In this document: piece after piece, positions 1 through 61,816 of the stretch
Layout of the letters: every line of letters starts with the position of its first letter
How positions within the stretch are numbered: position 1 is the stretch's first letter
The notes under the pieces: generated by a model
Seen by the model: the letters and a program-made list of their open reading frames with translations, nothing else
Database searches by the model: none
Told to the model about the DNA's origin: nothing
Translations under genes and position numbers: made by a program
DNA from: Deltaproteobacteria bacterium
Lineage (GTDB): Bacteria > Desulfobacterota > Desulfobacteria > Desulfobacterales > ETH-SRB1
Assembly (NCBI GenBank): GCA_030606805.1
Contig: JAUWFS010000001.1
Span: forward strand, 1-61,816
Direction of reading: 5' to 3'
Length of the DNA: 61,816 nt

Positions 1-2
1 TG

Positions 3-224
3 AGGATAATATGTGCATGGTGTAAAAAGGTGATATCCGATCCTGGTAACACGACAGAAGAAAGCCATGGGTGTTGTCCAGATTGTGTCAACACACTGCA
101 ACTGGAAGTTGAAAAACTTCAAAAGGAAAGGATAAAGGAAAGGATAATTGCGATTGCGATCATTCTTTCTTTCCAAGGAGGGAGTCATGATTTATCATTT
201 TATCGTTATTTTTACGGATCATAA
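3..224 (+). CDS. 5'-truncated small zinc-ribbon protein (partial at window edge)
   Basis: Frame is open from base 3 with no upstream stop. It has CAWC...HGCCPDC cysteine pairs. The track lists only the GTG-start version 30..224. Confidence 0.4.
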   Translation, partial: RIICAWCKKVISDPGNTTEESHGCCPDCVNTLQLEVEKLQKERIKERIIAIAIILSFQGGSHDLSFYRYFYGS

Positions 225-345
225 TTATCAGGAGGTCTACGCATCAATTAAAAGAGAAGCCGTCATTTTGGCTCAAGCAAGGCAAATCGAAGCAGGGCTG
301 AATTATAACGTGGTGGCTGTGAAAAAAGAAGGCAGACTTGTATGA
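187..345 (+). CDS. hypothetical small protein
   Basis: ATG 187 is preceded by AAGGAGGGAG. Same frame as track ORF 148..345. Confidence 0.55.
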   Translation: MIYHFIVIFTDHNYQEVYASIKREAVILAQARQIEAGLNYNVVAVKKEGRLV

Positions 346-400
346 TCTGTGCAGGAAAAGAACTTTAAATAGTTAGAATGCAATAAAGGAGATATAGTTA

Positions 401-586
401 ATGGAAAAACCGACAGTAAAACTAACAGGAGAGGATGGGAATGCCTTTGTGATACTCGGAAAAGTAAGTAAGGCGTTAAAAAGAGCTGGAATGAAGACAG
501 AGGCAGATGCGTTTTTAAAAGAGGCAGTGGAGGGTGATTATGATCATCTGCTAAGGACAGCCATGAAGTATGTGGATGTTGAGTGA
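401..586 (+). CDS. small protein of unknown function
   Basis: ATG follows an AAGGAGAT SD. 61 aa, with motif TGEDGNAF..LGK..KALK.AG...GDYDHLL. Confidence 0.7.
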   Translation: MEKPTVKLTGEDGNAFVILGKVSKALKRAGMKTEADAFLKEAVEGDYDHLLRTAMKYVDVE

Positions 587-623
587 TTTTAAAAAGGAAA
601 AGGAATTAGATTAGGGAAAAATT

Positions 624-1025
624 ATGAAAAAAGGAGATATCGTTACCATATACAAAGATCCGATTACCCGGAAAAAACCGGAAGATAAAGCAGAACTTCT
701 TAAACTGCTTGAAGCTGCCAGGCATCCAAATGATCTTGACCTGCAAAGGTGGTCTGTAAAGTTTGTCTCAGATGGTTTTGTTGCAGAAAGGTCTATTCTG
801 GAGAAAAAAATAATATGTCCAGAATGTAATGCAGAAATTGATTCATTAAGAAATATTACAACAGGTTCCATGGAGTATCGTGTGACTATCGTAGAAGGGG
901 ATGTTCAGTATGAAACGGAAGAGTTTGAACCTGATGCCAGCGTTAATGAATACTGGTGCCCTGAATGCGAGGCAGTTTTATTTACTGATGAAGCAAAAGC
1001 AATCGATTTTTTGAAAGGAGTATGA
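624..1025 (+). CDS. hypothetical zinc-ribbon protein
   Basis: 133 aa ORF with two CPEC pairs. Confidence 0.7.
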   Translation: MKKGDIVTIYKDPITRKKPEDKAELLKLLEAARHPNDLDLQRWSVKFVSDGFVAERSILEKKIICPECNAEIDSLRNITTGSMEYRVTIVEGDVQYETEEFEPDASVNEYWCPECEAVLFTDEAKAIDFLKGV

Positions 1026-1216
1026 CTATGTCGAAACAAAGTTATATGGGTTTAGAGGAGCGGAGAGGATATCAGTGGCCTGCGTCAGCTTTGACGGGTT
1101 ATGAAATGGCAATTCTGGCTGACTGCAGAAAAAAGACAGGTTTGTCTATTTGTGAATTGGTGAAGCAGGCAGTGATAGAGATAGACAAGATTATTACTAA
1201 TTCGAATATTACTTAG
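1022..1216 (+). CDS. hypothetical protein
   Basis: ATGA overlap with the upstream stop suggests translational coupling. 64 aa. Confidence 0.6.
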   Translation: MTMSKQSYMGLEERRGYQWPASALTGYEMAILADCRKKTGLSICELVKQAVIEIDKIITNSNIT

Positions 1217-1234
1217 AAAGTATGAATAATTTGT

Positions 1235-1849
1235 ATGGATAGACGTAAAGTAAAGAAATTTTGGGGCAGGGTTAAGAAATGCAAAGATGGTTGCTGGGAT
1301 ATTGTAGCAGGCCGACCCCCGAAAAGATATGGTCGGGTAAGGATTGATGGCCAATTGGTTCAAGCTCATAGGTTTGTATGGGAATTAACATATGGACCTA
1401 TTCCAAAAGGAATGAAGGTTTGTCATGACTGTGATAATCCATCATGTGTTAATCCTGAGCACTTATTTCTTGGTACGCAAAAAGATAATATGCAAGATGC
1501 TGTAAGAAAAGGAAGGATGTATCAGCCTAAAGTTAAGTTAACCGGTGCTCAGGTTGTTGAAATCCGAGAAAGGTATGCCATTGGTGGAATTACGCAGCGA
1601 GAACTTGGCGAAGAATTTGGCGTTGATCGACGAACTGTTACTCAAGTAGTAACGGGAGCTAACTGGAAACTTTTTGGTGGCAAACTTAGTACTCAAAACA
1701 GAAGAAAATTGACTGTTGGTCAGGTTGCTGAAATTAGAAAGAAATATCGTGATAGTGGCGTGTTGCAGTGTGAGTTGGCAGAAGAATATGAAATAAGTAG
1801 AAGTGCAATCTCGCTTATAGTCAGGAGAAAACGGTGGAGACAGGTATGA
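1235..1849 (+). CDS. HNH homing endonuclease with two C-terminal HTH repeats
   Basis: HNH motif CHDCDNPSCVNPEHLFLGTQKDNMQD. HTH repeats ITQRELGEEFGV and LQCELAEEYEIS. Confidence 0.9.
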   Translation: MDRRKVKKFWGRVKKCKDGCWDIVAGRPPKRYGRVRIDGQLVQAHRFVWELTYGPIPKGMKVCHDCDNPSCVNPEHLFLGTQKDNMQDAVRKGRMYQPKVKLTGAQVVEIRERYAIGGITQRELGEEFGVDRRTVTQVVTGANWKLFGGKLSTQNRRKLTVGQVAEIRKKYRDSGVLQCELAEEYEISRSAISLIVRRKRWRQV

Positions 1850-1889
1850 TAAGTAGCCGAAAGAACGTAAAAAAACTTATATTTTTTCC

Positions 1890-1919
1890 TTGACAACTAT
1901 TTCTTTTTTTTGCTACAAT
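1890..1919 (+). promoter_or_regulatory. sigma70-like promoter (TTGACA-N18-TGcTACAAT)
   Basis: -35 TTGACA at 1890..1895 and extended -10 TGcTACAAT ending at 1919. It lies in a 106-bp gap with a T-rich upstream tract. Confidence 0.6.
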
Positions 1920-1955
1920 AAATAAAACATAAACCATTTATTATCGGGGTAAGAA

Positions 1956-2165
1956 ATGAAAAAACTATACAAAGTTACAATAGAAATGATGGTACTTACC
2001 GAAGATGAAACTGCGGCAAAATATGCTGCTTCGGCTGCAGATGTAGATGCCTGTGATGTAGAGATTGAAGAAGCAACAGAATGTCTGCCGGGTTGGGAGA
2101 ATGCCTTTCCGTTCGGTTATGATAATGATGATATAACATGTGGGGAGCTGATAAAACTTTTATAA
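1956..2165 (+). CDS. acidic small protein
   Basis: 69 aa and D/E-rich. First gene after the promoter. Confidence 0.65.
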   Translation: MKKLYKVTIEMMVLTEDETAAKYAASAADVDACDVEIEEATECLPGWENAFPFGYDNDDITCGELIKLL

Positions 2166-2187
2166 TCGTTAAAGGAGGAAAGAGGAA

Positions 2188-2415
2188 ATGCCAAGTAATT
2201 TACCACCCGGAGTAACTGAAAGCATGATCCCCGGTAACAGACCAGAAGATCAGGAAGTCGAAATCACAATGATATTTTCTGTAGGAGAAATTGATGCCTT
2301 GAGATCGTATAACGATGCCCAGCACAAAATAGAGATTCCGCATCGTCACGAACTGTGGGACATTGTTTCAAATATGATTGATCAGTTTGATGATGAAGAT
2401 GTTGAGTATGAATAG
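2188..2415 (+). CDS. acidic small protein (N-terminal LPPGVT..IPGNRPED motif)
   Basis: AGGAGGAAAGAGG SD upstream. 75 aa. Confidence 0.65.
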   Translation: MPSNLPPGVTESMIPGNRPEDQEVEITMIFSVGEIDALRSYNDAQHKIEIPHRHELWDIVSNMIDQFDDEDVEYE

Positions 2416-2432
2416 AGAAAGGGGTGTAAAGC

Positions 2433-2618
2433 ATGGCAAGAATTACATATGATTTGGAAATTCCTGATGACGAGCTTCAGAAAATGGATAAAGCTGCATG
2501 TCAGCAGACCGATGGTAATATAACATGGGCTGATGTTGTTGATGATATTTTACAATCGGCAGCTAAGAAGATTTGCTTTGGGGCTAAGTTTGTTTTTGTA
2601 GATTTTCATCAAGAATAA
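2433..2618 (+). CDS. hypothetical small protein
   Basis: 61 aa ORF with a GAAAGGGG SD. Confidence 0.6.
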   Translation: MARITYDLEIPDDELQKMDKAACQQTDGNITWADVVDDILQSAAKKICFGAKFVFVDFHQE

Positions 2619-2634
2619 AAAGGACGGTGAGAAT

Positions 2635-2871
2635 ATGAAAAAAGTTGGAGATTTTATGTTGCTTCCGCCGGCGCCTGATGTTTGCCAGGAATGCGCGGTA
2701 AAACATGTGCCTGAGGAACCGCATGATGCAACATCGTTGTATTATCAATATAGCTTCAAGGCAGAGCATGGAAGATGGCCAAAATGGTCTGATGCTATTG
2801 CTCATTGTTCGGAAGAATTAAAGCAGGCGTGGACCGCTGAATTAAAAAGGCGTGGCTTGTGGAAGGAATGA
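2635..2871 (+). CDS. hypothetical protein
   Basis: 78 aa with a CQEC..H..PH Cys/His pattern. SD is GGACGGTGAG. Confidence 0.65.
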   Translation: MKKVGDFMLLPPAPDVCQECAVKHVPEEPHDATSLYYQYSFKAEHGRWPKWSDAIAHCSEELKQAWTAELKRRGLWKE

Positions 2872-2872
2872 A

Positions 2873-3226
2873 ATGTATAGCATTGAACAAAATCATTGCA
2901 AATGTTTTGTAATAAAAATGGACGGATATCCAGGTTCTGCTGAGCTATCGAGAATAGATAATGAATTTGTGAAATCGTATCTGCAAACAGATGTGGTTGG
3001 TACGTGGTACTATTTCAACAGATTAGTGGTGTACCCAAAGATAAGGAATAAGGGAATGGCAGCTCTACTTATGAAGCAAGTCGTAAGCTGGGCTGATCGA
3101 GAAAAGGTTAATATTTTTAATGAAGTTAATCCCTACGGGGACTTGGATATGGATCAACTTATTAAGTTTTATAGCCGATTTGGATTTGAACAATGTAACG
3201 ATATATTAATCAGGAGGTTTAAATAG
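2873..3226 (+). CDS. small GNAT-family N-acetyltransferase
   Basis: GNAT motif A-like RLVVYPKIRNKGMAALLMKQVV and C-terminal FYSRFGFE. ATG 2873 follows GGAAGGA; the track GTG start at 2852 is less likely. Confidence 0.7.
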   Translation: MYSIEQNHCKCFVIKMDGYPGSAELSRIDNEFVKSYLQTDVVGTWYYFNRLVVYPKIRNKGMAALLMKQVVSWADREKVNIFNEVNPYGDLDMDQLIKFYSRFGFEQCNDILIRRFK

Positions 3227-3291
3227 TGCGTGTCGAAAAAGGGGAAAGGCTGTTAAAATTATAAAAATGAAAGACTTGAAAGAAAAAAGTG

Positions 3292-3849
3292 ATGGCTGAA
3301 AAGATACCTTATATAACAACTGAATCTGGCGGTCTCCGAGCGTGGGTAGATGGTTATGTGTTAACTGAATATGGTAACTCTGTCTGCTGTTTATCCGTTT
3401 TTGGGGCTATTGGAGCTGTCCAGGCTCTTTGTGCAAGCCTTGTTTCTGGTCGGGACGTTCAGTTGTGGGGAAACGGTGAGTTTGGGACGGAGCTGCATAA
3501 GAAATGGGGCAAGGTCAAATATCGCATGATTTCAAAACGATTGCCGTCAAAGATGTTGAGCATGATAGTACTGATAGATGAAGCTGTTTTATCCCATGAT
3601 CAGGATTTTGTCATTATTAGCAGGGAACATAATCCGGTAGATTTGTTGTATAGAAACTTAATTTACAGGTCAGAGTTACCTTTACATAGCGCATGGAAGA
3701 AGTGGCTTTGGGCAACTTTTGAGTGTTTTGAATGGATGACTAAATTACCGAGTTATAGAATGTGTGGGCATGAGATTTCATTTGATGATGATGAACTGGC
3801 CGAGAAAATCAAGGTTGGAATTAGAAGCGGGAGAATTCCTAAAATATGA
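3292..3849 (+). CDS. hypothetical protein
   Basis: 185 aa. Start is ATG 3292, or GTG 3289. Confidence 0.7.
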   Translation: MAEKIPYITTESGGLRAWVDGYVLTEYGNSVCCLSVFGAIGAVQALCASLVSGRDVQLWGNGEFGTELHKKWGKVKYRMISKRLPSKMLSMIVLIDEAVLSHDQDFVIISREHNPVDLLYRNLIYRSELPLHSAWKKWLWATFECFEWMTKLPSYRMCGHEISFDDDELAEKIKVGIRSGRIPKI

Positions 3850-4559
3850 CTGATGAAGAAATATATTTGGAGAAGGCCAAGAAAAGATTTTGGGCGAAGG
3901 TTAAAAAAAGCAAGGATTTCGATGGTTGCTGGGAATGGGACGGATGGAAAAACCAAAGTGGAGTTGGTCAGTTTTTCTATAATGATAAACCTATGCTACC
4001 ATCTAACTTTATTTGGGAGATTTTTTATGGTGTTATACCGAATGAAAATCGTGTAATGCAGCGGTGTGAAAACATGGGCTGCGTTAGACCAAGTCACCTT
4101 TTTCTTAAAGATGTCAGTTTGGAAACACGATTTTGGTCAAAGGTTAAGAAAGGTGATAGGCATGATGATTGTTGGGAATGGATTGCCTATAAAACAAGAC
4201 ATGGCTATGGGCGATTTAATTTTAATGGTATAATAAATTTAGCACATAGGATTGCATGGGAATTAATACATGGATCTATTCCGGTAGGGATGAATGTTTG
4301 TCATGACTGCGATAACCCTGGTTGTGTTAACCCGGAACACTTGTTTCTTGGAACACAACTCGACAATATGCAAGACTGTGTAAGAAAGGGGAGGTTTTGT
4401 TGCAAGCTGAAAGTAGAAGATGTTGTACAAATTAGGAGAAAATATGCGGCAGGAAATATTTCTCAACGAAAACTTGCAGCACAATATAATATTAGCCATC
4501 AGCACGTTTTAGTAATAGTAAAAAGAATGATCTGGAAAAATATAGATATAATAACTTAA
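3846..4559 (+). CDS. tandem-module HNH endonuclease
   Basis: Degenerate N-module (CENMGCVRPSHLFL), then intact HNH (CHDCDNPGCVNPEHLFLGTQLDNMQD), then an HTH (ISQRKLAAQYNIS). Confidence 0.9.
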   Translation: MTDEEIYLEKAKKRFWAKVKKSKDFDGCWEWDGWKNQSGVGQFFYNDKPMLPSNFIWEIFYGVIPNENRVMQRCENMGCVRPSHLFLKDVSLETRFWSKVKKGDRHDDCWEWIAYKTRHGYGRFNFNGIINLAHRIAWELIHGSIPVGMNVCHDCDNPGCVNPEHLFLGTQLDNMQDCVRKGRFCCKLKVEDVVQIRRKYAAGNISQRKLAAQYNISHQHVLVIVKRMIWKNIDIIT

Positions 4560-4594
4560 ATCATAAATCAAAAATAAGAAGGAGGAATAGAATT

Positions 4595-4771
4595 ATGTCA
4601 ATCAAGAAAGTTCTAATGGAAAGGGATGGAATGACCTCTGATGAAGCAGATGCTGATATTGCGGCTGCAAGGACCGATCTTCACGAGCGGCTTGGTAAAG
4701 GTGAAATGCCGTTTGATGTGTGTGAGGAGTGGTTTGGCTTGGAAGGAGATTATCTGGAAGAGCTGATATAA
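4595..4771 (+). CDS. hypothetical small protein (58 aa, below track cutoff)
   Basis: AGGAGGAATAG SD precedes ATG 4595. Translates to MSIKKVLMERDGMTSDEADADI...GLEGDYLEELI. Confidence 0.55.
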   Translation: MSIKKVLMERDGMTSDEADADIAAARTDLHERLGKGEMPFDVCEEWFGLEGDYLEELI

Positions 4772-4788
4772 CGAAGGAGAGAGGTTTT

Positions 4789-4947
4789 ATGAAAACAATT
4801 ACCATTAAACAATGGGATAGCGCCGGTATTGAACAGCGAGATCGATGGTTGTCTGATGAGGATGTCATGTTAGATGAACAAGGGTATAAAATCTTATGTG
4901 ATAGAACTGACAAGCTGAAAAATCCCGAAGAGGATCAAGATAAATAA
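4789..4947 (+). CDS. hypothetical small protein
   Basis: AAGGAGAGAGG SD precedes ATG 4789. In frame with track ORF 4729..4947. Confidence 0.55.
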   Translation: MKTITIKQWDSAGIEQRDRWLSDEDVMLDEQGYKILCDRTDKLKNPEEDQDK

Positions 4948-5666
4948 TGGCACGATTAGAATCAAAGATTAAGCTTGATATGGATGAGTTGTATTTAGAA
5001 AAGGCCAAAAAGCGATTTTGGGCGAAGGTGAACAAAATTGATGATGGCTGTTGGTTATGGACCGGATATACAAGGGAAGGATATGGAAGATTTTCTTTCA
5101 GAAGAAAACTTGTTAATGCTCATTACTTTGCGTGGGAAATTTTACATGGAACACCAGTGCCTTCTGGCACTGCGCATTTGTTGCGTCAATGCGGCAATAA
5201 ATTATGCGTTAATCCTGACCATATGCTATTGTATCAAAAAACTCAATTAGAACGATTTTGGGAAAAAGTTGAAAAGAAAGAAAACGGGTGCTGGGAGTGG
5301 ACTGCTTATAAGATGAGACTTGGTTATGGAATGTTTACATTTGACAAAATATTTCAGCTTGCGCACAGAATTGCATGGAAAATAACCAACGGGCCGATAC
5401 CAGAAGGGTTAGATGTTTTGCATCGTTGCGATAATCCGCCTTGCTGTAATCCAGATCATCTATTTTTAGGTACTCATAAAGACAATATGCAAGACTGTGT
5501 AAGTAAAGGACGTATATATCGCAAATTGGATGTAGAAGATATTTTGCAGATTAGAAAAAGATATGCTGTTGAAAAAATAACACAAAGGCAACTTGGTGAG
5601 GAATACGGAGTATGCCAAGTTCATATCGGAGATATAATAAGGCGTAAGAAGTGGAGGCACATATAG
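4947..5666 (+). CDS. tandem-module HNH endonuclease (paralog of 3846..4559)
   Basis: Shares the LYLEKAKKRFWAKV start. Degenerate module (CGNKLCVNPDHML), then intact HNH (HRCDNPPCCNPDHLFLGTHKDNMQD), then an HTH. Confidence 0.9.
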   Translation: MARLESKIKLDMDELYLEKAKKRFWAKVNKIDDGCWLWTGYTREGYGRFSFRRKLVNAHYFAWEILHGTPVPSGTAHLLRQCGNKLCVNPDHMLLYQKTQLERFWEKVEKKENGCWEWTAYKMRLGYGMFTFDKIFQLAHRIAWKITNGPIPEGLDVLHRCDNPPCCNPDHLFLGTHKDNMQDCVSKGRIYRKLDVEDILQIRKRYAVEKITQRQLGEEYGVCQVHIGDIIRRKKWRHI

Positions 5667-6686
5667 ATGGCGAGATTAGCAAGCGTAGCAAAAGCAGGAT
5701 TTTTCTCCACACCGCCTGAAATAGTAAAAATGATTAGCTCATTTATTCAGGCAGAGGAACCTGTTGGAAGGCTACTGGACCCGTGTAGTGGAACCGGAGA
5801 TGCTCTTGCTCAGATTGCACATGGATTGCACATGAATGTTAAGACTTTCGGAGTAGAATTAGACAAAGAGAGAGCTATGCAATCTAAGTCTGTATTGACC
5901 AAGGTGGTTGATGGAGACCTGTTCAGAGTACGAGCCAAAAAAGGTTCATTTTCATTCGTCCTTTTAAATCCCCCTTACCATCAAGATCCTGGGGAAAATA
6001 AAAGATTCGAGCATACTTTTCTTACATTTTCAACCCCGTATCTTCAGACTGGTGGAATCTTGGTTTATTTAATACCGCAGAAAAGACTTAGCAAACGCAT
6101 AGCTCGTTACATGAGTTCTTGGTATCAGCAGTTTATTGTTTATCGTTTTCCAGGCAGGAGCTATGAAACCTTCGGGCAACTTGTCTTGTTTGCTATCAAA
6201 AAGTCAAAATCGTTCTTGGATGAAACAGCTTATACCAGGCTAACCGCGGTACCGGAAACTGTCCTTAAAGAATTGTATGCTAAAGAAAAACCTGTTTATA
6301 CAATTCCGAAAAACACAGTTGATGACAAAGCCTTTTACTTTCGTAGCTTAGATCTCAATATGAAAGAGCTACAGCAAGAGGTTGATGATCACGGAGCCTG
6401 GGAACAGGTAAAGCAGATGATGTATCCACCTATGGAAGATGTTAAAGGTAAGGTGCTTATGCCTTTAAGAAAGGGACATTTGGCAATTCTCATTGCGTGT
6501 GGTCTTTGTGACGGTATTCTGGAAAGGGACGGAAAACGTCTTTTGATTAAGGGTGTAGCCAAAAAAGAGCAAATCGTTACGGAGGAGCATGATGGCGAAA
6601 CAGTGATAGAAAAGTCAGTAGACGTTATCAAAATCGGCATAAAATGTCTTGACCTTAAGACCGGAGAGTTAATTAACGTAGAATAA
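5667..6686 (+). CDS. SAM-dependent DNA methyltransferase (N6-A type, gamma motif order)
   Basis: Motif I LDPCSGTGDA is followed by motif IV LLNPPY. Confidence 0.8.
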   Translation: MARLASVAKAGFFSTPPEIVKMISSFIQAEEPVGRLLDPCSGTGDALAQIAHGLHMNVKTFGVELDKERAMQSKSVLTKVVDGDLFRVRAKKGSFSFVLLNPPYHQDPGENKRFEHTFLTFSTPYLQTGGILVYLIPQKRLSKRIARYMSSWYQQFIVYRFPGRSYETFGQLVLFAIKKSKSFLDETAYTRLTAVPETVLKELYAKEKPVYTIPKNTVDDKAFYFRSLDLNMKELQQEVDDHGAWEQVKQMMYPPMEDVKGKVLMPLRKGHLAILIACGLCDGILERDGKRLLIKGVAKKEQIVTEEHDGETVIEKSVDVIKIGIKCLDLKTGELINVE

Positions 6687-6703
6687 AGGAGAGATGATAC
6701 GCG

Positions 6704-6976
6704 ATGAAGATCAAAAAAATTAGTGCGGTGCTTATAGAAAGTGGCGGGACGCAAGAGTATATTATATTACCTGAGCGGCGTGAACAGGTGGTTTCACCTA
6801 CTGACTTCAGTTCGAGAAGAAAGATTGTTGCACCTGCCGAAAATGCCATAGGTAAATTTGTAATAGATCGTTTGTTTAAACTTCAAGTTGGCGATAGTGT
6901 AACCGTCAAATGGGGAGATGTTTTCAAAATTGAGGAGGATGAGCCGGAGCCCCGCAGCCCGGACAAGGAGAACTAA
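6704..6976 (+). CDS. hypothetical protein
   Basis: 90 aa ORF. Its stop overlaps the next start. Confidence 0.6.
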   Translation: MKIKKISAVLIESGGTQEYIILPERREQVVSPTDFSSRRKIVAPAENAIGKFVIDRLFKLQVGDSVTVKWGDVFKIEEDEPEPRSPDKEN

Positions 6977-7728
6977 TGAATTTACGGGAGCTACGTGACG
7001 CAGTTGAAACGTCAGACATGGAAAGAGAAGCAAAGGCAGAGATTGATGAGATTTTGACAATATATCGCCAGAGCCATATTGACACATGTTTAATGTGTGG
7101 TAAAGAATCAAAGAAGTCTTTTATGTCAGAAATCAAACTAAATAAAGATGAAAAAATTCTTGAGATCCCGCTTGATTTTTTACCCGATTTCAAAAAAGAT
7201 ATAGAAGGTTCTCTCAGGGAAGTTGCAGGTAAGAGCAAACTAAAGATTAACGGAAGGTCGAAGAGAAATGAAAGGAAAGAAAATATGGATAAAGAAATAA
7301 CCGGTGATGAATTTCACGAAATTCTCAAAAAGATTATTGGAGAAAAAGTTTCAGTTGATGACTTACTATCAATACCGGATGTGTATGAGTGTCTGTGTGA
7401 GGAATACAACAATGAGGTGCTGGAAGTTTGGGAGCAGGGGGTCCAAGACGACGAACATTTGTTTGAGTTTACACTTACGGAGAGGACATCTGGAAAGTGT
7501 TTTTCTATGAATCATCTTATTAAAGCTAAGTCTGATGAAGATGCCCGTCAAAAGGTGAAGAAATTTTGCGAGAATTGGTACGAGGATGATTCAACATACC
7601 GGTTTGATGAGGTGACTCAAGCCCATTGTTTTGATTGTGATTTAGTATGTCTAACTGTTGAGGATTTAAGAGAGACTACGAAGAAAGAATGGTTGAACCA
7701 GATATATGCAACGTCGTTAATCAGTTAG
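6976..7728 (+). CDS. hypothetical protein containing a terminase-large-subunit-like fragment
   Basis: Residues ILEIPLDFLPDFKKDIEGSLREVAGKSKL closely match TerL VLNVPLDFLPDFKRDIEGSLREIAGKSKL (47.27-47.36 kb). Confidence 0.65.
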   Translation: MNLRELRDAVETSDMEREAKAEIDEILTIYRQSHIDTCLMCGKESKKSFMSEIKLNKDEKILEIPLDFLPDFKKDIEGSLREVAGKSKLKINGRSKRNERKENMDKEITGDEFHEILKKIIGEKVSVDDLLSIPDVYECLCEEYNNEVLEVWEQGVQDDEHLFEFTLTERTSGKCFSMNHLIKAKSDEDARQKVKKFCENWYEDDSTYRFDEVTQAHCFDCDLVCLTVEDLRETTKKEWLNQIYATSLIS

Positions 7729-7835
7729 AAAAGGCGCTTTTACAAAGAATCAAGAAAAACAGTATGTTGCATTGTATTATTGATGTGTATCAGCAAAAAG
7801 GCGCTTGTTTATAATTAGATAGGAGAAAAACACAA

Positions 7836-8162
7836 ATGTGGAATACGCCAACAGAAAAAGACTTAGCCAAAATCCCTAACCTATATGAAAGTGAAAATAT
7901 ATCAATGAAGGATAAACTGATACACCTTCACTTCTTTATTATGGGAAGCGATTGGTACATTGCCGAGTATAATGGGAAAGACCTGTTTTGGGGGTTTGTA
8001 ATTTTGAATGAGGATTATGAAATGGCTGAATGGGGTTTTATTTCGTTTGCGGAAATGAAAGAGATTATAGTAGAGCCGGGAATTGAAATTGAGTGCGAAC
8101 TCGGCTGGCAAATCAAAAAAGCCTGCGAGATAGAAAAAATTACAAGAGCTCAGGGATATTGA
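7836..8162 (+). CDS. DUF2958-like protein
   Basis: The pattern IPNLYESE...HLHFF..GSDWYIAEY...FWGFV...EWGFISFAEM matches the DUF2958 family pattern from recall. Confidence 0.65.
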   Translation: MWNTPTEKDLAKIPNLYESENISMKDKLIHLHFFIMGSDWYIAEYNGKDLFWGFVILNEDYEMAEWGFISFAEMKEIIVEPGIEIECELGWQIKKACEIEKITRAQGY

Positions 8163-8180
8163 AAAAAGGAGGTAAGTAGT

Positions 8181-8603
8181 ATGTCGGATACGTGTTATTT
8201 TCAGATAGATATTTTGAAAAAGGATAAAGAAAAAGTTGACGAGATTATGTTTGATCTTGAACCTGGCTCAAGATTGCGGTGGCCCGAAGAAGAGGATAAT
8301 GAAGACGGGACTGTAACGCTTATCGAGCATGAAGCAAGGTATGGTTATCTCGATCAGCGGAATAAGCTGGCAGAGGCCGGCATTGTTTTTCATGGACAGC
8401 ATGGCGCTGGTAGCTGTTATGGTGAATGCATCTTTGCATGTTACGATAAGCGACATGTAGAGGCAAACGCAATCGACTATGGTCCGGTTGCGCTGGTTAA
8501 TTGTAATGGGACTGTTGATATGTCATCTCTGAGAAATGCACAAAATTATTATCAAATCCTTGAATTGGTCAAAAAGTACTTTAAGGAAAAGGGAGCCGTT
8601 TAG
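8181..8603 (+). CDS. hypothetical protein
   Basis: 140 aa with an AAGGAGGTAAG SD. Confidence 0.65.
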   Translation: MSDTCYFQIDILKKDKEKVDEIMFDLEPGSRLRWPEEEDNEDGTVTLIEHEARYGYLDQRNKLAEAGIVFHGQHGAGSCYGECIFACYDKRHVEANAIDYGPVALVNCNGTVDMSSLRNAQNYYQILELVKKYFKEKGAV

Positions 8604-8615
8604 ACGTTATAGTAA

Positions 8616-11600
8616 ATGCAAACAATCAAGCTGACAGAGTTTCTAAAAAAATATCAAAATGAGATAGCGGCGTCGATAATCCGCGATTATCCCCCACTGT
8701 ATCAATTTTCGGCAAGAGATAAGTATGTGTCGGATATAAAGAAGTTACAGAGAAAGCCGTATCTGGCCCAGTTTGACAGTATTAGTGCCTTGGCGGAGCT
8801 ATACTCAAATGAAAATGGTAATTCTGCTATACTTGTTGGTGAGATGGGAGTTGGTAAGACCATTATTGCTATCGGATTGATTTATGTAGCGAAATTTAAA
8901 AAAATACTGATAATGTGCCCGCCGCACCTTGTTAAAAAATGGGAACGAGAGATTAGGCTCACAATCCCGACTGGTTGTGTGGAATGCCACCATTTGAAAA
9001 AATTTACTGATGTTGATCTGACTGTACCCCTGGCAAATGATGACAAGTTCCATTTTTTTATAGTGGGTAGGGAAAGGGCCAAATTGTCGTATCAGTGGAG
9101 GCCGGCATATAACATCAAGCAATACATAGAAACAGAAAATAAAGAGAACGGCGATAGCTCTTCGAGGGTAAAGGTCAAATATATAACCTGCCCTAAATGC
9201 GGGGGTCTTGTCTTGGATGCAGAGGGTATCCCTTTGAGTCCGGATGAGATGAAAAAGAAAAAGATGATCTGTGCCAGATGTGGAGAATTTCTCTGGCAGG
9301 CAAAAGAAACCGGTCCAAGACGATTTGCCATAGCAGAATATATAAAGAGGAAATACAAAGGTTTTTTTGATTTGTTGGTTGTTGATGAATGTTTTCCAGC
9401 AGGGACGAAAGTGAAGACAATTGATGGAGAAAGGAATATAGAACAAATATTGCCAGGCCAGCATGTTTTATCTTATGGTAAGAATGGTTTTGTGTATAAA
9501 CAAGTAACTCGTGTTTTTAAAAGATTGTCGCAAGAAGATTTTACGAAAGTAGAACACGAAGAAGGAATGTTGTTTTCAACTTTAAATCACGAAATTTATA
9601 CCTCGAAAGGTAAAATTGCGGCTGGCCTTCTTAGAAAATCGGATATTATTCAAGTTTTAAGCGAGGAAGGGAGTTATGAGAAAAAGAAGAAAACTGTCGG
9701 AGGAACACAAGCGAAAGATAGGAAAAGCGCAAGAGCTAGCTCAAATCAAAAATCCGGAATTAAGATATGCCACTTCAGCGAGAATGAAGAAAAACAATCC
9801 AACAAAGAATGCGGTTGTTCGACAAAAAATATCGGGTTCTTTAAAAGGAAAGGTCTTTCCAGCCAAAAGAGGTGGCCGTGGAACTGGATTAACAGAACCG
9901 CAAAAATTATTGTCTCAATCGTTGGGTGCAGTATGGGAAACAGAGATAACAGTAAATACGCAAAACGTCCATCATCCTTATCATTATTCTATAGATATTG
10001 CAAACGTATCATTAAAAATAGCTGTAGAATGCGATGGATTTTCGCATTGCCCAATATATGCTCAGGAAAGGGACAAGAGAAAAGATTTAACGCTGCTAAG
10101 ACTCGGATGGATTGTTCTACGATTCAGCAACAAGGAAATTATGGAGAATACAGAAGATGTGGTTCGAAAAATTATAAATTGCGAGGAAAAAAGATCGTCA
10201 GAACTAAAAACGTAAATATTAGACCAATAATAGTTTATAACCTCGAAGTACAAGATACGCACAGATATTTTGCTAACAATGTTTTGGTTGCAAATTGTCA
10301 CGAATATAAAGGAAGGGGGAGCGCACAAGGCTATGCCGCAGGCATTTTGGCTTCGGCCTGCAAGAGATCCCTTGCTATGACCGGAACTTTATTCGGAGGA
10401 TATAGCTCCACCCTATTCCATTTATTATACCGTTTATCATCAACGTTCAAGAAAGATTATGAGTATTCTCAAGTATCAAAATGGATTGATCACTATGGAA
10501 TATGGGAGAGAGTAACTAAGTTTAATGATGATGCTTATGGTGATAATATCCAAAGTAGAGGTCGTAAATATAGGTATGCACCCCGCGAAAAACCAGGAAT
10601 TTCGCCAGTGATCCTGCCAAAGTATCTTTTGGATAAGACTGTTTTTGTCAGACTTAGCGATATCGCTATAGATCTTCCTTCTTTGAGTGAGGAAATTATT
10701 GATGTTCAGATGTCCGAAGAGCAGACTGAAGCATATGATGAACTGTATGGTCAATTAAGAGGGGCCTTGCTTGCAGAATTACAGCGTGGGAATAAGTCCC
10801 TTCTGGCTGTCTATCTGCAAACATTATTAACTTATCCTGATCGGTGCACGGTTGGAGAACAGGTTTATAACAAAGATGAACAATTGATAGCTACTGCGCC
10901 GGCATTAAATAGTGATGTTTTGTATCCAAAAGAGCAGGCGATTGTTGATCTAATTAAAAAAGAAAAGGCTAATGGGAGAAGGGTTCTTGTGTATTGTACG
11001 CACACGAATCGTAGAGATGTTACTGCGCGGTTGCAGGAAAAGATTCAGTCGGACGGAAATGATATAAAATCGGAGATACTAAAAGCGAGTGTACCGGCAG
11101 AAAAGAGAGAAGCATGGATTCAGGAACATGCCGAAGATCTGGATTGTCTGATTACCAACTCGGCTCTTGTGCAGACCGGGCTTGATTTGATAGAATTTCC
11201 GACTGTGGCGTACTGTCAGGCGGGGTACTCGGTCTATACTTTAAGGCAGTCGTCTCGCCGGTCTTGGAGAATCGGTCAGGATAAGCCTGTCAAGATATAC
11301 TATTTCGTTTATGCCGCAACAATGCAGGAACAGGCCTTAAAGCTGTTAGCTTTGAAGATGAAAGCGAGCCTGATTATAGAAGGGGAGTTGGGTGAGGATG
11401 GTCTTGCTACGTACAATGTTGGAGATGACAACCTGTTTTATGAACTTGCCCGGAATATTGCTAATAATGTATCGATTGATGAGAGCCTGGATGTTTTATG
11501 GGGAAATGTACAAGAAAAAGAAAAGAAAAGTGCGGCTGACGATTTGTTAATTGAATCCCTTGATGATTATGAAGACAAGCCGGATCTTAATGGTGCGTTA

Positions 11601-11771
11601 AAAAGGCCGGTAATTGAAATAAAACAAAAATACAATCCTGAAATTTGGGATAAACTGTATAATATGATGTTACAAGATAGAGGAAGAAAGCAGGACTTGA
11701 AACGGAAACGACGAGAAAAAAGAGAAAAGATATTACCCTCTGATCGTCATCAACAGATGGGGTTATTTTAG
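8616..11771 (+). CDS. SNF2/DEAD-like helicase precursor interrupted by an intein
   Basis: Walker A GEMGVGKT. The DExH box is split as LLVVDE|C...N|CHEYKG. C-terminal helicase motifs LVQTGLDL and RQSSRRSWRIGQ. Confidence 0.9.
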   Translation: MQTIKLTEFLKKYQNEIAASIIRDYPPLYQFSARDKYVSDIKKLQRKPYLAQFDSISALAELYSNENGNSAILVGEMGVGKTIIAIGLIYVAKFKKILIMCPPHLVKKWEREIRLTIPTGCVECHHLKKFTDVDLTVPLANDDKFHFFIVGRERAKLSYQWRPAYNIKQYIETENKENGDSSSRVKVKYITCPKCGGLVLDAEGIPLSPDEMKKKKMICARCGEFLWQAKETGPRRFAIAEYIKRKYKGFFDLLVVDECFPAGTKVKTIDGERNIEQILPGQHVLSYGKNGFVYKQVTRVFKRLSQEDFTKVEHEEGMLFSTLNHEIYTSKGKIAAGLLRKSDIIQVLSEEGSYEKKKKTVGGTQAKDRKSARASSNQKSGIKICHFSENEEKQSNKECGCSTKNIGFFKRKGLSSQKRWPWNWINRTAKIIVSIVGCSMGNRDNSKYAKRPSSLSLFYRYCKRIIKNSCRMRWIFALPNICSGKGQEKRFNAAKTRMDCSTIQQQGNYGEYRRCGSKNYKLRGKKIVRTKNVNIRPIIVYNLEVQDTHRYFANNVLVANCHEYKGRGSAQGYAAGILASACKRSLAMTGTLFGGYSSTLFHLLYRLSSTFKKDYEYSQVSKWIDHYGIWERVTKFNDDAYGDNIQSRGRKYRYAPREKPGISPVILPKYLLDKTVFVRLSDIAIDLPSLSEEIIDVQMSEEQTEAYDELYGQLRGALLAELQRGNKSLLAVYLQTLLTYPDRCTVGEQVYNKDEQLIATAPALNSDVLYPKEQAIVDLIKKEKANGRRVLVYCTHTNRRDVTARLQEKIQSDGNDIKSEILKASVPAEKREAWIQEHAEDLDCLITNSALVQTGLDLIEFPTVAYCQAGYSVYTLRQSSRRSWRIGQDKPVKIYYFVYAATMQEQALKLLALKMKASLIIEGELGEDGLATYNVGDDNLFYELARNIANNVSIDESLDVLWGNVQEKEKKSAADDLLIESLDDYEDKPDLNGALKRPVIEIKQKYNPEIWDKLYNMMLQDRGRKQDLKRKRREKREKILPSDRHQQMGLF
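9390..10295 (+). mobile_element. intein (Hint domain) inserted in helicase motif II
   Basis: Cys1 at 9390 (CFPAGTKVKTIDG) and block B TLNHEIYT. The C-terminal VYNLEVQDTHRYFANNVLVAN is followed by a +1 Cys at 10296. Confidence 0.85.
9676..10215 (+). CDS. nested homing endonuclease (NUMOD3 motifs + Vsr/DUF559-like PD-(D/E)xK), +1 frame inside the intein
   Basis: SD-like GAGGAAGGGAG sits just upstream of ATG 9676. Motifs LSEEHKRKIGKA and VRQKISGSLKG, plus core YSIDIA..KIAVECDG..RD..KD..LGWIVLRF. Confidence 0.8.
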   Translation: MRKRRKLSEEHKRKIGKAQELAQIKNPELRYATSARMKKNNPTKNAVVRQKISGSLKGKVFPAKRGGRGTGLTEPQKLLSQSLGAVWETEITVNTQNVHHPYHYSIDIANVSLKIAVECDGFSHCPIYAQERDKRKDLTLLRLGWIVLRFSNKEIMENTEDVVRKIINCEEKRSSELKT

Positions 11772-11780
11772 GATATCGGA

Positions 11781-12122
11781 ATGGATATTGGTAAAACTAT
11801 AAAATATTTACGCAAACAGATTCCGTTGTTTAAGTGTAAAAAAGGATGTACTGATTGTTGTGGACCAGTGCCGTTTTCGCAGTGGGAGTGGGATCAGGTT
11901 GCAAATCAAAAAGCTGCTGTGGATCTCACATGTCCTTATGCTACTAAAGATGGATGCGAAATTTATGAGCAAAGGCCAATTTTGTGCAGGCTGTTCGGGA
12001 CAGTATCTAAGATGAAATGTCCGTATGGATGTGGCCCTAATAAGATGTTGTCTCGGAAAAAAGAAAAGGAAATTATGAGCAAATATATGCAAATTATTGA
12101 TGTAACTGAAGAAATCTTATAA
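11781..12122 (+). CDS. YkgJ-family cysteine-cluster (CxxCxxCC) protein
   Basis: KCKKGCTDCCGP ... CPY..DGCEIYEQRPILCRLFG. Confidence 0.75.
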   Translation: MDIGKTIKYLRKQIPLFKCKKGCTDCCGPVPFSQWEWDQVANQKAAVDLTCPYATKDGCEIYEQRPILCRLFGTVSKMKCPYGCGPNKMLSRKKEKEIMSKYMQIIDVTEEIL

Positions 12123-12128
12123 ATGAAC

Positions 12129-12156
12129 TTGACATTTATTGATTATGTGTTATGTT
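12129..12156 (+). promoter_or_regulatory. sigma70-like promoter
   Basis: TTGACA at 12129..12134, N16, then TGtTATGTT ending at 12156. Intergenic, upstream of 12188. Confidence 0.5.
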
Positions 12157-12187
12157 AAATAGAAAGTGTATAAAGGAGACCATATAA

Positions 12188-12640
12188 ATGAAATCATATT
12201 ATCATTCGTGGGTACTGTCTGAAAGGTTGGCAGCTTTTTATGATAGCAAGGAAGATACGAAATATTTAGATGTTGAGGTAAAGGGATTCAAGCAGAAGTT
12301 AGTTTTAACAGCCAGGCCCAACTCACAATTTATGCCTGCTGCCAGTGGAAGTACATTTCTTCGTTGGGAACAGTCGTCCTATTGGAAATACGATCCCAAG
12401 CGCGTACTTGACCAGCTTAAGACTAAGATAAAGACAATTACGTTTCTTGGAGAAAAGTACCAGTCCTGGAAAAGTTTTATGGATTTTATTTGTAATGCTG
12501 ACATGGATAAAGATGAGGATAAATATCGTTCAACAGTGGATTTTCCGAAGTCGGTGGCAGTAGCCGTGCATCTGAAGGCTGAGGCTGATGGGAAGAAAAT
12601 GAGGGAGGTGCTAATAGATGCGCTGAGAGCGTATTTATAG
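12188..12640 (+). CDS. hypothetical protein with C-terminal RHH-like tail
   Basis: 150 aa with an AAGGAGAC SD. C-terminus is KKMREVLIDALRAYL. Confidence 0.7.
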   Translation: MKSYYHSWVLSERLAAFYDSKEDTKYLDVEVKGFKQKLVLTARPNSQFMPAASGSTFLRWEQSSYWKYDPKRVLDQLKTKIKTITFLGEKYQSWKSFMDFICNADMDKDEDKYRSTVDFPKSVAVAVHLKAEADGKKMREVLIDALRAYL

Positions 12641-12650
12641 AAAAAGTATT

Positions 12651-12935
12651 ATGAAAAGAAAGATAGTTTTAGCTAAATTAGAAATTGCACATGCTCAGAT
12701 CAACATCAGTAAATCTTCTCAAGTGAAAACTCGACAAAGCCTAAAAAGCCTTGGTGAAGCGATATCTCTGTTGCAAAAACCATTCTGTGAATTTAAAGCT
12801 GCAACGGAGAAAGTACGTTTATCAATGATAGAATTGAAATTAAAAAGAATTGCTCAAGCAGGTCAAAGAGGAAAGCTTGCTGGGAGAAATCTAAGGACCA
12901 GGATTAATGCTAAGGGAGGTGAATTAGGTGCGTAG
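12651..12935 (+). CDS. hypothetical coiled-coil protein
   Basis: 94 aa ORF. Confidence 0.6.
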   Translation: MKRKIVLAKLEIAHAQINISKSSQVKTRQSLKSLGEAISLLQKPFCEFKAATEKVRLSMIELKLKRIAQAGQRGKLAGRNLRTRINAKGGELGA

Positions 12936-13107
12936 AAAAAGCAAAATAGTACAGACCTGTTGTGGTGGGATACCTCTTAGAAATGGACGGTGCAGTGTGT
13001 GCGGGGATGTTTTTCCTGAAGATGAAGACTTAAAAGTTCTGTGTTTACCCAGAACGAGAAAAAGGGCTAAGTCTTTTAATGAACCGTTTACCTCCGCAAG
13101 GGTCTGA
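12928..13107 (+). CDS. small Cys-rich protein (59 aa, below track cutoff)
   Basis: GTG 12928 follows a GGGAGGTGA SD. Contains TCCGG...CSVCG. Confidence 0.4.
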   Translation: MRRKSKIVQTCCGGIPLRNGRCSVCGDVFPEDEDLKVLCLPRTRKRAKSFNEPFTSARV

Positions 13108-13146
13108 TAGTACATGATAATATTTACAAATGTCGTTATTTTCTTA

Positions 13147-13175
13147 TTGACAATACTATTTTTTTGATTTATGAT
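13147..13175 (+). promoter_or_regulatory. sigma70-like promoter
   Basis: TTGACA-N17-TATGAT, followed by two AAAACATAA copies. Confidence 0.55.
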
Positions 13176-13217
13176 AAAACATAAAATATAAAACATATAA
13201 AACAAAGGAGATAAATT

Positions 13218-13481
13218 ATGAAACAGGAATTAGTATGTTCCTCATGTCCCAGATGTAAATCCAACAGAACATCTTTGATTCGCGGGAAAGATTATATGAT
13301 TATGGGATGGATTGTAATCGTTGTTGGTTTTTTACTTGCTCTCGTTCCCCCGCTTTGTCTTATCTGTATTCTTGCGGGTATTGGTCTTTTAGTGATATCC
13401 CCATTTATAAAGGATTCATATTTTTGCCAAGATTGCAAGCTCTCTTGGAAGCTAAACGAAGTGCCCTTTTTAAATCGATAA
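13218..13481 (+). CDS. LITAF-like membrane zinc-ribbon protein
   Basis: CSSCPRC, then a ~35-aa hydrophobic hairpin, then CQDC. Confidence 0.6.
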   Translation: MKQELVCSSCPRCKSNRTSLIRGKDYMIMGWIVIVVGFLLALVPPLCLICILAGIGLLVISPFIKDSYFCQDCKLSWKLNEVPFLNR

Positions 13482-13536
13482 TCAAAACAGGAGAAAAAAA
13501 GATGTTTAAAGATATTACTAAAAGGAGGTAAAGAAG

Positions 13537-13950
13537 ATGATTGAAAAAATGTTTGGAAATAGAACAGCGCTTGAACCTGAGTACAAAGATGTAATGGCGG
13601 CCATAGACCTTGGGACCGAACATGTTGCTGAGGATTGGCCCTGGGGTAGAAGGCAACGATGCACGATGAGATTTTTTGTGGAGAAGAAATATCCAAACTC
13701 GAACAAGTTTTTTCAGGGTGAACGGTTTGTAAAACAGTCCACGATGAACGGGCGTACGTACAAGCCCAAGAAGGCGACATATGCCACCAGGGTCAAGATT
13801 ATTGAGCTTAATGGCAAAATTGGGCACGTGGAGTGGCATGCTGGCTCCGGTTCATTCGGTATCAGGCTTGAGGATGGTAACTACCTCAGCAAGACGTTTT
13901 TTGGTTCAGAGGCCAGACATCTTGCCGACATATTTTTTGATGCAATTTGA
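13537..13950 (+). CDS. hypothetical protein
   Basis: 137 aa with an AAAGGAGGTAAAG SD. Confidence 0.7.
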   Translation: MIEKMFGNRTALEPEYKDVMAAIDLGTEHVAEDWPWGRRQRCTMRFFVEKKYPNSNKFFQGERFVKQSTMNGRTYKPKKATYATRVKIIELNGKIGHVEWHAGSGSFGIRLEDGNYLSKTFFGSEARHLADIFFDAI

Positions 13951-14002
13951 TTGCAGATAAGTATGTCAAAACAATATATATTTCTTTTTTGATATTTTTT
14001 CC

Positions 14003-14031
14003 TTGACACAATCATTTATTTAGTTTATGCT
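14003..14031 (+). promoter_or_regulatory. sigma70-like promoter
   Basis: TTTTTTCC-TTGACA-N17-TATGCT with AAAGCATAA downstream. Confidence 0.55.
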
Positions 14032-14075
14032 AATTTTAAAGCATAATATAAATAATTTACCAAGAGAGATATTAA

Positions 14076-14294
14076 ATGTTTCATAATGCACAGATAAAAA
14101 TATTAAGAGATAGCAGAGAGTGGTCACTTGCTGATGTTGTATTTGAATTGGCTAAGCTATCTCATCGTTATACCAGGCAAACGATTTCCAACTGGGAGCT
14201 AGGCGTAACAGAGCCAAAAGCTTCTGATATCGGTTGTTTGGCCGAAGTCTTTGGAGTATCTGTGCAGTCTTTTTTTAAACCAGAAATTGAGTAA
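14076..14294 (+). CDS. XRE-family HTH transcriptional regulator
   Basis: RQTISNWELGVTEPKASDIGCLAEVFGVSVQSFF. Confidence 0.85.
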   Translation: MFHNAQIKILRDSREWSLADVVFELAKLSHRYTRQTISNWELGVTEPKASDIGCLAEVFGVSVQSFFKPEIE

Positions 14295-14488
14295 TGGGAT
14301 TGAGTATGCTGCTAAAAGTTATTGAAGACGGGATAGAAACATCATTCGAAATCGATACGGCCAGAGAGGCCGATGGAAAGCGTTGGGTGCAGATATGGCG
14401 GGCAAGTAAAAGTCTTTTTTCTGCTAAGTCTGTTGATGAGGCCGTAGATGAGATTGAGAAGATGCTGGCGTTAGAAGAACAGGAATAA
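14294..14488 (+). CDS. hypothetical protein
   Basis: 64 aa, coupled to its neighbours by ATG/stop overlaps. Confidence 0.6.
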   Translation: MGLSMLLKVIEDGIETSFEIDTAREADGKRWVQIWRASKSLFSAKSVDEAVDEIEKMLALEEQE

Positions 14489-15618
14489 TGTACAAAAAAA
14501 AACATACGAAGGGAGGTATGATGGAAGCAAAAAGAAAACAAGAAGAAAAGACCCAAGAAACACCAGGCAATGAGAAAAACAGTTTGGTACTCCTTGAAAT
14601 CGAAAAAGCCAAGAAAGCCGGCATGAATATGTTGTTGCCCAGTTCGGTGATTGAAGGTTTGGCCGAGTTCCATAGTCCTGTGATTGATTATGAGCAACTT
14701 TCACCCGAACCGACGGATGGTGATGTATATTTCCATACAGAAAGTGGGAAGTTTGCCCCTACAAAGCAGGGGCTTATGAAACTGGCTTTGTGTGCGGGTA
14801 TCATATGGGACCCGGTACGGCATAGGCGAACTGACAACAGAGGAGACAGGAATTACGTTTCCTTCCAGGCGGTTGCAGGTGTTAGAAAGGCTGATGGGAG
14901 TCTTGTCTGGCTGCCGGCAGAGTATGACATGGATTTTGAGGTAATTGAAGATAAACTCCAAAAACAATACAGGAAGAAGGCGAATGAACAAAAAAGCAAA
15001 ACCGAAGAGCAACGACAAGAATACGTTGATTACTGTGTAAGACGTGATCTTTTGTATAAACGGGAGCATAAGGTTAAGCTGTGCGAAACTGGGGCAATGA
15101 ATCGGGTTATAAGAATGCTTCTTGTTGGGTTAAAGGCAGGATATTCGAAGGCGGAGTTGAAGAAACCTTTTGTGGTGGCAAGAATAGTTTTTAAACCTGA
15201 CTATTCAGATCCGCAAATTCGTGACTTGATGATTCGGAGAGGCATTGACTCAATGACGTCTATCTATGGTGGAGAGAGCGCCGGAGAGATACATGGGGAA
15301 CCCCTCGCTTCTGATTTTTCTGATATTACACCCCTCGCTTCTGATGTTTCCAAGATGAGGCAAGAAAAACCAAAGAGCCCTCCCCAAGAAAATGATGAGC
15401 CGGAAGATAAAACGGGAGATGGTAACATAACAAATGCCGAAGCTGACTTTATGGCTTCTGATGACTCGTCTCAAATTAGCACGCTTAAAGCCCTGGCAAA
15501 AAGAAAAGATTATGACCTGAAACAATTAAAAAGGCCCCTTGATAAATTCACGGAAGCTGAGCGTAAAGGCTTTTTTGATAAGTTGATGGGAATGCCTGAT
15601 AGTGATATACCATTTTAA
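14488..15618 (+). CDS. recombination/replication-associated protein (possible annealing protein) with SSB-like C-terminal tip
   Basis: 376 aa, upstream of the SbcCD-like genes, ending ...MPDSDIPF. Alternative start at 14518/14521 behind GGGAGG. Function is uncertain. Confidence 0.75.
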   Translation: MYKKKHTKGGMMEAKRKQEEKTQETPGNEKNSLVLLEIEKAKKAGMNMLLPSSVIEGLAEFHSPVIDYEQLSPEPTDGDVYFHTESGKFAPTKQGLMKLALCAGIIWDPVRHRRTDNRGDRNYVSFQAVAGVRKADGSLVWLPAEYDMDFEVIEDKLQKQYRKKANEQKSKTEEQRQEYVDYCVRRDLLYKREHKVKLCETGAMNRVIRMLLVGLKAGYSKAELKKPFVVARIVFKPDYSDPQIRDLMIRRGIDSMTSIYGGESAGEIHGEPLASDFSDITPLASDVSKMRQEKPKSPPQENDEPEDKTGDGNITNAEADFMASDDSSQISTLKALAKRKDYDLKQLKRPLDKFTEAERKGFFDKLMGMPDSDIPF

Positions 15619-15772
15619 TAATATTTTCGCCAGCCCGAGGCGGAATAGCCTGGTAGTTTGGCCGCTATCAGGCGAGGGAATATCGGGCTACTCCTGACCC
15701 TGTACTTGGGCAGAGGGGGATAATACTCTGCCCACCCCCCCCTCCACACAACAGTAAAGAAAGGATGGACTG
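15619..15772 (+). other. GC-rich non-coding island with hairpins and a poly-C tract
   Basis: No ORF, and composition visibly differs from the flanks. Contains hairpin GGGCAGAG-N10-CTCTGCCC followed by ACCCCCCCCTCC. Confidence 0.4.
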
Positions 15773-15883
15773 ATGGGAATAAAGAAGATGGGCCTTTTGG
15801 GGTTACTTGGATTGTCGGTAATTTTGGTTGTTTTTACGATCTATGGCGTAATTCGATTTATAGAAAGGATGGGATGGTTATGA
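15773..15883 (+). CDS. small membrane peptide (36 aa)
   Basis: MGIKKMGLLGLLGLSVILVVFTIYGVIRF..., preceded by AAAGGATGG. Below the track cutoff. Confidence 0.4.
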   Translation: MGIKKMGLLGLLGLSVILVVFTIYGVIRFIERMGWL

Positions 15884-16029
15884 GTCTAAATAATATAACT
15901 ATAGGTACTGATGTAAGACGTTGCCCATATTGCGGGGAAGTGCTTTCTTTCAGAGATAGTAAAAGTTTTTGCAGGAAGTGTGAAAGAGAAATGCATAAAG
16001 TTGCTGTGGATTACGGGAAAAAATTATGA
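15880..16029 (+). CDS. small zinc-ribbon protein (49 aa)
   Basis: ATGA overlaps at both ends. Contains CPYCG...CRKC. Confidence 0.45.
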   Translation: MSLNNITIGTDVRRCPYCGEVLSFRDSKSFCRKCEREMHKVAVDYGKKL

Positions 16030-16667
16030 TTGCCGTTGGATATCCAGAAAAGGTGGAAAATCTGTTTTGGGCTAAAGTAGATAAATGCGGAGAGGACGAA
16101 TGTTGGGAGTGGCAAAAAGCTCGACATCCAAAGGGCTATGGACAGTTTAGCTTTAACGGAACGACTAATAGAGCGCATCGTGTTGCCTGGATATTAGTTT
16201 ATGGCCCAATTCCAAAGGGACTTTATGTTTGCCACCGGTGCGATAATCCACCATGTTGTAATCCAAAGCATTTGTTTTTGGGAACTCAGAAAGACAATAT
16301 GGAGGATTGTGCCAGAAAGGAAAGAAAAAAGCAGAAACTTTCTCAGAAAGATATTGTAGAGATAAGACGAAAATATACTGTAGATAAAATATTACAGGTT
16401 CAATTGGCTAAACAGTTTGGCATTAGCAACAGGACGATATCGCAAATAGTTGCTGGTGATAGATGGGCTTGGGTTGAATATCTTCCAAGTGGTGGTAAAT
16501 ATAAACCTCGTACAAAATTGTCTGATAAAGATGTTTTGGCGATTAGAAGGCGATATTCAAAAGGTAATATAACGAGCAAAAAACTGAGTGACATCTATCA
16601 TGTAAATCAAAGTACTATTTCGAGAATAACATCAATGCAAAGGAGAAAAGGGGTACGATGTGATTAA
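16026..16667 (+). CDS. HNH homing endonuclease with two HTH repeats
   Basis: CHRCDNPPCCNPKHLFLGTQKDNMED. Confidence 0.9.
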   Translation: MIAVGYPEKVENLFWAKVDKCGEDECWEWQKARHPKGYGQFSFNGTTNRAHRVAWILVYGPIPKGLYVCHRCDNPPCCNPKHLFLGTQKDNMEDCARKERKKQKLSQKDIVEIRRKYTVDKILQVQLAKQFGISNRTISQIVAGDRWAWVEYLPSGGKYKPRTKLSDKDVLAIRRRYSKGNITSKKLSDIYHVNQSTISRITSMQRRKGVRCD

Positions 16668-17847
16668 GGTAATACATACAGCCGACTGGCACTGTCGGGA
16701 TAATGACCTGGATGAAGTCCGCAAATGCTTAAACTTTCTTGTTCAAACTGTACGAAATGAGATGCCGGACATGATGATGATGTCTGGAGATGTATTTGAT
16801 TCACGATATGTAAAACTGGACAGCAAGTCTGCTAAACTGGTTTTCGAGATTATTCAAGAAATTGCCAACTTGGTCCCTGTAGCGATCGTTGCAGGAACTC
16901 CTTTCCACGATGGAATGACTGTTGAGGCCCTAAGATACATTAAAGCAAAATATCCTGTCTGGGTATCAACGGTACCACAACAAGTATATTTGACGCCGAA
17001 CGGGAAGTTTACAACTACTCCGCCATATCCGCCAGAACTTGTGATTTCTTTAGTTCCCCCGCCTACCAAGCAATATTTTCAGTCCATGTCAGATATTGAT
17101 TCTACGAATCAAGAGATTTCTGCTGCTATGACTGCGATGTTTGCAGGATTTGGTGCAAGGGCTGCTGAATTTAACTGTCCACATATTTTGGCTGGTCATT
17201 TAAGTATCGGGGGAGCTTTTGTGTCAGATACTCAGCAATTAATTGGTGTAGACATAGAAGTGTCTACGGACCAGTTAGGATTAGCAAATGCCGTTGTAAA
17301 TATGCTGGGTCATATACACTTTGCTCAGCAAATCGGAGATAAGACCTTCTATGCTGGTGATTTGTACCGAATGGATACCGGGGAAACGGAAGACAAAGGT
17401 TTTTGGCTTCATGAACTGTCTTCAAGCGGATTGCAAAATTCAACCTTTATTAAAACACCTACCCGCAAACTTTATAAGCTCAAGTACGATTTCACAGACT
17501 CTCAGAGTGATTTTCAAATACCCTTCACACACGAAATGCTTGATAGCATTAAGGATGCAATTGTTACGATAGAGCTGAAGGTGTTTGAAGATGAAGTATC
17601 GAAGATCGACCAGCAAAACCTTGAGTTGAATTTGGCTGAAGCGAAGGAGTATGGAGATCCTAAGATCATCCGAGTTCCGCGAACAAATATAAGAAGCGAA
17701 AGATTATTGAAGTTGCGAACCTTGCGGGAAAAAATAATTGAGCAAGCACGGTTAAGAGGTGAGGAGGTACCGGAAAGTATATTGTTAAAGGCTGACAACC
17801 TGGGATCAATGACTGCTGATGAAGTTGTAGCGATGGTTGCAAAATAA
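16660..17847 (+). CDS. SbcD/Mre11-like metallophosphoesterase nuclease
   Basis: HTADWH, SGDVFD, and LAGH/LGHIH motifs. GTG start. Confidence 0.8.
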   Translation: MIKVIHTADWHCRDNDLDEVRKCLNFLVQTVRNEMPDMMMMSGDVFDSRYVKLDSKSAKLVFEIIQEIANLVPVAIVAGTPFHDGMTVEALRYIKAKYPVWVSTVPQQVYLTPNGKFTTTPPYPPELVISLVPPPTKQYFQSMSDIDSTNQEISAAMTAMFAGFGARAAEFNCPHILAGHLSIGGAFVSDTQQLIGVDIEVSTDQLGLANAVVNMLGHIHFAQQIGDKTFYAGDLYRMDTGETEDKGFWLHELSSSGLQNSTFIKTPTRKLYKLKYDFTDSQSDFQIPFTHEMLDSIKDAIVTIELKVFEDEVSKIDQQNLELNLAEAKEYGDPKIIRVPRTNIRSERLLKLRTLREKIIEQARLRGEEVPESILLKADNLGSMTADEVVAMVAK

Positions 17848-17856
17848 TTATACTAC

Positions 17857-17885
17857 TTGACATTTCCATATCAATAAGTTATTGT
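17857..17885 (+). promoter_or_regulatory. sigma70-like promoter
   Basis: TTGACA-N17-TATTGT in the 71-bp gap before 17919. Confidence 0.45.
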
Positions 17886-17918
17886 TATTATTATATAAAA
17901 TCAATAAGGGAGCAAAAG

Positions 17919-20213
17919 GTGAAACTGGATAAACTAAAACTGCGAGGCTTTCGTGGAGTTAAGGTTGGTTTAGGTTTAGATGAGATTGAACTCGACTTGT
18001 CCGGGCTTTCTGGTTTAGTGGCTTTAGCAGGGGATAATGGCATGGGAAAGACAACGGTTCTGGAAAACATGCAGCCGTTTAGAATAATGCCTTCAAGAAA
18101 CTCTTCATTGTACCGGCAGACATATTTGCGAGATTCATATAAAGAATTAAGCTTCTGGTTTGAAGGCGTACATTACAAAACATTGATCAAAATCGATGCG
18201 CAAGCAGAAAAAAGTGAAGGCTATATTTGGAAAGATCACAAAAAGAAGTCCGAAGTGGACGGTAAAGTATCTAATTACGATCCATATCTTATAGACCTGT
18301 TAGGATCTTCCAACCTCTTTTTCAACAGTATTTTTTCCGCTCAAAATTCAAAGAAAATATCAGATCTTACTACTGGTAAGCTACAAGGACTGTTTTCTGA
18401 ATTTCTCCGGTTGTATGAGTTGGTTTCGCATGAAAATACGTCGAAACAGTGTATCACTGTCCTTGGAACGATAGTAACAAGAATTGATAGGGGTTCGGAC
18501 GGTCTTAAAATTAAAATGGTAGATAGAGCAGAGACGGAACGTGAACTGTCCGAAATGATAGAAAAAGGAAATGTGTATTCGAAAAAGCGGATTGAGCTTG
18601 TAGAGAAAATCATGAAGGCTGAGACAAGCTGTGAATTGGTCAAAGAGGCCATTGCGAAGAGTTTGGTCAAAAAAGGGAGGTTGAAAGATCTTGAACAAAA
18701 TGTAACCCGCTTAACGCAGGAGCAGAATAGGGAGCAAGAGTCGGTGGAAAGTGAATTGTCCAGACTCAGACCAATACTGCGCGGAATAATTGATGATTTA
18801 GCGGAATGCGAAACGTTGTCTAAAGACAGGGACGAGATAATGGATGCCTGCAAGAAGGAAGTAGAAATTTTAGAACGAATCCCTGCTGTTGAAAAAGAAT
18901 TGGATCAGAGACAAGAATGTATAGACAAAAATAAGATTGAGATCGATACATTAAATTCAAAAATTGATGAGCAAAGGAGGATTATTGATGCCGGAAAGAA
19001 AGATCCGGAAGTTGCAAGACTCAAAGCGGAAATCCGGGGAAAGCATGAGAAAACCACTGATCTTGAGAAAAGAGACCCTGCATGTGAAAGTGAAATTTGT
19101 TCCTTTATTATCGGAGCAATTGAAGCGAAGAAAGAGTTGCCCGTATTGGAGAAAGATCTGTCCCGACGGCACGATGTTAATTTGGAAAGAGATCAAAAAG
19201 CTACGATGGAGCTTGGGGCTTTAAGTAAGCAGTTACAGGTTATATTGAAGGAACAAAAGGACGAGCTAAAAAAACATAAAGCACTGAAAGAAAAGAAAAA
19301 GAGTTTTGATGATGACTTAAAATATGTAAGGTTCCTCTCGGCAAAAAAGCCACAAATTGAAGTAGCGGCGGTTCGAAAAAATGATTTGGAAAAAAGAAAA
19401 AATGAGGTTACTTCGGAGGGTATTCGGCATAGAGACAACCGCGACAAAGCAATTGCCAGGATTGAGGACGAGATCAAGAAACTGAACACAGAAATAGATA
19501 ATCTGAAAAGTACGATAGATAGTAGCCTGGATGAAAAGAAAGCTGAGTTTGAACAACAAATAGACAAGTTCCAGCTTGTACTTGATGATATTGATAAACA
19601 GATACCAGATACCAGAGAAAAAATAGCTGTACTGAGACAGTCTGTTATAGAAAAAATAGCCGCGGAGAAAGATCTTGCTGTGCAAAATGAGGAACGTGCC
19701 AAGCTACTGCAGGAGCAAAGTGAATGGATATATTTAAGAAATGCTTGTTCAAAAGATGGATTAAGACAATTAGAATTTGATAGTGTGGCGCCGCTGATCA
19801 GTAGCTATGCAAATGAGCTTTTGGACATGAGTTTTAAATCAAACGATCTTGTCAAATTTAGGACTCAAGATGAAGAGGGTCGTGAAGATATTAAGATTAT
19901 TATTTTGAGGGACGAGGAAGTGTTGCTTGATGATCTCTGCGGCGGTGAAGAGGTTTGGATATTAAAAGCACTTAGACTGGCGATGACGCTGATTTCGAGA
20001 GAAAAGTCGGGAAAACGATATGAATCAATATTTTGCGATGAAGAGGATGGAGCTTTAAGCGTGCAAAATGCTAAAAGATTTATTTATCTGTATAAATCGT
20101 TAATGGAGATTGGGGATATAGACACCTGCTTTTACATATCTCATAAACCAGAGGCAGTAGCATTGGCGAATCATGTCCTTAGTTTTGGAGATGGAGGAAT
20201 AACGATTAATTAA
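17919..20213 (+). CDS. SbcC/Rad50-like ATPase
   Basis: N-terminal LRGFRG...GDNGMGKTT, a long coiled-coil, CGGEE signature and a CDEEDG Walker B. Confidence 0.85.
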   Translation: MKLDKLKLRGFRGVKVGLGLDEIELDLSGLSGLVALAGDNGMGKTTVLENMQPFRIMPSRNSSLYRQTYLRDSYKELSFWFEGVHYKTLIKIDAQAEKSEGYIWKDHKKKSEVDGKVSNYDPYLIDLLGSSNLFFNSIFSAQNSKKISDLTTGKLQGLFSEFLRLYELVSHENTSKQCITVLGTIVTRIDRGSDGLKIKMVDRAETERELSEMIEKGNVYSKKRIELVEKIMKAETSCELVKEAIAKSLVKKGRLKDLEQNVTRLTQEQNREQESVESELSRLRPILRGIIDDLAECETLSKDRDEIMDACKKEVEILERIPAVEKELDQRQECIDKNKIEIDTLNSKIDEQRRIIDAGKKDPEVARLKAEIRGKHEKTTDLEKRDPACESEICSFIIGAIEAKKELPVLEKDLSRRHDVNLERDQKATMELGALSKQLQVILKEQKDELKKHKALKEKKKSFDDDLKYVRFLSAKKPQIEVAAVRKNDLEKRKNEVTSEGIRHRDNRDKAIARIEDEIKKLNTEIDNLKSTIDSSLDEKKAEFEQQIDKFQLVLDDIDKQIPDTREKIAVLRQSVIEKIAAEKDLAVQNEERAKLLQEQSEWIYLRNACSKDGLRQLEFDSVAPLISSYANELLDMSFKSNDLVKFRTQDEEGREDIKIIILRDEEVLLDDLCGGEEVWILKALRLAMTLISREKSGKRYESIFCDEEDGALSVQNAKRFIYLYKSLMEIGDIDTCFYISHKPEAVALANHVLSFGDGGITIN

Positions 20214-20216
20214 AAG

Positions 20217-20246
20217 AAATAGACGGTGATATAGCCGTCTATTTTT
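20217..20246 (+). terminator. rho-independent terminator
   Basis: 10-bp stem AAATAGACGG / CCGTCTATTT with an 8-nt loop and a T-run. Confidence 0.7.
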
Positions 20247-20263
20247 ATGTTAGAGGTACAGAA

Positions 20264-20497
20264 ATGATAGATATTGAAGGCCCTTATCCTGCATCGCAAA
20301 TACCGCCGATAGAGTCAGATGGATGTTCAGCCGAGATTTTGGTTGAAAGCCATGCTGGATTTTATGTTGGATATTATTTCGATGGCGATTGGTATGATGC
20401 AATGAATGGAAATAAATTGTGGGAACAGTTTTCGCCATTGAGGTGGTTCTGTCTTCCACCCCGCGGTGCGAAACCTCTAACCAGCCGTTGCACTTGA
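20264..20497 (+). CDS. hypothetical protein
   Basis: 77 aa ORF with a GC-rich 3' end. Confidence 0.5.
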   Translation: MIDIEGPYPASQIPPIESDGCSAEILVESHAGFYVGYYFDGDWYDAMNGNKLWEQFSPLRWFCLPPRGAKPLTSRCT

Positions 20498-20550
20498 GCG
20501 CAAAAAGCCGCGCCAAGTGAACTTAATCGTTAGCCGAAAGGATAAATATT

Positions 20551-20859
20551 ATGCAAGATTGGATAGATGTCGAAATGGACAAAAAAGATATCATGATTGT
20601 AGATTGTGGATATGTGACTGAAAAGAATGCTCGGAATCGAGCAGATGAGATTTTTGCCCAGGGCGTAGGGAAAAAGAATTTAAGATGGGGACCTTCGACT
20701 GGAGATCCTCTGATACATATACATATTCCAAAATCGAAAACAAAAAAAGTTTTAGCTGCTTTGCCAATCAGTAATGAAAAAACATGGTTTGGCGCAACTC
20801 ATAGTTATTTATCGGCTAACAAATCACTGCACGGGACGGCGAAGCAATGCCGTCCGTGA
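20551..20859 (+). CDS. hypothetical protein
   Basis: 102 aa ORF with an AAAGG SD. Confidence 0.55.
   Translation: MQDWIDVEMDKKDIMIVDCGYVTEKNARNRADEIFAQGVGKKNLRWGPSTGDPLIHIHIPKSKTKKVLAALPISNEKTWFGATHSYLSANKSLHGTAKQCRP
20829..20858 (+). terminator. possible hairpin/terminator overlapping the stop codon
   Basis: GCACGGGACGGC-N8-GCCGTCCGTG with one bulge. The T-run is about 15 nt downstream, so this is a weak call. Confidence 0.3.
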
Positions 20860-20892
20860 GTTCAGACGTTATATTTTTTGAAGGAATTAAGA

Positions 20893-21057
20893 ATGAAGAT
20901 TAACAAAAATACAAAATGGGGCAAAGCAAAAAGGCGTAGAAGACGTATCGAAGGTTTTTTGATTTATCAAATATGCTCTTTTTTTGCTTTATTTGCACCG
21001 GAAGCTGTTGATTATGCTTTATTAAAGGAATTGCGGAAACAATTTGACGAAACATAA
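20893..21057 (+). CDS. small basic protein (54 aa)
   Basis: AAGGAAT SD precedes the ATG. Preferred over antisense track ORF 20900..21094 on strand consistency. Confidence 0.4.
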   Translation: MKINKNTKWGKAKRRRRRIEGFLIYQICSFFALFAPEAVDYALLKELRKQFDET

Positions 21058-21082
21058 GCGGCATCGTTAGGAGGTTTATGAA

Positions 21083-21493
21083 ATGATACATCAATTTGAA
21101 ATATCATGTAAAAAGTGTGGGGCACGTGGATTTTACGATCCAGAAAATAATGGAGTAATTAAAATTTACTTTGAAAAAGGCTCACGATCAATAATGGATA
21201 GAGTTATTATTGGTTGTTCTAAATGTGGCGGCACGCAAGAATCGGCAATTTGCTGGCCGCTTGCACAAATCTATTCTAAAATGAAAAGTTACACAAGAAG
21301 CAAGATTATACAGGCAGAGCCAATGGATGAATGCTCGTTTTTGAGAGAAGTTAAAGGGCAAAATGTTGAAAATTGTGAAACACAACCAGGATATAAGATG
21401 GTTGATCCTGATGGATATACATCGTGGTTGTCACAGGGAGATTTTGAGATCACTTATCGTGAAATTACGGATAGCGAAAAAGAGTTAATTTAA
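21083..21493 (+). CDS. hypothetical zinc-ribbon protein
   Basis: CKKCG...CSKCG with a TAGGAGG SD. Confidence 0.65.
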   Translation: MIHQFEISCKKCGARGFYDPENNGVIKIYFEKGSRSIMDRVIIGCSKCGGTQESAICWPLAQIYSKMKSYTRSKIIQAEPMDECSFLREVKGQNVENCETQPGYKMVDPDGYTSWLSQGDFEITYREITDSEKELI

Positions 21494-21499
21494 TCTATT

Positions 21500-21826
21500 T
21501 TGAGCATCGGTGATGACAGACATTGGGAGGTTGTTTTGAACGAAATCAAAGTAAGCGCAGTATGTTATGTTACAGAAAAAGAACTATTCCACAGGTCCAA
21601 AGAGGATATTTTAAAAGACACGACAGGATATTTAGCAAGGATATTAGCTTGTCATATCCTTAATAAAACTGGCGTTTTTGAGACAGAGAAAGTAAAAGGT
21701 GGTCTTCGAATTATGGCTGAATGTTATGTATTGACGCCTAATGATTTTTCCGAACTTGTTGAAAAAATACAACGAGATTTACAACATTTTGGTCCTCCCG
21801 CAACGATTGGCGGGGTTTCCTCTTAA
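21500..21826 (+). CDS. hypothetical protein
   Basis: 108 aa with a non-ATG start in the track. Start is uncertain. Confidence 0.5.
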   Translation: MSIGDDRHWEVVLNEIKVSAVCYVTEKELFHRSKEDILKDTTGYLARILACHILNKTGVFETEKVKGGLRIMAECYVLTPNDFSELVEKIQRDLQHFGPPATIGGVSS

Positions 21827-21873
21827 TCACCTATGTTAAAAACGTAACATCTTGAATTCATTGCACTTTATCA

Positions 21874-21901
21874 TTGACAATAACTAATATTCTGCTATAA
21901 T
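21874..21901 (+). promoter_or_regulatory. near-consensus sigma70 promoter
   Basis: TTGACA-N16-TGcTATAAT upstream of ssb. Confidence 0.7.
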
Positions 21902-21944
21902 GGTTAATTAATTAATCCAGTAATAAATAGGAGATAAAAATAAA

Positions 21945-22352
21945 ATGTCCTTAAATCTCGTAACTTTAATTGGCTATACTGGTCGAGACCCTGAAATCAG
22001 ATATACCCCAAATGGAACTGCCGTAGCGAATTTCCCTCTGGCAACATCGGAAAAATGGACCGGTAAAGATGGAGAGAAAAAGGAAAGTACTGATTGGCAT
22101 CGGATAGTTTGTTTCCAGAAGACAGCCGAAATTGTCGGTGAGTATGTAAAAAAAGGCCAACAAATCTGTGTTACTGGTAAAATAAAAACCAGACAATGGG
22201 AAGACAAGGAAGATGTTAAAAGATGGACAACAGAAATTATTGCTAATCGTGTAGTTTTTCTTGGAAAGAAGCAAGATAGCGGTGAGCATCCTGCATTCGA
22301 AAAACCGCCGGAAAATCAAGAAGTAAAGTACGATGATGATATTCCGTTCTAA
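21945..22352 (+). CDS. ssb: single-stranded DNA-binding protein
   Basis: OB-fold N-terminus (LIGYTGRDPEIRYTPNGTAVANFPLA..TDWHRIV) and acidic tip DDDIPF. Confidence 0.95.
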   Translation: MSLNLVTLIGYTGRDPEIRYTPNGTAVANFPLATSEKWTGKDGEKKESTDWHRIVCFQKTAEIVGEYVKKGQQICVTGKIKTRQWEDKEDVKRWTTEIIANRVVFLGKKQDSGEHPAFEKPPENQEVKYDDDIPF

Positions 22353-22376
22353 ATCGAGGTGGAGGGATAGGGGGTT

Positions 22377-23291
22377 ATGATTGGCGGTTATATAAAATTT
22401 CTACGAGCAGGGGCCTACGGCGATAAAGTAATGGCATTAAAAAATGATGGTTCTCGATGGAGATGGTGGATGCTTGTTGTAAATGCAGACCGGACGGTTT
22501 TCCCTGGTTTGATAAGTGAAGGTGGCTTGCGTCCATACACAGAATTAGACATTATCAATATGAATTACAAGTCTACTGAGCATAAGACCCTGCCTGATAA
22601 GGTGATTGCCTGGGAGAAGGATAAGAAAGCGTATCTTGCTGTTGGATTGCTGAAAAGTACTAAGGCTCTAAATGAGGAATTTTTATGGAACACAAACTGG
22701 CATATATATCAAGATAAGTTTTCGCCTAAAAAGAAAAGTTGTAGTGAACGGTTTTTCAAGTCTTGGATGGATCTGGACGAGAAGGACAGGCTGGTATTTT
22801 TGTATTTGATTTATCAGTTCAGGCCGGCAGGAATTATAGAGATTTTTGAGAACACAGTTCTGGAAAAAAAAGTCCCTAAGCTAATAGAAAAAAAGGATTC
22901 TAAATTTGCGCTTCTTGGAAGTGGGAGCAATGGATTAAAAATTGTGAGCAAAGGTTTTGAGCAGATTACAGAAGTTGTTGGAGAGATGTTGAGCGCTACG
23001 AGTAAGAAAAAGCCGAATTCGGATGTTAAAGAAGCGATTGACAAATTTAGAGCAGCTTATCAGAAAAGACACGGAGTGGAGTATTTGGTGAGTTGGGCTA
23101 AAGACGGAGCCGTTATGACAAGGTTGCTGGAAATACATTCACTTGATGAAGTAAGCGATTTAATTAATCGTTTTATGTATGATGATGATGAATTTATTGA
23201 AAAGACAGGGCGAACAATAGGAATATTTTCAACCCAAGTCAATAAGCTGGCCGGTAAAAGAGGAGGTAAGATTGACTACGACCGATATTGA
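22377..23291 (+). CDS. putative replisome organizer / replication initiator
   Basis: The N-terminus (YIKF...W.WWMLVVNA...GLI...LRPYT) resembles the phage replisome-organizer N-domain. It sits between ssb and the DnaC-like loader. Confidence 0.5.
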   Translation: MIGGYIKFLRAGAYGDKVMALKNDGSRWRWWMLVVNADRTVFPGLISEGGLRPYTELDIINMNYKSTEHKTLPDKVIAWEKDKKAYLAVGLLKSTKALNEEFLWNTNWHIYQDKFSPKKKSCSERFFKSWMDLDEKDRLVFLYLIYQFRPAGIIEIFENTVLEKKVPKLIEKKDSKFALLGSGSNGLKIVSKGFEQITEVVGEMLSATSKKKPNSDVKEAIDKFRAAYQKRHGVEYLVSWAKDGAVMTRLLEIHSLDEVSDLINRFMYDDDEFIEKTGRTIGIFSTQVNKLAGKRGGKIDYDRY

Positions 23292-23967
23292 TTCGTTATT
23301 TGAATATGACCCGAATTGTGAGAAATGTAGAGATGGATGGATAGAAGTGCCTTCCGGCAGATGTTTTAAAAAAGCTTGGGTACGATGTGAGTGCTATTTC
23401 AGAAAAATGAGAGAACGAAAAGTTAAAAGAATTTCAGAAACCTATCCAATGCCGGCAAGATTAAAACAGAAGTTCTTTAAGAATTTTGTTGCTGAGACCG
23501 AAACCCAGGCGCGCGCGTTAAAAAAGATGAGCAATGGCGTTCAGTGTTATTTGTTCGGACCGTATGGTACGGGTAAAACGCATCTTTTAGCAGCAGCCGT
23601 AAATATGAAATTGAACCAAACAATTACTGCGATGTTTGTGTCAGCCCCTTGGTTATTTGAGGAGCTTCGGAGAGATATTTTTCGAAATAATGATACAGAA
23701 CATAAAATAATTGATGATGCATGTAGTGTTGAGTATTTAGCAATCGATGATCTTGGAAAAGAGAAGCCAACTCCTATGGTCGAGGAAAAACTTTATATGA
23801 TTGTAGACCGGCGATTAAATAAAGAGTTACTGACTTCGTTTTCATCAAATCTTCCCTTGGATGACCAGGGAAACAGGATTGATGGGGCAATAAAGTCCAG
23901 AATCCATGAAATGTGCGAGGTGCTTTGTGTTAAAGGAAAAGATTACAGGTGTGCAGATAAAAGATGA
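23272..23967 (+). CDS. DnaC/IstB-like AAA+ helicase loader
   Basis: Walker A GPYGTGKTHL and Walker B LAIDDLG. TTG start follows AGAGGAGGT. Confidence 0.85.
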   Translation: MTTTDIDSLFEYDPNCEKCRDGWIEVPSGRCFKKAWVRCECYFRKMRERKVKRISETYPMPARLKQKFFKNFVAETETQARALKKMSNGVQCYLFGPYGTGKTHLLAAAVNMKLNQTITAMFVSAPWLFEELRRDIFRNNDTEHKIIDDACSVEYLAIDDLGKEKPTPMVEEKLYMIVDRRLNKELLTSFSSNLPLDDQGNRIDGAIKSRIHEMCEVLCVKGKDYRCADKR

Positions 23968-24295
23968 TATAGCTTTGTGTGTTAGATGTGGCAATAAATG
24001 CCGAACTGCAAAATCTCAAAATCCAGAGGCACGTCCTTTTAAATGGGCTTTCCATGGGTTGTGTGCTGATTGTGCTGTCACTCAATTTTTGCTAAGCGTG
24101 GAAATTTTACGGCTGGTGATAGAAAAATGTGGGATAGATATTTTATTGAACCCTCTGATTCAGAATCAGTTCGTAAAGATAATGTGCGCAGGAAAATCGG
24201 AGATGTTACCAGACGAGATTAATTGGAGGCGTGTAACTTTTAACTGGAGTAAACCGTTCCCCAAAGGATATGAACCTGAGAGGACAGCGGTGTAA
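23906..24295 (+). CDS. hypothetical Cys-rich protein (start uncertain)
   Basis: Contains CVRCGNKC...CADC. The 5' end overlaps the loader gene, so the true start may be near 23949. Confidence 0.5.
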   Translation: MKCARCFVLKEKITGVQIKDDIALCVRCGNKCRTAKSQNPEARPFKWAFHGLCADCAVTQFLLSVEILRLVIEKCGIDILLNPLIQNQFVKIMCAGKSEMLPDEINWRRVTFNWSKPFPKGYEPERTAV

Positions 24296-24317
24296 CATGT
24301 GAGAGGAGTAATATAAA

Positions 24318-24521
24318 ATGCAAGCAATTGGAAATGACGGAATGGGGAGAATGCCAGAGCCTTATGACCATGAAAAACTCGTGGAGCATTTAGAGCAACC
24401 GGAAGTGCAGGAAGTCAGGGTTTTTAAGCTGAGAGAGGGTATGGCGCTGGATATTGGCGGGAAGCCTTACAAAGTTTCCAGGGTGCGTTCAAACGGAAAG
24501 GTAACTCTTAAGCCAAAATAG
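24318..24521 (+). CDS. hypothetical protein
   Basis: 67 aa with a GAGAGGAG SD. Confidence 0.6.
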   Translation: MQAIGNDGMGRMPEPYDHEKLVEHLEQPEVQEVRVFKLREGMALDIGGKPYKVSRVRSNGKVTLKPK

Positions 24522-24538
24522 AAAGTAGGTGATATTTA

Positions 24539-25336
24539 ATGCAGAGAACAAAGATCGAATATCTAACTCACTCATGGTCACCAATTGCCATGCGTTGTAC
24601 ACCTGTTTCAGAAGGTTGTAAAAATTGTTGGCATTTGGCCTTGGCCAACCGGCTGGAAAAAAACCCGATGATTCCAGAGGATAGACAGGAAGCTTATGCC
24701 GGCGGGAGGCCAGTTTTGATTGAAAGAGAACTTCGGGCTCCATCAAAACTGAAAAAGCCTGCTATTATTGGTGTGGAATTTATGGGGGATCTGTTTCATG
24801 AGGATGTGCCGTTTGAATATATAAAGAAAGTTTGGGATATTGCTTCCAAATGCCAACAACATATTTTTCTTTTTCTCACAAAGAGACCGGAAAGAATGTT
24901 GGAATTTACAAAATGGATGGCTGGTGCAGATGATATAAGCATAGCTCATTGGCCCCGGAGTTGCTGGCTTGGTATAACAGCAGAAAATCAGCAACTATAT
25001 GATGAACGATGGGAAATTTTAGTACGGATTCCGGCAACGGCTCGGTTCGTAAGTATTGAACCGATGTTGTCCAAAATTGATTTAAAATTATATGATTACG
25101 CTGTAAGTTGCGGTAGTCATTCTGTCAGAAAATATTTTCTCCGGTGGGTAATATGTGGAGCTGAAAGTGGCCCGAAGCGGCGCCGTACCAAAATTGAATG
25201 GATCAGAAATTTAAAAGACCAGTGTGTTAATGCCCATGCCCCATTTTTTCTGAAACAGATGGAGATTAACGGCAAGGTTGTAACAATGCCTGAATTAGAC
25301 GGAGTTATTTATAATCAAATGCCGGATATGAAATAA
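24539..25336 (+). CDS. phage Gp37/Gp68 family (DUF5131) protein
   Basis: IEYLTHSWSPI..C..VSEGCKNCW, MGDLFHE, FLFLTKRPERM, ICGAESGP, and PFFLKQM. Confidence 0.8.
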   Translation: MQRTKIEYLTHSWSPIAMRCTPVSEGCKNCWHLALANRLEKNPMIPEDRQEAYAGGRPVLIERELRAPSKLKKPAIIGVEFMGDLFHEDVPFEYIKKVWDIASKCQQHIFLFLTKRPERMLEFTKWMAGADDISIAHWPRSCWLGITAENQQLYDERWEILVRIPATARFVSIEPMLSKIDLKLYDYAVSCGSHSVRKYFLRWVICGAESGPKRRRTKIEWIRNLKDQCVNAHAPFFLKQMEINGKVVTMPELDGVIYNQMPDMK

Positions 25337-25384
25337 AAGGTAGATGATATCAGAAAATTTTGGACAGAGGGAAAAAACGCAATA

Positions 25385-26260
25385 TTGAGAAGAGAATATC
25401 CGATTTATGGCAAAATGCATTGTATTAAATTATTTGGTTTATCGGACGGAGCAATTAGAACACAGGCATGGAAATTAGGGCTTAGACTTGATAGGACAAC
25501 AATTTTTTATAAGCAAGGGCAAGAAAATGCCCGAATTGCAAGAACAGGGATAAAAAAACCCAAGCAATCAAAGTGGATGAAGAAGAATTGTCGATATGTC
25601 CGATCCTTTATTTCACCAGAAGGCAAAGCAGAAAGTTTGAAGGCTATGCAGGATGCAGTAAAAGCAGAGCATCCACGGGGCTATCTTAATCATAAGCATG
25701 GTCCAGAGACATTAAGAAAGCTTTCGAAAGCTAGTAAAAGAGGTTGGGCAAATATGACAAAAGAAAAATTAATTATTCGGACAATCAGAAATAATATTAC
25801 AAAGTTAAAAAATGGAACATGGACAAATCCAAAAAATATGAGCAATCCATATTCTCGAACAAAATCAGGGAAACGAATTGACCTTGATGGACAGTTTTTT
25901 AGAAGTGCAACCGAGGCTAATTATGCTCGATTTTTGAATCTTTTTAAGATCAATTGGGAATATGAATTCCGGACGTTTGAGTTCCATGATATTATTCGTG
26001 GGATAAGATTTTATACCCCGGATTTTTATCTGCCAGACGAGGATGTATGGATAGAGGTCAAAGGATGGATGGATGATAAATCTGTTACCAGATTGAAAAG
26101 ATTTAAGAAATATTATCCAAAAGAATTCAACAGGTTAACAATTGTGACGGAAAGTCAAAAAACAAGACGCAAATCGGCAGAAATAGGGATTATTAATATT
26201 GAACCTTTTGAAGAAATTAGAAAGAAGTTTTCACTGATTATTCCAGACTGGGAAAGATAA
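25385..26260 (+). CDS. putative homing endonuclease (NUMOD3-like motifs + PD-(D/E)xK core)
   Basis: HKHGPETLRKLSKASKRG, and a C-terminal YTPDFYLPDEDVWIEVKG. TTG start. Confidence 0.6.
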   Translation: MRREYPIYGKMHCIKLFGLSDGAIRTQAWKLGLRLDRTTIFYKQGQENARIARTGIKKPKQSKWMKKNCRYVRSFISPEGKAESLKAMQDAVKAEHPRGYLNHKHGPETLRKLSKASKRGWANMTKEKLIIRTIRNNITKLKNGTWTNPKNMSNPYSRTKSGKRIDLDGQFFRSATEANYARFLNLFKINWEYEFRTFEFHDIIRGIRFYTPDFYLPDEDVWIEVKGWMDDKSVTRLKRFKKYYPKEFNRLTIVTESQKTRRKSAEIGIINIEPFEEIRKKFSLIIPDWER

Positions 26261-26276
26261 AAGAAAGGAACTTGAG

Positions 26277-26384
26277 ATGACCGAAATCGAAGAAAAATCC
26301 GACTATGAAGTTTCTGAAGAATATTTGGAGTACGAATTTGGATACGAACCGGAAGAGAGTAACGGAGGAATCTATAATGACTAA
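26277..26384 (+). CDS. acidic peptide (35 aa)
   Basis: ATG 26277. Overlaps the next start. Below the track cutoff. Confidence 0.3.
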   Translation: MTEIEEKSDYEVSEEYLEYEFGYEPEESNGGIYND

Positions 26385-27159
26385 GGTTGAAGTAACTTAC
26401 AACAAAGATAAATTAAATCCGGTTGTGGATGCAGAAAAAGAAAACAGCCAAACGCTTTGGTGTCCTAAAAAAGAGTGTTATATTCACAGAAAAATTTGTA
26501 ATGCATGTCCAGATAATGCTTCATGCCATGAATATGCAAAGTTTTCCGGGAAGCTTTCCGAAGAGAATCGGCGTAAACGGGCAGTAGCCCTTGATCAGGA
26601 AATAGAGTCATTGAAGACTTCTATCTTCGATAGCTATTATGTTCTTGGAGAAATGCTAAGAGAAATTAGAGAGGGTATCTATTATAAAGAGTTAGGTTAT
26701 CAGTCTTTGGACGAATACGCCGAAAAAAGGCATGGCTTTCGCTACAGAAAGGCAGCTTACCTTATAGCGATAGTGGAAAACTGTGAAGCTGCAGACTTAA
26801 CGAAAGAGGATGTGCGTGGAATTGAATGGTCAAAGATGAAAGAACTTCCGGAGCTTACCGAAGAAAACAGGGCTGAATGGCTTAAGAAGGCTACTGAGAT
26901 GAGTGTCGAAGATTTAAAAAATGAAGTGAAAAAGAGTAAGGGAGAGGAGTCTAAAGAGAAAAAGATTTTCATGAGTTTTTCATTTGATGTTTCGCAGAAA
27001 GAAATTGTTGATCGGGCACTTGACCTGGCAGCAAAACTGACTGGAAGTGATGTCCGGTCTTATCACCTGCAGGTTTTGGCTGAGGAATTTATTTCTACAT
27101 ACGGTACTATGGACGAGGCATCTATATCGCGGTTTAACGATATGTATGGAGATGAATAA
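26377..27159 (+). CDS. putative DNA-binding protein (ParB/KorB-type HTH-like)
   Basis: ATG 26377 follows ACGGAGGAA. Contains YYKELGYQSLDEYAEKRHGFRYRKAAYLI. Confidence 0.6.
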   Translation: MTKVEVTYNKDKLNPVVDAEKENSQTLWCPKKECYIHRKICNACPDNASCHEYAKFSGKLSEENRRKRAVALDQEIESLKTSIFDSYYVLGEMLREIREGIYYKELGYQSLDEYAEKRHGFRYRKAAYLIAIVENCEAADLTKEDVRGIEWSKMKELPELTEENRAEWLKKATEMSVEDLKNEVKKSKGEESKEKKIFMSFSFDVSQKEIVDRALDLAAKLTGSDVRSYHLQVLAEEFISTYGTMDEASISRFNDMYGDE

Positions 27160-27332
27160 TGGCGAAGAGAATAAACATATTGGCTAAGTATAGATTAAAG
27201 AAAGTGGTTGCCGAGTTGAAGGAGATCCAGAAAGATTCCAAATTAAATAAAATTGATAGTTGGAATCTGGCACAGGCTACCGAAATGATCGAACAGATTT
27301 TGGAAGGGTCTGAAAAAGAAAGCAAGGTGTAG
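27159..27332 (+). CDS. small helical protein (57 aa)
   Basis: The ATG overlaps the upstream TAA. Below the track cutoff. Confidence 0.45.
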   Translation: MAKRINILAKYRLKKVVAELKEIQKDSKLNKIDSWNLAQATEMIEQILEGSEKESKV

Positions 27333-27336
27333 TAAA

Positions 27337-27582
27337 ATGATTAGGCCACACCCAAAACTTGGTACTGTTAAGCTTACTGGTATTGATTATATTAAGTTCC
27401 AGCGGAAAATATTTGAGCGCGATAACTGGACATGTCAAAATCCTAATTGCAAGTCTCGGAAGAATCTGAGCGTGCATCATCGTATCAAGCGTAGTAAGCT
27501 GAGGCTTGATACGCATGAGAATTGTATAACAATCTGAATTTTTTGCCACGAGCTTGTCGAGGCTGGCAAGTTAGACATATAG
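27337..27582 (+). pseudogene. small HNH endonuclease interrupted by in-frame TGA at a conserved Cys position
   Basis: CQNPNC...LSVHH...HENCITI-TGA-IFCHELVEAG. The stop sits where the first Cys of CxxCH is expected. Confidence 0.6.
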
Positions 27583-27598
27583 CAAGAGGAGATTGACA

Positions 27599-27688
27599 AT
27601 GGCAACCAGACAAACAAACCAACCGCGAAAAAAGAATAAGGCAAAAACAACTCGCTTAAGCAGAAAAAAGAACAGGAGAAAGAAATGA
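27599..27688 (+). CDS. highly basic peptide (29 aa)
   Basis: AAGAGGAG SD upstream. Translates to MATRQTNQPRKKNKAKTTRLSRKKNRRKK. ATGA overlap with the MTase start. Confidence 0.3.
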   Translation: MATRQTNQPRKKNKAKTTRLSRKKNRRKK

Positions 27689-28353
27689 TAAAGCCATATT
27701 TTGAGACGGAAAATGGAAAGCTTTATCATGGGGATAACTTAAATATAATGCCAGAATTAAAATCCGTTAATTTGGTTTATACAGATCCACCCTATAATGT
27801 TGGAAAAGGCTATGGCCCCGGGTTCGACAATTTATCTGATAAAGAATACTTAAATCGGATGTATGATGTTTTTGAATTGTGCCTTAAACTATCTGACAAG
27901 ATAATTTGCCATGTTCCCAAAAAATACTTGGAAGATTATTTAATTTTACTGCCTAAAGGAAATCTAATTATTTTAAGACGTGGCGCCCGAGGAGCTTTGG
28001 CATTTCCTTTTCATTGGTCAGACCAATTTGATATTTTATGGTCCTATGGACATCCCAAAAAGGCACCATCAAATCTATGGACCGGAATTAGACTATCAGG
28101 AGAAGGATGGTTTTTCCGAGAGGATAGATTCGGGCATAGAGGATATACTCCGCAACCTATAGCAATTAAAGCTATTGATGTTATGACAGACAAAAATGAC
28201 ACAATTTTGGATTGCTTTAGCGGTACTGGCACTACCCTTTTGGCATGTGAACGGTTTAATCGAAAATGGATCGGAATTGAGTATGAAGAAAGAAATTGCG
28301 AGATAAGTGCTAATCGCATAACCTGTGAGATACAACAAACTAAAATGTTTTAA
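27685..28353 (+). CDS. DNA methyltransferase (N4/N6, beta motif order)
   Basis: Motif IV TDPPYN is N-terminal and motif I FSGTGTT is C-terminal. Confidence 0.9.
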   Translation: MIKPYFETENGKLYHGDNLNIMPELKSVNLVYTDPPYNVGKGYGPGFDNLSDKEYLNRMYDVFELCLKLSDKIICHVPKKYLEDYLILLPKGNLIILRRGARGALAFPFHWSDQFDILWSYGHPKKAPSNLWTGIRLSGEGWFFREDRFGHRGYTPQPIAIKAIDVMTDKNDTILDCFSGTGTTLLACERFNRKWIGIEYEERNCEISANRITCEIQQTKMF

Positions 28354-28401
28354 GAAAAATAAAGTTGCTGCAATTCGATTGCAGTCGGAGAAAAAAGCAA
28401 G

Positions 28402-28818
28402 ATGAAGCTTGCTATTATTTTTGTAATATTTGCAGGATTGATATTAGGGAATAGTACATCTCTAAGCAATGCAATTTATCATCATTCTTCGATCTATATT
28501 CCTGTTACGATAACTGCTTATACTCCCAGGCCACAGGAGTGTGACGGAACGCCATATACCACAGCATTTATGACGAAGGTACGGGAGGGTATTGTAGGGC
28601 TTTCCAGAGATTTGGAAGGTGACTTTAATTTTAAACGTGGCGATGAAATAACTTTATATGGTTTTGGCACTTTTGTTTTTGAAGACCGAATGAATAAAAG
28701 ATGGAAAAGGCGGGTTGATATTTTTATGTTCTCGTTAGAAAGAGCACGGTGCTTTGGAAAGAAAAACTCCTTTATTATAATAAACGCGAACAAAGAATCA
28801 TTAAAAATTAAAGCTTAA
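28402..28818 (+). CDS. secreted 3D-domain (MltA/RlpA-like) protein
   Basis: N-terminal signal-like MKLAIIFVIFAGLILG, then ITAYTP..ECDGTPYTTA...VDIFM. Confidence 0.7.
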   Translation: MKLAIIFVIFAGLILGNSTSLSNAIYHHSSIYIPVTITAYTPRPQECDGTPYTTAFMTKVREGIVGLSRDLEGDFNFKRGDEITLYGFGTFVFEDRMNKRWKRRVDIFMFSLERARCFGKKNSFIIINANKESLKIKA

Positions 28819-28840
28819 AACATTTCTTACAAGATTAGTA

Positions 28841-29026
28841 ATGCTTGAAATAAAGATTTGCTACGATAAAAAAGAAGATATGATCAAAATCAGTGGTTCG
28901 CCTCAACATCAGATCTTGTGTTACGTAATGCTTCAACGAGCAAAGGATGAGATTAGAAATTTGATAAGAGATAGGAAAAGTGGATGTGGTTACATGGAAA
29001 AAAATATAAATGAAAATAATCCTTGA
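28841..29026 (+). CDS. hypothetical protein
   Basis: 61 aa ORF. Confidence 0.5.
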   Translation: MLEIKICYDKKEDMIKISGSPQHQILCYVMLQRAKDEIRNLIRDRKSGCGYMEKNINENNP

Positions 29027-29051
29027 CAATTAACCTACAAGGTGGTACTTT
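29023..29051 (+). promoter_or_regulatory. sigma70-like promoter (possibly near-leaderless)
   Basis: TTGACA-N17-TACTTT, ending 6 nt before ATG 29058. Confidence 0.4.
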
Positions 29052-29057
29052 ATAAAC

Positions 29058-29243
29058 ATGCAGATTAAAATTAAAAAACAATTGAAATGTAAACGATGTG
29101 GATACGAATGGAATCCTCGCAAAGAAGAAGTCAGGATATGTCCGAATTGCAAAAGCGCTTACTGGGATAAAGATAAGAGGAAAAAAATGAAGGAGGTAAT
29201 ATTAGGCGGTGAAGAAACTAAATCTCATAGGAAAACGCTTTAG
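29058..29243 (+). CDS. zinc-ribbon protein
   Basis: CKRCGYEW...CPNCKS. Confidence 0.6.
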   Translation: MQIKIKKQLKCKRCGYEWNPRKEEVRICPNCKSAYWDKDKRKKMKEVILGGEETKSHRKTL

Positions 29244-29919
29244 ACGATTGGTTGTAATAAAAGAGATTTCTCTTAGAGATAAACATGGAAGTGTGCTTTG
29301 GGAATGTCTATGCGATTGTGGAAATACGGCAATAGTCAGCCGAGGAAATCTTCGCTGTGGTGATACCAAAAGCTGTGGATGCTACGGAGAAGAAACCAGA
29401 GCGAAATCGTTTACAAAGCATGGATGTAGCTCTAACCCGATTTATCAAGTTTGGACGCGGATGATACAGCGATGCTATAATCTAAAACATAAGAGTTACA
29501 AAAATTATGGCGGACGCGGCATTACGATTTGTCTTGAATGGAAAGATAACCCGAAAAAATTTATTGTATGGGCTGAAATAAATGGCTGGCGAAAAACCTT
29601 GGATATTGATCGATTTGATAACGATAAAGGTTATTGTCCTGATAATTGTAGATTTGTGACAAGATCAGAGAGTAATTTAAATACTCGTTTGTTACGAGCA
29701 AATAATACTACTGGATTTAGAGGTGTTTATTGGCATAAAGCAAAGAAAAAATATATGGCCGGATCACAGTTAGATGGTAAGCAATACTATCTCGGTTTGT
29801 TTATAAGTGCTGTTGAAGCAGCTAAGGCCCGAGACAAATTTATTATAGAGAGAGGCTTGCATGCACCTTTAAATTTTCCAGATCAGAAACAAGCCAAAGA
29901 TTTGTTGAAAGGAAGATAG
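29209..29919 (+). CDS. AP2-domain / HNH-like homing-endonuclease family protein (paralog 1)
   Basis: LIGKRFRRLVV, CDCG...SCGC, YGGRGI, DIDRFDNDKGYCPDNCRF, and AP2-like FRGVYWHK..Y.A. GTG start. Confidence 0.75.
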   Translation: MKKLNLIGKRFRRLVVIKEISLRDKHGSVLWECLCDCGNTAIVSRGNLRCGDTKSCGCYGEETRAKSFTKHGCSSNPIYQVWTRMIQRCYNLKHKSYKNYGGRGITICLEWKDNPKKFIVWAEINGWRKTLDIDRFDNDKGYCPDNCRFVTRSESNLNTRLLRANNTTGFRGVYWHKAKKKYMAGSQLDGKQYYLGLFISAVEAAKARDKFIIERGLHAPLNFPDQKQAKDLLKGR

Positions 29920-29925
29920 ATAGGA

Positions 29926-30117
29926 ATGCATAAATTATATATTAAATATGACGATTTTCTAAAAGCCTGTCCTAACTCTTGGGCCGTGGGTATTGATGGG
30001 AAAACGCATTTTTTTCCTTTTACATTTTGCGAATTGGATGAACAGTCCAAAGTTATTTTGTGTCCGGAATGGTTAATTGTGGAAAAGGGTTTGGAGGGTT
30101 ATATTTCTGTTGAATAA
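29926..30117 (+). CDS. hypothetical protein
   Basis: 63 aa ORF. Confidence 0.55.
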   Translation: MHKLYIKYDDFLKACPNSWAVGIDGKTHFFPFTFCELDEQSKVILCPEWLIVEKGLEGYISVE

Positions 30118-30194
30118 TAGAAACCAATAGAGAAGACAGAACTTTCCGGCGATGAAAATAATTTGTAACTATCCAAAATAATGAATAAAAATAC

Positions 30195-30223
30195 TTGACA
30201 AATACTTCCTTATGTGTTAGGTT
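30195..30223 (+). promoter_or_regulatory. sigma70-like promoter
   Basis: TTGACA-N17-TAGGTT (preceded by TGt), with AAAACATAA downstream. Confidence 0.5.
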
Positions 30224-30262
30224 TTATTTAAAACATAATACATAAAAGGGAGAATAAATAAA

Positions 30263-31159
30263 ATGGTACAAAAAGCATTATTTGGGATGAACAAGGAAGA
30301 GCTTAAAAAGGTGAAAGAAGCCGAAAAAAGGGAGGCTCAAAAAGCGTCAACTGCTGAAAAGTATCGAGAGTTAGGATATGATCAGAAAGATGTGATGAGT
30401 GCTCTCATTAAAGAAATGCGCCTCGGCAACTTGGAAGGCTCGATGTATTGGGCGCGGATTATGGAAGAAGCCGGAGATGCTTGGAATTTGTGTCGCCGGC
30501 TTCTTATTTTTGCATTTGAAGATGGATTTGGGGAAAAGATCCAAATTTATAGCGTGAGTTGCTGGCAGGCATGGGCATCTATTAAAGATGAAAATATCTG
30601 GTTTGCTTGGGTTGAAAGACTTTGCAAGGCCACTAAATTTTGGGAGGTGCCCGAAGGAGAGGAAAGAGAAACAGCCTACGACAAGGCAGACAAAGAGTTA
30701 AAAGCAGGGAAACGAAGACCAATTCCAGATTATGCAAAAGACTGCCACTGTAAAGCCGGGTATGAAATGAAAGCCGAGAAGGGCTATATGGATAACAGAT
30801 TTTCCGGTGATGGATATGGAAGATGGCAGATGATCAGGATGTATAAGAAACTCGGTAAGCTTGATCCAGACGATAAGGAATCCCTTAAGGCTGTGCAAAG
30901 CTATGGAAAAAGGAGTCAGTGGAAACCGAGAATTATGGAAAATCCCAAAGGAAATTATTTAGTAGAATCCCAGACAGGAGATGGTAATTTCTATGAAGTC
31001 CAGGCAGATTTGAGTAGTTGCCAGTGTCCTCATTATACGCAACGTCTCGTGGGGACAGGAAAAAAGTGTAAGCATATACAGCAATTGGAAGCGTATCTGA
31101 AAAAAAAGGGAATTGAAATCAAGAAACCTCAAAAAGTACTTAGTGATATTCCGTTTTAA
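30263..31159 (+). CDS. RarA/MgsA C-terminal-like domain + SWIM zinc finger protein with SSB-like tip
   Basis: SALIKEMRLGNLEGSMYWARIMEEAGD..CRRLLIFAFED, then CQCPHYTQRLVGTGKKCKH. Ends SDIPF. Confidence 0.75.
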   Translation: MVQKALFGMNKEELKKVKEAEKREAQKASTAEKYRELGYDQKDVMSALIKEMRLGNLEGSMYWARIMEEAGDAWNLCRRLLIFAFEDGFGEKIQIYSVSCWQAWASIKDENIWFAWVERLCKATKFWEVPEGEERETAYDKADKELKAGKRRPIPDYAKDCHCKAGYEMKAEKGYMDNRFSGDGYGRWQMIRMYKKLGKLDPDDKESLKAVQSYGKRSQWKPRIMENPKGNYLVESQTGDGNFYEVQADLSSCQCPHYTQRLVGTGKKCKHIQQLEAYLKKKGIEIKKPQKVLSDIPF

Positions 31160-31166
31160 GGAGTTT

Positions 31167-31739
31167 ATGCAAATTATTAACATTGCCGACTTAAAAGATC
31201 CAAATGACCCACAGGGGAGATCGTACCGTGAGATTAATATTACAAAACAACATTCTATCCCTATTGGAGCTTTGGTTGAAATTAAAACCGGTGAAAGGCT
31301 ATTTGTCACAAAACACACACGGGATTGTGATCAAACTCCACTCTATTCACTTGGAGTGAAAGGTTCTGACTGTTGGAGCTGGAATCATGGATATCCTGAA
31401 TCAAGGTTGAAACAGATAACTAATGAAGTCGATGTGCGAAATCCGTGTCCAATTTGTGATGATACGGGAAGGAAGAAGGTTTATTATGATTATGGGGCAC
31501 CGTGTAATTGCCCTTTGTGCACAACCCCTCAAGGTGATAAGGTAGAAATCGTGAAGGATCTAACTGAATTCGAAGAAGAGATTTGCAAAATATTTAGTAA
31601 ATATCGTCATTACGAAAGAGGCGAAATTGTTTTAGCATACAAACGATTGCGGTCTTTTGATAAGGTTTTGTTTGCTTTGCAAATGACGTCAATTTTTAAT
31701 ATCTCATTGCTGGAAGCAACGGAGTTTTTTGTTGTATGA
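31167..31739 (+). CDS. hypothetical protein
   Basis: ATG 31167 follows a TAAGGAG SD. Contains CPICDD...CNCPLC. Confidence 0.65.
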   Translation: MQIINIADLKDPNDPQGRSYREINITKQHSIPIGALVEIKTGERLFVTKHTRDCDQTPLYSLGVKGSDCWSWNHGYPESRLKQITNEVDVRNPCPICDDTGRKKVYYDYGAPCNCPLCTTPQGDKVEIVKDLTEFEEEICKIFSKYRHYERGEIVLAYKRLRSFDKVLFALQMTSIFNISLLEATEFFVV

Positions 31740-31769
31740 GTTTAAATGAAATTAAGGAGGTGAGTCCAA

Positions 31770-31904
31770 ATGCCTAAAGGAGATGGAACAGGCCCCCCAA
31801 AAGGTGCAACTGGACCTAAAAATGGTAGGGGAAGAGGGAAAGGCCAAGCAACCGGTGCTGGTGTAGGTCGCAAAAAAGGTGGAAAGAAAGGAGCTTGTAA
31901 ATAA
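31770..31904 (+). CDS. DUF5320-like Gly-rich basic peptide (44 aa)
   Basis: AAGGAGGTGAG SD upstream. Translates to MPKGDGTGPPKGATGP...GACK. The track shows only the antisense shadow 31742..31924. Confidence 0.55.
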   Translation: MPKGDGTGPPKGATGPKNGRGRGKGQATGAGVGRKKGGKKGACK

Positions 31905-31918
31905 TTAAAGTAACTGGA

Positions 31919-32515
31919 ATGCAATTAATCAAAAAATTTGGCACAAGAAAAGGAAAAAAGGATTATATATCATCCTGGGGTTTGTTTTTGTGTCCTTATT
32001 GTAAAAAAGAAGTGGAAAGACAACTTTCTGCTGGAAGAATAGCTCAATCATGCGGATGCATGCGGGCAAAATTGATTGCAAAAGACCACATAAGACATGG
32101 TAAATCAAATACTCTTCTTTACGGGGTGCGAAAGGGGATGATTAATAGATGTTATAATTCTAATGATCACTCTTTTAAGTATTATGGCGGGCGTGGCATT
32201 AAAATATGTGAAGAGTGGAGAAATGATCACAAGTTATTTGAAATTTGGGCATTGAAAAATGGATACAAAAAAGGACTCCAAATTGATCGGAAGAATAATA
32301 ATGGAGACTATGAACCTGGAAATTGTAAGTTTTCAACGTCTACGGAAAACAACAGAAATAAACGAAATACAATAATGAATCAAGAAAGTGTAGAGAAATT
32401 AAGACAAATAAGACAAAAAACCAATTATAGTCAAAAGCAAATTGCAAAAATGTTCGGGATTTCTACCAGTCTTGTTAGGGATATTGTCAATGGTAAGCTA
32501 TGGCAAATTAAATAA
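31919..32515 (+). CDS. HNH-like homing-endonuclease family protein (paralog 2, HTH tail instead of AP2)
   Basis: Core YGGRGIKICEEW...QIDRKNNNGDYEPGNCKF is shared with 29209 and 35526. Confidence 0.7.
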   Translation: MQLIKKFGTRKGKKDYISSWGLFLCPYCKKEVERQLSAGRIAQSCGCMRAKLIAKDHIRHGKSNTLLYGVRKGMINRCYNSNDHSFKYYGGRGIKICEEWRNDHKLFEIWALKNGYKKGLQIDRKNNNGDYEPGNCKFSTSTENNRNKRNTIMNQESVEKLRQIRQKTNYSQKQIAKMFGISTSLVRDIVNGKLWQIK

Positions 32516-32566
32516 ACATCGAAGTAGTTGCCAGATTGAAATGGAACAAAGAGGATCAGATTTATT

Positions 32567-33811
32567 ATGAAAGTAGCATTGGTGGGGAATGACGGCCGGG
32601 TTAATGCCTTGTGTTGGCATTGCCAAAAGTATGGCCACTCAGTCTATGTTTTTAAGTCTCCAGAAAAACTACTCAAGCCGGGCGAGAATTACGATTTGAT
32701 TGTATTGGTTCATGTTGAAGATAGTGCAAACGGATTGCAGCAACAGTTGGTAGATATATTCGGCCCGGGAAAAGTTTTTGCTTGCAGTAAAGATGCTGTG
32801 CGATTTGAAACTGACAAGGTTTATGGTATTGATGTTGCTAAGGAACACGGCCTTGCTGTTCCACAGACGATTGTTATTGGACCATATTGGCCTGACGAGC
32901 CAGACATGTTCAATGTACTGAAGCTGATCCACAGTAAGATTCCAGAAAACCGATATGTAATCAAGAAATCTGGCCTGGCTTGTGGTCAAGGGGTTAAGAT
33001 TGTTAAGGGCACTGACGAATTGAGACTTTTTTTGGATAAGTGGACGAAAGTGAGTAGTGATAGCGTGCTCGTTCAGGAGTATAAAGAAGGTATTGAAATA
33101 TCAGGCCGTGTTTTGTGTCAGCAGGGTAAGATAATTCCGCTATGGATGACGATGGAACATAAGCGTGTTCATAATGATGACAGAGGAGCGTTCTGTGCCG
33201 AAATGGGCACTGTAATCTTGGCAGGTAGTCGCCAACCGATCATGGCCGAGATCCGAAAGCTTGAGCCCTGGCTGCATAAAGTCAATTACACCGGAATGCT
33301 TGATATCAATTTTATAATGGATGCGGAAGGCAAGTTTTGGTTTGTAGAACCTACCTGCCGATGGGGAGACCCGGAGACCGAAATTGCACTTCCTATGCTT
33401 GATTGTGATTTTGCAGAAATAGCTCTGAAAGCGTGTAGGGGTGAGGTATCAGAAGACGATATTGTTTTTGCTCATAAGGCCGCTGTGGGGGTTGTAATAG
33501 CTGGCGGGGGATATCCGTATCCGGGTTGTTGCTTGCAGGGTGTTCCTATTGAGCTACCGACTGATGAGTATCCTCTTGTGTTTCAGATGGGGACGGAAAA
33601 GAAAGATGGAAAGCTCGTTACTAAGGGTGGCCGGCATTTGGTAGTGGTGGCAATTGGTGAATCTGTAGAACTGGCGACGAGGCAGGTGTACGAGATGGTT
33701 CGATCTAATTATTGGTTTCTTGATGCCTGGTACCGGACAGATATTGGGGCAAAATGGCCGGATCAACGGTTTTCTTTATTTCAGTTGAGCCCGCAACCCT
33801 TCTCAGCTTAA
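32567..33811 (+). CDS. purD: phosphoribosylamine-glycine ligase-like ATP-grasp enzyme (divergent PurD)
   Basis: Collinear with PurD: MKVALVGNDGRVNAL, EHKR, CRWGDPE, GVVIAGGGYP, LVTKGGRHLVVVA, and RTDIG. The GPNTGGMG loop is replaced by GAFCAEMG. Confidence 0.8.
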   Translation: MKVALVGNDGRVNALCWHCQKYGHSVYVFKSPEKLLKPGENYDLIVLVHVEDSANGLQQQLVDIFGPGKVFACSKDAVRFETDKVYGIDVAKEHGLAVPQTIVIGPYWPDEPDMFNVLKLIHSKIPENRYVIKKSGLACGQGVKIVKGTDELRLFLDKWTKVSSDSVLVQEYKEGIEISGRVLCQQGKIIPLWMTMEHKRVHNDDRGAFCAEMGTVILAGSRQPIMAEIRKLEPWLHKVNYTGMLDINFIMDAEGKFWFVEPTCRWGDPETEIALPMLDCDFAEIALKACRGEVSEDDIVFAHKAAVGVVIAGGGYPYPGCCLQGVPIELPTDEYPLVFQMGTEKKDGKLVTKGGRHLVVVAIGESVELATRQVYEMVRSNYWFLDAWYRTDIGAKWPDQRFSLFQLSPQPFSA

Positions 33812-33822
33812 AGGGATAAAAT

Positions 33823-34026
33823 ATGGCTTATGAAGCACAGCAAAGAGCAATAGCCGCGTTGCGAAGTACACGGAAATATATACAGCAGGCGCATGATAAA
33901 GCCGAGGCAAAGCACGATAATCATGGCGAGTATTATATGGATGATGGGCAATATGAAATCATGAAAACGGCAGATGTGCTTTTGAAAGAAATAGACATTA
34001 TTGTATCCGATTTTGAGAGCGTCTAA
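33823..34026 (+). CDS. hypothetical protein
   Basis: 67 aa ORF. Confidence 0.55.
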   Translation: MAYEAQQRAIAALRSTRKYIQQAHDKAEAKHDNHGEYYMDDGQYEIMKTADVLLKEIDIIVSDFESV

Positions 34027-34030
34027 CTCA

Positions 34031-34375
34031 ATGCAAAAAAATATAAATAAAGGTGTTATGTCCTTACATAGATTTATTCCAGACAGTAAAATTCCTTTAT
34101 CACTCAAAGAACCGCTTGTTTTTGGTGATCGAAGGCAGATAGAGGCTTTGCGTGATTTGGAAGAAGATATAAATTTAATGGAAACAGAATCGGCCAAAAT
34201 TGCTGATGAAAAATTAAAATATTTTGATGTCACTATCGAATATGGCGGGACTGAGGAGATGAGAATTTTAGCTGTTGATAAAGAGGATGCGAAAGATCAG
34301 GCCAAACAAGAAGCGAGTATTGAGAATGCTGACATAGAAGTAGATTTTGTGTCAGTGAGAGAGGTTAAAAAATGA
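34031..34375 (+). CDS. hypothetical acidic protein
   Basis: ATG 34031. An alternative start at 34058 follows AAAGGTG. Confidence 0.55.
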   Translation: MQKNINKGVMSLHRFIPDSKIPLSLKEPLVFGDRRQIEALRDLEEDINLMETESAKIADEKLKYFDVTIEYGGTEEMRILAVDKEDAKDQAKQEASIENADIEVDFVSVREVKK

Positions 34376-34563
34376 TAACGAACCAGTCATATTGGGACTG
34401 CGAGTGTGAGAAGAATTATATTCATCCCAAAACTCATGCGATGTGTCCTTATTGTGGCGCCTGGGCTGATGACCAACCAGATTCGATTGCTGAAGAAGTA
34501 GGAGAGATGTTGAAAGCGCTGGAAGCGCAATTTGCCGTTCCTCGTAAATACTTGTCAAGGTAA
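34372..34563 (+). CDS. small zinc-binding protein
   Basis: CEC...CPYCG. Confidence 0.55.
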   Translation: MITNQSYWDCECEKNYIHPKTHAMCPYCGAWADDQPDSIAEEVGEMLKALEAQFAVPRKYLSR

Positions 34564-34570
34564 TGATTCA

Positions 34571-34912
34571 ATGAACCCGATAATTTTGCCGCCTTCTTGG
34601 AAGCAAATATCATCACCGCTTCCATTTCAAAAATGTTTTAGGAAATTCAACGGTCTTATTGTCCTTGTAGGTCAATTTGACCATGAAGGAGACAGATGGT
34701 TACATGTTTCCTGCTCTCATAAAAATAAACTTCCAAAATGGAAAGAGCTCCGGGAGGTTAAAGATATTTTTGTTGGAAAAGATAAACAAGCTATCCAGAT
34801 TTTTCCTCCGGAATCACAGTATGTAAACATTATGAAGTTCTGTCTTCATTTGTGGTGTAACCTGAGTAGGGATATTGTTCCTGATTTTACGAGAGTAATT
34901 GGGATGATCTGA
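34571..34912 (+). CDS. hypothetical protein
   Basis: ATG 34571, in frame with track ORF 34532. Contains WLHVSCSHKNKLPKW. Confidence 0.6.
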   Translation: MNPIILPPSWKQISSPLPFQKCFRKFNGLIVLVGQFDHEGDRWLHVSCSHKNKLPKWKELREVKDIFVGKDKQAIQIFPPESQYVNIMKFCLHLWCNLSRDIVPDFTRVIGMI

Positions 34913-34922
34913 AAGGCATAAT

Positions 34923-34938
34923 ATGCCGCGAAATATGT
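34923..34938 (+). repeat. 16-bp direct repeat copy 1 (ATGCCGCGAAATATGT)
   Basis: Identical to 35168..35183, which is the start of the ASCH-like gene. Confidence 0.9.
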
Positions 34939-34953
34939 GACCAGAAAAGAATA

Positions 34954-35130
34954 ATGAATACAGACTGGAATGAAATCATTACTTTTTGGAATGGAGTTTA
35001 TGGTACAAAGTTCAAGACAATAGGAGCTGTGCTTAGAGCCGGGGTGAAAAAATTCCATACTATTAAGAAATTGGCTTTGAAACTGGATATTAACAGGGAA
35101 ACGTTAAGGCGTAAGATGAGACGGAAATAA
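34954..35130 (+). CDS. small HTH-like protein (58 aa), truncated paralog of 36172..36549
   Basis: Shares the DW....YGT..KT N-terminus with 36172..36549. Lies between the 16-bp direct repeats. Confidence 0.5.
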   Translation: MNTDWNEIITFWNGVYGTKFKTIGAVLRAGVKKFHTIKKLALKLDINRETLRRKMRRK

Positions 35131-35167
35131 AATAAAATTAATACACAGAATCACTTGAGGTTTTTCG

Positions 35168-35183
35168 ATGCCGCGAAATATGT
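35168..35183 (+). repeat. 16-bp direct repeat copy 2
   Basis: Identical to 34923..34938. Confidence 0.9.
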
Positions 35184-35509
35184 CCTTCATGATTACCAAA
35201 GAACAGGTCAGAAATCGTACCAAAACAGTGACAAGACGTCTTGGATGGGCTTTTTTAAAACCTGATGATATTGTTAATGCTGTTGAACAAGGAATGGGGC
35301 TGAAGAAAGGCGAAAAAGTTAAACGAATTTGTCAGATTTGGATTAAATCAACACGATGGGAACCACTTTATAGAATTACGAAAGAAGAATGTGTCAAAGA
35401 AGGTTTCTTAAAAATGTCTCCTGATAGTTTTATAGAAATGTTTTGTAAGCTTAATAAAACAAAACGAGATCGTCTTATAAATAGAATAGAATTTAAGTAC
35501 ATAGATTAA
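35168..35509 (+). CDS. ASCH-domain-like protein
   Basis: ITKEQVRNRTKTVTRRLGW..LKPDD. Confidence 0.65.
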   Translation: MPRNMSFMITKEQVRNRTKTVTRRLGWAFLKPDDIVNAVEQGMGLKKGEKVKRICQIWIKSTRWEPLYRITKEECVKEGFLKMSPDSFIEMFCKLNKTKRDRLINRIEFKYID

Positions 35510-35525
35510 AAAGTTAAAAAACAAT

Positions 35526-36179
35526 ATGAAAAAGATCGATTTAACTGAGAAAAGATTTGGTAGATTAACGGTAATTGAACAAGCAGGAAGCGATAAATGG
35601 GGATTTGCTCTTTGGATGTGCAAATGTGATTGCGGCGTCATAATTATTGTTAATGGGGGAAGCCTGAGAAGTGGATGTACAAAATCTTGTGGGTGTCTTC
35701 AAAGAGAAATAGCAAAGAAAAGATTAACTACACATGGACTTAGTAGCTCTCGAATATATAAAATATGGGCAAGTATGATACAGCGTTGCATAGATATTAA
35801 TTATGAAGATTATCATTATTACGGCGGACGCGGAATAACAGTCTGTAAACGATGGAAATTTTTCGAAAATTTCCTTGCTGATATGGGTGAGTGCCCAAAT
35901 GATTTTACATTAGAAAGGGTTGATAATGAAAAAGGTTATTTTTTAAAGAATTGTAAATGGGCAACGCATACTGAACAGAATCGTAATCAAAGAGTTCAGA
36001 AAAGAAATAAAACAGGTATTACAGGTGTATTTTGGTCTTCAGACAGAAATAAATTTCGATCTTATATTGGAGTAGGCGGAAGATTAATTCATCTTGGCTC
36101 TTTTAAAGAATTAAATAATGCAATCCTTGCCAGACAAGATGCCGAAATGAAGTATTGGAGAAAAAATAATTATGATTGA
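35526..36179 (+). CDS. AP2-domain / HNH-like homing-endonuclease family protein (paralog 3)
   Basis: LTEKRFGRLTV, CDCG...SCGC, YGGRGITVC, and ITGVFWS..KFRSYI. Confidence 0.75.
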   Translation: MKKIDLTEKRFGRLTVIEQAGSDKWGFALWMCKCDCGVIIIVNGGSLRSGCTKSCGCLQREIAKKRLTTHGLSSSRIYKIWASMIQRCIDINYEDYHYYGGRGITVCKRWKFFENFLADMGECPNDFTLERVDNEKGYFLKNCKWATHTEQNRNQRVQKRNKTGITGVFWSSDRNKFRSYIGVGGRLIHLGSFKELNNAILARQDAEMKYWRKNNYD

Positions 36180-36549
36180 TTGGACAGGTTTAATGCAAGG
36201 ATATAATCGGCGATATGGTACAAGTCATAAAACAGAAAAAGAGTTCCTTGCAGAAGCATACACAAGATTTAACCGTTCAGTTACTGAAATGTCCAGACGA
36301 AAAAATTTGTATGTGTGTATCCCTACGCTATGTACAAAAATGAAGAGTTTGGATGTTCCTTATCTTGGTAAAGGCCACCGTTACCCAGGCCCGAAGGTAA
36401 GGGCGATTCTTGCTTTGAAGACCGAGAATATGACCCGGAAACAGATAGCAAAGGTAACAGGAATTGGATTATCCTATTGTTGGATTTTGCTGAATAAACT
36501 GAAATTACCTTGGAAAAGGATACCACCAGGGCGGAGAACAGGAAGTTAA
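36172..36549 (+). CDS. HTH DNA-binding protein
   Basis: 125 aa. Contains MTRKQIAKVTGIGLSYCWILL. Confidence 0.6.
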   Translation: MIDWTGLMQGYNRRYGTSHKTEKEFLAEAYTRFNRSVTEMSRRKNLYVCIPTLCTKMKSLDVPYLGKGHRYPGPKVRAILALKTENMTRKQIAKVTGIGLSYCWILLNKLKLPWKRIPPGRRTGS

Positions 36550-36555
36550 TTACAC

Positions 36556-37248
36556 ATGAAAAATTGGATGAAGAAAATTTTGATAATTAGTCCGCACAGC
36601 GACGACGAAACATTGTCCCTGGGCGGGACAATTTGTAATATCAAGGCTAAAGGTGGCCAAGTACGGGTTGTGGTAGCTGTGGCCGGAGACATTGTTTTTT
36701 GGCACAATGGTCGCGTAGAGGTACCGGCAGAGCAGAGAGTTGAGGAATTGCAAGCGGCCATGGAATGTTTAGGTGTCGATAGCTGGAGAATTGTCTTTAA
36801 GGAGCGAAATTTGGAATCAAGACTGGATACTATTCCTATACGGGAACTGGTCTATGAGTTTGATAAAGAAATCGAGATCTATCGTCCTGATACTTTATTT
36901 TTTCCACGAAAGTCATACCACCAGGATCACACGGTTGTTCAAAAAGCTGCAGTTGCAGCATGTAGGCCGAATTCAGATAAGTTTATGCCTTCACGAGTGA
37001 TTGAGTATGAATATCCAGGTAGCACCTGGAATGAGTCGAGCGAGGAGATTTGGGCAAATTTTTTTATCCGGATTTCGGGTAAAGTGCTTGAACGTAAGAT
37101 CGAGGCCTTTCAAAAACACTTTTCCCAGCAGAGGAAAAAGGAACATCTTTTTAGCATGGAGACGATCCGACTATGGGCAAAAATGAGGGGTAGAGAAGTA
37201 GGCGCCGAATATGCGGAAGCATTTAGGATTTGGAGGTGGATAGAATGA
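36556..37248 (+). CDS. PIG-L/LmbE-family deacetylase
   Basis: ILIISPHSDDETLSLGGT and HQDH. Confidence 0.8.
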   Translation: MKNWMKKILIISPHSDDETLSLGGTICNIKAKGGQVRVVVAVAGDIVFWHNGRVEVPAEQRVEELQAAMECLGVDSWRIVFKERNLESRLDTIPIRELVYEFDKEIEIYRPDTLFFPRKSYHQDHTVVQKAAVAACRPNSDKFMPSRVIEYEYPGSTWNESSEEIWANFFIRISGKVLERKIEAFQKHFSQQRKKEHLFSMETIRLWAKMRGREVGAEYAEAFRIWRWIE

Positions 37249-37931
37249 GAGTATCGATTTACCAGCCTGCGTATTTTCCAACACTCCACTATTTCAACAG
37301 AATTTTGGATTCGGACATATTTGTATTACTTGATACGGCTCAATTCACAAGAAGCGTAAGATATACAAATACGATGAAGATCAAAGGTAAATGTGGTCTT
37401 GTCAATATGACTGTTCCGATTGTCCATACGGGCAGACGTGAAATGTTTGTAAATCTTCTGGCTGATGATAACCAGCGATGGAGACAAAAACATTATGAAG
37501 CTTTGCGACATGCTTACGGAAAAACAGATGGATGGAGAATGTGTGGCAATTCCTTGCACTCTTTTTACGAAAATGAAGAGAGCCGTTTCAGTAGACTTTG
37601 TGAGCTTGCTGTAGATTGGGTCTTAAATGTTATAAAAAGTTGTAAAGTTGTAACTGTTCGTGCAAGTTCTTTGGGGGTTGATGGAAACGGTTCTCAATGG
37701 ATGCTTGATATTTGTAAGGAGCTGGATGCTACTGAATATCTGTGTGGTAAATCAGCATATGATAACTATTTGGATAAAGAGGCATTCAGGAAGGCCGGGA
37801 TCAAAATTGTAGTCCAGAACTGGACATGCCCGGAGTATCCGCAAATCAAAGTACCTTTTTCTTCTAACTTATCTATTCTTGATTTGGTTATGAACGTACA
37901 TGAAAGAAACAGGAGGGCTTTGTTAATATGA
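37245..37931 (+). CDS. WbqC-like family protein
   Basis: MRVSIYQPAYFPTLHYFNRI...LLDTAQF. ATG 37245 follows GGAGGTGGA and overlaps the upstream stop. Confidence 0.7.
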   Translation: MRVSIYQPAYFPTLHYFNRILDSDIFVLLDTAQFTRSVRYTNTMKIKGKCGLVNMTVPIVHTGRREMFVNLLADDNQRWRQKHYEALRHAYGKTDGWRMCGNSLHSFYENEESRFSRLCELAVDWVLNVIKSCKVVTVRASSLGVDGNGSQWMLDICKELDATEYLCGKSAYDNYLDKEAFRKAGIKIVVQNWTCPEYPQIKVPFSSNLSILDLVMNVHERNRRALLI

Positions 37932-38392
37932 AAGGTATAGATATGCTATTTAATTGTGGGAATTGCTTTCGATGTTGCTGTCATTTTACAAAAGATACGA
38001 TGGGACCGTTTATCCGAACAGACGAAATATATCAGATAGGGTCTCAGAATGTTCATAAGGTCAAGTTTTCTGGAATTGATGAACCAATGACAGTTATGAA
38101 AAGAAAGGATAACCGTTGCATGGCTTGGTCATATGAAGAGCACTGCACAATTTATTCAGTAAGGCCAGTGGATTGCCTGTTATATCCTTTCATGGTCAAA
38201 GATGGGAATATGATTATTCATCTTACATGCCCAGATGCAGTAAGAATATTGCAATTGATAGATGCTGGAAATGCTAAAGCAGAACGATTTTACTTAAACG
38301 CTAAAGATATTATCATGAGGGCTTCTGAAAAGTATTTAAGATACCTTGAGTATCAGACCAAAAATTTTCAGTTTTATTGTGTAGTAAAATGA
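37928..38392 (+). CDS. YkgJ-family cysteine-cluster protein
   Basis: CGNCFRCCC ... C.IYSVRPVDCLLYPF. Confidence 0.7.
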   Translation: MKGIDMLFNCGNCFRCCCHFTKDTMGPFIRTDEIYQIGSQNVHKVKFSGIDEPMTVMKRKDNRCMAWSYEEHCTIYSVRPVDCLLYPFMVKDGNMIIHLTCPDAVRILQLIDAGNAKAERFYLNAKDIIMRASEKYLRYLEYQTKNFQFYCVVK

Positions 38393-38404
38393 AAGGACAT
38401 AAAA

Positions 38405-39466
38405 ATGTATCAAAATCAAGATGAATGGACAGAACTAAGCGAATTCCTAAAAGAAGTCTATTTCAGCGAAAGATGGTCTTATTACGGCGGTGGAAAGTTT
38501 CATACCAGATTTGAAAATCTGGCGAGTGCAAAACTGTTTGAAGGACAAAAACAAGTGCTATTGGTTGCCAATGGAACTGTGGCTCTTGAGTTAGCAATCC
38601 GAGCAGCGTTTCATAACACTGCTTATCATATTAAACTTGGTATTCCGGTATTGACAGTCCCAATGGTGAAGTGGGCAGTGGAAAGGTCTGGCTGTGTTGA
38701 CGAAATTCGGTATTTGGATGTAGATCCAAAAACATTTTGTATTCGTGAGATTCCAAGTGATATTGACGGAGTGGTTTGGGTTCATACAGGTGGATTGATG
38801 TCAGCAAAAACAGAACGTATGTTTAATAGATGTCGTAAGGATAATATAACGATAATTGAAGATATTTCACATGCATACGGTTCATCATACAACGGGAGAA
38901 GAGCGGGAACGGGTGGTCATTTTGTTGCTGGTTCTTTCTTTGGGACAAAGGTGCTTACGTGTGGTGAAGGAGGTTTTGTTGGGACACACTCAAAGGTCTG
39001 TTACGATTTTATGAAAGTGATGAGAAACCAAGGAAAAAATGATGATTTTGAGCAGATAATGGAAGGCTATAATTATAGGGTCAATGAGTTCACCGCGGCC
39101 ATAGCATTTGCGAGGCTGAAAAGACTTGAAAAAGAACTTGCTTTGAGAGGGATAATTGCAGAAAAATACGACATGGCACTTCGTGAAATAGATATTCGAA
39201 GTGTTGAAAAAGAACTTGGTTGTATGACCGGTTTCTATAAATACATAGTTAGGACAAAACATGCTCACAAACTGGACGAGCGGATGGAAAATGAAGGTCT
39301 GTCGTTTACAGACTGGGTTCATGATAAACTTTTAGCACAGGGGAATTACCCCGGAGCTGAAGAGGTAGCAGATGGTCATGTGTGTTTACAACTGATTCAA
39401 GACTCAACCGAAAGAGACAAATATATCAATACGTTCAAAAGATTATGGAAGGAGATAAACAGATGA
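38405..39466 (+). CDS. DegT/DnrJ/EryC1/StrS-family PLP sugar aminotransferase
   Basis: NGTVALELAIRA, EDISHAYGS, SFFGTKVLTCGEGG, and NYRVNEFTAAI. Confidence 0.9.
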   Translation: MYQNQDEWTELSEFLKEVYFSERWSYYGGGKFHTRFENLASAKLFEGQKQVLLVANGTVALELAIRAAFHNTAYHIKLGIPVLTVPMVKWAVERSGCVDEIRYLDVDPKTFCIREIPSDIDGVVWVHTGGLMSAKTERMFNRCRKDNITIIEDISHAYGSSYNGRRAGTGGHFVAGSFFGTKVLTCGEGGFVGTHSKVCYDFMKVMRNQGKNDDFEQIMEGYNYRVNEFTAAIAFARLKRLEKELALRGIIAEKYDMALREIDIRSVEKELGCMTGFYKYIVRTKHAHKLDERMENEGLSFTDWVHDKLLAQGNYPGAEEVADGHVCLQLIQDSTERDKYINTFKRLWKEINR

Positions 39467-40386
39467 AGTGCCTTGTAACCGGAGGAAGTGGGTTTGTTGG
39501 CCGGCATCTCGTAAAGGAGCTTTTGGATAGAGGAGATGAAGTTTGGAACTGTGATGTTCGTTTGCCTAAAGAACATTGGAAGGGTGAGACATATCTTCAT
39601 AATAACAAAAGCGATCTTAAACAGATGTTGGAAAGTAATTTTATGAAAGGTGTTGACGAGGTCTATGATATGGGGGCAATCGTAGGCACTGGAGGTTTTG
39701 AAGCTGGCGCTGCTATGGCCTCACTTAGTGTTAATGCTGGTGGCACTCTTGGTCTTTTATGGGTTGCTGATAATTCAAAGGTTAAAAGATTTTACTATCC
39801 TGCTGTGCCGGATGATTTTGCCAATATTTACACGGTAACGAAAAAGGCTGGCGAAATGTTTTGTAAAATATTTGAAAGCAAATCCGGCATGGAAATTAAG
39901 TTGCTGAGATGGGGAAATATCTATGGCCCAGGCCAGGCTTTAATTCCCAGGAGGCTCGTTCCTTATACCATTATGAATTTGCTCGCCGGGAAACCTGTGC
40001 AGATCTTTGGCAAGGGGTTGCAAAAGGTTGAAATGATACATGTTAAGGATGTGGCCCGTATCACGGTTGAATTTATGCGTAACGGACCTTCAAAGACGAT
40101 GTATGATGTGGACTGTCAGGCATTTATATCGGTGCGCGATTTAGCATATTTAATGTGGTGCTTGGCGAAATCAGAATCGTTGGTTGATTATGTGCCCATG
40201 AGAGATGGTGAGGAGGAAATTGTAGATGAAGAGCCCAGTGGCGATGTTTGGTTATCATCAGATATGCCAGAACTTTTTGAACAAATACCCCTTGAAAGAG
40301 GTTTGCGTGAAACAATCGAATGGTACAAAGAGCGCCCCTTCTTGCTAAAAGAGGGTTTAGAATATTACGAAAAGTCGGAGAAATAG
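39463..40386 (+). CDS. NAD-dependent epimerase/dehydratase (SDR)
   Basis: MKCLVTGGSGFVGRHL and the YTVTK catalytic dyad. ATGA overlap with the upstream gene. Confidence 0.9.
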   Translation: MKCLVTGGSGFVGRHLVKELLDRGDEVWNCDVRLPKEHWKGETYLHNNKSDLKQMLESNFMKGVDEVYDMGAIVGTGGFEAGAAMASLSVNAGGTLGLLWVADNSKVKRFYYPAVPDDFANIYTVTKKAGEMFCKIFESKSGMEIKLLRWGNIYGPGQALIPRRLVPYTIMNLLAGKPVQIFGKGLQKVEMIHVKDVARITVEFMRNGPSKTMYDVDCQAFISVRDLAYLMWCLAKSESLVDYVPMRDGEEEIVDEEPSGDVWLSSDMPELFEQIPLERGLRETIEWYKERPFLLKEGLEYYEKSEK

Positions 40387-40390
40387 ATTA

Positions 40391-41866
40391 ATGCGCATAG
40401 CCATGATTCCAAATCCCGGAGTAGGTATATTGAAAAGCGATAGTGATTATATAGCGGTCGAGAATATTATTAACTATTGCGGGCAGTTTCATGACGATAT
40501 GTTTTTTTATGTAGTACTTTCCGGGAGCTATGAAGGTCAAGTTGGAGATGGAGATCTTCCGAGAACTAAGTTTGTGTGGTTGGATAAAGAGGCGGATTTC
40601 ATGTTTCGACATGCATGTATAGATTCGGATTTTGCCAAGTATTTCTATGTCCGTGGAGGAAAATATTTAATAGATTGTATATACAGCACAAGACTTTTTG
40701 AAGGGGTTCATATAAGCCAGTTGCTTACTGATTACCGAACATCACACTATGTACCGGTAGTTCTTGCAACGATTGCTCCATGGGAATACGGAACATTCAG
40801 CGAGGGTAGAAAAAGACCAAAAATACAATATGATTGTGCTACTGCAATGTCATTTGCCCTTTGCAATCCGATTTTTTATGGCCGGCGTGATTATCTTAAT
40901 AGTCAACAATATGTACGGCAATGCCTTTCCCCTTATTTTCAGAGAATGTTTGAAAAAACCTGCATGTATACCGATATTGCCCTTACGATTCCCGAAATGG
41001 ACGAAATTATCAAATCAACCCAAAAGTACAAAAAGTTCACCCTGTATTACGGAACCCGGTTTGCAACCGTAAAACAGGTAGATAAGGTAATGAAGGTCTA
41101 TGAGCAACTGTATAGTTCCGGAATGGACGTAGATATCGTTTTTACCACACAGACTGGTTGGCGACAGATTGCAAAAAGAAAGTACGTCCAGGATACGCTC
41201 AAAAGCGGATCGATTAGATATCTGATAACCAGTTATGACAAGTTTAGATATATGCGGGAAGCAGCCAGGGGGCACGTATTTATGGCAGCGTCCCTGGATG
41301 AAAATTTGTCCAGTTTTATCTTTGAACAAATTTATCTTGGTCTTATAGGCGTTTTGCCGAACCGGCCATGGGTCCTTGAAAGCCTACCTAAAGAATATCC
41401 TTTCCTTTGGAACAATCTGTCTGAGGCATATGGAATGATTAAGTGGATTTACGAAAATTATGAGCAGGCTAAGGCCAAGATAAATCCGTATCGTAAGATG
41501 ATTAATGAAAAATATGATTTGCCGAACATGATGCAGGACCTGGTGAATCATATTAGAAAGGTGGCACAAATTGGGATTGAAAGAAATAGAGAGATGACCG
41601 GTACCCAGAGCAGGAGCAGGATATGGAAAGAGGTACAAAATTTTGTAATTAGTGAGTACGACGAAGATGCAATCCGATTGCAGAGTTTTCTGAAGATGAT
41701 TGATAAAAGATTTACTGGATTTAAGACAGCACTATTGGAGAAGCCAGGAGGACCGTCACGGACTGTACCGACCAAGATATTGTTTAAGAACATGCTTGAG
41801 AAGATGGGTTATGAGGATAATTGCCAGGAAGCGGAACCGGTATTTGAAAGGAGGCGTAAGGAATAA
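40391..41866 (+). CDS. large protein, possible GT-B glycosyltransferase
   Basis: MRIAMI Rossmann-like start and an E-x7-E-like DENLSSFIFEQIYLGLIGVLP. This is a weak, motif-only call. Confidence 0.45.
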   Translation: MRIAMIPNPGVGILKSDSDYIAVENIINYCGQFHDDMFFYVVLSGSYEGQVGDGDLPRTKFVWLDKEADFMFRHACIDSDFAKYFYVRGGKYLIDCIYSTRLFEGVHISQLLTDYRTSHYVPVVLATIAPWEYGTFSEGRKRPKIQYDCATAMSFALCNPIFYGRRDYLNSQQYVRQCLSPYFQRMFEKTCMYTDIALTIPEMDEIIKSTQKYKKFTLYYGTRFATVKQVDKVMKVYEQLYSSGMDVDIVFTTQTGWRQIAKRKYVQDTLKSGSIRYLITSYDKFRYMREAARGHVFMAASLDENLSSFIFEQIYLGLIGVLPNRPWVLESLPKEYPFLWNNLSEAYGMIKWIYENYEQAKAKINPYRKMINEKYDLPNMMQDLVNHIRKVAQIGIERNREMTGTQSRSRIWKEVQNFVISEYDEDAIRLQSFLKMIDKRFTGFKTALLEKPGGPSRTVPTKILFKNMLEKMGYEDNCQEAEPVFERRRKE

Positions 41867-42120
41867 TGACAGAAGCAGAAATACAGCAAAAAACAGAAAA
41901 AGCTATGCAGGAAATAGGCAGTGCAATTGCTAAATGTTTGCAAGATTTAGCAGGTCATAAGATGGGATTTGCTCTTATCGTTTTTGAATTTAATAAGCCA
42001 GGAGTTAGTAATTACATATCTAATGCTGAACGGACGACGATGATCAAAGGACTACAAGAAACGGTGAAAAAACTCAAGTTAAATCAAGATATACCACCGA
42101 GTATCGGCTCGGTTCAATAG
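41866..42120 (+). CDS. hypothetical protein
   Basis: 84 aa with an ATGA overlap. Confidence 0.6.
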   Translation: MTEAEIQQKTEKAMQEIGSAIAKCLQDLAGHKMGFALIVFEFNKPGVSNYISNAERTTMIKGLQETVKKLKLNQDIPPSIGSVQ

Positions 42121-42131
42121 ATAGGTGACTC

Positions 42132-42326
42132 ATGAAAGTAAAGATAGAAATGATTGCAGGCGTTGAAGGTAATAGTATTTGTATAAATAATTATCGAGTT
42201 ACAGGGCCAAAAGCATGGGGCGGTGGAAGGATTATCAAATCGTGGGATGCAGAATCTGATGATATTGCAGAATCAATCCGTCACCTAACACCTGATCGGA
42301 AAGTATGGGATGTGAAAATGTTATGA
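42132..42326 (+). CDS. hypothetical protein
   Basis: 64 aa ORF. Confidence 0.55.
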   Translation: MKVKIEMIAGVEGNSICINNYRVTGPKAWGGGRIIKSWDAESDDIAESIRHLTPDRKVWDVKML

Positions 42327-42514
42327 TTTTTTGTGATGAATGCCAAAATTTTCCCTCTCCAAATCATCCGATATGGAAAACACGAAGACTCGGGAAAAGG
42401 CAATGTCTGTTAAAAATGCCAATGTTATTTAAAATGCCTAAATCACCGAATGATGAAGATTGGGGTTTTTATAAGAATGAATGCCATGGCTTTATAGAAA
42501 AGGCAGAGTCGTAA
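42305..42514 (+). CDS. hypothetical Cys-rich protein
   Basis: 69 aa. Contains CDEC. Confidence 0.5.
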   Translation: MGCENVMIFCDECQNFPSPNHPIWKTRRLGKRQCLLKMPMLFKMPKSPNDEDWGFYKNECHGFIEKAES

Positions 42515-42529
42515 AAAGGTGGTGATATT

Positions 42530-42727
42530 ATGGACAAAATTGAAGAAGTGAAGGCCTTGTCTGATTTTTTATCTGGAGTTTCCATTGCTACTCAGATGTT
42601 TGGTAATTCCGGCGGAGCCGAGAAGTTTAAGAAAGCATCTGAATGGTTACGTGTCCTATCCTACAATATTTGTGGACAGGGATATATTTGTCGTGGCGGT
42701 GCAAATTGCACTTCAGATCATAAATAA
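42530..42727 (+). CDS. hypothetical protein
   Basis: 65 aa with an AAAGGTGGTGA SD. Confidence 0.5.
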   Translation: MDKIEEVKALSDFLSGVSIATQMFGNSGGAEKFKKASEWLRVLSYNICGQGYICRGGANCTSDHK

Positions 42728-42781
42728 AAGGGTCGTCAGATGTACAATGAAAATGGAAACTAAAAAGGAAGGGCATGAAAG

Positions 42782-43027
42782 ATGTTGGTATTCCAACCGC
42801 CAGTAGAATATAAATATATTTATTTTATAAAAGTTGAGGATAAACCGAAAACATCTGTATGGCATTGCCGGAATCAAAAAAGCAACGGATTATTAGGGGT
42901 AGTTAAATGGTATGGACCTTGGCGCCAGTACTGCTTTCTTCCTGAACCTAATACTATATTTAACACCGGTTGTTTTGAAAATATTAATCATTTTATTAAA
43001 CAGCTTACTGATGAGAGAAAGCCGTAA
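42782..43027 (+). CDS. hypothetical protein
   Basis: 81 aa with an AAGGAAGGG SD. Confidence 0.5.
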   Translation: MLVFQPPVEYKYIYFIKVEDKPKTSVWHCRNQKSNGLLGVVKWYGPWRQYCFLPEPNTIFNTGCFENINHFIKQLTDERKP

Positions 43028-43147
43028 ATATGGGAATAGGATCGCATCAAAGTACACACATGAAAACTGATGAATGGCTTACACCACCCGAAGCAGGGAA
43101 AATTCAACAAACCTTATTTAATAAATCTGTTATGGAGAAAGAATAGA

Positions 43148-43894
43148 ATGACAACAAAAAAACAGGATGAAGTTTTCGTCCGGCCCGTGGTTATGCTTGA
43201 CGTAGATCTTCTTGACAACGCAGATTATAATCCCCAGGAGCAGCTTAAAATCACATTTAATGAACTGGTTAAGAAAATTCGGAGAAATGGTTTCTGCGGA
43301 ACAGTGAAAGTTGCCCCGAACCTGAAAAAGAAAGGGCGCTTTCTTATTGTTGCCGGCAATCATGCCGTAGATGCAGCCAGATTGATTGAGTTAAAGAAAG
43401 TTCCTTGCAATGTATTTGAGGATTGGGATGAGGACAGGCAGAAAGCAGAAAATGTCAGTGACAATATAGTTAGAGGAAAATTCAATCCCGAAAAACTGGC
43501 CAAAGTTTATGATGACCTGGCGAAAAAGTATGGGGATGAACTTACCCAGCAAATGATGAGTCTTGAGGTTGATAATACCATTGTCAGTCAGATAATGAAA
43601 CAGATCCGGCGAGAGGTACCTCCTGAGATGCAAAAACAACTGGACAATGCCAAAGGTGAGATCAAGACAGTTGACCAGCTTTCGGCGATCCTTAACGAGA
43701 TGTTCACCAAGTATGGAGATGACCTGCAGTATGGATTTATGGTCTTTGAATTTGGTGGCAAATCTCATTACTGGATCAAGATGAACAATAAGCTCAAGAA
43801 AAAGATGCAGGGATTCACCGATGAATGCCGCGAAACAGGCGGGCAATTATCGGAGCGACTTTATGCTGCCATGGGATGTGATGAAGAAACTTGA
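43148..43894 (+). CDS. ParB N-terminal-domain (nuclease-like) protein
   Basis: ATG 43148. Contains LDNADYNPQ, VKKIRRNGF, and FLIVAGNHAVDAARL. Confidence 0.7.
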   Translation: MTTKKQDEVFVRPVVMLDVDLLDNADYNPQEQLKITFNELVKKIRRNGFCGTVKVAPNLKKKGRFLIVAGNHAVDAARLIELKKVPCNVFEDWDEDRQKAENVSDNIVRGKFNPEKLAKVYDDLAKKYGDELTQQMMSLEVDNTIVSQIMKQIRREVPPEMQKQLDNAKGEIKTVDQLSAILNEMFTKYGDDLQYGFMVFEFGGKSHYWIKMNNKLKKKMQGFTDECRETGGQLSERLYAAMGCDEET

Positions 43895-43999
43895 TTAGGA
43901 AAGAGGATGATAGAGACTTTTGAAAATGCCTATCGCGAAATAACTGATTCTGAAAAGATATTAATCTTACGTAGCATGGAATGAAGGAACTGACCCGAA

Positions 44000-44278
44000 A
44001 TGAAGAAACAGATTATTTGTAATAAATGTAAGTCTGAACTCAGAAAATTGTTTCCAACTGATACTCCGTATCCTGGTGAACATGTAAAGTTTGTTGCCGG
44101 CAAAGCAAGAAGAGAATTCATGTGTGATCATTGCGACTGTATTATAAACGCTACAGATAATTGTTTTGCTTTTTCTATTTGGGCTGATTATGGCGGTATT
44201 CCATATCATGAATGGGAGCCTGGATATTTGGTTATTACAGCTTCGAAGGCAAAGTCTCCCGCCCATGGAGCAAGTTAA
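44000..44278 (+). CDS. zinc-ribbon protein
   Basis: CNKC...CDHCDC. Confidence 0.55.
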   Translation: MKKQIICNKCKSELRKLFPTDTPYPGEHVKFVAGKARREFMCDHCDCIINATDNCFAFSIWADYGGIPYHEWEPGYLVITASKAKSPAHGAS

Positions 44279-44357
44279 TGTTAGCTTGTTATATCAATCA
44301 GTTACAGAGGAGCCGAAAATAGTAGTTTTGCAACCCTGTTCGGAAAGGAAAAGCGAA

Positions 44358-44555
44358 ATGCATACACAAACCATGAATGATAGTGATGGCGAATTTTCAG
44401 AATGGGAAATTTGCCAAGACCTAGAATGCAGGCAATGCAGAAGCCGGAATGTAAAATATAGAAAGTGGGATTCATCTTGTGGTGGCTATACTGATTGTAA
44501 TTATTGTTGTCAGGATTGCGGATATTCTTGGTGGGTCGATGGGCCAGACGCATAA
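44358..44555 (+). CDS. Cys-rich small protein
   Basis: ATG 44358. Contains CRQC...CCQDCG. The longer track ORF 44166 overlaps the upstream gene. Confidence 0.5.
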   Translation: MHTQTMNDSDGEFSEWEICQDLECRQCRSRNVKYRKWDSSCGGYTDCNYCCQDCGYSWWVDGPDA

Positions 44556-44569
44556 GAGGAGGACTGAAA

Positions 44570-44954
44570 GTGGATAAGCCAAAAATAGTTGTTTTGTGTG
44601 GTTCATCAAAATTTGTTGATATAATGGCTGTGTGCGCATGGCTGATTGAGCGCGATGAACAGGCGATGACGATGGGGCTCCACTTATTGCCCTCAATGGT
44701 ACTGTAAAGATCTTGTAAGCGATCATTTGGCAGAGGCTGAAGGGGTCGCTAACGAGATGGACCAGCTTCATCTTCGAAAGATTGACAGAGCTGATGAGAT
44801 TTTTGTGGTAAACTTCGAAGATTATATTGGATTTAGTACCAGAAATGAAATTCTATATGCCCGGTCCAAGGATAAACGGCTTCGGTGGTATTCTCATGAT
44901 CCAATCGGGAAAGCGGTACAAAATCTTTTACACTCGGAAAAGTTGAAAAGATGA
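44570..44954 (+). pseudogene. frameshifted gene (CGSxKF Rossmann-like, nucleoside deoxyribosyltransferase-like family, tentative)
   Basis: N-half KIVVLCGSSKFVD runs in frame 2 to 44707. C-half DQLHLRKIDRADEIFVVN..IGFSTRNEILYA is in frame 0, open from 44670. The shift lies near TTGCCCTCAA, about 44687-44696. Confidence 0.55.
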
Positions 44955-45259
44955 ATTGCAAACATTGTCATGACCGTGAAATTGTTATTAAAAGCAGAAA
45001 ACTGTGTAAAAAATGTTATGACTATTTACGCAGGCAAAACCGCGTAGAAGAGTATCCCAAGTCAGATTTATTCCGCAAACGGCTGAATGACAAATATAGT
45101 GGAATGATAACTAAACTGAGACTTTGTCCGCATAATCCAAACTGCAATTTAAGCAAGATAGGCCGAGAGTATAAAATTTCAAGGGAAAGGGTAAGGCAGA
45201 TATTTAACAAACTTTTTAATAAAAAATACAGCCTATGTTTGAGTACGAAAATACAATAA
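44951..45259 (+). CDS. zinc-finger + sigma-70 region-4-like HTH protein (candidate late regulator)
   Basis: CKHCHD..CKKCYDYLRR, then LSKIGREYKISRERVRQIFNK. Confidence 0.6.
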   Translation: MNCKHCHDREIVIKSRKLCKKCYDYLRRQNRVEEYPKSDLFRKRLNDKYSGMITKLRLCPHNPNCNLSKIGREYKISRERVRQIFNKLFNKKYSLCLSTKIQ

Positions 45260-45440
45260 GAATCCAATGAAGACGGAGCAACCTTTGTGCCTCGGTGTAC
45301 AAAATGTGGACGTTTTGTTAAGGCTGACGAGACAATCATGAGTAGCGATGAATGTGGATTAAAAGATCAGCCTAACGCTGCATGCTCAAAACAAATATGA
45401 TTTTTGAAGGTTTTATGTAATTATTGACGTGGTGAACCAA

Positions 45441-45480
45441 AGGTGAAAACATGCGAAAAGAGGTGAAAACATGCGAAAAA
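45441..45480 (+). repeat. tandem 20-bp repeat (AGGTGAAAACATGCGAAAAR x2)
   Basis: Units 45441..45460 and 45461..45480 match at 19 of 20 positions. They are flanked by inverted GGTGAAC (45431) / GTTCACC (45487). Confidence 0.9.
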
Positions 45481-45548
45481 CAAAAAGTTCACCTTTTGAT
45501 AAAATGATAAAGATAAAAAAAGGCGGTAATATCTGTAAGTTATAGGCT

Positions 45549-46250
45549 ATGTCGAAAAAGGTGAAAGTGAAATCAAAAGGTAAGGTTAATGGTGCTAAGC
45601 GGAGTTGGCGGCATCGTCAGGCATGGCAGAAATTGCCTCGTTATCCTTTATGGGCTGCTATTTATGCCCGGCTGGGTGCAGGGGAAGCATGTTATTCTTT
45701 GGCGAGATGGTGGAAATCTAAAGGCGAGATGAAGCACCTGGCTGTAAAGACCCTGGCAAAATATCTTGGTCTTTATAGACTACACGAGATTCCGGCAGAT
45801 GACAAAAAAGCATTAACCCACGTTGATACTCATTATATCAATACCTTAGTTCAAGGGTATGCTAATGAAATCGAGGTATTTGAAGAGCTCGCTGTGCTTA
45901 TAAATTTGCATAAAAGACGGTTAGGAGTTGTCATAGAAAAAGAGGAACAGCTCAAATTTCCAATTGAAATGACCAATAAAATAGCAGAGCAACTCCATAA
46001 TTTACTTAAAGACTATTTTGAATTTCAGGTAAAAACCGGCAGGCTTCCCCAGGTCCCGCAGAAATTTGACCATTCGTTTTCAATGGGTGGTAGGGACAAT
46101 GATGACAATGGAGTGGTAAAGACTGAGAGGGATGAACTGCAAAGGAAACGAAAAATTGCCGAAGTATCCCTTCTTCTAACAAAGCTTGCATCGCAAGGCG
46201 CATCAAAGGCTATTCCCAAAGAGTTGCCCGAAGGAAAAGACTATGCTTGA
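45549..46250 (+). CDS. candidate terminase small subunit
   Basis: Immediately upstream of TerL and overlapping it. Basic N-terminus. The call is positional only. Confidence 0.45.
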   Translation: MSKKVKVKSKGKVNGAKRSWRHRQAWQKLPRYPLWAAIYARLGAGEACYSLARWWKSKGEMKHLAVKTLAKYLGLYRLHEIPADDKKALTHVDTHYINTLVQGYANEIEVFEELAVLINLHKRRLGVVIEKEEQLKFPIEMTNKIAEQLHNLLKDYFEFQVKTGRLPQVPQKFDHSFSMGGRDNDDNGVVKTERDELQRKRKIAEVSLLLTKLASQGASKAIPKELPEGKDYA

Positions 46251-48129
46251 TTCGCCTGATCTTGATTTTTTGACACAAACCCTGGGTCTCCCGAATGAGG
46301 GTGTGCAAAACTTTATTGATCAAGTTGCTTCTATGACTCAAGGAGAAATTGCCGAGTTTATGGCAATTGCCGGAGAGTTAAGCCAAAATGGTGAGAGTGA
46401 GAAACTTAACCAGATTGTCGGGGATGTATATGACGAGATTCCTGTAGATACTGAGCATTTTTTTTCAAATAGAAATTATTTAGGTAGGGCCGGAGCAGAT
46501 CTGTATCCAAAATTAATGGATGATCTCATTCGACTTTTTGAAGGTAATTATACAGAGGCAGTGCTTTCTGGAGCTATCGGCTGGGGGAAAAGTTATCTTA
46601 CTCAATTAATTATCTGTCGAATTTTGTATGAGGTTAGTTGTTTAAAAAATCCGCAATGGGCATATGGACTGGCAGAAAATTCTACATTATTCTTTCCTAA
46701 CATATCGATTACCGAAACACAGGCCAAAAGGGTGATTTTTGGTGGTATTAAAGAGGCTCTCCGCGTCTCTCCCTACTTTCGAGAACAGTTTCCCTTCGAG
46801 ATGTATTCTGCAGAAATGAAATTCCCTAAAAACATATTGCTTGCTGCTATTGCTATGTCCGGTGCCCTTGGTATGGATGTTTTTTCTGCGGCCATGGACG
46901 AAACAAATTTTATGGAGGTTGTAGAGTCTTCAAGACAGGCAAGGGGAATGCGATACGACCAGGCCGAGGTAATTTATGCATCCCTTGCCCGGAGAATGAA
47001 GTCACGGTTTTTGAAAAAAGGCAAGCTTCCTGGTATGTTAGTTATGATATCATCTGTTCATTATTCAAGCGATTTCACGGATAGAAAAAAACAGGAGGCT
47101 AAAGAAAATCCGATGATATTTGTTCTTGACTATCCCCTTTGGGAGCCGAAGCCACCTGGAACTTATATGGATAAGAAATTTTGGGTGGGCATGGGCACTA
47201 AAAACCAAGCCCCGAAGGTAATAGAGGATGAAGCCGAAGCCGAAGCCGAACGTGGTAAGAAAATAGAAGTTCTGAATGTTCCGTTAGATTTTTTACCTGA
47301 CTTCAAGCGGGACATCGAAGGGTCTCTCAGGGAGATAGCAGGTAAAAGCAAGCTTCTAATTAATAGATTTATTACTCAGACAGAAAAGATTTTTCAACTG
47401 GCAGATGTTGAACGGAAACATCCGTTTACACTTAATGAAACGACCCTAATTGATAGTGGAAGATTTATCCGAGAATTCCTTGCGCAGCAGGTAACAGGCT
47501 TAAACGATAAACTGATATGGCAACCTCTTGTTAATCCAAAGATTAAGAGATTTTGTCATATTGATTTAGCCAAAACTGGTGATGCTGCGGGTTTTTGTGT
47601 AGGCCATCCATACGGTGAAGTTCAGGTTATGAGACGCAACGAAGAGAATATAATGTATACAGAAATTATGCCAATTGTTTGGATTGATGTTATGCTCAGA
47701 ATTATTCCCCCGCAGGGCGGTGAGATCAATTTTGGAAATATTAGAAGTTTGATATACGAATTGCAGCTAATGGGATTCCTTTTTGAAAAAGTTACCTTGG
47801 ATTCGTACCAAAGTTCGGATACAATCCAAATTTTAGATGGCAGAGGAATAGAGGCAGAGGAACTTTCAATTGATAAGTCGATGGACCCGTATAATGAGGT
47901 AAAAACTGCTTTGTATGAAGATAGATTGATGATGTATTGGCACGATATTGCCCTGGAGGAGTTAAAACATCTCATAGTGACCCGGAGCGGGAGTCAGATT
48001 AAGGTAGACCATATGCCTGATAAGAGTAAGGATGTGGCCGATTGTGTGGCAGGAGTAGTTTATAATTGTGTCCAGTTGATGCGAGGTCCCAAACCTTTTG
48101 TACCGTCGGGTGATGAGTATTGGAAATAA
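46243..48129 (+). CDS. terL: terminase large subunit
   Basis: Walker A GAIGWGKSY and Walker B AAMDETNF, with a nuclease half carrying HIDLAKTGDAAG. ATG 46243 overlaps the upstream stop. Confidence 0.9.
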   Translation: MLDSPDLDFLTQTLGLPNEGVQNFIDQVASMTQGEIAEFMAIAGELSQNGESEKLNQIVGDVYDEIPVDTEHFFSNRNYLGRAGADLYPKLMDDLIRLFEGNYTEAVLSGAIGWGKSYLTQLIICRILYEVSCLKNPQWAYGLAENSTLFFPNISITETQAKRVIFGGIKEALRVSPYFREQFPFEMYSAEMKFPKNILLAAIAMSGALGMDVFSAAMDETNFMEVVESSRQARGMRYDQAEVIYASLARRMKSRFLKKGKLPGMLVMISSVHYSSDFTDRKKQEAKENPMIFVLDYPLWEPKPPGTYMDKKFWVGMGTKNQAPKVIEDEAEAEAERGKKIEVLNVPLDFLPDFKRDIEGSLREIAGKSKLLINRFITQTEKIFQLADVERKHPFTLNETTLIDSGRFIREFLAQQVTGLNDKLIWQPLVNPKIKRFCHIDLAKTGDAAGFCVGHPYGEVQVMRRNEENIMYTEIMPIVWIDVMLRIIPPQGGEINFGNIRSLIYELQLMGFLFEKVTLDSYQSSDTIQILDGRGIEAEELSIDKSMDPYNEVKTALYEDRLMMYWHDIALEELKHLIVTRSGSQIKVDHMPDKSKDVADCVAGVVYNCVQLMRGPKPFVPSGDEYWK

Positions 48130-48151
48130 AAAAATCAGAGGAGGTATAGTT

Positions 48152-48442
48152 ATGGCACAAGAAGCAGCGATTGTAGCAGAAGAACGGAAATGGGCAGCCG
48201 AAAGTGATGTTAGAACATTAACTGAGGCGGAAGCAATCAAGAAAACACCATCTCGGCTTAAGGCAGCGAAAACAGCGGCTGTACGAATGGTAAGAGAAGA
48301 GCAGGAGAAAATGAATGCGATGAATAAGATTGCCAGTACTTCATCAAAAGAAGTTAAAACGAAGAAACCTGCGCCGAAAGAAAAAAGCAAATCCAAGCCG
48401 ATGTCAAGTAAAATTGATCCTGCCGCGATGGTAAGGATGTAG
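48152..48442 (+). CDS. hypothetical Lys/Ala-rich protein
   Basis: ATG 48152 follows AGAGGAGGT. Confidence 0.6.
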   Translation: MAQEAAIVAEERKWAAESDVRTLTEAEAIKKTPSRLKAAKTAAVRMVREEQEKMNAMNKIASTSSKEVKTKKPAPKEKSKSKPMSSKIDPAAMVRM

Positions 48443-48491
48443 AACACAGGAAGAGTAACATTCTTGATTTAACATTTTTAACTTTTACCGG

Positions 48492-48534
48492 AAAAAACCT
48501 AAAGCATTTCAATAAGATGCTTTAGGTTTTTTTT
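48492..48534 (+). terminator. rho-independent terminator
   Basis: Stem CCTAAAGCAT / ATGCTTTAGG, extended by A/T pairs, with a 9-nt loop followed by T8. Confidence 0.8.
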
Positions 48535-48536
48535 GC

Positions 48537-48564
48537 TTGACATGATACCTATAAGCTGTAATAT
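48537..48564 (+). promoter_or_regulatory. sigma70-like promoter driving the HNH gene
   Basis: TTGACA-N16-TAATAT, directly after the terminator. Confidence 0.55.
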
Positions 48565-48604
48565 TCGGCGAAATTATTTTGCGGATTTTTTTAATAATCA
48601 ATAA

Positions 48605-49312
48605 ATGACAAGATTAGGATTAAAATATAAAGAATGTCTGCATTGTGGGCAGAAGATTGAAATAAAAATAAGGAGAGATTTAATAAGAAAAAAATTTTGT
48701 TGCCGGAGTTGTGCGGGAAAATATCATTCAGAAAAAAAATCTATATTTGATTGGAACAATAAAGAAGCATCGGAAAAATTAAAAAAAGCACTAAGAAAGC
48801 CGCACAGAATTACAAAAGCATTGCTGAAAGCTGCTAAAGAAAGAGGATTAAAAAAAAGAGGAAAAAAAATAAATAGTGATCTTATTGTTTGTCAGCATTG
48901 TGGCAAAGAATTTTTTATATCACATTGTCGGAATAATGGAAAGATTAGCAAATGGGGACAGAAGCAAATAAGTCAATATTGTAGCAATAAATGTAGACAG
49001 CTTGCTTCTCGTAAACCAGATAAATTAAAAATTGATAAAACTCGATTAAAAGAGTGGCGGCTGAAAATATTTGAACGAGATAGTTATATTTGTCAGAAAT
49101 GTGGATGTAAAAGAAAAAGATTGTTACAGGCGCATCATAAAAAATCTAAAGAGAGATATCCAGAGATAGCTTATGATATTGATAATGGAGAAACTCTTTG
49201 TATTTATTGTCATATGAAAGAACATCCAAAATTAAAAAATTTCATATTGTCATCTTTAAAACTTAAATTGGAGCAACCATATGCCTCGGAAATTCCGGGA
49301 ATGTGTCCGTAA
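48605..49312 (+). CDS. HNH endonuclease (packaging-module associated)
   Basis: CQKCGC....QAHHKKSKERYPE...NGETLCIYCHMKEH, plus N-terminal Cys4 repeats. Confidence 0.85.
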   Translation: MTRLGLKYKECLHCGQKIEIKIRRDLIRKKFCCRSCAGKYHSEKKSIFDWNNKEASEKLKKALRKPHRITKALLKAAKERGLKKRGKKINSDLIVCQHCGKEFFISHCRNNGKISKWGQKQISQYCSNKCRQLASRKPDKLKIDKTRLKEWRLKIFERDSYICQKCGCKRKRLLQAHHKKSKERYPEIAYDIDNGETLCIYCHMKEHPKLKNFILSSLKLKLEQPYASEIPGMCP

Positions 49313-49823
49313 AGGAGGCCGCGTACGAACAAAGACATGGGATAGCAAATATATGCATATTTGTTATATCGATGGTAAATCCTACGCAGGGGAAGTGCAT
49401 ACCAAAAAGAAGAAAAAGAAAAAGAAAAAAAAGATGAAAGCAAAAAACATATACAAACCAGTGAACATCAAAACTGTTTTTTCTGGTTTAGGCACTTTCA
49501 CTGATAATAAGAAAGTCTGGAGAATAACCTCTTTAATTCATCACGTAAAAGAACAAAATCTTGAAGTTTTTGATTTACCATTATGCGGCATAAATTTAGC
49601 AACTACTGTTTGGAGCTCTGGTGATTTAAAGATTATAGACTTTGCTAAACACTGGAAGCGCGCTGATGAAGTTAGTTTAGATGATCCTATAATTTTGGAT
49701 GAAGATGGATTTATCATGGACGGTTGGCATAGAGTGGCAAAGGCTTTGTTTTTAGGGTTGTCTACTATCAAGGCAGTAAGATTTGATGTAACTCCTGACT
49801 GTGATTATGTACGAACCGGATAG
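49281..49823 (+). CDS. fusion-like ORF: small basic N-domain, K10 tract, ParB/Srx-like C-domain
   Basis: MPRKFRECVRKGG...KKKKKKKKKK-MKAKN..., then ILDEDGFIMDGWHRVAKAL. An internal ATG at 49432 is a possible separate start. Confidence 0.55.
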   Translation: MPRKFRECVRKGGRVRTKTWDSKYMHICYIDGKSYAGEVHTKKKKKKKKKKMKAKNIYKPVNIKTVFSGLGTFTDNKKVWRITSLIHHVKEQNLEVFDLPLCGINLATTVWSSGDLKIIDFAKHWKRADEVSLDDPIILDEDGFIMDGWHRVAKALFLGLSTIKAVRFDVTPDCDYVRTG

Positions 49824-49854
49824 TATAATATATTATAAAAAAGGTTATTAGCCC

Positions 49855-51270
49855 ATGGCCTATTTTACGATAAAAACAGCGAATGATTTGTTATCCCTCC
49901 ACCCCGATGCAGCAGCATATCAAAACGATTGGCAGAAATATCAAGCTGTAGTAGAAGGATTTAGTGCGCTTGTTGATCTGAAAATCTTTAAACAACATTC
50001 CCGTGAATCAAACAAAAATTTTCTGCGAAGGTTAAGCGAAGGTTATGGCCCTAATTATTCAGAGGCAATAATCAACATTTTTGATTACTATATGTTGCAG
50101 TCTGAGATATCCCGCAAATTTGGGAAACTCGCAAAGTTTGAGCTGTGGGAAATATTTCAAAAGGATTCAGATTATTACAGAACTGATTATAATATCTTTT
50201 TAAATCAGGCACGAAAAAAGGCATCAATATTTGGGCATATGGGAATTATGGTAGATATGCCTATCGTCAAGACTGATACTCAAAAAGAATCAATCGAAAG
50301 AAAAGTATATCCATATCTTTCTTTGTATAGTCCCCTGGATATTTTAGATTGGATTATAGAACGAGATTATTTAGGGAGACCTGAGTTGGTTGCTTTGAAG
50401 CTAAAAGAGTGGGATGGCGTATACAAAGTATGGGAAAAAGATTCGTGGCGTTCTTACATAATAGGAAAAAAAGGGAAAGCCCAACTACTGGAGACCGGGA
50501 AAAATAGATTAGGAGAGATTCCTTTTGTCTGGCTTTTTAATGCAGACAAAACTCATTATATAGGTGAATCGGATCTGAAGAATATTGCCAATATAGATGT
50601 ATCGATGTACAATAATTGTATGCAAATCGAGGAGATTATTGATTTAGCGGCATTTCCGATGATGCGTAAACCCATGAAGCGCCAAGGCGAGGAGGGTAAA
50701 GAAGATAGAGTAGGACCGTCTGCTGTTCAAGAATTTGATCCATCACAAGGAGAAGCTGGTAAACCTGATTGGATGCGAGCTGAAGTAAGCGAACCAATTA
50801 AGGCTATATTAGACACGATTGTATGGAAGATTGCTCAGATATATCGCAATGCGACTTTATCAGAAGCAACTACCGAGCGGACAAGTGCAGAATCTGGTTA
50901 TGCTTTATCTATCCGTAGAGATCTTTTAAATGCAGCGCTCGTAGCAAAAGCAAAATACTTAGCCGAGGCAGAAGAACGAATCGTTTATTTTTGGTGTAAA
51001 TGGATGGGCAAAGAGGACTGGGCAAAAGATATTAAAATCGAAAGGCCAAAACGATTTTCTGTAGAACAATTGAAACTTGATCTTGAAAATGCAATTTTAG
51101 GTAAATCTGTAATTCATTCTGAAACATTCAGCAAAGAACTACAGAAAAAGCTAACCAGAGAGATGATGGGTACTGGGCTTGACGACAAGACATATGATGA
51201 GATTGACGAAGAAATAGATTCCTTCTCTCCTTTGAAAGTGCCAGAGATTGGAGAAGGTGGTGAAGAATGA
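49855..51270 (+). CDS. portal protein (positional call)
   Basis: 471 aa, between the terminase block and the MuF-like head gene. No motif-level proof. Confidence 0.6.
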   Translation: MAYFTIKTANDLLSLHPDAAAYQNDWQKYQAVVEGFSALVDLKIFKQHSRESNKNFLRRLSEGYGPNYSEAIINIFDYYMLQSEISRKFGKLAKFELWEIFQKDSDYYRTDYNIFLNQARKKASIFGHMGIMVDMPIVKTDTQKESIERKVYPYLSLYSPLDILDWIIERDYLGRPELVALKLKEWDGVYKVWEKDSWRSYIIGKKGKAQLLETGKNRLGEIPFVWLFNADKTHYIGESDLKNIANIDVSMYNNCMQIEEIIDLAAFPMMRKPMKRQGEEGKEDRVGPSAVQEFDPSQGEAGKPDWMRAEVSEPIKAILDTIVWKIAQIYRNATLSEATTERTSAESGYALSIRRDLLNAALVAKAKYLAEAEERIVYFWCKWMGKEDWAKDIKIERPKRFSVEQLKLDLENAILGKSVIHSETFSKELQKKLTREMMGTGLDDKTYDEIDEEIDSFSPLKVPEIGEGGEE

Positions 51271-51395
51271 GATGGTTATGTTTTTTAGGTTTGCATAAAT
51301 GGAAAATGACAACTGTTATGAAACAAAGAATCACCCATGGATTTATATCTTTATACAGATTCAAATTTACTGCCAGCCTCAGAGGCTCTCAGTAA
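51267..51395 (+). CDS. small Cys/His peptide (42 aa)
   Basis: ATGA overlap with the portal stop. Translates to MRWLCFLGLHKWKM... Confidence 0.3.
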   Translation: MRWLCFLGLHKWKMTTVMKQRITHGFISLYRFKFTASLRGSQ

Positions 51396-51557
51396 GTTTA
51401 CGTTGAAATTTCAAACCCTTAACTTACCCTATTAAAAAACAATGTTTTTTAGATTTTACTCTATTTTTTTATATACTTAAGCATCACTAAAAATGCCGTT
51501 TTTCAGAAAAATCGAGGCTTACAGAGGCTCTAAGTAAGCCAAAAGATAAAGCAACAA

Positions 51558-52940
51558 ATGACTATTATCGGAAATATTGAATCTGGCGCCGCAAATACTA
51601 AAGAGGCTCTTGATGCTTTATTTAATAAATATAAAAAGCGGCTGGATCGAACGTTGAGAGCTACAGAGAATAAAATTGTGGATTTGACAACCCGGATCTC
51701 ACTTGATTCAAAAGGAATGTTGAAAGGCCCTAAATGGACGTTGGCTCAGGCCGCCAGAATACAAGGACAATTAGAAGGAATATTTGATGAAAAGTATGGA
51801 TTGGCTGCGCGTCAATTTGCGAGAGATATAAGCGGGGTTACTGATGTTGTAAAACAAGCGTACAATGCAGTGGATTTGCCTATTCAATTTAGTAAAGTTG
51901 ATACCAGGATGCTTAAAACTTTGCAGGAACAAACTTTAGCCGGGCTTATGGCTTTCAGTGCATTAACCCAAGAAAAGGTAGCGCAATCCATACAAGATGC
52001 TATTATCGCCGGTAAACCTTTCAGGCAACTGACAAATGAAATCCGTAATCATATAACAGGATTGAAGGATATAGCAGGCCGCCCGCTTACACAATATGCT
52101 GAGGTATATGCACAAGATGGACTTATGACTGCTTATCGTAGACTCAGTGTCCAGAAAGCTAAGGAGATTAAGATAAACTATTATGTATGGATGGGTAATG
52201 TAGTGGCCGGATCACGGCCTATGTGTGCTCGAAATGCAGGGCGGACTTTTTCAGAGCAGGAATTGCAGGAACTGGATTTATATTCCTGGCAGGGTAAATC
52301 GTGTAGTGTTTTTGTTTGCTGTGGCGGGTTCAGTTGCCGGCATCATTTGATGCCTATTTCTGATAGGTATTTTAATGAAATGAAGGGTAAGCCGGTAGAT
52401 GTTCCAAATTGGTTTACAGAAAATAATAAAACAATGCCTGTTGTACGCAAGAAAATTATTAATCCGAAAACTTTTAAAAAAGACATGAAAGCTATTGGAT
52501 TAAAACCAATAGAACCAAAAGCATTAGGAGATATTATAGGGCGTGGTGGTCCAGATGTTGGGAAACCATTAGATCTTTATATTGGTTCTGCCCAAAAGTC
52601 TGTTTCATTAGAAATAAAAAGTGGAAAAACAGAGTTTTGGTTTACCTCTAATAAACAAGTTGCGCAGAATTACGGACCGAATGTTCATATGGCACAAGTT
52701 AGGATGAAAAATCCAAAAATCTTACGCGATGTGATTCATGATGATGAATTAGCAGGGTGGGCAAAAGCAGCGAGATTATCTGGGCATGATGGGCTGATTG
52801 CACAGCGAGTTCGAGATGGTAAAGTTGAACATATCACTGCGGTTATTTTTAATCCAAAGCAAATTGTTATCAAAATACCAAAAGTATTAAAGCCAAAGCT
52901 TATGTCTTCAGCACAAAGGCTTTCAAAATGTATTATTTAG
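51558..52940 (+). CDS. head morphogenesis protein (Mu F / SPP1 gp7-like) with C-terminal extension
   Basis: YVWMGNVVAGSRPMCARNAGR...GGFSCRHHLMPI matches the MuF-type pattern. About 170 extra C-terminal residues. Confidence 0.65.
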   Translation: MTIIGNIESGAANTKEALDALFNKYKKRLDRTLRATENKIVDLTTRISLDSKGMLKGPKWTLAQAARIQGQLEGIFDEKYGLAARQFARDISGVTDVVKQAYNAVDLPIQFSKVDTRMLKTLQEQTLAGLMAFSALTQEKVAQSIQDAIIAGKPFRQLTNEIRNHITGLKDIAGRPLTQYAEVYAQDGLMTAYRRLSVQKAKEIKINYYVWMGNVVAGSRPMCARNAGRTFSEQELQELDLYSWQGKSCSVFVCCGGFSCRHHLMPISDRYFNEMKGKPVDVPNWFTENNKTMPVVRKKIINPKTFKKDMKAIGLKPIEPKALGDIIGRGGPDVGKPLDLYIGSAQKSVSLEIKSGKTEFWFTSNKQVAQNYGPNVHMAQVRMKNPKILRDVIHDDELAGWAKAARLSGHDGLIAQRVRDGKVEHITAVIFNPKQIVIKIPKVLKPKLMSSAQRLSKCII

Positions 52941-52952
52941 TATTTGAAAAAT

Positions 52953-53801
52953 ATGACTTCTGAATGTATAGATTATTCTCGCCGGCCAGATGGAACCTGG
53001 ACCTTTAAAGGAAAGGATGTTTCACCAGATATTCGCAAAAGGCTGGATGCGATGCATATTCCACCCGCGTGGCGAAATGTAGTTATTTCTGCTGATTCGT
53101 CGGCGAAAGTTCAGGCTATTGGATTGGATGCTGCGGGTCGCTGGCAATACCGATATTCTGCTGGGCATGTGGAAGAAGCAACTCGCCGAAAGTTTGATCG
53201 TGTAAAGTTATTTAGTCAAGATTTAGCAATGATCCGGAAAAATGTACTCAATGGGATAAGAACCAATGACACAAAAGCTATGTTATTGCGGATGGAAGAA
53301 AAAACTGCAATAAGAATGGGCTCACTGGCTGATGTTAAAGCAAAAGAGAAGGCGTATGGATTAACGACTTTGCAAGGTAAGCATGTACGAATCGAAGGAA
53401 ACAAAATTAAATTAGATTTTATTGCTAAAAAAGGAATTCCGGTACACTACGAGTTTACGGATGACACACTGAGTGCCTGGCTGAAAGAAAGAAAAAGTAA
53501 ATTGTCTTCTATAAAAGACAGAATGTTTCCGGATGTGTCTCCTAAGAAGCTGAATGGCTATCTAAAAGAAACTGCTGGAGGCAAGTCTTACACAATTAAA
53601 GATTTTCGGACTTATCACGGTACAAGGATTGCTTTTGAAGAATTGATGCGGTATGCAGGGAAGGTGTTATCTATAAAGGAAAAGAAAAAAATAATCAAAG
53701 AAGTTTGCGAGAAGGTTAGCCGGTTTCTTCACAATACACCGGCAACGGCCAAAAGTGCATATATTGATCCAATGGTTTGGGAAATTATAGGTGGAATATG
53801 A
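52953..53801 (+). CDS. type IB DNA topoisomerase
   Basis: IPPAWRNV, AAGRWQYRY, YGLTTL, KDFRTYHGT, and HNTPATAKSAYIDP (active-site Tyr context). Start is ATG 52953, or TTG 52944. Confidence 0.85.
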   Translation: MTSECIDYSRRPDGTWTFKGKDVSPDIRKRLDAMHIPPAWRNVVISADSSAKVQAIGLDAAGRWQYRYSAGHVEEATRRKFDRVKLFSQDLAMIRKNVLNGIRTNDTKAMLLRMEEKTAIRMGSLADVKAKEKAYGLTTLQGKHVRIEGNKIKLDFIAKKGIPVHYEFTDDTLSAWLKERKSKLSSIKDRMFPDVSPKKLNGYLKETAGGKSYTIKDFRTYHGTRIAFEELMRYAGKVLSIKEKKKIIKEVCEKVSRFLHNTPATAKSAYIDPMVWEIIGGI

Positions 53802-53938
53802 TGACAGAAAGAGAAAAAGAACAGGAATTTAATGGATGGTTAGAATCTATTGAGTTTGTGGATAGAAGCAATATTCCATTGCCTACTGTTTTGACTGAAG
53901 ATACTTCAGATGATCCGGAAGGTGATAGGGGAGAGTGA
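53801..53938 (+). CDS. acidic peptide (45 aa)
   Basis: The ATG overlaps the topoisomerase stop. Below the track cutoff. Confidence 0.4.
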   Translation: MTEREKEQEFNGWLESIEFVDRSNIPLPTVLTEDTSDDPEGDRGE

Positions 53939-53944
53939 ATTGAC

Positions 53945-54154
53945 ATGGATTTTGATACAAGAAAATTTATGACAAATAGGACTGATTTTTCTCAATGGCT
54001 GATTGATTTTGCTGAAGACAGAATGGTGGCATGTCAAAAAATTGGTGAGAAACGAGCTTCAAGACATGGTGATAAATCATGGCAATGGAGGATGACTATC
54101 GTGCAAGAAATTTTTTGGAGCAAAGTTGGCTATTTTTCTTTGGTAAAACTGTAG
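53945..54154 (+). CDS. hypothetical protein
   Basis: 69 aa ORF. Confidence 0.5.
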   Translation: MDFDTRKFMTNRTDFSQWLIDFAEDRMVACQKIGEKRASRHGDKSWQWRMTIVQEIFWSKVGYFSLVKL

Positions 54155-54176
54155 ATAAAACTGAAAAATTATTATA

Positions 54177-54545
54177 ATGATCACTGACGAAAATAATATC
54201 CCATTGCCTTTCGAATGTACTCAAGATATGAAAGATTACCTTGATTTAATTGATGAGCAATATCTGCGATGTAAACAAGCAAGAATATCCAGACTTAGTG
54301 TTGAATGGGGAATTTGGTCACGTAAAATGAATCTTGAGCTAAGATTCAAAATTAAGGCAGATAATGATCGAAGTGTCGGTTATCGTTATATTTTTAAGTA
54401 CTGGACTATCAAATCTCAATTATTGGAACTTTATTACAGGTCCAAAATTTTAGATTTGGGTAAAAAGAAAAAACTTGCTAAAATGGCAAAAATGTTGAAA
54501 GAAACAATTTTATCTGGTGAAGATGAATTAAGAGATGAAAAATAA
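54177..54545 (+). CDS. hypothetical protein
   Basis: 122 aa ORF. Confidence 0.55.
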   Translation: MITDENNIPLPFECTQDMKDYLDLIDEQYLRCKQARISRLSVEWGIWSRKMNLELRFKIKADNDRSVGYRYIFKYWTIKSQLLELYYRSKILDLGKKKKLAKMAKMLKETILSGEDELRDEK

Positions 54546-54577
54546 TAAAACCGGAAGGTTTCTACATTTGGATAAAA

Positions 54578-54633
54578 CCGTAAGCCAGAAAGCTGAATTA
54601 TAAATTAATTAAACCGCGGTTGGAAGACCGTGA
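54578..54633 (+). promoter_or_regulatory. conserved leader element copy A (upstream of scaffold gene)
   Basis: CCGTAAGCCAGAAAGCTGA...CGCGGT-TGGAAG-ACCGTG hairpin. Matches copy B. Confidence 0.5.
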
Positions 54634-54644
54634 AGGAGGAAATC

Positions 54645-55463
54645 ATGGCGTGGAAAGTTATAGAAGGAAAAGAGGGACAGGCAAAAGCAACAGAAGTAGG
54701 AGAAAACGGACATCCCTTGTGGATACCGGAGGAAGAGGGTGCTGATACGACACCTGTTGAGGTGGATTGGGCGTCAGCTTTGCTGACGATTTCTCGGTTG
54801 AATGGTGAAAACAAAGAGCGAAGGGAAAAGGGGGAATTACTTACCACTCAGCTTACGGAAGCAACTGATAAGCTCAAAGGATTTGGAGAACTTGATCCCA
54901 AGGCTGCGCAGGAAGCTATTACAAAGCTGGCGAGCATAGATCAAGGCGACCTATTGACTGCTGATAAAGTGGAATCTTTTAAGGCATCAATTCTACAAGC
55001 AGCACAGGCCGAAAGTGCTAATCTTGTTAAAGGTTATGACGAGAAAATTGGAGGTCTTGAAAACACTGTTGTGGAAAAAGATAACCAAATCTATAAATTG
55101 GTCGTGTCCAATGCATTTGCCAATTCACCGTATGTTAAAAAGCTGCAGGTTCCTGTGGACATGGTTGAATCCTTTTTTGCGCATTATTTTAAGGTTGAAG
55201 AAGGTCTGCCTGTTGGTCATATGAATGGCAATAAGATCAATTCGCGAAAGAATCCAGGCAATACTGCTATTTTCGATGAGGCGATTGAAATTATTGTTGA
55301 ACAGTATCCGGATAAAGATCGATTGTTTCCCGGTGCTGGTGGTGGTTCAGGTGGCCAAGGTGGTTCAGGTCAAGGCATGTTGGGAGCGGACCAAATTAAA
55401 GGTATGTCTTTGGCTGAATATGAAAAGGCTAAAGGTGAAGGCCGCATTCCCAGCGTGAAGTGA
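54645..55463 (+). CDS. scaffolding protein (positional/compositional)
   Basis: ATG 54645 follows GAAGGAGGA. Helical and acidic, with a Gly-rich tail GAGGGSGGQGGSGQG. Directly upstream of the MCP gene. Confidence 0.6.
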   Translation: MAWKVIEGKEGQAKATEVGENGHPLWIPEEEGADTTPVEVDWASALLTISRLNGENKERREKGELLTTQLTEATDKLKGFGELDPKAAQEAITKLASIDQGDLLTADKVESFKASILQAAQAESANLVKGYDEKIGGLENTVVEKDNQIYKLVVSNAFANSPYVKKLQVPVDMVESFFAHYFKVEEGLPVGHMNGNKINSRKNPGNTAIFDEAIEIIVEQYPDKDRLFPGAGGGSGGQGGSGQGMLGADQIKGMSLAEYEKAKGEGRIPSVK

Positions 55464-55496
55464 GAGAATAAAGACTGGAAAGTCTATTGATAAGAG

Positions 55497-55550
55497 CCGT
55501 AAGCCAGAAGGCTGAGTTTAATAAATTTAACCATGATTGGAAGATCATGA
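55497..55550 (+). promoter_or_regulatory. conserved leader element copy B (upstream of major capsid gene)
   Basis: CCGTAAGCCAGAAGGCTGA...CATGAT-TGGAAG-ATCATG hairpin. Confidence 0.5.
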
Positions 55551-55603
55551 GAGTATTGGAATGATTTTATTAATATGATTTTCTATGAAAGGAGAAATTT
55601 ATT

Positions 55604-56752
55604 ATGGCTTATACAATTAATGATTTAGCCGCAGTAGCGCCTATATTACTGCGGGAAGGGATAGTGGCATTAAGAGAAAATGCGATTATGATTAGGCAGT
55701 GTCAGTTTGATGTCTCTGAGGAAGCTTCCAAAAAAGGAGCAACCATCGATGTAGAACTTCCTAATACAATTCCGGCACAGGAGGTGAATGTTGCCTCAGC
55801 AAATCCTGCTACTCCTCTTGCTCCAACGGTTGTTTCTATCAAGTTGGATCACTGGTGGGAAGCTAAGTTCTCTATGAGTGATAAGGATTTGACTGAGGTG
55901 GAAAGTGGAATTCTACCGATGTCTGCTTCAGAGGCTATCAAATCCCTGGCAAACAAAGTCGATATTTCTGCACTTGGTTTGCATGTAGATATCTACGGAC
56001 AACACGGTGTTGCCGGTACCACTCCGGATGCAGTGGCCGATATTACAGGCAGTCGAAAAGTATTGAATGCGCAGTTGGCTTCGTTAGGTGATCGAACCCT
56101 GTTACTTGACGTAGAAGCAGAAGCCAAATTCCTTGGTTTAAGTGCCTTCCATAATTTTGACAAGGTCGGAGACACGAAAGCTCTGGAAGATGGTTCCCTG
56201 GGTCGCAAGTTTGGGTTTGATATCCATATGGATCAGAATATGTTGGTTCATACCAAAGGGACGTTGGCTGTAAGCCAGGATGATATTGCCGCTAAGGCGA
56301 TCTATGCTATCGGTATCAAAGAAGTGGTATTGGATCGTTCTGCAGATGCGGGAACTTTGACCGGCACTCTGGTAAAAGGGGATCTGATCAAGTTTGCCGG
56401 AAGCGCTGCGTCCCATGTTATTACTGAATTGGCTACTGCCGCAGCAAATGAAATTACGGCCAAGTTTGAGCCGGGCCTGAAAGTGGCTACGGAAGATGGA
56501 ACTGTTGTAACGCTTACGGACACCCATACTGTCAATTTGGGATTCCAACGCCAGGCATTTTGCTTTGTGTCTCGGCCTTTGGTAGTGGCGGATGGGTTAG
56601 GCTCAATTATTGAGGCTATTGTTGATCCGATTTCCGGGCTGACTTTACGGATAGAAATCAGCCGTAATAACAAGCAAATTGAATGGGCATATGATATCCT
56701 GTGGGGTGTTAAGACCATCCGTCGTGAATTGGCCATGCGGCTTTTAGGATAA
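55604..56752 (+). CDS. major capsid protein
   Basis: 382 aa with an AAAGGAGAA SD. It follows the scaffold gene and is followed by a strong hairpin. Confidence 0.75.
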   Translation: MAYTINDLAAVAPILLREGIVALRENAIMIRQCQFDVSEEASKKGATIDVELPNTIPAQEVNVASANPATPLAPTVVSIKLDHWWEAKFSMSDKDLTEVESGILPMSASEAIKSLANKVDISALGLHVDIYGQHGVAGTTPDAVADITGSRKVLNAQLASLGDRTLLLDVEAEAKFLGLSAFHNFDKVGDTKALEDGSLGRKFGFDIHMDQNMLVHTKGTLAVSQDDIAAKAIYAIGIKEVVLDRSADAGTLTGTLVKGDLIKFAGSAASHVITELATAAANEITAKFEPGLKVATEDGTVVTLTDTHTVNLGFQRQAFCFVSRPLVVADGLGSIIEAIVDPISGLTLRIEISRNNKQIEWAYDILWGVKTIRRELAMRLLG

Positions 56753-56776
56753 TGCGGTCAGGCATGCAAAAGCGGA

Positions 56777-56815
56777 TTTTAACGCAGTGGAGCAATCAAA
56801 TCCACTGCGTTAAAA
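56777..56815 (+). terminator. 15-bp perfect hairpin after the capsid gene (terminator/attenuator)
   Basis: TTTTAACGCAGTGGA-N9-TCCACTGCGTTAAAA with no clear U-tract. Confidence 0.55.
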
Positions 56816-56833
56816 CCGAAAGGAGATTTTATC

Positions 56834-57235
56834 ATGACTGAGGAAGTTGTGAAGTTAATTAAGGGAGATACACCTGTTACCTGTGATCCTGAGAGAGCAC
56901 AATATTATATTGATAAAGGATTCCGGATTGTTGGAGAGGAACTCCCGGTAGAGGAAGAACTTCCGGTAGAGGAACTTCCGGTACAGGGGCCAAGACAGGA
57001 TGGTGAGGAGGCAGAGCCGTTGCATGAGACTTTAGCAAAAGCGGAACTACCGGGAACCATAGATAGACAAGAGTGTATTACAATAGCTGTTCAGCGTATC
57101 CTTGACCGTAATAATCCTGATGAACTTACCGGTGGCGGATTGCCCCGAATTGAAATAATTGCAGAAGAAGCCGGTGTTGTCGCTGTTACGGCCCCAGAAA
57201 GAGCAGCCGCTATGGAATCTATAACGAACGGGTAG
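56834..57235 (+). CDS. hypothetical head-associated protein with (EELPV) repeats
   Basis: Tandem coding repeat at 56936..56983. Confidence 0.55.
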   Translation: MTEEVVKLIKGDTPVTCDPERAQYYIDKGFRIVGEELPVEEELPVEELPVQGPRQDGEEAEPLHETLAKAELPGTIDRQECITIAVQRILDRNNPDELTGGGLPRIEIIAEEAGVVAVTAPERAAAMESITNG

Positions 57236-57246
57236 AGGATAAAAAA

Positions 57247-57690
57247 ATGGCCTATACATCGGATGTTGATTTAGTCAAAAAGAGGGCTAATATACTTGAT
57301 CTTGGTATCAGTTCGTTTGACGATCAACATGAAGAAGCAGGGCGGATCATTGATCGAGATTTGGTAATTTGGTATGATGCTGAAGCACGGCTACGTGGCC
57401 GTGATCCACAGGCTATTCCTTTTGAACAAAAAGATCTTTTAGAACAGAACAAAGAGGTAGAGCCTGCAGCGCTATTTCTGGCCCTATCCTTCGCCTATGA
57501 CAAATTGGCTAAAGATTTACCTGCTAAAACGGACGGTATGGCGGCGCAGAGAGAACATTATAGAAAAGAATTTGAACGTGAATGGAATGCTGCCAAACTT
57601 ATTGGATTCACTTATGATTGGGATAAATCCGGCGAGGTAGATGTTGATGAGCAGCCACAAGTTGCTTACCGGACTTTGATGCGAGAATGA
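57247..57690 (+). CDS. putative head-tail connector protein
   Basis: Positional call. 147 aa. Confidence 0.45.
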   Translation: MAYTSDVDLVKKRANILDLGISSFDDQHEEAGRIIDRDLVIWYDAEARLRGRDPQAIPFEQKDLLEQNKEVEPAALFLALSFAYDKLAKDLPAKTDGMAAQREHYRKEFEREWNAAKLIGFTYDWDKSGEVDVDEQPQVAYRTLMRE

Positions 57691-58160
57691 TTGATTTAAA
57701 CATTGATAGTAAAATTATTGATAAGTTAGAAAAGGATATCGTTGCTTTTGGTCAAGAGTTGGATCTGAGCAAGATGATGGGAGAGGTAGCGGTTGATCAA
57801 TTAGCTCGTATAAAAACCAGAACGCTTAAAGGCGTTGATTTTGAAGAAGTTCCATTTGAAGCGTACAGTAAATCTTATGCTGCTTTTAGAGCAAAGAAAG
57901 GGCGACCGATAGATAAGGTAGATCTGTTCTTTAGAGGGCATATGTTAGGAGCTATGGATTGGGAGACAATAGACGATGGTGTTAGATTGTTTTTCAATGA
58001 TGCTCAACAGGCTGCTAAAGCCCATGGTCATCATCATGGTTATAAACCCCGTAATTTGCCTGCCAGACCATTCTTTGAAGTTTCAGATCAAGATGCTATA
58101 GAAATTAGAGAACAACTGGCAGATGCAGTGGAAGAAATACGTAATACGTTTTTTCGGTAA
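57687..58160 (+). CDS. putative virion morphogenesis / head-tail joining protein
   Basis: ATGA overlap with the upstream gene. The FEAYSKSYAAFRAKKGRP..VDLFFRGHML pattern resembles the tail-completion family. Confidence 0.45.
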   Translation: MIDLNIDSKIIDKLEKDIVAFGQELDLSKMMGEVAVDQLARIKTRTLKGVDFEEVPFEAYSKSYAAFRAKKGRPIDKVDLFFRGHMLGAMDWETIDDGVRLFFNDAQQAAKAHGHHHGYKPRNLPARPFFEVSDQDAIEIREQLADAVEEIRNTFFR

Positions 58161-58166
58161 TAAAAA

Positions 58167-58622
58167 ATGATTGATAATAACAGAGAACATATTTTACTTA
58201 GATTGATTGAACGGATTTCGTCGATGTCGGTTATTGCAAAGGTTCAAAGGCGCCGGCCCTCTTCCGAAGAATTCGAACAATTATCTGATCATCAGTTTCC
58301 GTTTGTTGCAATAGAGGCTATGGGGCCTCAGCCTACAGGATTAAAACAAGAGGCTCGGAAAGGATTTAGTAAAGTAATTGTGCATCATTTTTCGATGACG
58401 GTAGATTTTTACGTTTATGCTAAATGGGTTGAAAATCAAGACAGTGAATTTGGCAATTTGTATGATGATATTTATCGAGCGATTTATACTGAATTTTTGT
58501 TAATGAATTTGGCAGACGGAATAACTACTGAACCAGTACCAGTTCCTTCAATTGTTATGGAGCCTTATTATTTATTTAGAATACGCAGCAAAATTGCATA
58601 TCGCACGCAAGGCGGAATTTAA
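58167..58622 (+). CDS. putative tail completion/neck protein
   Basis: Positional call. 151 aa. Confidence 0.4.
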   Translation: MIDNNREHILLRLIERISSMSVIAKVQRRRPSSEEFEQLSDHQFPFVAIEAMGPQPTGLKQEARKGFSKVIVHHFSMTVDFYVYAKWVENQDSEFGNLYDDIYRAIYTEFLLMNLADGITTEPVPVPSIVMEPYYLFRIRSKIAYRTQGGI

Positions 58623-58640
58623 AATTAAAGGAGGTTTGTT

Positions 58641-59669
58641 ATGTCACTAAAAGGCACAGCACAGGGGAAAGATATCATAATCCCAAAGGGAGTTGTAATT
58701 TGTTATCCAATAGCGAGTGGGGTTGTGGATGTGGATGGTGGTGTAGATCTCGGTTATTGCCAGGAAGCTGAACTGGGAATAACAGAAACTACTCGCCAGG
58801 TATATTCGGCAAGAGATGCTTCAATGGCAATGGCAGTGGATAAAGTGGTCAAAACTGAGTATTCGCTTCCGTTACAGCTTATGTCCATATCGCCTGATAA
58901 TCTGGCTTTGATCTTCCGCGGAGTAAAATCAACGCTGGTACAAATTGCGGGACATTATGACGATGCTGCTGCTCTTGCTGTGGCGGCCCCGGCAGCTTTG
59001 GATCGGGCACAAAAGCTGGGCAAGCGAGCAGTTACTGTAAAGGCTATTCCCTATGATGGTGGATCAGCAGCTTTTAATGTGGGAGCTCAATTATCAACCG
59101 GTGCTTCTACGGCAGAAATTGTTTGGGTCGAAGGGACAGTTGCGGCAGGAATGATATATGTCGTTGATCTTTCGGGAAATGATTTTGTTGATGATGCTGT
59201 TTTGATAGACGATGACGGAGTCGCTCCCGGAGCGGCGGTGCAAAATGGAGCAGTTGTTGTCAAGAAGGACATTGTGTTGACAGACACCGGCGCCGCAAAA
59301 CGATATGTCCTGGATACTGACTATGGCTTGGATGAAAAATCCGGGACTGTATTTTACCTTGACAGTGGTGATATTGTTGCCGACGAAGTTTTGGAAGCAT
59401 ATTTCGATTATGCTTCTCTAACTGAAATTGTCATCTTATCGGGTGCGACTGGGATAGAGGAATATCAAGTGGAAGTCCTACCGTTTGCCGAAGAGACCGA
59501 AAATCGGTATGAGTATACTTTCTGGCGATGCTCAATCAAACTGGATACAACCATTAAATTAATCACGGTGGCTGAAGAGGAAACAATCATCAATGTAACA
59601 TTGACACCGTTGACAGATGGACCTGGTGCTTCGTCTGATTATCCGGTGTTCCGCCAGATTCTTGTGTAA
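58641..59669 (+). CDS. putative major tail (tube) protein
   Basis: 342 aa with an AAAGGAGG SD. Immediately upstream of the chaperone pair and the tape measure gene. Confidence 0.5.
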   Translation: MSLKGTAQGKDIIIPKGVVICYPIASGVVDVDGGVDLGYCQEAELGITETTRQVYSARDASMAMAVDKVVKTEYSLPLQLMSISPDNLALIFRGVKSTLVQIAGHYDDAAALAVAAPAALDRAQKLGKRAVTVKAIPYDGGSAAFNVGAQLSTGASTAEIVWVEGTVAAGMIYVVDLSGNDFVDDAVLIDDDGVAPGAAVQNGAVVVKKDIVLTDTGAAKRYVLDTDYGLDEKSGTVFYLDSGDIVADEVLEAYFDYASLTEIVILSGATGIEEYQVEVLPFAEETENRYEYTFWRCSIKLDTTIKLITVAEEETIINVTLTPLTDGPGASSDYPVFRQILV

Positions 59670-59681
59670 AGGAGGAAGGCG

Positions 59682-60092
59682 ATGTCACGTCGAGTCAATG
59701 AATTTACGATTGAGACAGATGATGGTGATCTGGCTGTAATAGTGTATGAAGTCCGGCCCCGAGATTTGTATACAAAGTTACAACAATGTGTACATAAAGA
59801 GTTGTCCTCAACAGAATATCAAGAGTTACTTAATATCTGTTGCAATCTTACAACTGGACAGTTGGCCGGACTTTATCCTTCAGAAATGGAAGTTGTTATT
59901 CAGCATTTCAAAGAGGTCAACGCCTCTTTTTTAGCACCATGGCCGACCCTAAAGGCTTTGATCGAAAAAGTCGGTTTGACAGAATGGGTGGTAAAGGTGA
60001 TAGAACAATCAGGCGTAAAGGAAGTTTTGGCGATAGCGCTGGTGAAAGATTGGAAAAAGCTTGCGAAAAGCTCATTAGAAAAGGACACTTAA
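59682..60092 (+). CDS. tail assembly chaperone (G-like)
   Basis: Position matches, and an overlapping -1 frame ORF extends past its stop. Confidence 0.6.
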   Translation: MSRRVNEFTIETDDGDLAVIVYEVRPRDLYTKLQQCVHKELSSTEYQELLNICCNLTTGQLAGLYPSEMEVVIQHFKEVNASFLAPWPTLKALIEKVGLTEWVVKVIEQSGVKEVLAIALVKDWKKLAKSSLEKDT

Positions 60093-60211
60093 ATGTTTGG
60101 GATTATGGTTGGTCCTTTTTTGAAGCTGCCTTAAAATATACAAAAGAAGCCGAAAAAAAAGAGCATGAATTAAGAGTAAAACTTCACGGTTACAAACTTA
60201 AAGGCGGCTGA
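59682..60211 (+). CDS. tail assembly chaperone -1 frameshift product (GT-like)
   Basis: The -1 frame is open from 59840 to 60211. Candidate slip sites are G_AAA_AAG (60053..60059) and T_TTT_TTA (59927..59933). Confidence 0.4.
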
Positions 60212-60250
60212 AGATCTTTGTAGTTGATATAGTAGTAGAGGTCCTTGGAT

Positions 60251-61816
60251 ATGGAATCTATCGATATCATAATCAAAGCCTTCAATCGGGCAAAGACTAC
60301 ATTAAATGAAGTTAGCCGTGATTTGAAAGGTGTTGGACAAGAAGCCCGGAAGCTCGATAAAGATACTTCCAAACAGGCCGTAAGTGGATTACGTAAGTGG
60401 CGTAGTGAATTAGAAAAAACCAAAAAAAGTGTTAAATCTCTCCGCGATGCTTCCCAAAGCATTGTAGATGTTTCGAAGAAGCTTCTCATGGCAGGTGCTG
60501 CTATGGGGGCCGCCGTTTTTTTTCCTATAAAACAAGCTGGTGAATTTGAATCCGCGATGGCTAAAGTTAAAGCCATTATGACAGATGTATCAGAAGAAAC
60601 ATTTGAACGGATGAAGGCACAGGCACGTTCGTTAGGAGAAACCACTCAATATACAGCAACTCAATCTGCCGAAGCATTCACGTTTTTGGCCATGGCCGGC
60701 TTAAATGCCATTGAGGCTATGGAGGCCCTGCCAGGTACATTGCAGTTAGCAGCAGCAGGTGGTCTCGAACTGGCCGTTGCCGCAGATTTGGCTACAAACG
60801 TACTTGCGGGCTTAGGATTTGAGGTAGCACAATTAGGCCGTGTAAATGATGTTCTCGCTCGTGCTGCTTCCAGGGCTAATACCTCTGTAATGGAACTGGG
60901 CGAGGCAATGAAAATTGCTGGTCCCGCGGCCAAAGGTTCTAAGGAAGAATTTGAGGCGGTTGTTGCCGTGCTGGGCGGTATGGCGGATGCTGGTATTAAA
61001 GGCGGTGAAGCTGGAAATGCTGTAAAACGAATGTTAATCCTTCTTCAGAATCCAACCGCAAAAGCTCGTAGCGAACTGGAAAAGCTGAATGTTCCTCTCA
61101 CAGACAGTGAAGGCAAGTTCCGGGGTCTTATTCCTATTTTGCAGGATTTGGGTGAGGCACAGATGGATTTGTCATCCTCTGCAAAAATATTTGGATTATA
61201 CACTGGTGCAGCGGCGATAGCTGCAGCAGGTTCAGCCAAGAAAATGGGTGTGCTTACAGAAGAACTTCGGAATGCCAAGGGCGCTGCCGAAGAAATGGCA
61301 AAGGTTATGCTTGATACGATGCCCGGTGCCTTGACTTTGTTAAGATCTGCAATTGAAGGATTGATGTTATCTGTTGCGGGACCTTTGATGGGTATTTTCA
61401 AGGATATCTTGATAGCCGTAGCAAATACAGTGAGCATGGTAACTGCTTTGGTGAAAGCAACAAGTCCGATTGCTCCTATGTTGTTAGGAATTGTTACTGT
61501 CGCAGGAGCCTTAGTTCTTGCATTAGGTGGATTAGGAATCGTAGTTGGTGGACTCATATATGGTTTTGCTCAGTGGAAAATTGTAACAGCGATGATTGGG
61601 CCAACCTTGGCATTAATTCAAGGTACAGTCATTGCAAACATTGTAACGATGCTACGATTACATGGAGTTGTGGGAATATTAAAGATCGCCTTTCTGGCTC
61701 TTTTACGAGTATTAATAGCCCATCCTCTCATAGCTTTGGGGACAGCTATAAGTGTTCTTTATTTGTATATAAAACAATTGGTGCCAGAGTGGAAAAGATT
61801 GAATGAAGAGGCGGAA
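60251..61816 (+). CDS. tail tape measure protein (3'-truncated at window end)
   Basis: The frame is open for 522 codons to the window edge. Contains TMP core FESAMAKVKAIM...TQYTATQSAEAFTFLAMAGL...LAAAG and C-terminal hydrophobic segments. It is absent from the track because it has no stop. Confidence 0.9.
   Translation, partial: MESIDIIIKAFNRAKTTLNEVSRDLKGVGQEARKLDKDTSKQAVSGLRKWRSELEKTKKSVKSLRDASQSIVDVSKKLLMAGAAMGAAVFFPIKQAGEFESAMAKVKAIMTDVSEETFERMKAQARSLGETTQYTATQSAEAFTFLAMAGLNAIEAMEALPGTLQLAAAGGLELAVAADLATNVLAGLGFEVAQLGRVNDVLARAASRANTSVMELGEAMKIAGPAAKGSKEEFEAVVAVLGGMADAGIKGGEAGNAVKRMLILLQNPTAKARSELEKLNVPLTDSEGKFRGLIPILQDLGEAQMDLSSSAKIFGLYTGAAAIAAAGSAKKMGVLTEELRNAKGAAEEMAKVMLDTMPGALTLLRSAIEGLMLSVAGPLMGIFKDILIAVANTVSMVTALVKATSPIAPMLLGIVTVAGALVLALGGLGIVVGGLIYGFAQWKIVTAMIGPTLALIQGTVIANIVTMLRLHGVVGILKIAFLALLRVLIAHPLIALGTAISVLYLYIKQLVPEWKRLNEEAE

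Follow-up and report, generated by a model that had tools for sequence, protein, structure and literature searches.

A phage helicase intein that probably carries a complete Vsr-like endonuclease gene nested in its +1 reading frame

Inteins in which the endonuclease lies out of frame with the host protein have been published before, in Gorbalenya 1998 (as cited) and in two preprints on non-canonical inteins (Gosselin, Arsenault & Gogarten, bioRxiv 10.1101/2025.01.02.630785; Phillips, DeSimone & Gogarten, bioRxiv 10.64898/2026.09.14.751524). The published types comprise antisense LAGLIDADG and antisense VSR-like endonucleases, a same-strand endonuclease VII-like type in frame 3 (hosted by actinophage polymerase, capsid, terminase and thymidylate synthase genes), and a +2-frame LAGLIDADG type in cyanobacterial dnaX. 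The preprints call this architecture rare, and propose that it arose when a free-standing endonuclease gene invaded a mini-intein. The locus described here lies in a 61,816-nucleotide stretch of deltaproteobacterial contig JAUWFS010000001.1 (assembly GCA_030606805.1), hereafter the window. Like the non-canonical inteins, it holds an entire endonuclease ORF flanked by the splicing blocks, in another frame and with the host frame open, and it shows purifying selection in the endonuclease frame and none in the host frame. However, the window endonuclease is Vsr-like/DUF559, is encoded in the +1 frame of the host strand, and sits at DE/CH, the Walker-B motif in SF2 helicases and related ATPases (the slash marks the insertion point throughout), and nesting is here the majority state of the clade (141 of 165 loci with homologs). 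An earlier, sequence-only reading of the window had implied that the arrangement was unique, which was wrong, as out-of-frame intein endonucleases had been published and the layout is common; a layout that was described only recently, and as rare, is in fact the norm in a large family of such elements in phages. In the literature, we found no report of this combination of features, nor of a family this large.

The "fractured genes" reported by Dassa et al. 2009 (PMC2677866) have a free-standing endonuclease gene, of the Vsr-like or GIY-YIG type, lying between the two halves of a split intein. They resemble the window locus in having a Vsr-like endonuclease with an N-terminal DNA-binding part and a C-terminal nuclease, in occurring in phage DNA-metabolism genes, and in the overlap of the endonuclease 3′ end with the downstream intein coding region. 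In contrast, a fractured gene comprises two separate host ORFs, with a stop ending the first and a start opening the second, and requires trans-splicing, whereas the window host frame is kept continuous by selection, which implies cis-splicing. The reported hosts also differ, being gp41, IMPDH, DnaE, NrdA/J, ligase and terminase, with SF2 helicases not among them.

The catalytic fold of the window endonuclease matches those of the EDxHD enzyme I-Bth0305I (Taylor et al. 2011, PMC3239194; PDB 3R3P) and of a DUF559 protein (PDB 3HRL), with TM scores of 0.70–0.79. I-Bth0305I shares with the window endonuclease the conserved acidic and His active-site positions, as well as the domain order, with N-terminal DNA binding followed by the C-terminal nuclease. 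However, I-Bth0305I is encoded in a recA group I intron and has NUMOD2/HTH repeats, whereas the window endonuclease has at most a weak NUMOD3, and its sequence is nearer to DUF559 (3HRL) than to I-Bth0305I. A further comparison is the ShiLan type, an HNH endonuclease hidden within a phage DNA methylase gene (Arsenault et al. 2025, PMC11855218), which like the window is nested out of frame in a host kept stop-free. There, no intein or splicing element was detected and the insert is thought to be retained as a loop, whereas in the window Hint halves flank the insert.

From the evidence given below, we consider it likely that the window holds a mobile intein in the DExH box of a tailed-phage helicase, and that this intein carries a complete Vsr-like/DUF559 (EDxHD-related) endonuclease gene in the +1 frame. 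The features of the locus are collected in Table 1.

Table 1. Features of the helicase, intein and nested endonuclease gene, in window positions
Feature	Positions	Strand	Description
SF2/SNF2-type phage DNA helicase precursor ORF	8616..11771	+	1051 aa, reads through the intein; from the ORF list
Presumed homing site, 5′ half	9378..9389	+	GTTGTTGATGAA, encodes VVDE (Walker B / motif II)
Intein	9390..10295	+	Cys1 to Asn302, then +1 Cys at 10296..10298; gap relative to intein-less alleles
N-terminal Hint splicing half	9390..9674	+	blocks A and B, including TLNH
SD-like GAGGAAGGGAG	9663..9673	+	upstream of the endonuclease ATG; read from the sequence, function presumed
Host-frame read-through linker, host aa 354-518	9675..10169	+	stop-free; no protein-level constraint
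Nested homing-endonuclease gene	9676..10215	+	+1 frame relative to host; 179 aa and a stop codon
Endonuclease N-terminal helical region, aa 1-83	9676..9924	+	putative DNA-binding part
Endonuclease catalytic core, aa 85-179	9928..10212	+	Vsr-like, PD-(D/E)xK-derived fold
Probable dual structured coding	10170..10215	+	endonuclease C-terminal helix and first C-terminal Hint strand
C-terminal splicing region	10216..10295	+	blocks F and G: IIVYNLEVQDTHRYFANNVLVAN
Presumed homing site, 3′ half	10296..10307	+	TGTCACGAATAT, encodes CHEY

The precursor ORF matches Pfam SNF2-rel_dom, Helicase_C and ResIII as well as PHROG 62 (DNA helicase), and its protein is present in a public protein collection as P0001. 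The sequence-only reading had placed an intein in its DExH box (motif II), and the comparison with relatives bears this out. The insert of 302 codons lies between DE and CH, with the junctions LLVVDE/CFPAGTKVKTIDG...YFANNVLVAN/CHEYKG. A search for intein-less alleles found homologs of 70–88% identity that read VVDE/CHEYKG at the insertion point, showing that the insert boundaries are exact, and the alignment with a collinear intein-less phage contig is broken precisely at 9391/10296. In the empty allele of L171, the nucleotides read ...gttgttgatgaa/tgccatgaatat... and, around the insertion point, ...GTTGTTGATGAA/TGCCATGAATATAAAGG....

The splicing residues named in the earlier reading are all in the sequence. 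The first inserted residue is Cys259 of the host protein (the N-terminal nucleophile position), the block B TxxH motif is present as TLNH inside LFSTLNHEIYT, and the C-terminal Asn is followed by a +1 Cys (...VLVAN/C), which occupies the splicing nucleophile position and restores DE-CH. The penultimate intein residue is Ala in the window rather than His; it is Ser in the related loci L006, L007 and L010 and His in most relatives. A minority of active inteins lack the penultimate His. Profile searches of the host-frame insert gave a PT-HINT match of 37.8 bits (cut-off 27.7), and matches to Hint_2 and Intein_splicing below their cut-offs. With its middle deleted, the insert matches mini-inteins of solved structure over its full length, at 1e-4 to 1e-5. 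In the AF2 model of the precursor, the N-intein half is β-rich (aa 264-352, pLDDT 58–90) and the C-intein strands lie at 538-558, and the N-intein has a host-frame dN/dS of 0.19–0.22. These results support the reading of the insert as a Hint-domain intein of the class 1 type, which is predicted to splice. A group I or group II intron carrying the endonuclease gene was also considered and was rejected, as an Rfam search of 9000..10700 at permissive thresholds found no self-splicing RNA structure and returned a chance snoRNA match alone (E 0.65).

The 179-aa ORF that had been read in the +1 frame is present in full, and its assignment to a Vsr/DUF559-type core holds. It matches Pfam DUF559 above the cut-off (E 4e-13) over aa 102-168. 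Its AF2 model has a mean pLDDT of 92.5, with high-confidence helices at 9-25, 27-39, 46-56 and 74-83 in the N-terminal region, and Foldseek matched the model to 3HRL (TMt 0.79) and to 3R3P, i.e., I-Bth0305I (TMt 0.70), both with probability 1.0. Profile comparison likewise returned 3hrl at 8.6e-13 and 3r3p at 1.5e-4. The residues D107, E118, D120, H124 and D133 are invariant across 119 homologs, and the profile alignment with 3r3p spans the IE.(D/N)G...D.(R/K)K...G..V block; the residue-by-residue mapping of the active site onto I-Bth0305I is our own reading of that alignment. Two NUMOD3-like motifs had also been proposed, of which one is found, at aa 5-19 and below threshold (16.5 bits, cut-off 20.4), whereas the second was not found. 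PF07460 is present in four endonuclease homologs, and many relatives have an added N-terminal Zn-ribbon. Two comparisons gave a dN/dS of 0.23 and 0.15 in the endonuclease frame. Based on this constraint, the DUF559 match, the Vsr-like, I-Bth0305I-like fold and the five invariant positions, the ORF is well supported as a real gene under selection, with a predicted nuclease activity.

The host frame over the same nucleotides behaves differently. The sequence-only reading had described its middle as K/R/S-rich and devoid of domain character, which agrees with a K+R+S content of 34.5% (vs. 20.7% in the exteins) and with searches of Pfam and PHROG profiles that gave no significant family match. In the AF2 precursor model, this linker has a pLDDT of about 25 and almost no secondary structure, whereas a high-pLDDT strand at 519-533 falls within the overlap. 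The host-frame dN/dS over the overlap is 1.0 and 0.94, compared with 0.79 and 1.10 in the third frame. The proposed selection for read-through was examined by synonymous shuffling of the +1 ORF: the overlap contains no host-frame stop, whereas the shuffles averaged 9.1 and none of 20,000 was stop-free; the third frame has 17 stops. Consistent with this, no endonuclease codon that precedes a codon starting with AA, AG or GA ends in T (0 of 62), as opposed to 41 of 116 elsewhere (Fisher p = 2e-9). The host-frame linker is thus supported as unconstrained at the protein level, predicted to be disordered, and strictly kept free of stops, which is the signature expected if cis-splicing requires read-through.

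We propose the following mechanism. The endonuclease gene sits at what is the usual endonuclease insertion point of a Hint domain, on the same strand. Ribosomes translating the helicase would cross the whole insert and would read about 165 overlapping codons as a disordered, K/R/S-rich linker, around which the Hint halves would fold and cis-splice to give ...VVDE-CHEY.... The endonuclease would be a separate translation product, with internal initiation at ATG 9676 as its most likely source, and would cut intein-less alleles at or near GTTGTTGATGAA/TGYCAYGAATAT, the DE/CH junction (9378..9389 / 10296..10307) being the presumed cleavage site; repair would then copy the entire composite element, in homing that may be ongoing. 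Under this scheme, even one stop in the host frame would cut the helicase short, limiting the endonuclease codons to those that create no host-frame stop.

Homologous loci were recovered by alignment-based scans; a single-sequence pattern scan of viral contigs yielded only five distant partial relatives, and a blastn search of the helicase gene against deposited phages gave no match. In the databases, 395 endonuclease homologs reach E <= 1e-5. The nested layout recurs in at least 115 non-redundant loci with a constant frame relation, and the nested inteins sit mostly at DE/CH motifs of SF2 helicases and other ATPases. A sequencing or assembly frameshift was rejected as the origin of the layout, since 141 independent contigs, drawn from many samples, repeat the frame relation and the gaps between relatives are multiples of three. 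The flanking splicing elements recur as well: family HMMs match the N-intein in 133 of 142 loci and the C-intein in 134 of 142, Pfam Intein_splicing matches nine of ten representative hosts (eight above the cut-off), and Cys is the first intein residue in 129 of 133 members. The N-junction is DE/C in 91 of 97 members, with the restored motif DECH in 75 of 97, while the C-junctions, located with the HMM, are HN/C, SN/C and HN/S. The median distance from the endonuclease stop to the C-junction downstream is 15 aa (range 3–30).

Selection in the family follows the same pattern as in the window. The endonuclease frame is the more constrained frame in all 25 of 25 independent family pairs, and at-risk codons end in T in 0 of 5127 cases in the nested loci vs. 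244 of 879 in non-nested homologs, a comparison that is partly circular in that the nested class was defined by zero stops. Support independent of this count comes from the shuffles, from the flanking Hint and extein sequences, and from the bimodal distribution of host-frame stops in the matched region, where loci have either zero or at least three. About 20 stand-alone or fragmentary homologs have many stops in the corresponding host frame, among them L009, a stand-alone homolog that adjoins a helicase gene. Such homologs fit the origin put forward in the sequence-only reading, i.e., that a free-standing endonuclease gene colonised a mini-intein, and this view is supported.

How the endonuclease is translated bears directly on the main alternative to separate initiation, in which a programmed +1 frameshift or termination-reinitiation coupling would yield an N-extein–N-intein–endonuclease fusion or a coupled product. 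An SD-like motif had been noted upstream of the ATG and is present as GAGGAAGGGAG, but L006 and L007 retain it only in part. Family-wide, an SD of at least four bases precedes the first ATG in 22% of cases vs. 10% in the background, a modest enrichment that hints weakly at separate initiation across the family, where scoring each locus by its best candidate start suffers from multiple-testing bias. These weak and inconsistent motifs, together with an internal promoter search in which sigma-70-like sites occurred at chance (9 vs. 9.2 expected), the A-rich start region of the endonuclease (GAGAAAAAGAAGAAAA) and locus L014, where N-extein, N-intein and endonuclease share one continuous frame, speak for a frameshift or coupling. 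However, L014 is equally explicable by a one-base indel or a sequencing error, the ATG is conserved at the homologous position (within one codon) in the window, L006 and L007, the stand-alone homologs have starts of their own, as ordinary genes do, and a frameshifted product would end at the endonuclease stop, wasting the helicase. We therefore regard frameshifting or coupling as unlikely, and separate initiation at ATG 9676 as the most likely route.

Three other explanations concern the nature of the element itself, and each is less probable than frameshifting. The locus could be a fractured gene, with two helicase polypeptides whose split-intein halves trans-splice around a free-standing endonuclease gene, an idea favoured by the identical endonuclease superfamily (Vsr-like) and position between the intein halves, by the occurrence in phages, and by the overlap of the endonuclease 3′ end with the C-intein coding region, as in 15 of the Dassa loci. 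Yet neither the window nor any of 140 other loci has a host-frame stop in the insert, and selection keeps it so; for this reason, we do not file the locus among the fractured genes. Nor was a conserved start codon seen for a C-terminal half, and the annotation, by gene callers and depositors alike, is of one CDS, which makes trans-splicing of two polypeptides very improbable. Homing-cycle theory predicts that the endonuclease decays after fixation, and with the penultimate His missing from the window intein, one might see in the +1 ORF a decaying remnant and in the element a now immobile mini-intein with a junk linker. We give this very little credence, given that every comparison shows the +1 frame under strong purifying selection, and given the intact and invariant five catalytic positions, the confident predicted fold, and the coexistence of intein-plus and intein-minus alleles among close relatives. 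Finally, both overlapping frames might be functional, the K/R/S-rich host segment being selected, e.g., for nucleic-acid binding or splicing control; its basic, biased composition, its constant retention and the roughly 45 nt at the 3′ end that are probably dual-coding agree with this. However, the host-frame dN/dS near 1 is indistinguishable from that of the non-coding third frame, the linker is modelled at very low confidence and matches no family, and its composition follows mechanically from the endonuclease codon content, so that selection on the linker as protein is highly doubtful.

Beyond the window, a broader reading can be put forward tentatively, as possible but short of probable: that same-strand +1 nesting is a long-lived preferred state of this Vsr-like clade, which would have spread as one composite module through at least 28 P-loop NTPase families. 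On this possible reading, hundreds of overlapping codons would have stayed stop-free by codon choice alone while endonuclease identity fell to about 33%, and the DE/CH Walker-B codons may have served as the shared landing site for the spread. If true, few natural phage families of long same-strand gene overlaps would be larger, and in evolutionary terms the family would directly connect canonical in-frame inteins, fractured genes and free-standing endonuclease genes, each of which is found among the relatives. On whether intein and endonuclease have evolved together as a unit, pairwise-identity correlations are modest, with rho 0.41 between endonuclease and N-intein and 0.29–0.36 between endonuclease and exteins, and only one candidate extein switch was found.

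Out-of-frame endonuclease inteins bear on how inteins gain endonucleases (the "splicing first" model), and the window with its more than 100 non-redundant relatives indicates that the nested layout can be dominant and evolutionarily stable for an endonuclease clade. The family also offers a clean natural long overlap in which one frame is selected merely for freedom from stops, making it useful to overlapping-gene theory and as a benchmark for gene finders. Protein engineers may take interest in intein halves that would accommodate about 165 disordered residues, and in endonucleases whose target would be an ATPase motif of near-universal occurrence. Splicing, internal initiation and homing are directly testable in cultured Vibrio phages: plaque-isolated members have the same layout within the only annotated helicase CDS at the locus, which, as these phages are viable, lends splicing indirect support. 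Cultured examples are Vibrio phage 1.088.O (MG592463.1, NVP1088O_73) and 159E43-1b (OZ196825.1, VPH159E431B_0036), and in these cultured phages the nested endonuclease gene is unannotated.

Helicase motif II of the precursor is split as the sequence-only reading had claimed, i.e., LLVVDE/CFPAGTKVKTIDG ... YFANNVLVAN/CHEYKG (slashes mark junctions), and the limits of the insert are set by close homologs of ~746 aa (70–88% identity), in which VVDE/CHEYKG is uninterrupted. Besides these homologs, an empty form was found in L171, a collinear intein-less phage contig with 67–85% nucleotide identity to the window across the neighbourhood, and the window–L171 alignment is interrupted precisely at 9391/10296. 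In the host frame (that of the helicase), the insert matches PT-HINT over the Pfam cut-off and, with its middle deleted, can be aligned over its full length to mini-inteins of solved structure and to intein-like Hint domains (Mtu RecA, 1e-4; bacterial intein-like domains, 1e-5; also gp41-1 and DnaX). In an AlphaFold model of the full-length precursor, the Hint halves (aa 264–352 and 519–558) are folded and rich in beta structure. At the penultimate intein position the window has Ala, its nearest relatives have Ser and the majority of the family has His (CH-type junctions: 1 AN vs. 19 SN vs. 55 HN); with Ala there, C-terminal cleavage during splicing could be slower. The helicase also carries a zinc ribbon, whose cysteines C192, C195, C219 and C222 are kept in relatives; one source labels a homolog "ribosomal protein S27AE / Zn-ribbon".

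Features of the helicase–intein–endonuclease locus and neighbouring genes (positions in the window)
Feature	Position	Strand	Remarks
HNH_3 / His-Me finger endonuclease gene	3846..4559		stand-alone
HNH_3 / His-Me finger endonuclease gene	4947..5666		stand-alone
DUF6094 methyltransferase gene	5667..6686		directly downstream of the HNH_3 genes
Helicase precursor ORF	8616..11771	+	1051 aa; SNF2/ResIII and Helicase_C domains; PHROG 62 "DNA helicase" match
Zinc-ribbon insert, helicase N-terminal domain	9189..9284		host aa 192–222; CxxC...CxxC (CPKCGG...CARCGE)
Intein insert	9390..10295	+	host residues 259–560; gap vs. intein-less homologs
Nested endonuclease ORF	9676..10215	+ (+1 frame)	179 aa; DUF559 match 4e-13, over cut-off
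Final ~15 endonuclease codons	10170..10215		shared with a Hint strand predicted at high confidence
Penultimate and last intein residues	10290..10295		host aa 559–560

The DUF559/Vsr-type nuclease proposed for the +1-frame ORF was recovered by profile search; of the two NUMOD3-like motifs proposed alongside it, one gave a sub-cut-off match only and the second was not found. An AlphaFold model of the endonuclease built from 119 homologs (mean pLDDT 92.5) consists of a helical N-terminal region and an alpha/beta C-terminal core, with the DUF559 protein 3HRL (TM 0.79) and the I-Bth0305I catalytic domain 3R3P (TM 0.70) as its best PDB matches by Foldseek, both at probability 1.0. The family profile matches the same two proteins in sequence (8.6e-13 and 1.5e-4, respectively), and the similar viral structures are DUF559, VSR and homing endonucleases. 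The residues D107, E118, D120, H124 and D133 are invariant throughout the family and, by our reading of the profile alignment, match the composite EDxHD/Vsr active site (Taylor et al. 2011, PMC3239194).

The host frame is open over the endonuclease ORF beyond chance. When the synonymous codons of the +1 ORF were permuted with the +1 protein unchanged, the shuffles averaged 9.1 host-frame stops, and 0/20,000 contained none, bearing out the suspected stop depletion; the third frame contains 17 stops over the overlap. A host-frame stop arises wherever an endonuclease codon ending in T precedes a codon that starts with AA, AG or GA, and T ends 0/62 of these at-risk codons vs. 41/116 codons elsewhere (p = 2e-9). 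We compared dN/dS between the window and two loci that also carry the element, L006 (helicase 89% identical) and L007 (endonuclease 62% identical). Alignment gaps among the three measure 3 and 6 nt, which leaves both frames intact. Over the overlap, dN/dS vs. L006 and L007 is 0.23 and 0.15 in the endonuclease frame, 1.00 and 0.94 in the host frame, and 0.79 and 1.10 in the non-coding third frame; in the host frame of the N-terminal splicing half it is 0.19 and 0.22. Host residues 353–517, between the Hint halves, are modelled at pLDDT ~25 with hardly any secondary structure. Thus, the host frame over the overlap is maintained as an open frame and not as a protein sequence, the signature expected if read-through is needed only to put both Hint halves on one chain. 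The final endonuclease codons run into a predicted Hint strand, so ~45 nt are truly dual-coding.

The window element is most likely a contiguous cis-splicing intein with a separately translated, nested, free-standing-type endonuclease gene. Purifying selection against stops keeps the host frame open, and the composite element would home into DE/CH sites; splicing, internal initiation and cleavage go beyond the observed architecture and selection and are inferred. Because the initiation signals for the endonuclease are weakly supported, we leave an outside chance that it is made by a translationally coupled or frameshift route. Explanations by a split intein, a pseudogene, an artefact or an intron were each contradicted by specific tests.

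The nested arrangement recurs widely. Scanning viral and metagenome contigs by alignment yielded a same-strand homolog at 165 loci. At 141 of these, no stop interrupts the frame equivalent to the host frame anywhere over the endonuclease ORF, and that frame continues open for hundreds of codons to either side; the second alternative frame is closed in every case (median 20 stops). The remaining 24 comprise 22 loci with stops in the homologous frame (3–25 in the homologous region, 5–76 across the wider ORF guess) and two, L014 and L095, that are stop-free with an upstream frame break. Dereplication at 95% identity left 115 nested genes with 16,553 codons, in which T ends 0/5,127 at-risk codons vs. 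244/879 in the 22 non-nested homologs. Purifying selection acts on the endonuclease frame in 25/25 independent pairs, and the median uncorrected pN/pS is 0.41 for the endonuclease and 1.15 for the host frame, which resembles the third frame (1.11). HMM matches to the N-intein upstream (133/142 nested loci; Cys start in 129) and to the C-intein downstream (134/142) flank the gene. With both junctions mapped at 97 non-redundant loci, the N-junction is DE/C in 91 and splicing would restore DECH in 75. The hosts form 28 clusters, including DEAD/ResIII helicases, window-like SNF2-type helicases, a helicase–methylase fusion (Helicase_C + N6_N4_Mtase) and clamp-loader-like AAA+ proteins.

Among the 22 non-nested loci, 19 are stand-alone genes or fragments (e.g., L009), L154 has the endonuclease joined in frame to the N-terminal part of a helicase and lacks a Hint match, and L133 and L140 are canonical in-frame inteins. 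In these two (L133:1310-3820, metagenome contig Ga0180436_10000063; L140:569-3166, metagenome contig Ga0070685_10002278), Pfam Intein_splicing and DUF559 lie in a single ORF of a UvrD-type (SF1) helicase, with many stops in the remaining frames. At L014:1799-4059, one frame holds the N-extein (ResIII), N-terminal Hint half and endonuclease, fused, and a second frame, stop-free over the endonuclease, holds the C-terminal Hint half and C-extein; L095:1958-3996 has a similar upstream break. A sequencing error or a recent single-base indel could account for both, or they may be intermediates on the way to a fractured or in-frame layout. Inteins additional to the DExH-box element occur in the spliced host ORFs (helicases and ATPases) of L127, L036, L012, L088, L030 and L078, most of them at the Walker A P-loop or close to it; that of L036 has an in-frame HNH_3 match, and L078 has a further Hint domain near its C-terminal methylase part. 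L006:2554-5992 (GCA_048634185.1, JAIWAU010000114.1) is an 89%-identical helicase–intein–endonuclease copy with a different, extended C-terminus, and the genes after it look cellular (OGG/HhH-GPD glycosylase, NMT1/OpuAC-like protein, primase small subunit), unlike the phage genes of the window; a prophage/MAG setting, a breakpoint of recombination or chimerism of the contig could explain this.

This kind of element is already known, and the window element is one well-preserved member of its family. Gosselin et al. (2025 preprint, 10.1101/2025.01.02.630785), whose citation gives Gorbalenya 1998 as the first out-of-frame case, described such genes in actinophage inteins: LAGLIDADG and VSR-like ones in antisense orientation, and endonuclease VII-like ones on the same strand in frame 3. 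Phillips et al. (2026 preprint, 10.64898/2026.09.14.751524) reported a +2-frame LAGLIDADG gene in the dnaX intein of cyanobacteria, where dN/dS follows the frame-specific pattern seen in the window. Dassa et al. (2009, PMC2677866) found Vsr-like endonuclease genes between split-intein halves, and according to Gosselin et al. VSR-like endonucleases had been known in inteins only from split ones; the in-frame ones of L133 and L140 may therefore be likewise unreported. In the searchable literature we found no report of a contiguous intein with a Vsr-like gene nested on the same strand or of this DExH-box helicase intein family, and no evidence of nesting as the majority state of an endonuclease clade. 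The element is of interest to specialists in inteins and overlapping genes, although its concept is already published.

As a whole, the window is the genome of a tailed phage (portal protein, major head protein, SbcCD-like nucleases, DUF6094 methyltransferase) with nearly all genes on one strand. The two HNH_3 genes and the DUF6094 gene lie ≤5 kb from the helicase, so the same phage carries several homing-endonuclease-like genes; DUF6094 is fused to the helicase in some homologs (e.g., proteins P0044 and P0090). An IS605 OrfB/TnpB-like gene lies directly upstream of the intein-less helicase (L171:4631-5467), and the equivalent position of the window showed no such ORF. Endonuclease homologs occur in 40 deposited phage genomes (37 Vibrio, 2 Corynebacterium, 1 Pseudomonas). 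In two cultured, plaque-isolated Vibrio phages, 159E43-1b (OZ196825.1 29049-31577) and 1.088.O (MG592463.1 44535-47237), the nested +1-frame gene lies unannotated inside an annotated helicase / P-loop NTPase CDS, with junctions DE/CFPAGT...VHN/CHH and zero T-ending at-risk codons. Related records name the covering CDS "coil containing protein" or "hypothetical protein".

Follow-up and report, generated by a model that had tools for sequence, protein, structure and literature searches.

What does a phage gain from a protein that joins the C-terminal domain of RarA to a zinc finger and ends in the C-terminal tip of SSB? The gene at 30263..31159 raises this question in the window, by which we mean the entire stretch of 61,816 nucleotides of DNA analysed here. 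Bacterial genome maintenance relies on the SSB C-terminal tip as its central address label, and antibacterial research also aims at this tip. The gene and its product are organized as follows:

30248..30252, + strand: ribosome-binding site GGGAG, 10 nt before the ATG, read from the sequence.
30263..31159, + strand: complete coding sequence for 298 amino acids plus stop, comprising a stand-alone MgsA_C domain, a SWIM finger and a C-terminal SDIPF tip; open reading frame and translation, with homologs P0001-P0013 collinear.
30263..30373, + strand: long N-terminal helix rich in Lys and Glu, residues 1-37; helix at residues 11-37 in the AF2 model.
30374..30877, + strand: helical MgsA_C domain (C-terminal in RarA, resembling a clamp-loader collar), residues ~38-205; PF12002, profile matches to PDB entries, Foldseek and invariant columns.
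30878..30928, + strand: low-confidence interdomain linker, residues ~206-222; pLDDT <50 at 193-196 and 198-218, length differing among homologs.
30929..31111, + strand: SWIM-type zinc finger module, residues ~223-283; invariant ligands, Pfam SWIM matches in four of 13 family members and AF2 secondary structure.
31112..31141, + strand: tail linker GIEIKKPQKV, residues 284-293, short, basic and variable; its columns vary in homolog alignment A1.
31142..31156, + strand: C-terminal tip S-D-I-P-F, residues 294-298, a putative docking motif resembling SSB-Ct; translation, with the hydrophobic-Pro-Phe end kept in homologs.

A preliminary description of this DNA had recognized a RarA/MgsA C-domain by eye, and this proved sound: the profile alignment shows the motif noted there, SAlIKemRlG..YW....eAGd...cRRLlI.a.ED, and both Pfam and Foldseek agree. 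Pfam MgsA_C (PF12002) matches residues 58-176 with 31.4 bits, above its curated cut-off of 27, and is also matched by all 13 family members, and the protein contains the conserved MgsA_C motifs SALIKEMRLG, CRRLLIFAFED, RRPIPDYAKDCHCKAG and DNRFSG. The family profile matches the solved RarA/MgsA C-terminal fragments 3ctd, 2r9g, 8g28, 2qw6, 3bge and 3pvs (E 8e-10 to 8e-5), profile positions 17-103 corresponding to chain residues 231-323 of the E. coli RarA structure 3pvs, while the AF2 model matches 2r9g, 3ctd, 8g28, 3bge and 3pvs with a Foldseek probability of 1.0 (E 8e-5 to 3e-2). An AAA+ module is absent: the protein has no AAA, AAA_assoc_2 or RuvB_N match in Pfam, and a Walker A motif (G....GK[ST]) was not found in its clade. 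With neither AAA+ module nor lid, the ATP-dependent activities of RarA are impossible. Judged from its domain content, the protein is not a RarA ortholog; it begins at the equivalent of about residue 231 of RarA. Nor is it full-length RarA or a truncated pseudogene, since it belongs to a conserved and widespread family and has its own start and ribosome-binding site. An OB fold is likewise absent, as there is no match to Pfam SSB (PF00436) and the AF2 model is helical with a small beta/alpha finger. The PADLOC defence models gave no match for the window protein or for the family members P0066, P0116 and P0121, and neither the PADLOC nor the NCBIfam library holds a model specific to the MgsA_C-SWIM family. 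One marginal PADLOC match was seen for P0118 (PDC-S62, E 0.0096, 12.5 bits).

The SWIM CxC..CxH finger reported in the preliminary description stands as well. C253, C255, C269 and H271 do not vary among 18 diverse homologs, which reach down to ~20% identity, and in the AF2 model three beta strands lead to C253xC255, followed by a helix and by C269xH271 at a helix start. Pfam SWIM (PF04434) gives no match to the window protein at E<=10 and matches four of the 13 family members, the best with E 3.3e-4. The architecture, which looked new in the preliminary description, is not unique to this phage. Pairing of MgsA_C with SWIM is common, in both orders, among uncharacterised metagenomic proteins: when 12 close homologs and 148 representatives from a profile search were classified by domain order, 28 of the 160 were MgsA_C-SWIM and 32 SWIM-MgsA_C. 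Two members of the swapped order have acidic ends in PF (P0121, REEPF; P0122, DDIEDDETPF). Our literature search found no description of the MgsA_C plus SWIM architecture. Cultured Arthrobacter phages likewise encode MgsA_C on its own, in proteins that are mis-annotated as "AAA-ATPase". For locus finding, a broader alignment (A4) proved too divergent, and a narrower one (A5) returned only full-length RarA-like genes of 432-488 aa on large viral contigs and not the stand-alone family.

The C-terminus of the protein reads ...KKPQKVLSDIPF before the stop, and residues 291-298 are disordered in the AF2 model (mean pLDDT 39). Two further products of the window end in the same way, as had been pointed out in the preliminary description:

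21945..22352, + strand: phage SSB with an OB fold, ending DDDIPF, the reference tip; Pfam SSB, 120 bits, and translation.
14488..15618, + strand: third tip-bearing protein, 376 aa, phrog_13782, ending SDIPF; disordered linker and small helical C-terminal domain, AF2 mean pLDDT 81.7.

Together with the 30263..31159 product they are the only three to do so among the window's 395 open reading frames of 40 aa or more. Among 5152 open reading frames from six-frame translation of the window and 80 related viral loci, [DE]x0-1[ILVM]P[FY]-COOH is confined to SSB, the family of the 14488..15618 protein, the 30263..31159 protein and one spurious frame. Among 1073 open reading frames of 19 further loci, hydrophobic-Pro-Phe/Tyr ends belong to the same three families and to two spurious frames on the minus strand. 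Since such tips are thus almost confined to three families in ~6,200 open reading frames from related loci, a chance ending can be rejected. A recent duplication at the DNA level can be discarded too, because the three tips of the window use different synonymous codons. The 3' end of the SSB gene does have a 10-mer and a 7-mer in common with the sequence, but at only weak significance (p ~0.006) and in different frames.

Is the tip also kept by selection? The preliminary description had named loss of the terminal DIPF in homologs as one finding that would speak against a docking role, and here the picture is divided: the hydrophobic-Pro-Phe core is kept at the very C-terminus of most homologs, but the acidic part is not conserved. 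Nine of the ten full-length close database homologs (70-88% identity) end in I/L/F/P-P-F. The exact sequence SDIPF is shared by P0001 and the window protein, and P0066, with 43% identity and the same synteny, ends TDDLPF. In the homolog alignment the preceding linker varies and the hydrophobic-Pro-Phe end stays, from which we strongly infer that selection maintains the terminal hydrophobic-Pro-Phe-COOH as a short linear motif and that it is not a chance ending. Most close homologs have zero or one acidic residue before the tip (SGGIPF, SGAFPF, SGKLPF, VKPPF) and the window protein has one Asp; two or more are present in over 95% of the 120 SSBs compared, and two or three are also typical of the 14488 family. 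The tail linker of the MgsA_C-SWIM family, ~10-15 residues long and basic, is much shorter than the disordered linker of SSB. Because the acidic part is not conserved and the linker is short and basic, the tip has to be considered a partial mimic of the SSB tip. It is absent in P0009 (locus L003), P0012, P0065 and other branches, and in locus L016 the whole MgsA_C-SWIM gene is truncated by an insertion; loss in some lineages together with gene disruption in another points at an accessory function.

The same variation allows a different reading of the tail, namely as a G-x-hydrophobic-P-F-COOH motif that binds something else, for instance the sliding clamp or a protein of the phage, or that merely caps the fold, the identity with SDIPF being a matter of partial convergence. 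Such a motif would fit a basic tail linker and a tail in which the acidic run is not conserved and Gly at -5 or -4 often is (SGEIPF, SGGIPF, SGDIPF, SGAFPF, SGKLPF). In the branch formed by P0013, P0064 and P0068, moreover, the proteins end in ...W[VTL]PF directly after the SWIM helix, and this end may be part of the structure instead of serving for docking. Convergence does not readily explain why hydrophobic-P-[FY] ends are otherwise confined to SSB and the annealase-like family in the ~6,200 related-locus reading frames, why the window protein and P0001 end in exactly SDIPF and why P0066 ends in TDDLPF. A beta-clamp-binding motif was rejected because the tail has no conserved pattern of the Q-L-x-L-F type. 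Taken together, we regard a different motif as unlikely.

The two companions of the protein bear on what the tip might do. The nearest cellular relatives of the phage SSB are SSBs from Thermodesulfobacteriota that end DDIPF. In the 14488 family ~40 of the 47 homologs, some with as little as 31% identity, keep the full D-[IVLM]-P-[FY] tip. Human RAD52 is the entry of the PDB that the 14488..15618 protein matches best in fold, although weakly (E 0.02, probability 0.6-0.8), and the sequence profile of the family found no match in the PDB, so that the assignment derives from this weak fold match. On this basis the predicted structure makes it probably a Rad52-like ssDNA-annealing or ssDNA-binding protein. 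The proposal that the phage places the SSB docking peptide on non-SSB proteins therefore stands insofar as both the 30263..31159 and the 14488..15618 products bear the tip, but a protein that probably anneals or binds ssDNA itself makes its tip less surprising than the term "non-SSB protein" implies.

With three tip-bearing proteins co-encoded, the recognition could be internal to the phage. MgsA_C would then be the receptor for the tails of phage SSB and annealase, and the protein's own tip would auto-inhibit this site or link molecules head to tail, giving a multivalent network on ssDNA. RarA binds SSB-Ct and is a documented client of the SSB tip, recruited by the SSB C-terminus (PMC5389604, PMC6101539), in line with its inclusion among the tip partners in the preliminary description. 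Furthermore, acidic or aromatic tails recur in distant proteins with MgsA_C and SWIM, and in locus L003, a single case, SSB is missing from the syntenic position and the MgsA_C-SWIM homolog is also devoid of the tip. Against this, we found no published mapping of the SSB-Ct site of RarA to its C-terminal domain, AF2 leaves the tail undocked on the domain (pLDDT 39, residues 291-298) and a tail of this kind is lacking from most MgsA_C proteins that stand alone. Recognition within the phage appears improbable to us.

The genetic surroundings point to replication and recombination. The window carries genes for SSB, a DnaC-like helicase loader, SbcCD and an SNF2 helicase; a DNA polymerase was not found in it. 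Related contigs measure 89-183 kb, so the window may not be the whole genome. One relative is a prophage in a metagenome-assembled genome (MAG) of the Thermodesulfobacteriota. A nucleotide search with 24 kb against 50,697 phage records gave no match and hence no cultured relative, a scan of genome contigs yielded no relative and a scan of metagenomes only short contigs. Among the contigs collected, all three tip-bearing genes occur together in the window only, since the rest break off before reaching them or carry a disrupted gene. Downstream of 30263..31159 follow GARS-like, PIG-L, WbqC, aminotransferase, epimerase and glycosyltransferase genes, and homologs are found just upstream of PIG-L/WbqC/methyltransferase/glycosyltransferase or GARS-like genes in loci L001, L011, L012, L014 and L018. 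A glycosyltransferase gene also follows the stand-alone MgsA_C gene of an Arthrobacter phage. It is conceivable from this synteny that the protein is an accessory factor of the adjoining DNA- or sugar-modification cluster, targeting or regulating its genes. However, the intervening stretch varies in its genes and contains inserted homing endonucleases, the domain content speaks for DNA replication and repair, and a role in modification offers no reason for an SSB-type tip, all of which renders this explanation highly improbable.

The best reading of the locus, one that we put forward tentatively on the grounds of domain content and tail conservation, is that 30263..31159 encodes an ATPase-less adaptor that putatively engages the pockets for the SSB tip while phage DNA is replicated or recombined. 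Such a non-enzymatic adaptor would act at phage replication or recombination intermediates. Its collar-type domain probably renders it oligomeric, as judged from RarA, and since RarA is a tetramer, an oligomer of the phage protein would show several tips, like the SSB tetramer. The SWIM finger would provide contact with DNA or protein, and the tip would occupy the site that receives SSB-Ct in SSB-interacting proteins, a hydrophobic pocket with a basic lip. Candidate partners are the chi subunit of Pol III, primase, PriA, RecQ, ExoI, RecO and RarA of the host; the partners are most likely host proteins because the phage appears dependent on the host replisome. The adaptor may either bring SSB-tip partners to its site or compete with SSB for them. 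The few acidic residues before the tip predict weaker or more selective binding than that of a true SSB tail. This reading is also favoured by the agreement of the tip with the DDIPF ends of SSBs from Thermodesulfobacteriota, the likely host group, by the joint absence of SSB and tip in the single case of L003 and by the acidic PF ends of P0121 and P0122.

As RarA itself is among these candidates, the protein might instead be a decoy directed against it. Either the collar domain would co-assemble with host RarA or the tip would fill RarA's SSB-Ct pocket, leaving RarA poor in ATPase or mislocalised and lifting a host brake on the recombination-dependent or restart-type replication that the phage needs. 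The phage domain is homologous to the part of RarA beyond the AAA+ module, and RarA acts as a tetramer that is recruited by SSB-Ct (PMC5389604, PMC8735627). In B. subtilis, RarA acts as an SsbA-dependent inhibitor of replication initiation through PriA (PMC6101539), and replication arrest by overproduced RarA or IncA has been described (bioRxiv 10.1101/2025.01.13.632716). A recombination module consisting of SbcCD, the putative annealase and SSB would be in keeping with such a need. The identity to bacterial RarA C-domains, ~20-28%, is however low for mixed oligomers, members without the tip persist, and a simple decoy does not explain the wide independent diversification with a conserved SWIM finger in either order. 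We therefore consider an anti-RarA decoy decidedly unlikely.

Returning to the adaptor, its tip is best seen together with those of its companions: judging from the three shared ends, the phage probably connects several of its products to the SSB-partner network of the host. A more far-reaching version, which we consider somewhat unlikely, is a shared tail code in which the host SSB tip has been copied onto at least three unrelated scaffolds: one is the SSB with its OB fold, one a Rad52-like annealase and one the RarA-collar/SWIM adaptor. On this view the MgsA_C-SWIM protein would be a multivalent pseudo-SSB hub, an oligomer that shows tips without OB-fold ssDNA binding and redirects or jams host SSB clients including RarA at phage DNA. 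If so, the widespread MgsA_C plus SWIM proteins would constitute a new class of ATPase-less regulators of the SSB/RarA network in mobile elements. If phages tag proteins other than OB-fold proteins, viruses would exploit the SSB interactome by motif mimicry, beyond encoding an SSB of their own; our literature search found nothing specific on mimicry of the SSB tip by non-SSB phage proteins. In that case the C-terminal domain of RarA would gain a natural and separable study tool, occurring without the ATPase, a large uncharacterised family now mislabelled "AAA-ATPase" would receive a testable function, and the rule of a C-terminal D/E-x-hydrophobic-Pro-Phe/Tyr could be used to find more proteins that hijack the hub. 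Should the tip bind something else, the finding shrinks to a correction of annotation.

Among known systems, bacterial RarA/MgsA (yeast Mgs1, human WRNIP1) shares with the phage protein a helical PF12002 domain that is homologous by sequence and predicted fold; the phage protein differs in that AAA+ module and lid are missing, a SWIM finger is added and the protein bears the ligand, the tip, instead of being solely a client of SSB-Ct. Closer in build are the proteins of phrog_33349, represented by Arthrobacter phage DanielleIgnace gp90 and by BeatusComedenti, with the same ATPase-less MgsA_C and the motifs P.YA.D.H...G and [DN]RFSG. In contrast to the window protein they have neither SWIM finger nor tip, and the label "ATPase" is a misnomer for them. 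With SWIM zinc finger proteins (PF04434) the protein has in common the CxCxnCxH signature and beta strands followed by a helix, but MgsA_C as the fusion partner was not found described.

Compared with SSB-Ct (DDDIPF), the tail likewise closes the chain with I-P-F and its free alpha-carboxylate, preceded by residues that are disordered and vary in sequence, and its core is identical to the tips of the co-encoded SSB and of Thermodesulfobacteriota SSBs; on the other hand, no OB fold is attached, a single acidic residue precedes I-P-F and the linker is short and basic. Phage T7 offers a parallel in that acidic Phe-terminated tails occur on several replication and recombination proteins of one phage and compete for one site: the tails of gp4 and gp2.5 bind the same site on gp5 (PMC12339929). 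The matching tails on T7 replisome proteins mentioned in the preliminary description agree with the literature as one tail type on two proteins. The T7 tails target the phage's own polymerase, whereas here the code is of the host SSB-Ct type, the window contains no phage polymerase and the carriers are unrelated. The phage protein Bas52_0087, a non-canonical SSB-like protein and trigger of DRT10, ends FDDDIPF, and an interface with SSB clients of the host such as ExoI has been proposed for it (bioRxiv 10.64898/2026.04.29.721553). It has two predicted OB folds, making it an ssDNA binder, unlike the 30263..31159 protein, which has none; both, however, are phage proteins other than a classical SSB that carry an SSB-type tip.

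Analysis of the reading frame that joins a RarA-like domain to an SSB-like C-terminus started from the following gene:

30263..31159, plus strand: MgsA_C-SWIM gene, translated into 298 aa with the C-terminal end ...KKPQKVLSDIPF

It is preceded by the ribosome-binding site GGGAG 10 nt 5' of the start, and its downstream neighbour begins 8 nt past the stop codon with an AAGGAG site of its own, so that the tail is constrained by no second reading frame. The preliminary description had recognized the C-domain of RarA/MgsA in the N-terminal part by eye, and this assignment holds. Pfam MgsA_C (PF12002) matches residues 58-176 with 31.4 bits versus a curated cut-off of 27, the family profile matches six solved RarA/MgsA C-terminal fragments in the PDB, among them E. 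coli RarA (3pvs), and the motif spotted by eye is present in the profile alignments to the solved structures. The AlphaFold2 model (mean pLDDT 74) features helices across residues 11-196 and is matched to RarA/MgsA C-terminal structures by Foldseek with a probability of 1.0. The N-terminus is roughly equivalent to RarA residue 231 in the profile alignment, and neither an AAA+ module nor a Walker A motif is present in the protein. After a low-confidence linker, the model contains three short strands and two helices bearing C253xC255...C269xH271, four residues that are unchanged across 18 homologs with identities down to about 20%. The SWIM finger proposed initially is accepted on the basis of this signature and the secondary structure; support by hidden Markov models is partial, as Pfam SWIM matches four of 13 family members (best E 3.3e-4) but not the window protein itself.

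Of the 395 open reading frames in the window that are 40 aa or longer, exactly three terminate in DIPF, all of them named in the preliminary description: SSB (21945..22352; Pfam SSB match of 120 bits), the MgsA_C-SWIM protein and the product of a further gene:

14488..15618, plus strand: 376-aa protein belonging to phrog_13782

Two sets of real-sequence reading frames served as an empirical null for the tip. Among 5152 six-frame reading frames from the window and 80 related viral loci, [DE]x0-1[ILVM]P[FY]-COOH is confined to SSB, the family of the 14488..15618 protein, the MgsA_C-SWIM protein and one spurious case, and among 1073 reading frames from 19 loci around homologs, hydrophobic-Pro-Phe/Tyr ends occur in the same three families and in two spurious minus-strand frames. 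Synonymous codons differ among the three DIPF tips, which argues for upkeep at the protein level and rules out a recent DNA copy. We conclude that the tip of the MgsA_C-SWIM protein is a real, selected motif. The 3' ends of the SSB gene (22308..22352) and of the MgsA_C-SWIM gene (31115..31159) have AAATCAAGAA and AAAGTAC in common, located 5' of the tip codons and in different frames (p about 0.006 versus random window segments). These shared words are a weak hint that the tail may have been captured from the SSB gene.

Of the 16 matches returned by a word-indexed search, 11 are close homologs with 70-88% identity, including one fragment, and two (P0012 and P0013) are more distant relatives; the truncated chimera P0014 and two full-length RarA-type ATPases make up the remainder. 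Among the close homologs, the linker of about 12 residues past the SWIM helix is freely variable while the end is retained (SDIPF, GKLPF, GEIPF, GGIPF, GQIPF, GDIPF, GAFPF, KPPF), a pattern in the alignment that marks a short linear motif. KKKTDDLPF terminates a relative of 43% identity whose gene neighbourhood is the same, and in P0013, P0064 and P0068 a W[VTL]PF end follows immediately after the SWIM helix. P0012 and P0065 lack the tip, as does a subclade comprising P0009 and the homolog on IMG/VR contig L003, both of which stop early; no frameshifted tip was found in the DNA downstream of this early end. A rough NJ tree suggests that either an old tip was lost several times or several independent gains may have occurred. 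Most members of the family have none or one acidic residue ahead of I-P-F; two to three are found in nearly all of 120 SSBs and in the family of the 14488..15618 protein. Conservation of the tip among homologs is therefore borne out for the hydrophobic-Pro-Phe end in close relatives, but not for the acidic run nor in all lineages, and mimicry of the SSB tip is partial. Ends like GEIPF could alternatively represent a distinct G-x-hydrophobic-P-F motif that addresses some other partner; DIPF of the window protein is shared with SSB.

In related locus L016 (7796..8581, encoding P0014), the MgsA_C-SWIM gene breaks off at about 58 codons, where an unrelated inserted reading frame is joined to it; the gene is thus accessory. 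The inserted frame is free-standing in L003 (5782..7116, 444 aa) and thus looks like a mobile insertion.

About 40 of the 47 homologs of the 14488..15618 protein (P0017-P0063) end in D-[IVLM]-P-[FY], mostly DDDIPF, down to 31% identity. In IMG/VR (L020-L099), the near clade carries the tip; in a distant clade of 25-30% identity, a Cys-rich KCQKG tail takes its place. Canonical SSB is absent within 10 kb at most loci of tip-bearing members. In the structural model (pLDDT 81.7), an alpha/beta core is joined by a disordered linker of 50 residues to a small helical C-terminal domain, after which comes the tip. Its best fold match in the PDB is human RAD52, albeit weak (E 0.02, probability 0.6-0.8), and no sequence match to the family was found there. 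These features indicate that the protein is probably an annealase or a non-canonical ssDNA binder using the SSB address label. The tip is less unexpected here than on the MgsA_C-SWIM protein, but still interesting.

The combination of MgsA_C and SWIM, first thought to be new, is uncharacterized yet not unique. We found no treatment of it in the literature, an NCBIfam model specific to the family does not exist, and PADLOC models matched neither the window protein nor its close relatives. In sequence space, however, the family profile has 1668 matches among 1.8 billion representative proteins. Architectures were counted for 160 proteins (12 close homologs from the word-indexed search and 148 of the best representatives among the 1668 matches): 28 are MgsA_C-SWIM, 32 have the swapped order, 74 contain MgsA_C alone (a few being full-length RarA) and the remaining 26 comprise SWIM only, as fragments or repeats. 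Pairing in both orders argues for the domains acting jointly. Two swapped-order members have acidic tails ending in PF (REEPF, DDIEDDETPF) and others acidic tails ending in W or F; enrichment of such tails beyond the clade of the window protein is at most suggestive. A stand-alone MgsA_C protein (phrog_33349) is encoded in cultured Arthrobacter phages; it shares the internal motifs but has neither SWIM finger nor tip. In phage DanielleIgnace, this is gp90 (L015, 3968..4744; 258 aa), which has no ATPase motifs. The label 'AAA-ATPase' on these proteins is a misleading misnomer.

The window is a segment of a tailed-phage genome with genes for portal, major head and major tail proteins. Its replication and recombination genes encode the 14488..15618 protein, SbcD- and SbcC-like nucleases, SSB, a 304-aa protein, a DnaC/IstB-like loader, a DUF5131 protein and an SNF2 helicase. 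DNA polymerase or primase was not found in the window, which is perhaps shorter than the full genome (related contigs span 89-183 kb). The nearest cellular relatives of the phage SSB are Thermodesulfobacteriota SSBs with DDIPF tips, and P0012 resides in a prophage within a Thermodesulfobacteriota MAG; by these sequence relationships, Thermodesulfobacteriota are the likely hosts. The SNF2-family helicase (8616..11771, plus strand) carries a HINT/intein-like insert (PT-HINT match at residues 266-354), and in a related prophage (L011 from 20878) the T4-type portal gene harbours two inteins. Free-standing homing-endonuclease-like genes (HNH_3, AP2 and HTH types; 1235..1849, 3846..4559, 4947..5666, 16026..16667, 29209..29919, 31919..32515 and 35526..36179, all plus strand) occur at unusually high density, and two of them directly flank the MgsA_C-SWIM region. 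A 44-codon reading frame (31770..31904, plus strand) for a predicted Gly/Lys/Pro-rich peptide, MPKGDGTGPPKGATGPKNGRGRGKGQATGAGVGRKKGGKKGACK, lies between the downstream neighbour and a homing endonuclease gene. In a related phage (L017, 8914..9102), a gene for a protein resembling T7 Gp5.9 (RecBCD inhibitor family) is situated between those for SbcC and SSB. Further downstream follows a cluster that is conserved and syntenic in all relatives:

32567..33811, 36556..41866 and 43070..43894, plus strand: downstream cluster, also found in related loci L001, L011, L012 and L018

It encodes a GARS-like ATP-grasp enzyme, a PIG-L deacetylase, WbqC, a DegT aminotransferase, an NAD epimerase/dehydratase, a glycosyltransferase and a ParB_N protein, and resembles a pathway for sugars or for DNA hypermodification. 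It is conceivable that the role of the MgsA_C-SWIM protein is tied to this cluster, upstream of which it is encoded.

The SSB tip recruits many genome-maintenance proteins including RarA (PMC5389604, PMC6101539, PMC10164576), a tetramer of the clamp-loader clade (PMC5389604, PMC8735627). We tentatively favour, at somewhat less than even odds, an ATPase-less, probably oligomeric adaptor whose tip would dock in the pockets that bind the SSB C-terminus, with the SWIM finger as a second contact. Since the phage seems to rely on the replisome of its host, partners would most likely be host proteins, and the weak acidic context may make binding less tight or more selective than that of SSB. In L003 (IMGVR_UViG_3300031578_009495; 2365..3291 and 9989..10837), the SSB gene is absent between those for SbcC and the DnaC-like loader, its place in the window, and the MgsA_C-SWIM homolog ends in ...KKEET without a tip; this single case fits a shared code. 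A dominant-negative or pocket-plugging decoy against host RarA is a rival reading, motivated by the inhibitory effects of RarA on replication (PMC6101539; bioRxiv 10.1101/2025.01.13.632716). MgsA_C could also recognize SSB-type tips itself, the protein's own tail causing auto-inhibition or cross-linking; in the AlphaFold2 monomer model the tail is undocked. The finding belongs with already known themes, shared C-terminal docking tails and mimicry of the SSB C-terminus: T7 polymerase uses one site for the tails of both gp2.5 and gp4 (PMC12339929), and for a phage OB-fold protein that carries FDDDIPF, an interface with host ExoI has been proposed (bioRxiv 10.64898/2026.04.29.721553).

Follow-up and report, generated by a model that had tools for sequence, protein, structure and literature searches.

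What do the six genes at 36556-41866 of this phage DNA build, and onto which target is the product placed? In the window (the entire stretch of 61,816 nucleotides analysed here), the original prediction had claimed an island of six contiguous genes with start/stop overlaps at 37245, 37928 and 39463. All six open reading frames were recovered at these coordinates, contiguous and on the + strand, encoding in order PIG-L, WbqC, CxxCxxCC, DegT and SDR proteins and a protein of 491 residues, and each of the three overlaps proved to be a four-base ATGA. The CxxCxxCC and DegT genes are separated by 12 nt, and the SDR and sixth genes by 4 nt; the stop codon of the sixth gene shares bases with the start of the small open reading frame that follows (TAATG at 41866). 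Because of GGAG-type ribosome-binding sites, which precede most starts in the block, ATG 37245 and ATG 39463 were preferred over the TTG/GTG starts further upstream that came from the mechanical open reading frame list. The cited motifs were all located: PHSDDE (residue 13) and HQDH (122) in PIG-L, CxxCxxCC as CGNCFRCC (10), the lysine motif SFFGTK (177) in DegT, TGGSGFVG (6) and YTVTK (123) in the SDR, and DENLSSFIFEQ (303) in the 491-residue protein.

Pfam supports the five family names originally proposed. The first product is a PIG-L/LmbE-type metal-dependent de-N-acetylase (36556..37248, +; Pfam PIG-L 4e-19, 69.8 bits, cut-off 28.2), whose best NCBIfam match, BshB1 (5e-15), lies far under the equivalog cut-off; its gene recurs alongside that of the sixth protein in 7 of the 14 first-survey loci. 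The WbqC-like protein (37245..37931, +; Pfam WbqC 1.3e-48) had no relative in the PDB by sequence and profile searches, and we propose it as a candidate modifier of a sugar amine. Its gene lies beside that of the sixth protein in loci L001, L003, L004, L005, L007, L012, L027, L028 and L054, sometimes in two copies. The YkgJ-type CxxCxxCC cysteine-cluster protein (37928..38392, +; Pfam CxxCxxCC 3.7e-7, 31.2 bits, cut-off 23) is encoded within the cluster in the closest relatives, L001/L002, and just 5' of a ParB-like gene in L032; a paralogue is found elsewhere in the window at 11781-12122. The DegT/DnrJ/EryC1-family PLP-dependent sugar aminotransferase (38405..39466, +; Pfam DegT_DnrJ_EryC1 2.6e-43) matched the LegC family and PseC best in NCBIfam, each far under its cut-off. 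The fifth product is an extended SDR of the nucleotide-sugar epimerase/dehydratase/reductase type (39463..40386, +; Pfam Epimerase 1.4e-32; phrog_540 'nucleotide-sugar epimerase' 2e-36), and it reached no NCBIfam equivalog cut-off that would single out one of these reactions.

For the sixth protein (40391..41866, +), here denoted GT480, the original prediction had claimed GT-B-like features and advised HMM and structure predictions. No Pfam or NCBIfam family matched, and the phrog_30253 'glycosyltransferase' profile did so at 1.6e-12. The AF2 model (pLDDT 91, pTM 0.90) retrieved GT4 GT-B enzymes from the PDB with Foldseek at E values of 1e-11 to 1e-9, including SenB, PglA, BshA, MshA and glycogen synthase, and Arthrobacter phage glycosyltransferases from BFVD at a TM of about 0.8. 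The predicted fold is thus that of a GT4-like GT-B glycosyltransferase, and the GT-B-like call was correct. Relatives attain the Pfam Glycos_transf_1 threshold, and the family comprises 427 clusters at 50% identity. GT480 retains the R/K and E-x7-E signatures, and G221, R223, K228, H295 and E312 show at least 90% conservation across 50 diverse members; a helical extension of about 110 residues forms its C-terminus. The module has GT480 as its conserved core enzyme. The Pfam and NCBIfam matches, together with the AF2 and Foldseek results, uphold the earlier view of these genes as a system that makes a modified amino sugar and passes it on to an acceptor.

The six genes are confirmed, but as a unit they are incomplete: the functional unit also includes two genes that had been overlooked. 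One encodes a PurD-like ATP-grasp ligase (32567..33811, +; Pfam GARS_C 3e-18, GARS_A 1e-15) that matches PurD structures in the PDB at 1e-31. It is a divergent phosphoribosylamine-glycine ligase paralogue and, at 171 bits with TIGR00877 (cut-off 288), not an equivalog. Its gene lies immediately 5' of PIG-L in L001/L002 and L005 and within the cluster in L007; in the window, 2.7 kb of small open reading frames and an HNH gene intervene. We propose this ligase as a candidate for joining glycine or another carboxylate to the sugar amine.

The other additional member is a ParB-like protein of a GT480-associated subfamily (43070..43894, +; phrog_26387 2.5e-53). It matches ParB/Spo0J in the PDB at 1.4e-6, scores 24.4 bits with Pfam ParB_N, below the cut-off of 26.3, and reads GNHAVDA at box II, where most members have GEHRW. 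Its gene adjoins GT480 in 13/13 GT-seeded metagenomic loci with enough flanking sequence, a ParB match lies within about 1 kb in all eight distinct GenBank phages with GT480, and GT480 is present in 20 of the 26 ParB-seeded loci of the subfamily; the pair also occurs in phages DLP3, RcTiptonus and RHph_Y1_11. The ParB gene lies within the sugar cluster of L007/L012, in the order DegT-ParB-WbqC-x-[WbqC]-GT, and the link to GT480 is therefore more than terminase synteny. In relatives, inteins split both the GT480 and the ParB genes. Phage DNA T-dioxygenases have been shown by experiment to need ParB-like proteins as activators, and the domains co-occurring most often with these dioxygenases are glycosyltransferases and ParBs (PMC13229309). 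We propose the ParB-like protein as a candidate DNA-engaging partner of GT480.

The six genes form part of a phage gene set that is larger, widespread and uncharacterised. A survey of phages for co-occurrence of the block, likewise suggested originally, yielded PIG-L/WbqC/GT combinations in sequenced cultured phages. The GT480 module is present in phages of Stenotrophomonas (DLP3/DLP5, Delepquintavirus), Vibrio (V-YDF132), Arthrobacter (DanielleIgnace/KellEzio/Kitkat), Rhodobacter (RcTiptonus), Rhizobium (RHph_Y1_11) and Agrobacterium (JP1). The tailoring cassette 5' of GT480 differs among phages: PIG-L-SDR-DegT-MT-GT480-ParB is found in the S. maltophilia phages DLP3 and DLP5, V-YDF132 has PIG-L-WbqC-x-MT-WbqC, and DanielleIgnace has GT-PIG-L...WbqC. 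The original prediction knew of no described phage pathway with the WbqC, YkgJ and PIG-L combination. In the papers and records consulted on the cultured carriers, none of these clusters is characterised; yet their genes are already there, mis- or un-annotated, entered as morons, as an endolysin or as hypothetical proteins. The annotated 'thymidylate synthase' of DLP3 was rejected as a misannotated phosphatase.

The enzyme families are, by their Pfam descriptions, typical of O-antigen clusters, and DLP3 and DLP5 are temperate phages for which LPS modification was suggested by their authors (PMC7326821, PMC5834331). Both points would suit a 'moron' of lysogenic conversion that alters host O-antigen, capsule or wall polymers and blocks superinfection. 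The module, however, encodes no flippase, polymerase, lipid-carrier transferase or membrane segment, and its core gene pair is conserved, interrupted by inteins and found in lytic phages whose hosts span five bacterial orders. A host-like copy is also missing: the nearest non-phage-type (cellular) homologues of DegT are about 35% identical or less, the composition of the module equals that seen elsewhere in the genome, and 185,579 representative bacterial genomes yielded no relatives with the patterns tried. The low cellular identity and the matching composition exclude a recent host O-antigen acquisition, the scenario named at the outset as refuting, and the module is a long-standing resident of phage genomes, not host-derived. 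We consider envelope modification very improbable.

The likeliest target of the module is the phage's own DNA. With moderate confidence, we read it as a DNA-hypermodification module that would carry out post-replicative amino-sugar glycosylation followed by deacetylation and N-acylation, in a mycothiol-like logic. The SDR and DegT enzymes would turn a host UDP/NDP-HexNAc into a 4-amino HexNAc derivative via a 4-keto intermediate, and GT480 would move this sugar onto phage DNA following replication, while the ParB-like protein would hold or present the DNA, as ParB-like proteins do for phage thymine dioxygenases. The PIG-L enzyme would then strip the N-acetyl group from the DNA-attached sugar; the known characterised PIG-L enzymes all act on glycoconjugates, and none is known to use the nucleotide sugar. 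Finally, the PurD-like ligase and/or WbqC could acylate the exposed amine, glycine being the likeliest acyl group, to give a bulky, partly cationic adduct that would block restriction enzymes.

Several observations bear on DNA as the target. In the window the module is located between DNA-metabolism genes and the terminase, and its proteins are all predicted to be soluble; in the relative L001, an MT-A70 methylase gene precedes it and an SNF2 helicase gene follows it. Phage pairs of a glycosyltransferase and an epimerase glycosylate DNA (bioRxiv 10.1101/2023.12.21.572611). DLP3 DNA resisted 15/15 restriction enzymes (PMC7326821), and no more than 4 of 36 cut the DNA of DLP5 (PMC5834331). The DLP3 annotation contains no further DNA-modification gene outside the module, which may underlie this resistance. 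Taken together, the fold and signature of GT480, its pairing with ParB, the DLP3/DLP5 resistance, the inteins, the predicted solubility and the phage residence suggest DNA. Of the two targets originally offered, DNA and virion proteins, DNA is favoured by the context (ParB pairing, ParB partners, DLP3/DLP5 resistance), but an acceptor-generating enzyme failed to appear. No ThyA homologue, TET/JBP/5mYOX or DpdA was detected in the whole window, no hydroxyl-acceptor-making enzyme or DpdA was among the commonest families of 92 neighbouring open reading frames, and the 43 ParB-seeded loci had no ThyA; because no enzyme for a hydroxylated pyrimidine acceptor was found, which is the chief weakness of the DNA reading, we can only infer the target. 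A pre-replicative route is unlikely, since the open reading frames of the window include no DNA polymerase. Palindromes are under-represented (CTAG 4 observed versus 74 expected, GATC 201 versus 264) and several 6-mer palindromes are missing from the window, which counts against the DNA reading because such avoidance would be unexpected were all sites protected. The median pI of 7, i.e. not basic, of GT480 counts against it as well, and much of the GT-ParB-terminase order could be synteny passed down in a single phage lineage.

The last point is also how glycosylation of a capsid, tail or other phage protein by GT480 would account for the ParB adjacency, as inherited gene order beside packaging genes. 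Mycobacteriophages Che8, Corndog and Myrna glycosylate virion proteins, and virion glycosylation in actinobacteriophages is said to have been established by Freeman et al. in 2023. Proteins are common targets of GT4-like enzymes, SdgB is among the structural matches of GT480, the module lies directly 5' of packaging and structural genes, and variable glycan tailoring would also fit a surface under selection. In DLP3, moreover, the SDR gp97 was seen in the virion proteome (PMC7326821). In the window, however, the major capsid and tail proteins lack Ser/Thr-rich tails (maximum 23-30% S/T per 30-residue window), DanielleIgnace has a separate glycosyltransferase (gp21) in its structural block besides GT480, and neither the ParB gene within the sugar cluster of L007/L012 nor the restriction-resistant DNA of DLP3/DLP5 would be explained. 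We therefore judge protein glycosylation unlikely.

Quite unlikely, too, is a soluble small molecule, a bacillithiol/mycothiol- or aminoglycoside-like N-acyl-glucosaminide made by GT480, PIG-L and a ligase as a redox buffer, signal or inhibitor during infection. Low-molecular-weight thiol pathways run from a GT4 enzyme to PIG-L to a ligase, the same order as here; BshA and MshA are structural matches of GT480, PIG-L matches BshB1 best in NCBIfam, and the ParB_N domain shares a common fold with sulfiredoxin. But every equivalog cut-off is missed widely, the ligase is PurD-like and no Cys ligase (MshC/BshC) is present, and the C-terminal extension of GT480 and its ParB pairing are left unaccounted for. 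Many carriers, namely RcTiptonus, L013, L014, L033 and L038, have GT480 and ParB without PIG-L or a ligase, so the conserved function requires the glycosyltransferase and ParB alone.

Among known systems, T4 DNA carries alpha/beta-glucosyl-5hmC. Arabinosyl-5-hydroxycytosine occurs in RB69 and Acinetobacter phage DLP3 (PMC13326640), and metaviromic clusters combine MT, 5mYOX(TET) and a glycosyltransferase with or without an epimerase (Pyle et al., bioRxiv 10.1101/2023.12.21.572611). Like the window, phage DNA glycosylation pathways unite a phage glycosyltransferase with phage nucleotide-sugar tailoring enzymes among DNA-metabolism genes, and their clusters too have ParB-like genes and terminases as frequent neighbours. 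The verified arabinosyltransferases are GT4-like GT-B enzymes that share PDB neighbours with GT480 (BshA 3mbo, MshA 3c4q, SPS 6kih, PimA 2gej). These known systems, in contrast, all start from a pyrimidine hydroxylated via a ThyA homologue or MT plus dioxygenase, of which none was found for this module. No sequence similarity was detected between GT480 and the glycosyltransferases of these systems, its GenBank phage matches include no T4-like phage, and the tailoring set of PIG-L, WbqC, PurD-like and DegT is not reported in the papers on them.

The DpdA-DpdB 7-deazaguanine system pairs a ParB-like protein with a DNA-modifying enzyme. The 5mYOX-ParB systems, like the window, place an enzyme-specific ParB-like gene beside a post-replicative DNA modifier and near a terminase gene (PMC13229309). 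The partner is a dioxygenase or transglycosylase in the known systems and a glycosyltransferase in the window, where box II is degenerate and dependence of GT480 on ParB is proposed.

Like the route proposed here, mycothiol (MshA/MshB/MshC) and bacillithiol (BshA/BshB/BshC) synthesis employs a GT4 GlcNAc transferase, a PIG-L/LmbE deacetylase and an ATP-dependent amine-acylating ligase; BshA, MshA and BshB rank with the best matches, with no equivalog threshold reached. The ligase differs, being PurD-like and/or WbqC here and a CysRS-like or BshC enzyme there, and the window adds DegT and SDR steps, an obligatory ParB partner and phage-encoded genes. In bacterial amino-sugar pathways (PglF/E bacillosamine, PseB/C, LegB/C, and O-antigen clusters with WbqC), SDR plus DegT is the standard 4-amino sugar route, as in the window. 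A Streptomyces operon, ProRSx-GT4-WbqC-LmbE-tRNAProX, brings GT4, WbqC and LmbE together with ProRS/tRNA (PMC10404621). Compared with the bacterial amino-sugar pathways, the window genes score far under all equivalog cut-offs, are accompanied by no lipid-carrier or export genes, and are phage-specific and ParB-linked. The full PurD-like, WbqC, CxxCxxCC, DegT and SDR combination of the window is found in no cultured carrier, and the glycosyltransferases of these phages are 21-35% identical to its GT480; the cultured carriers nevertheless share with the window the GT480-ParB core and overlapping tailoring genes.

The six genes of the island (36556-41866, forward strand) encode PIG-L, WbqC, CxxCxxCC, DegT and SDR proteins and a 491-residue protein (40391-41866; denoted GT480, as is its family). 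They lie exactly where the original prediction had placed them; its three ATGA overlaps (37245, 37928 and 39463) are all real, and every motif that it had cited was located. Gaps of 12 nt and 4 nt form the other junctions within the island, and the GT480 stop codon overlaps the next start. Five family assignments were confirmed by Pfam with E-values of 4e-7 to 1e-48. The PIG-L protein, with metal-binding motifs PHSDDE and HQDH, scored 69.8 bits against PF02585 (cut-off 28.2), and the DegT protein, with its PLP-lysine motif SFFGTK at residue 177, scored 149 bits against PF01041 (cut-off 19.8). The scores of the DegT protein for LegC, PseC and other specificities all fell below the NCBIfam cut-off. 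Neither sequence nor profile searches linked the WbqC protein to a PDB entry, and we know of no activity for its Pfam family.

The best matches of the phage proteins include BshA, MshA and BshB, but every equivalog cut-off was missed: the PIG-L protein reached 55.7 bits for BshB1 (cut-off 182.5) and 28 bits for MshB (cut-off 224). No Cys ligase of the MshC/BshC type was seen in the window. Synthesis of a soluble glucosaminide metabolite is consequently a quite unlikely function of these genes.

The 491-residue protein had no match in Pfam, NCBIfam or the PDB sequences. A profile search against 1.84 billion representatives yielded a GT480 family of 427 clusters, whose members are mostly 470-500 residues long. 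An AlphaFold2 model computed with 50 diverse members aligned reached a pLDDT of 91 (36 with six close relatives) and consists of two Rossmann-like domains, the arrangement of the GT-B fold. Foldseek matched the model to many GT4 structures with a probability of 1.00 and target-normalised TM-scores of 0.66-0.75; the neighbours comprise SenB, PglA, BshA, MshA, glycogen and sucrose-phosphate synthases, and PimA. The GT-B-like assignment made originally is thus borne out by model and structural search. The closest phage models were Arthrobacter phage 'glycosyltransferases' (TM ∼0.8). The E304-x7-E312 motif is present, and Gly221, Arg223, Lys228 and Glu312 are at least 90% conserved across the 50 diverse members; GT4-like enzymes use conserved Arg/Lys residues to bind the nucleotide diphosphate. 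The Pfam Glycos_transf_1 gathering score of 26.4 is missed by the window protein, which has no glycosyltransferase Pfam match, and by gp97 of the Arthrobacter carrier phage DanielleIgnace (22.8 bits), whereas the homologue of Vibrio phage V-YDF132 attains it (36.6 bits). A C-terminal helical extension of ∼110 residues distinguishes GT480 from the GT4 enzymes in the PDB. One family member (926 residues in all; L009, a relative's locus, 2198-4978) is interrupted by an intein.

We scanned all fetched loci with HMMs built from confirmed members. One subfamily of ParB-like genes (phrog_26387; 43070-43894, +, in the window) was represented in 13 of 13 GT480-seeded loci with flanking sequence, usually directly downstream of GT480, with the terminase next. 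The eight distinct GenBank phages in which GT480 was found all have a ParB match ∼0.4-1 kb away, and the pairing also occurs in Stenotrophomonas DLP3, Rhodobacter RcTiptonus and Rhizobium RHph_Y1_11. In the reverse direction, of the 26 subfamily loci that were seeded from ParB and extend at least 1.9 kb upstream, 20 carry GT480. Two loci (L007 and L012) hold the ParB-like gene inside the sugar cluster, in the order DegT-ParB-WbqC-SWIM-[WbqC]-GT480, so the association outlives rearrangement. Box II of the ParB-like protein (nucleotide-binding) reads GEHRW in most members and GNHAVDA in the window, and in another relative (L013, 11407-13554) the ParB-like gene (715 codons) contains an intein with LAGLIDADG. 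BLAST revealed no conserved small ORF between GT480 and ParB. With the patterns tried, no relatives of GT480 or of the ParB subfamily were found in 185,579 representative bacterial genomes.

The module is larger than six genes. In the two closest relatives (L001 and L002, 84% glycosyltransferase identity) a PurD-like ATP-grasp gene lies directly upstream of PIG-L, and L005, a relative with 34% identity, has the arrangement PurD-like, methyltransferase, PIG-L, WbqC, GT480, ParB. The window's own PurD-like gene (32567-33811, +) and PIG-L are 2.7 kb apart; the gap (33812-36555) is occupied by an HNH homing endonuclease gene (35526-36179, +; phrog_374, 2e-78) along with several small ORFs. The PurD-like protein scored 171 bits against the PurD equivalog TIGR00877 (cut-off 288), with GARS_A and GARS_C found and GARS_N undetected, and no other purine-pathway gene was detected in the window. 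We interpret it as an amine-carboxylate ligase that arose by neofunctionalisation. All eight proteins of the module are predicted to be soluble, and none has a hydrophobic segment typical of a membrane helix. Modification of the host envelope, of the Gtr or O-antigen-cluster type, would involve a membrane-embedded transferase, a flippase or lipid-carrier steps, and is therefore highly improbable.

The gene content upstream of GT480 differs between phages. RcTiptonus has no sugar-tailoring gene there, RHph_Y1_11 has SDR and DegT, and the Stenotrophomonas phages DLP3 and DLP5 have PIG-L, SDR, DegT and a methyltransferase. V-YDF132 carries PIG-L, WbqC, a further gene, a methyltransferase and a second WbqC; DanielleIgnace and two other loci (L027 and L028) carry a second glycosyltransferase, PIG-L and WbqC. 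Other carriers add UDP-glucose dehydrogenase, polysaccharide deacetylase, radical-SAM/SPASM, PhyH or FemAB-like genes. The set in the window (PurD-like, WbqC, CxxCxxCC, DegT, SDR) is among the richest.

The original prediction had named recent acquisition from the host as a scenario that would overturn it. The module is not a recent host acquisition: cellular DegT homologues are distant and the composition of the island is that of the genome, with no sign of foreign origin. DegT relatives from the same phage group are 72-74% identical, with one at 56%; beyond this group the closest homologues among 5.8 billion clusters are at most 39% identical, and named cellular ones ∼29-32%. The 56%-identical homologue (L024, a 94-kb contig, 3891-5460) adjoins S-adenosylmethionine decarboxylase and ParB-like genes just upstream of the terminase.

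The window, a single contig of 61.8 kb, has almost all of its genes on the forward strand. Its composition is uniform (GC 0.34-0.47, positive GC skew throughout; island GC 0.39-0.41, similar to its surroundings) and strongly strand-asymmetric (A 33.5, T 27.2, G 24.2 and C 15.1%). The phage is siphovirus-like, and encodes a portal, major head and major tail proteins, SbcCD, SSB, a DnaC-like loader, an SNF2 helicase with a PT-HINT intein (8616-11771, +), two DNA methyltransferases and at least six HNH endonucleases; besides the one upstream of PIG-L, the HNH genes include those at 1235-1849, 3846-4559, 4947-5666, 16026-16667 and 48605-49312. No DNA-level match was found among GenBank phages (blastn, megablast), and IMG/VR scans with single glycosyltransferase and WbqC proteins returned no close relative. 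The window contains no tRNA, and a promoter and terminator scan gave chance-level results only. A type IB topoisomerase gene (52944-53801, +; Pfam Topoisom_I 1.6e-24, Top1B_N_bact 9e-11) lies within the head-morphogenesis block, directly 3' of a minor-capsid-protein-2-like gene (51558-52940, +) with a weak ART-PolyVal ADP-ribosyltransferase domain; both products may be virion-packaged enzymes. Directly 3' of the SNF2 helicase gene is a second paralogue of the CxxCxxCC/YkgJ type (11781-12122, +; Pfam 6.7e-5), and in L001 an SNF2 helicase gene is directly downstream of GT480. A DUF5131 gene (phage Gp37/Gp68, radical-SAM-related; 24539-25336, +; Pfam 1e-62) belongs to a family that recurs near GT480 or ParB in L001, L012 and L014.

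For the target of the module we give DNA an approximately even chance. DNA is favoured because the glycosyltransferase has an obligatory ParB partner, because the genes sit among DNA-metabolism genes and beside packaging genes, and because phage pairs of a glycosyltransferase and an epimerase glycosylate DNA (bioRxiv 10.1101/2023.12.21.572611). It is also favoured by the heavy protection of the DNA of both cultured Delepquintavirus carriers: 15 of 15 restriction enzymes failed on DLP3 DNA (PMC7326821), and only 4 of 36 cut DLP5 DNA (PMC5834331). The annotation of DLP3 lists no other DNA-modification gene. Palindrome avoidance, which persists in the window, was counted against DNA: CTAG is nearly absent (4 observed, 74 expected), GATC is depleted (201 observed, 264 expected), and CAGCTG, GGATCC, CTCGAG and GGGCCC do not occur. 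The charge and pI of GT480, which is not basic, were likewise counted against DNA, yet are uninformative as a proxy for DNA binding. A further point against DNA is that inherited synteny may account for part of the glycosyltransferase-ParB-terminase order, because a backbone containing pyruvate phosphate dikinase and phosphatase genes is common to several carriers. The 80-100 kb carriers V-YDF132, RHph_Y1_11 and DLP3 have a pyruvate-phosphate-dikinase-like gene and 2-3 tyrosine-phosphatase-like genes downstream of the terminase; the window has neither kind. Glycosylation of virion proteins is an unlikely alternative to DNA. No Ser/Thr-rich tail was found, with maxima per 30-residue stretch of 23% in the major capsid and 30% in the major tail protein; acceptor motifs for such glycosylation are poorly defined.

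The enzymes that were not found also weigh against DNA. No DNA polymerase is encoded in the window or in DanielleIgnace, so any DNA modification there must be post-replicative. Searches of the window ORFs with Pfam, PHROGs or NCBIfam, which very divergent enzymes could escape, gave no ThyA homologue, TET/JBP or DpdA. Nor was ThyA found in 43 ParB-seeded loci, and no acceptor-making enzyme was present among the 25 listed of 50 families matched by 92 neighbouring ORFs of relatives.

Several leads were rejected. The arabinosyl-5hoC chemistry of Acinetobacter phage DLP3 (PMC13326640) is not transferable, that phage being different from Stenotrophomonas DLP3. Gp141 of the latter (L023, 2757-3533), labelled 'thymidylate synthase' in DLP3 and DLP5 and considered as an acceptor-maker, has the Cys-phosphatase motif HCxxGxxR(T) (signature HVGCIGGHGRTG). 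This gene shows no similarity to the ThyA of E. coli and is paralogous to the adjoining tyrosine-phosphatase genes. An uncharacterised protein of ∼300 residues (X1, phrog_17202; window 26305-27159, +), considered as a hidden dioxygenase, looks helical and lacks an HxD...H motif, with only a weak hint of DUF1016_N. Homologues of X1 lie beside GT480 clusters in five other loci, and in L013 one is directly upstream of GT480.

SDR and DegT enzymes convert NDP-hexoses via a 4-keto intermediate to 4-amino sugars, and GT4 enzymes use UDP/NDP-sugars as donors. PIG-L/LmbE proteins deacetylate acceptor-attached GlcNAc, as in GlcNAc-inositol, GlcNAc-malate, GlcNAc-PI and antibiotic pseudoaglycones, and PurD joins glycine to an amine via an acyl phosphate. 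Because of these family activities, we read the set as one that would glycosylate, deacetylate and N-acylate. In the proposed mechanism, GT480 and its ParB-like partner would glycosylate the double-stranded DNA of the phage after replication. The attached HexNAc-type sugar would then be edited on the DNA: PIG-L would remove the acetyl group, and the PurD-like ligase and/or WbqC would glycylate or aminoacylate the freed amine. That the DNA is glycosylated directly on a canonical or methylated base, with no hydroxymethyl- or hydroxy-pyrimidine precursor, and the sugar then edited in place, is a tentative proposal that we consider possible but doubtful. A putative role of WbqC on the freed amine would fit a Streptomyces operon in which WbqC occurs with GT4, LmbE, a ProRS paralogue and a tRNA (PMC10404621).

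Our literature search found no paper characterising the GT480-ParB module and no phage paper on WbqC; elsewhere the module genes bear such labels as moron, 'endolysin', 'nucleoid occlusion protein' or hypothetical protein. Iyer et al. are said to have discussed ParB in DNA-modification clusters in 2013, and may mention the association. If the target is DNA, the 427 clusters (at 50% identity) would constitute a large overlooked family of phage DNA glycosyltransferases, overlooked, it is likely, owing to the absence of ThyA/TET genes, the usual search handles for such pathways. ParB-like proteins would then aid DNA glycosylation as well as DNA oxidation, and nucleic acid would be subject to a mycothiol-like chemistry of glycosylation, deacetylation and ligation. 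The full mechanism, if true, would make an aminoacyl-amino-sugar adduct a new class of DNA hypermodification, assign a first biochemical role to WbqC and to a PurD paralogue, and explain what makes the DNA of DLP3 and DLP5 'heavily modified' and restriction-resistant. That cause is relevant to phage therapy, to sequencing and cloning of such phages, and to new DNA-labelling enzymes. The cultured carriers, which include S. maltophilia phages DLP3 and DLP5, Vibrio V-YDF132, Arthrobacter DanielleIgnace and KellEzio, and Rhodobacter RcTiptonus, make the question directly testable.

Compared with known systems, the module differs from phage DNA glycosylation based on 5hmC, 5hmU or 5hoC, which employs a maker of hydroxylated pyrimidines (a ThyA homologue, or a C5-methyltransferase with a TET/JBP 5mYOX), none of which was found here. 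RB69 and Acinetobacter DLP3 have verified arabinosyltransferases (PMC13326640), which are GT4-like and share PDB neighbours with GT480, a similarity generic to GT4. The order of glycosylation, deacetylation and N-acylation read for the phage set is the same as in mycothiol and bacillithiol synthesis. Experiments have shown that one subclass of phage thymine dioxygenases that act on double-stranded DNA requires ParB-like proteins; the commonest neighbours of such dioxygenases are glycosyltransferases (31%), ParBs (27%) and terminases (19%) (PMC13229309). As in these 5mYOX-ParB systems, a dedicated ParB-like gene adjoins that of the presumed modifying enzyme, here GT480.
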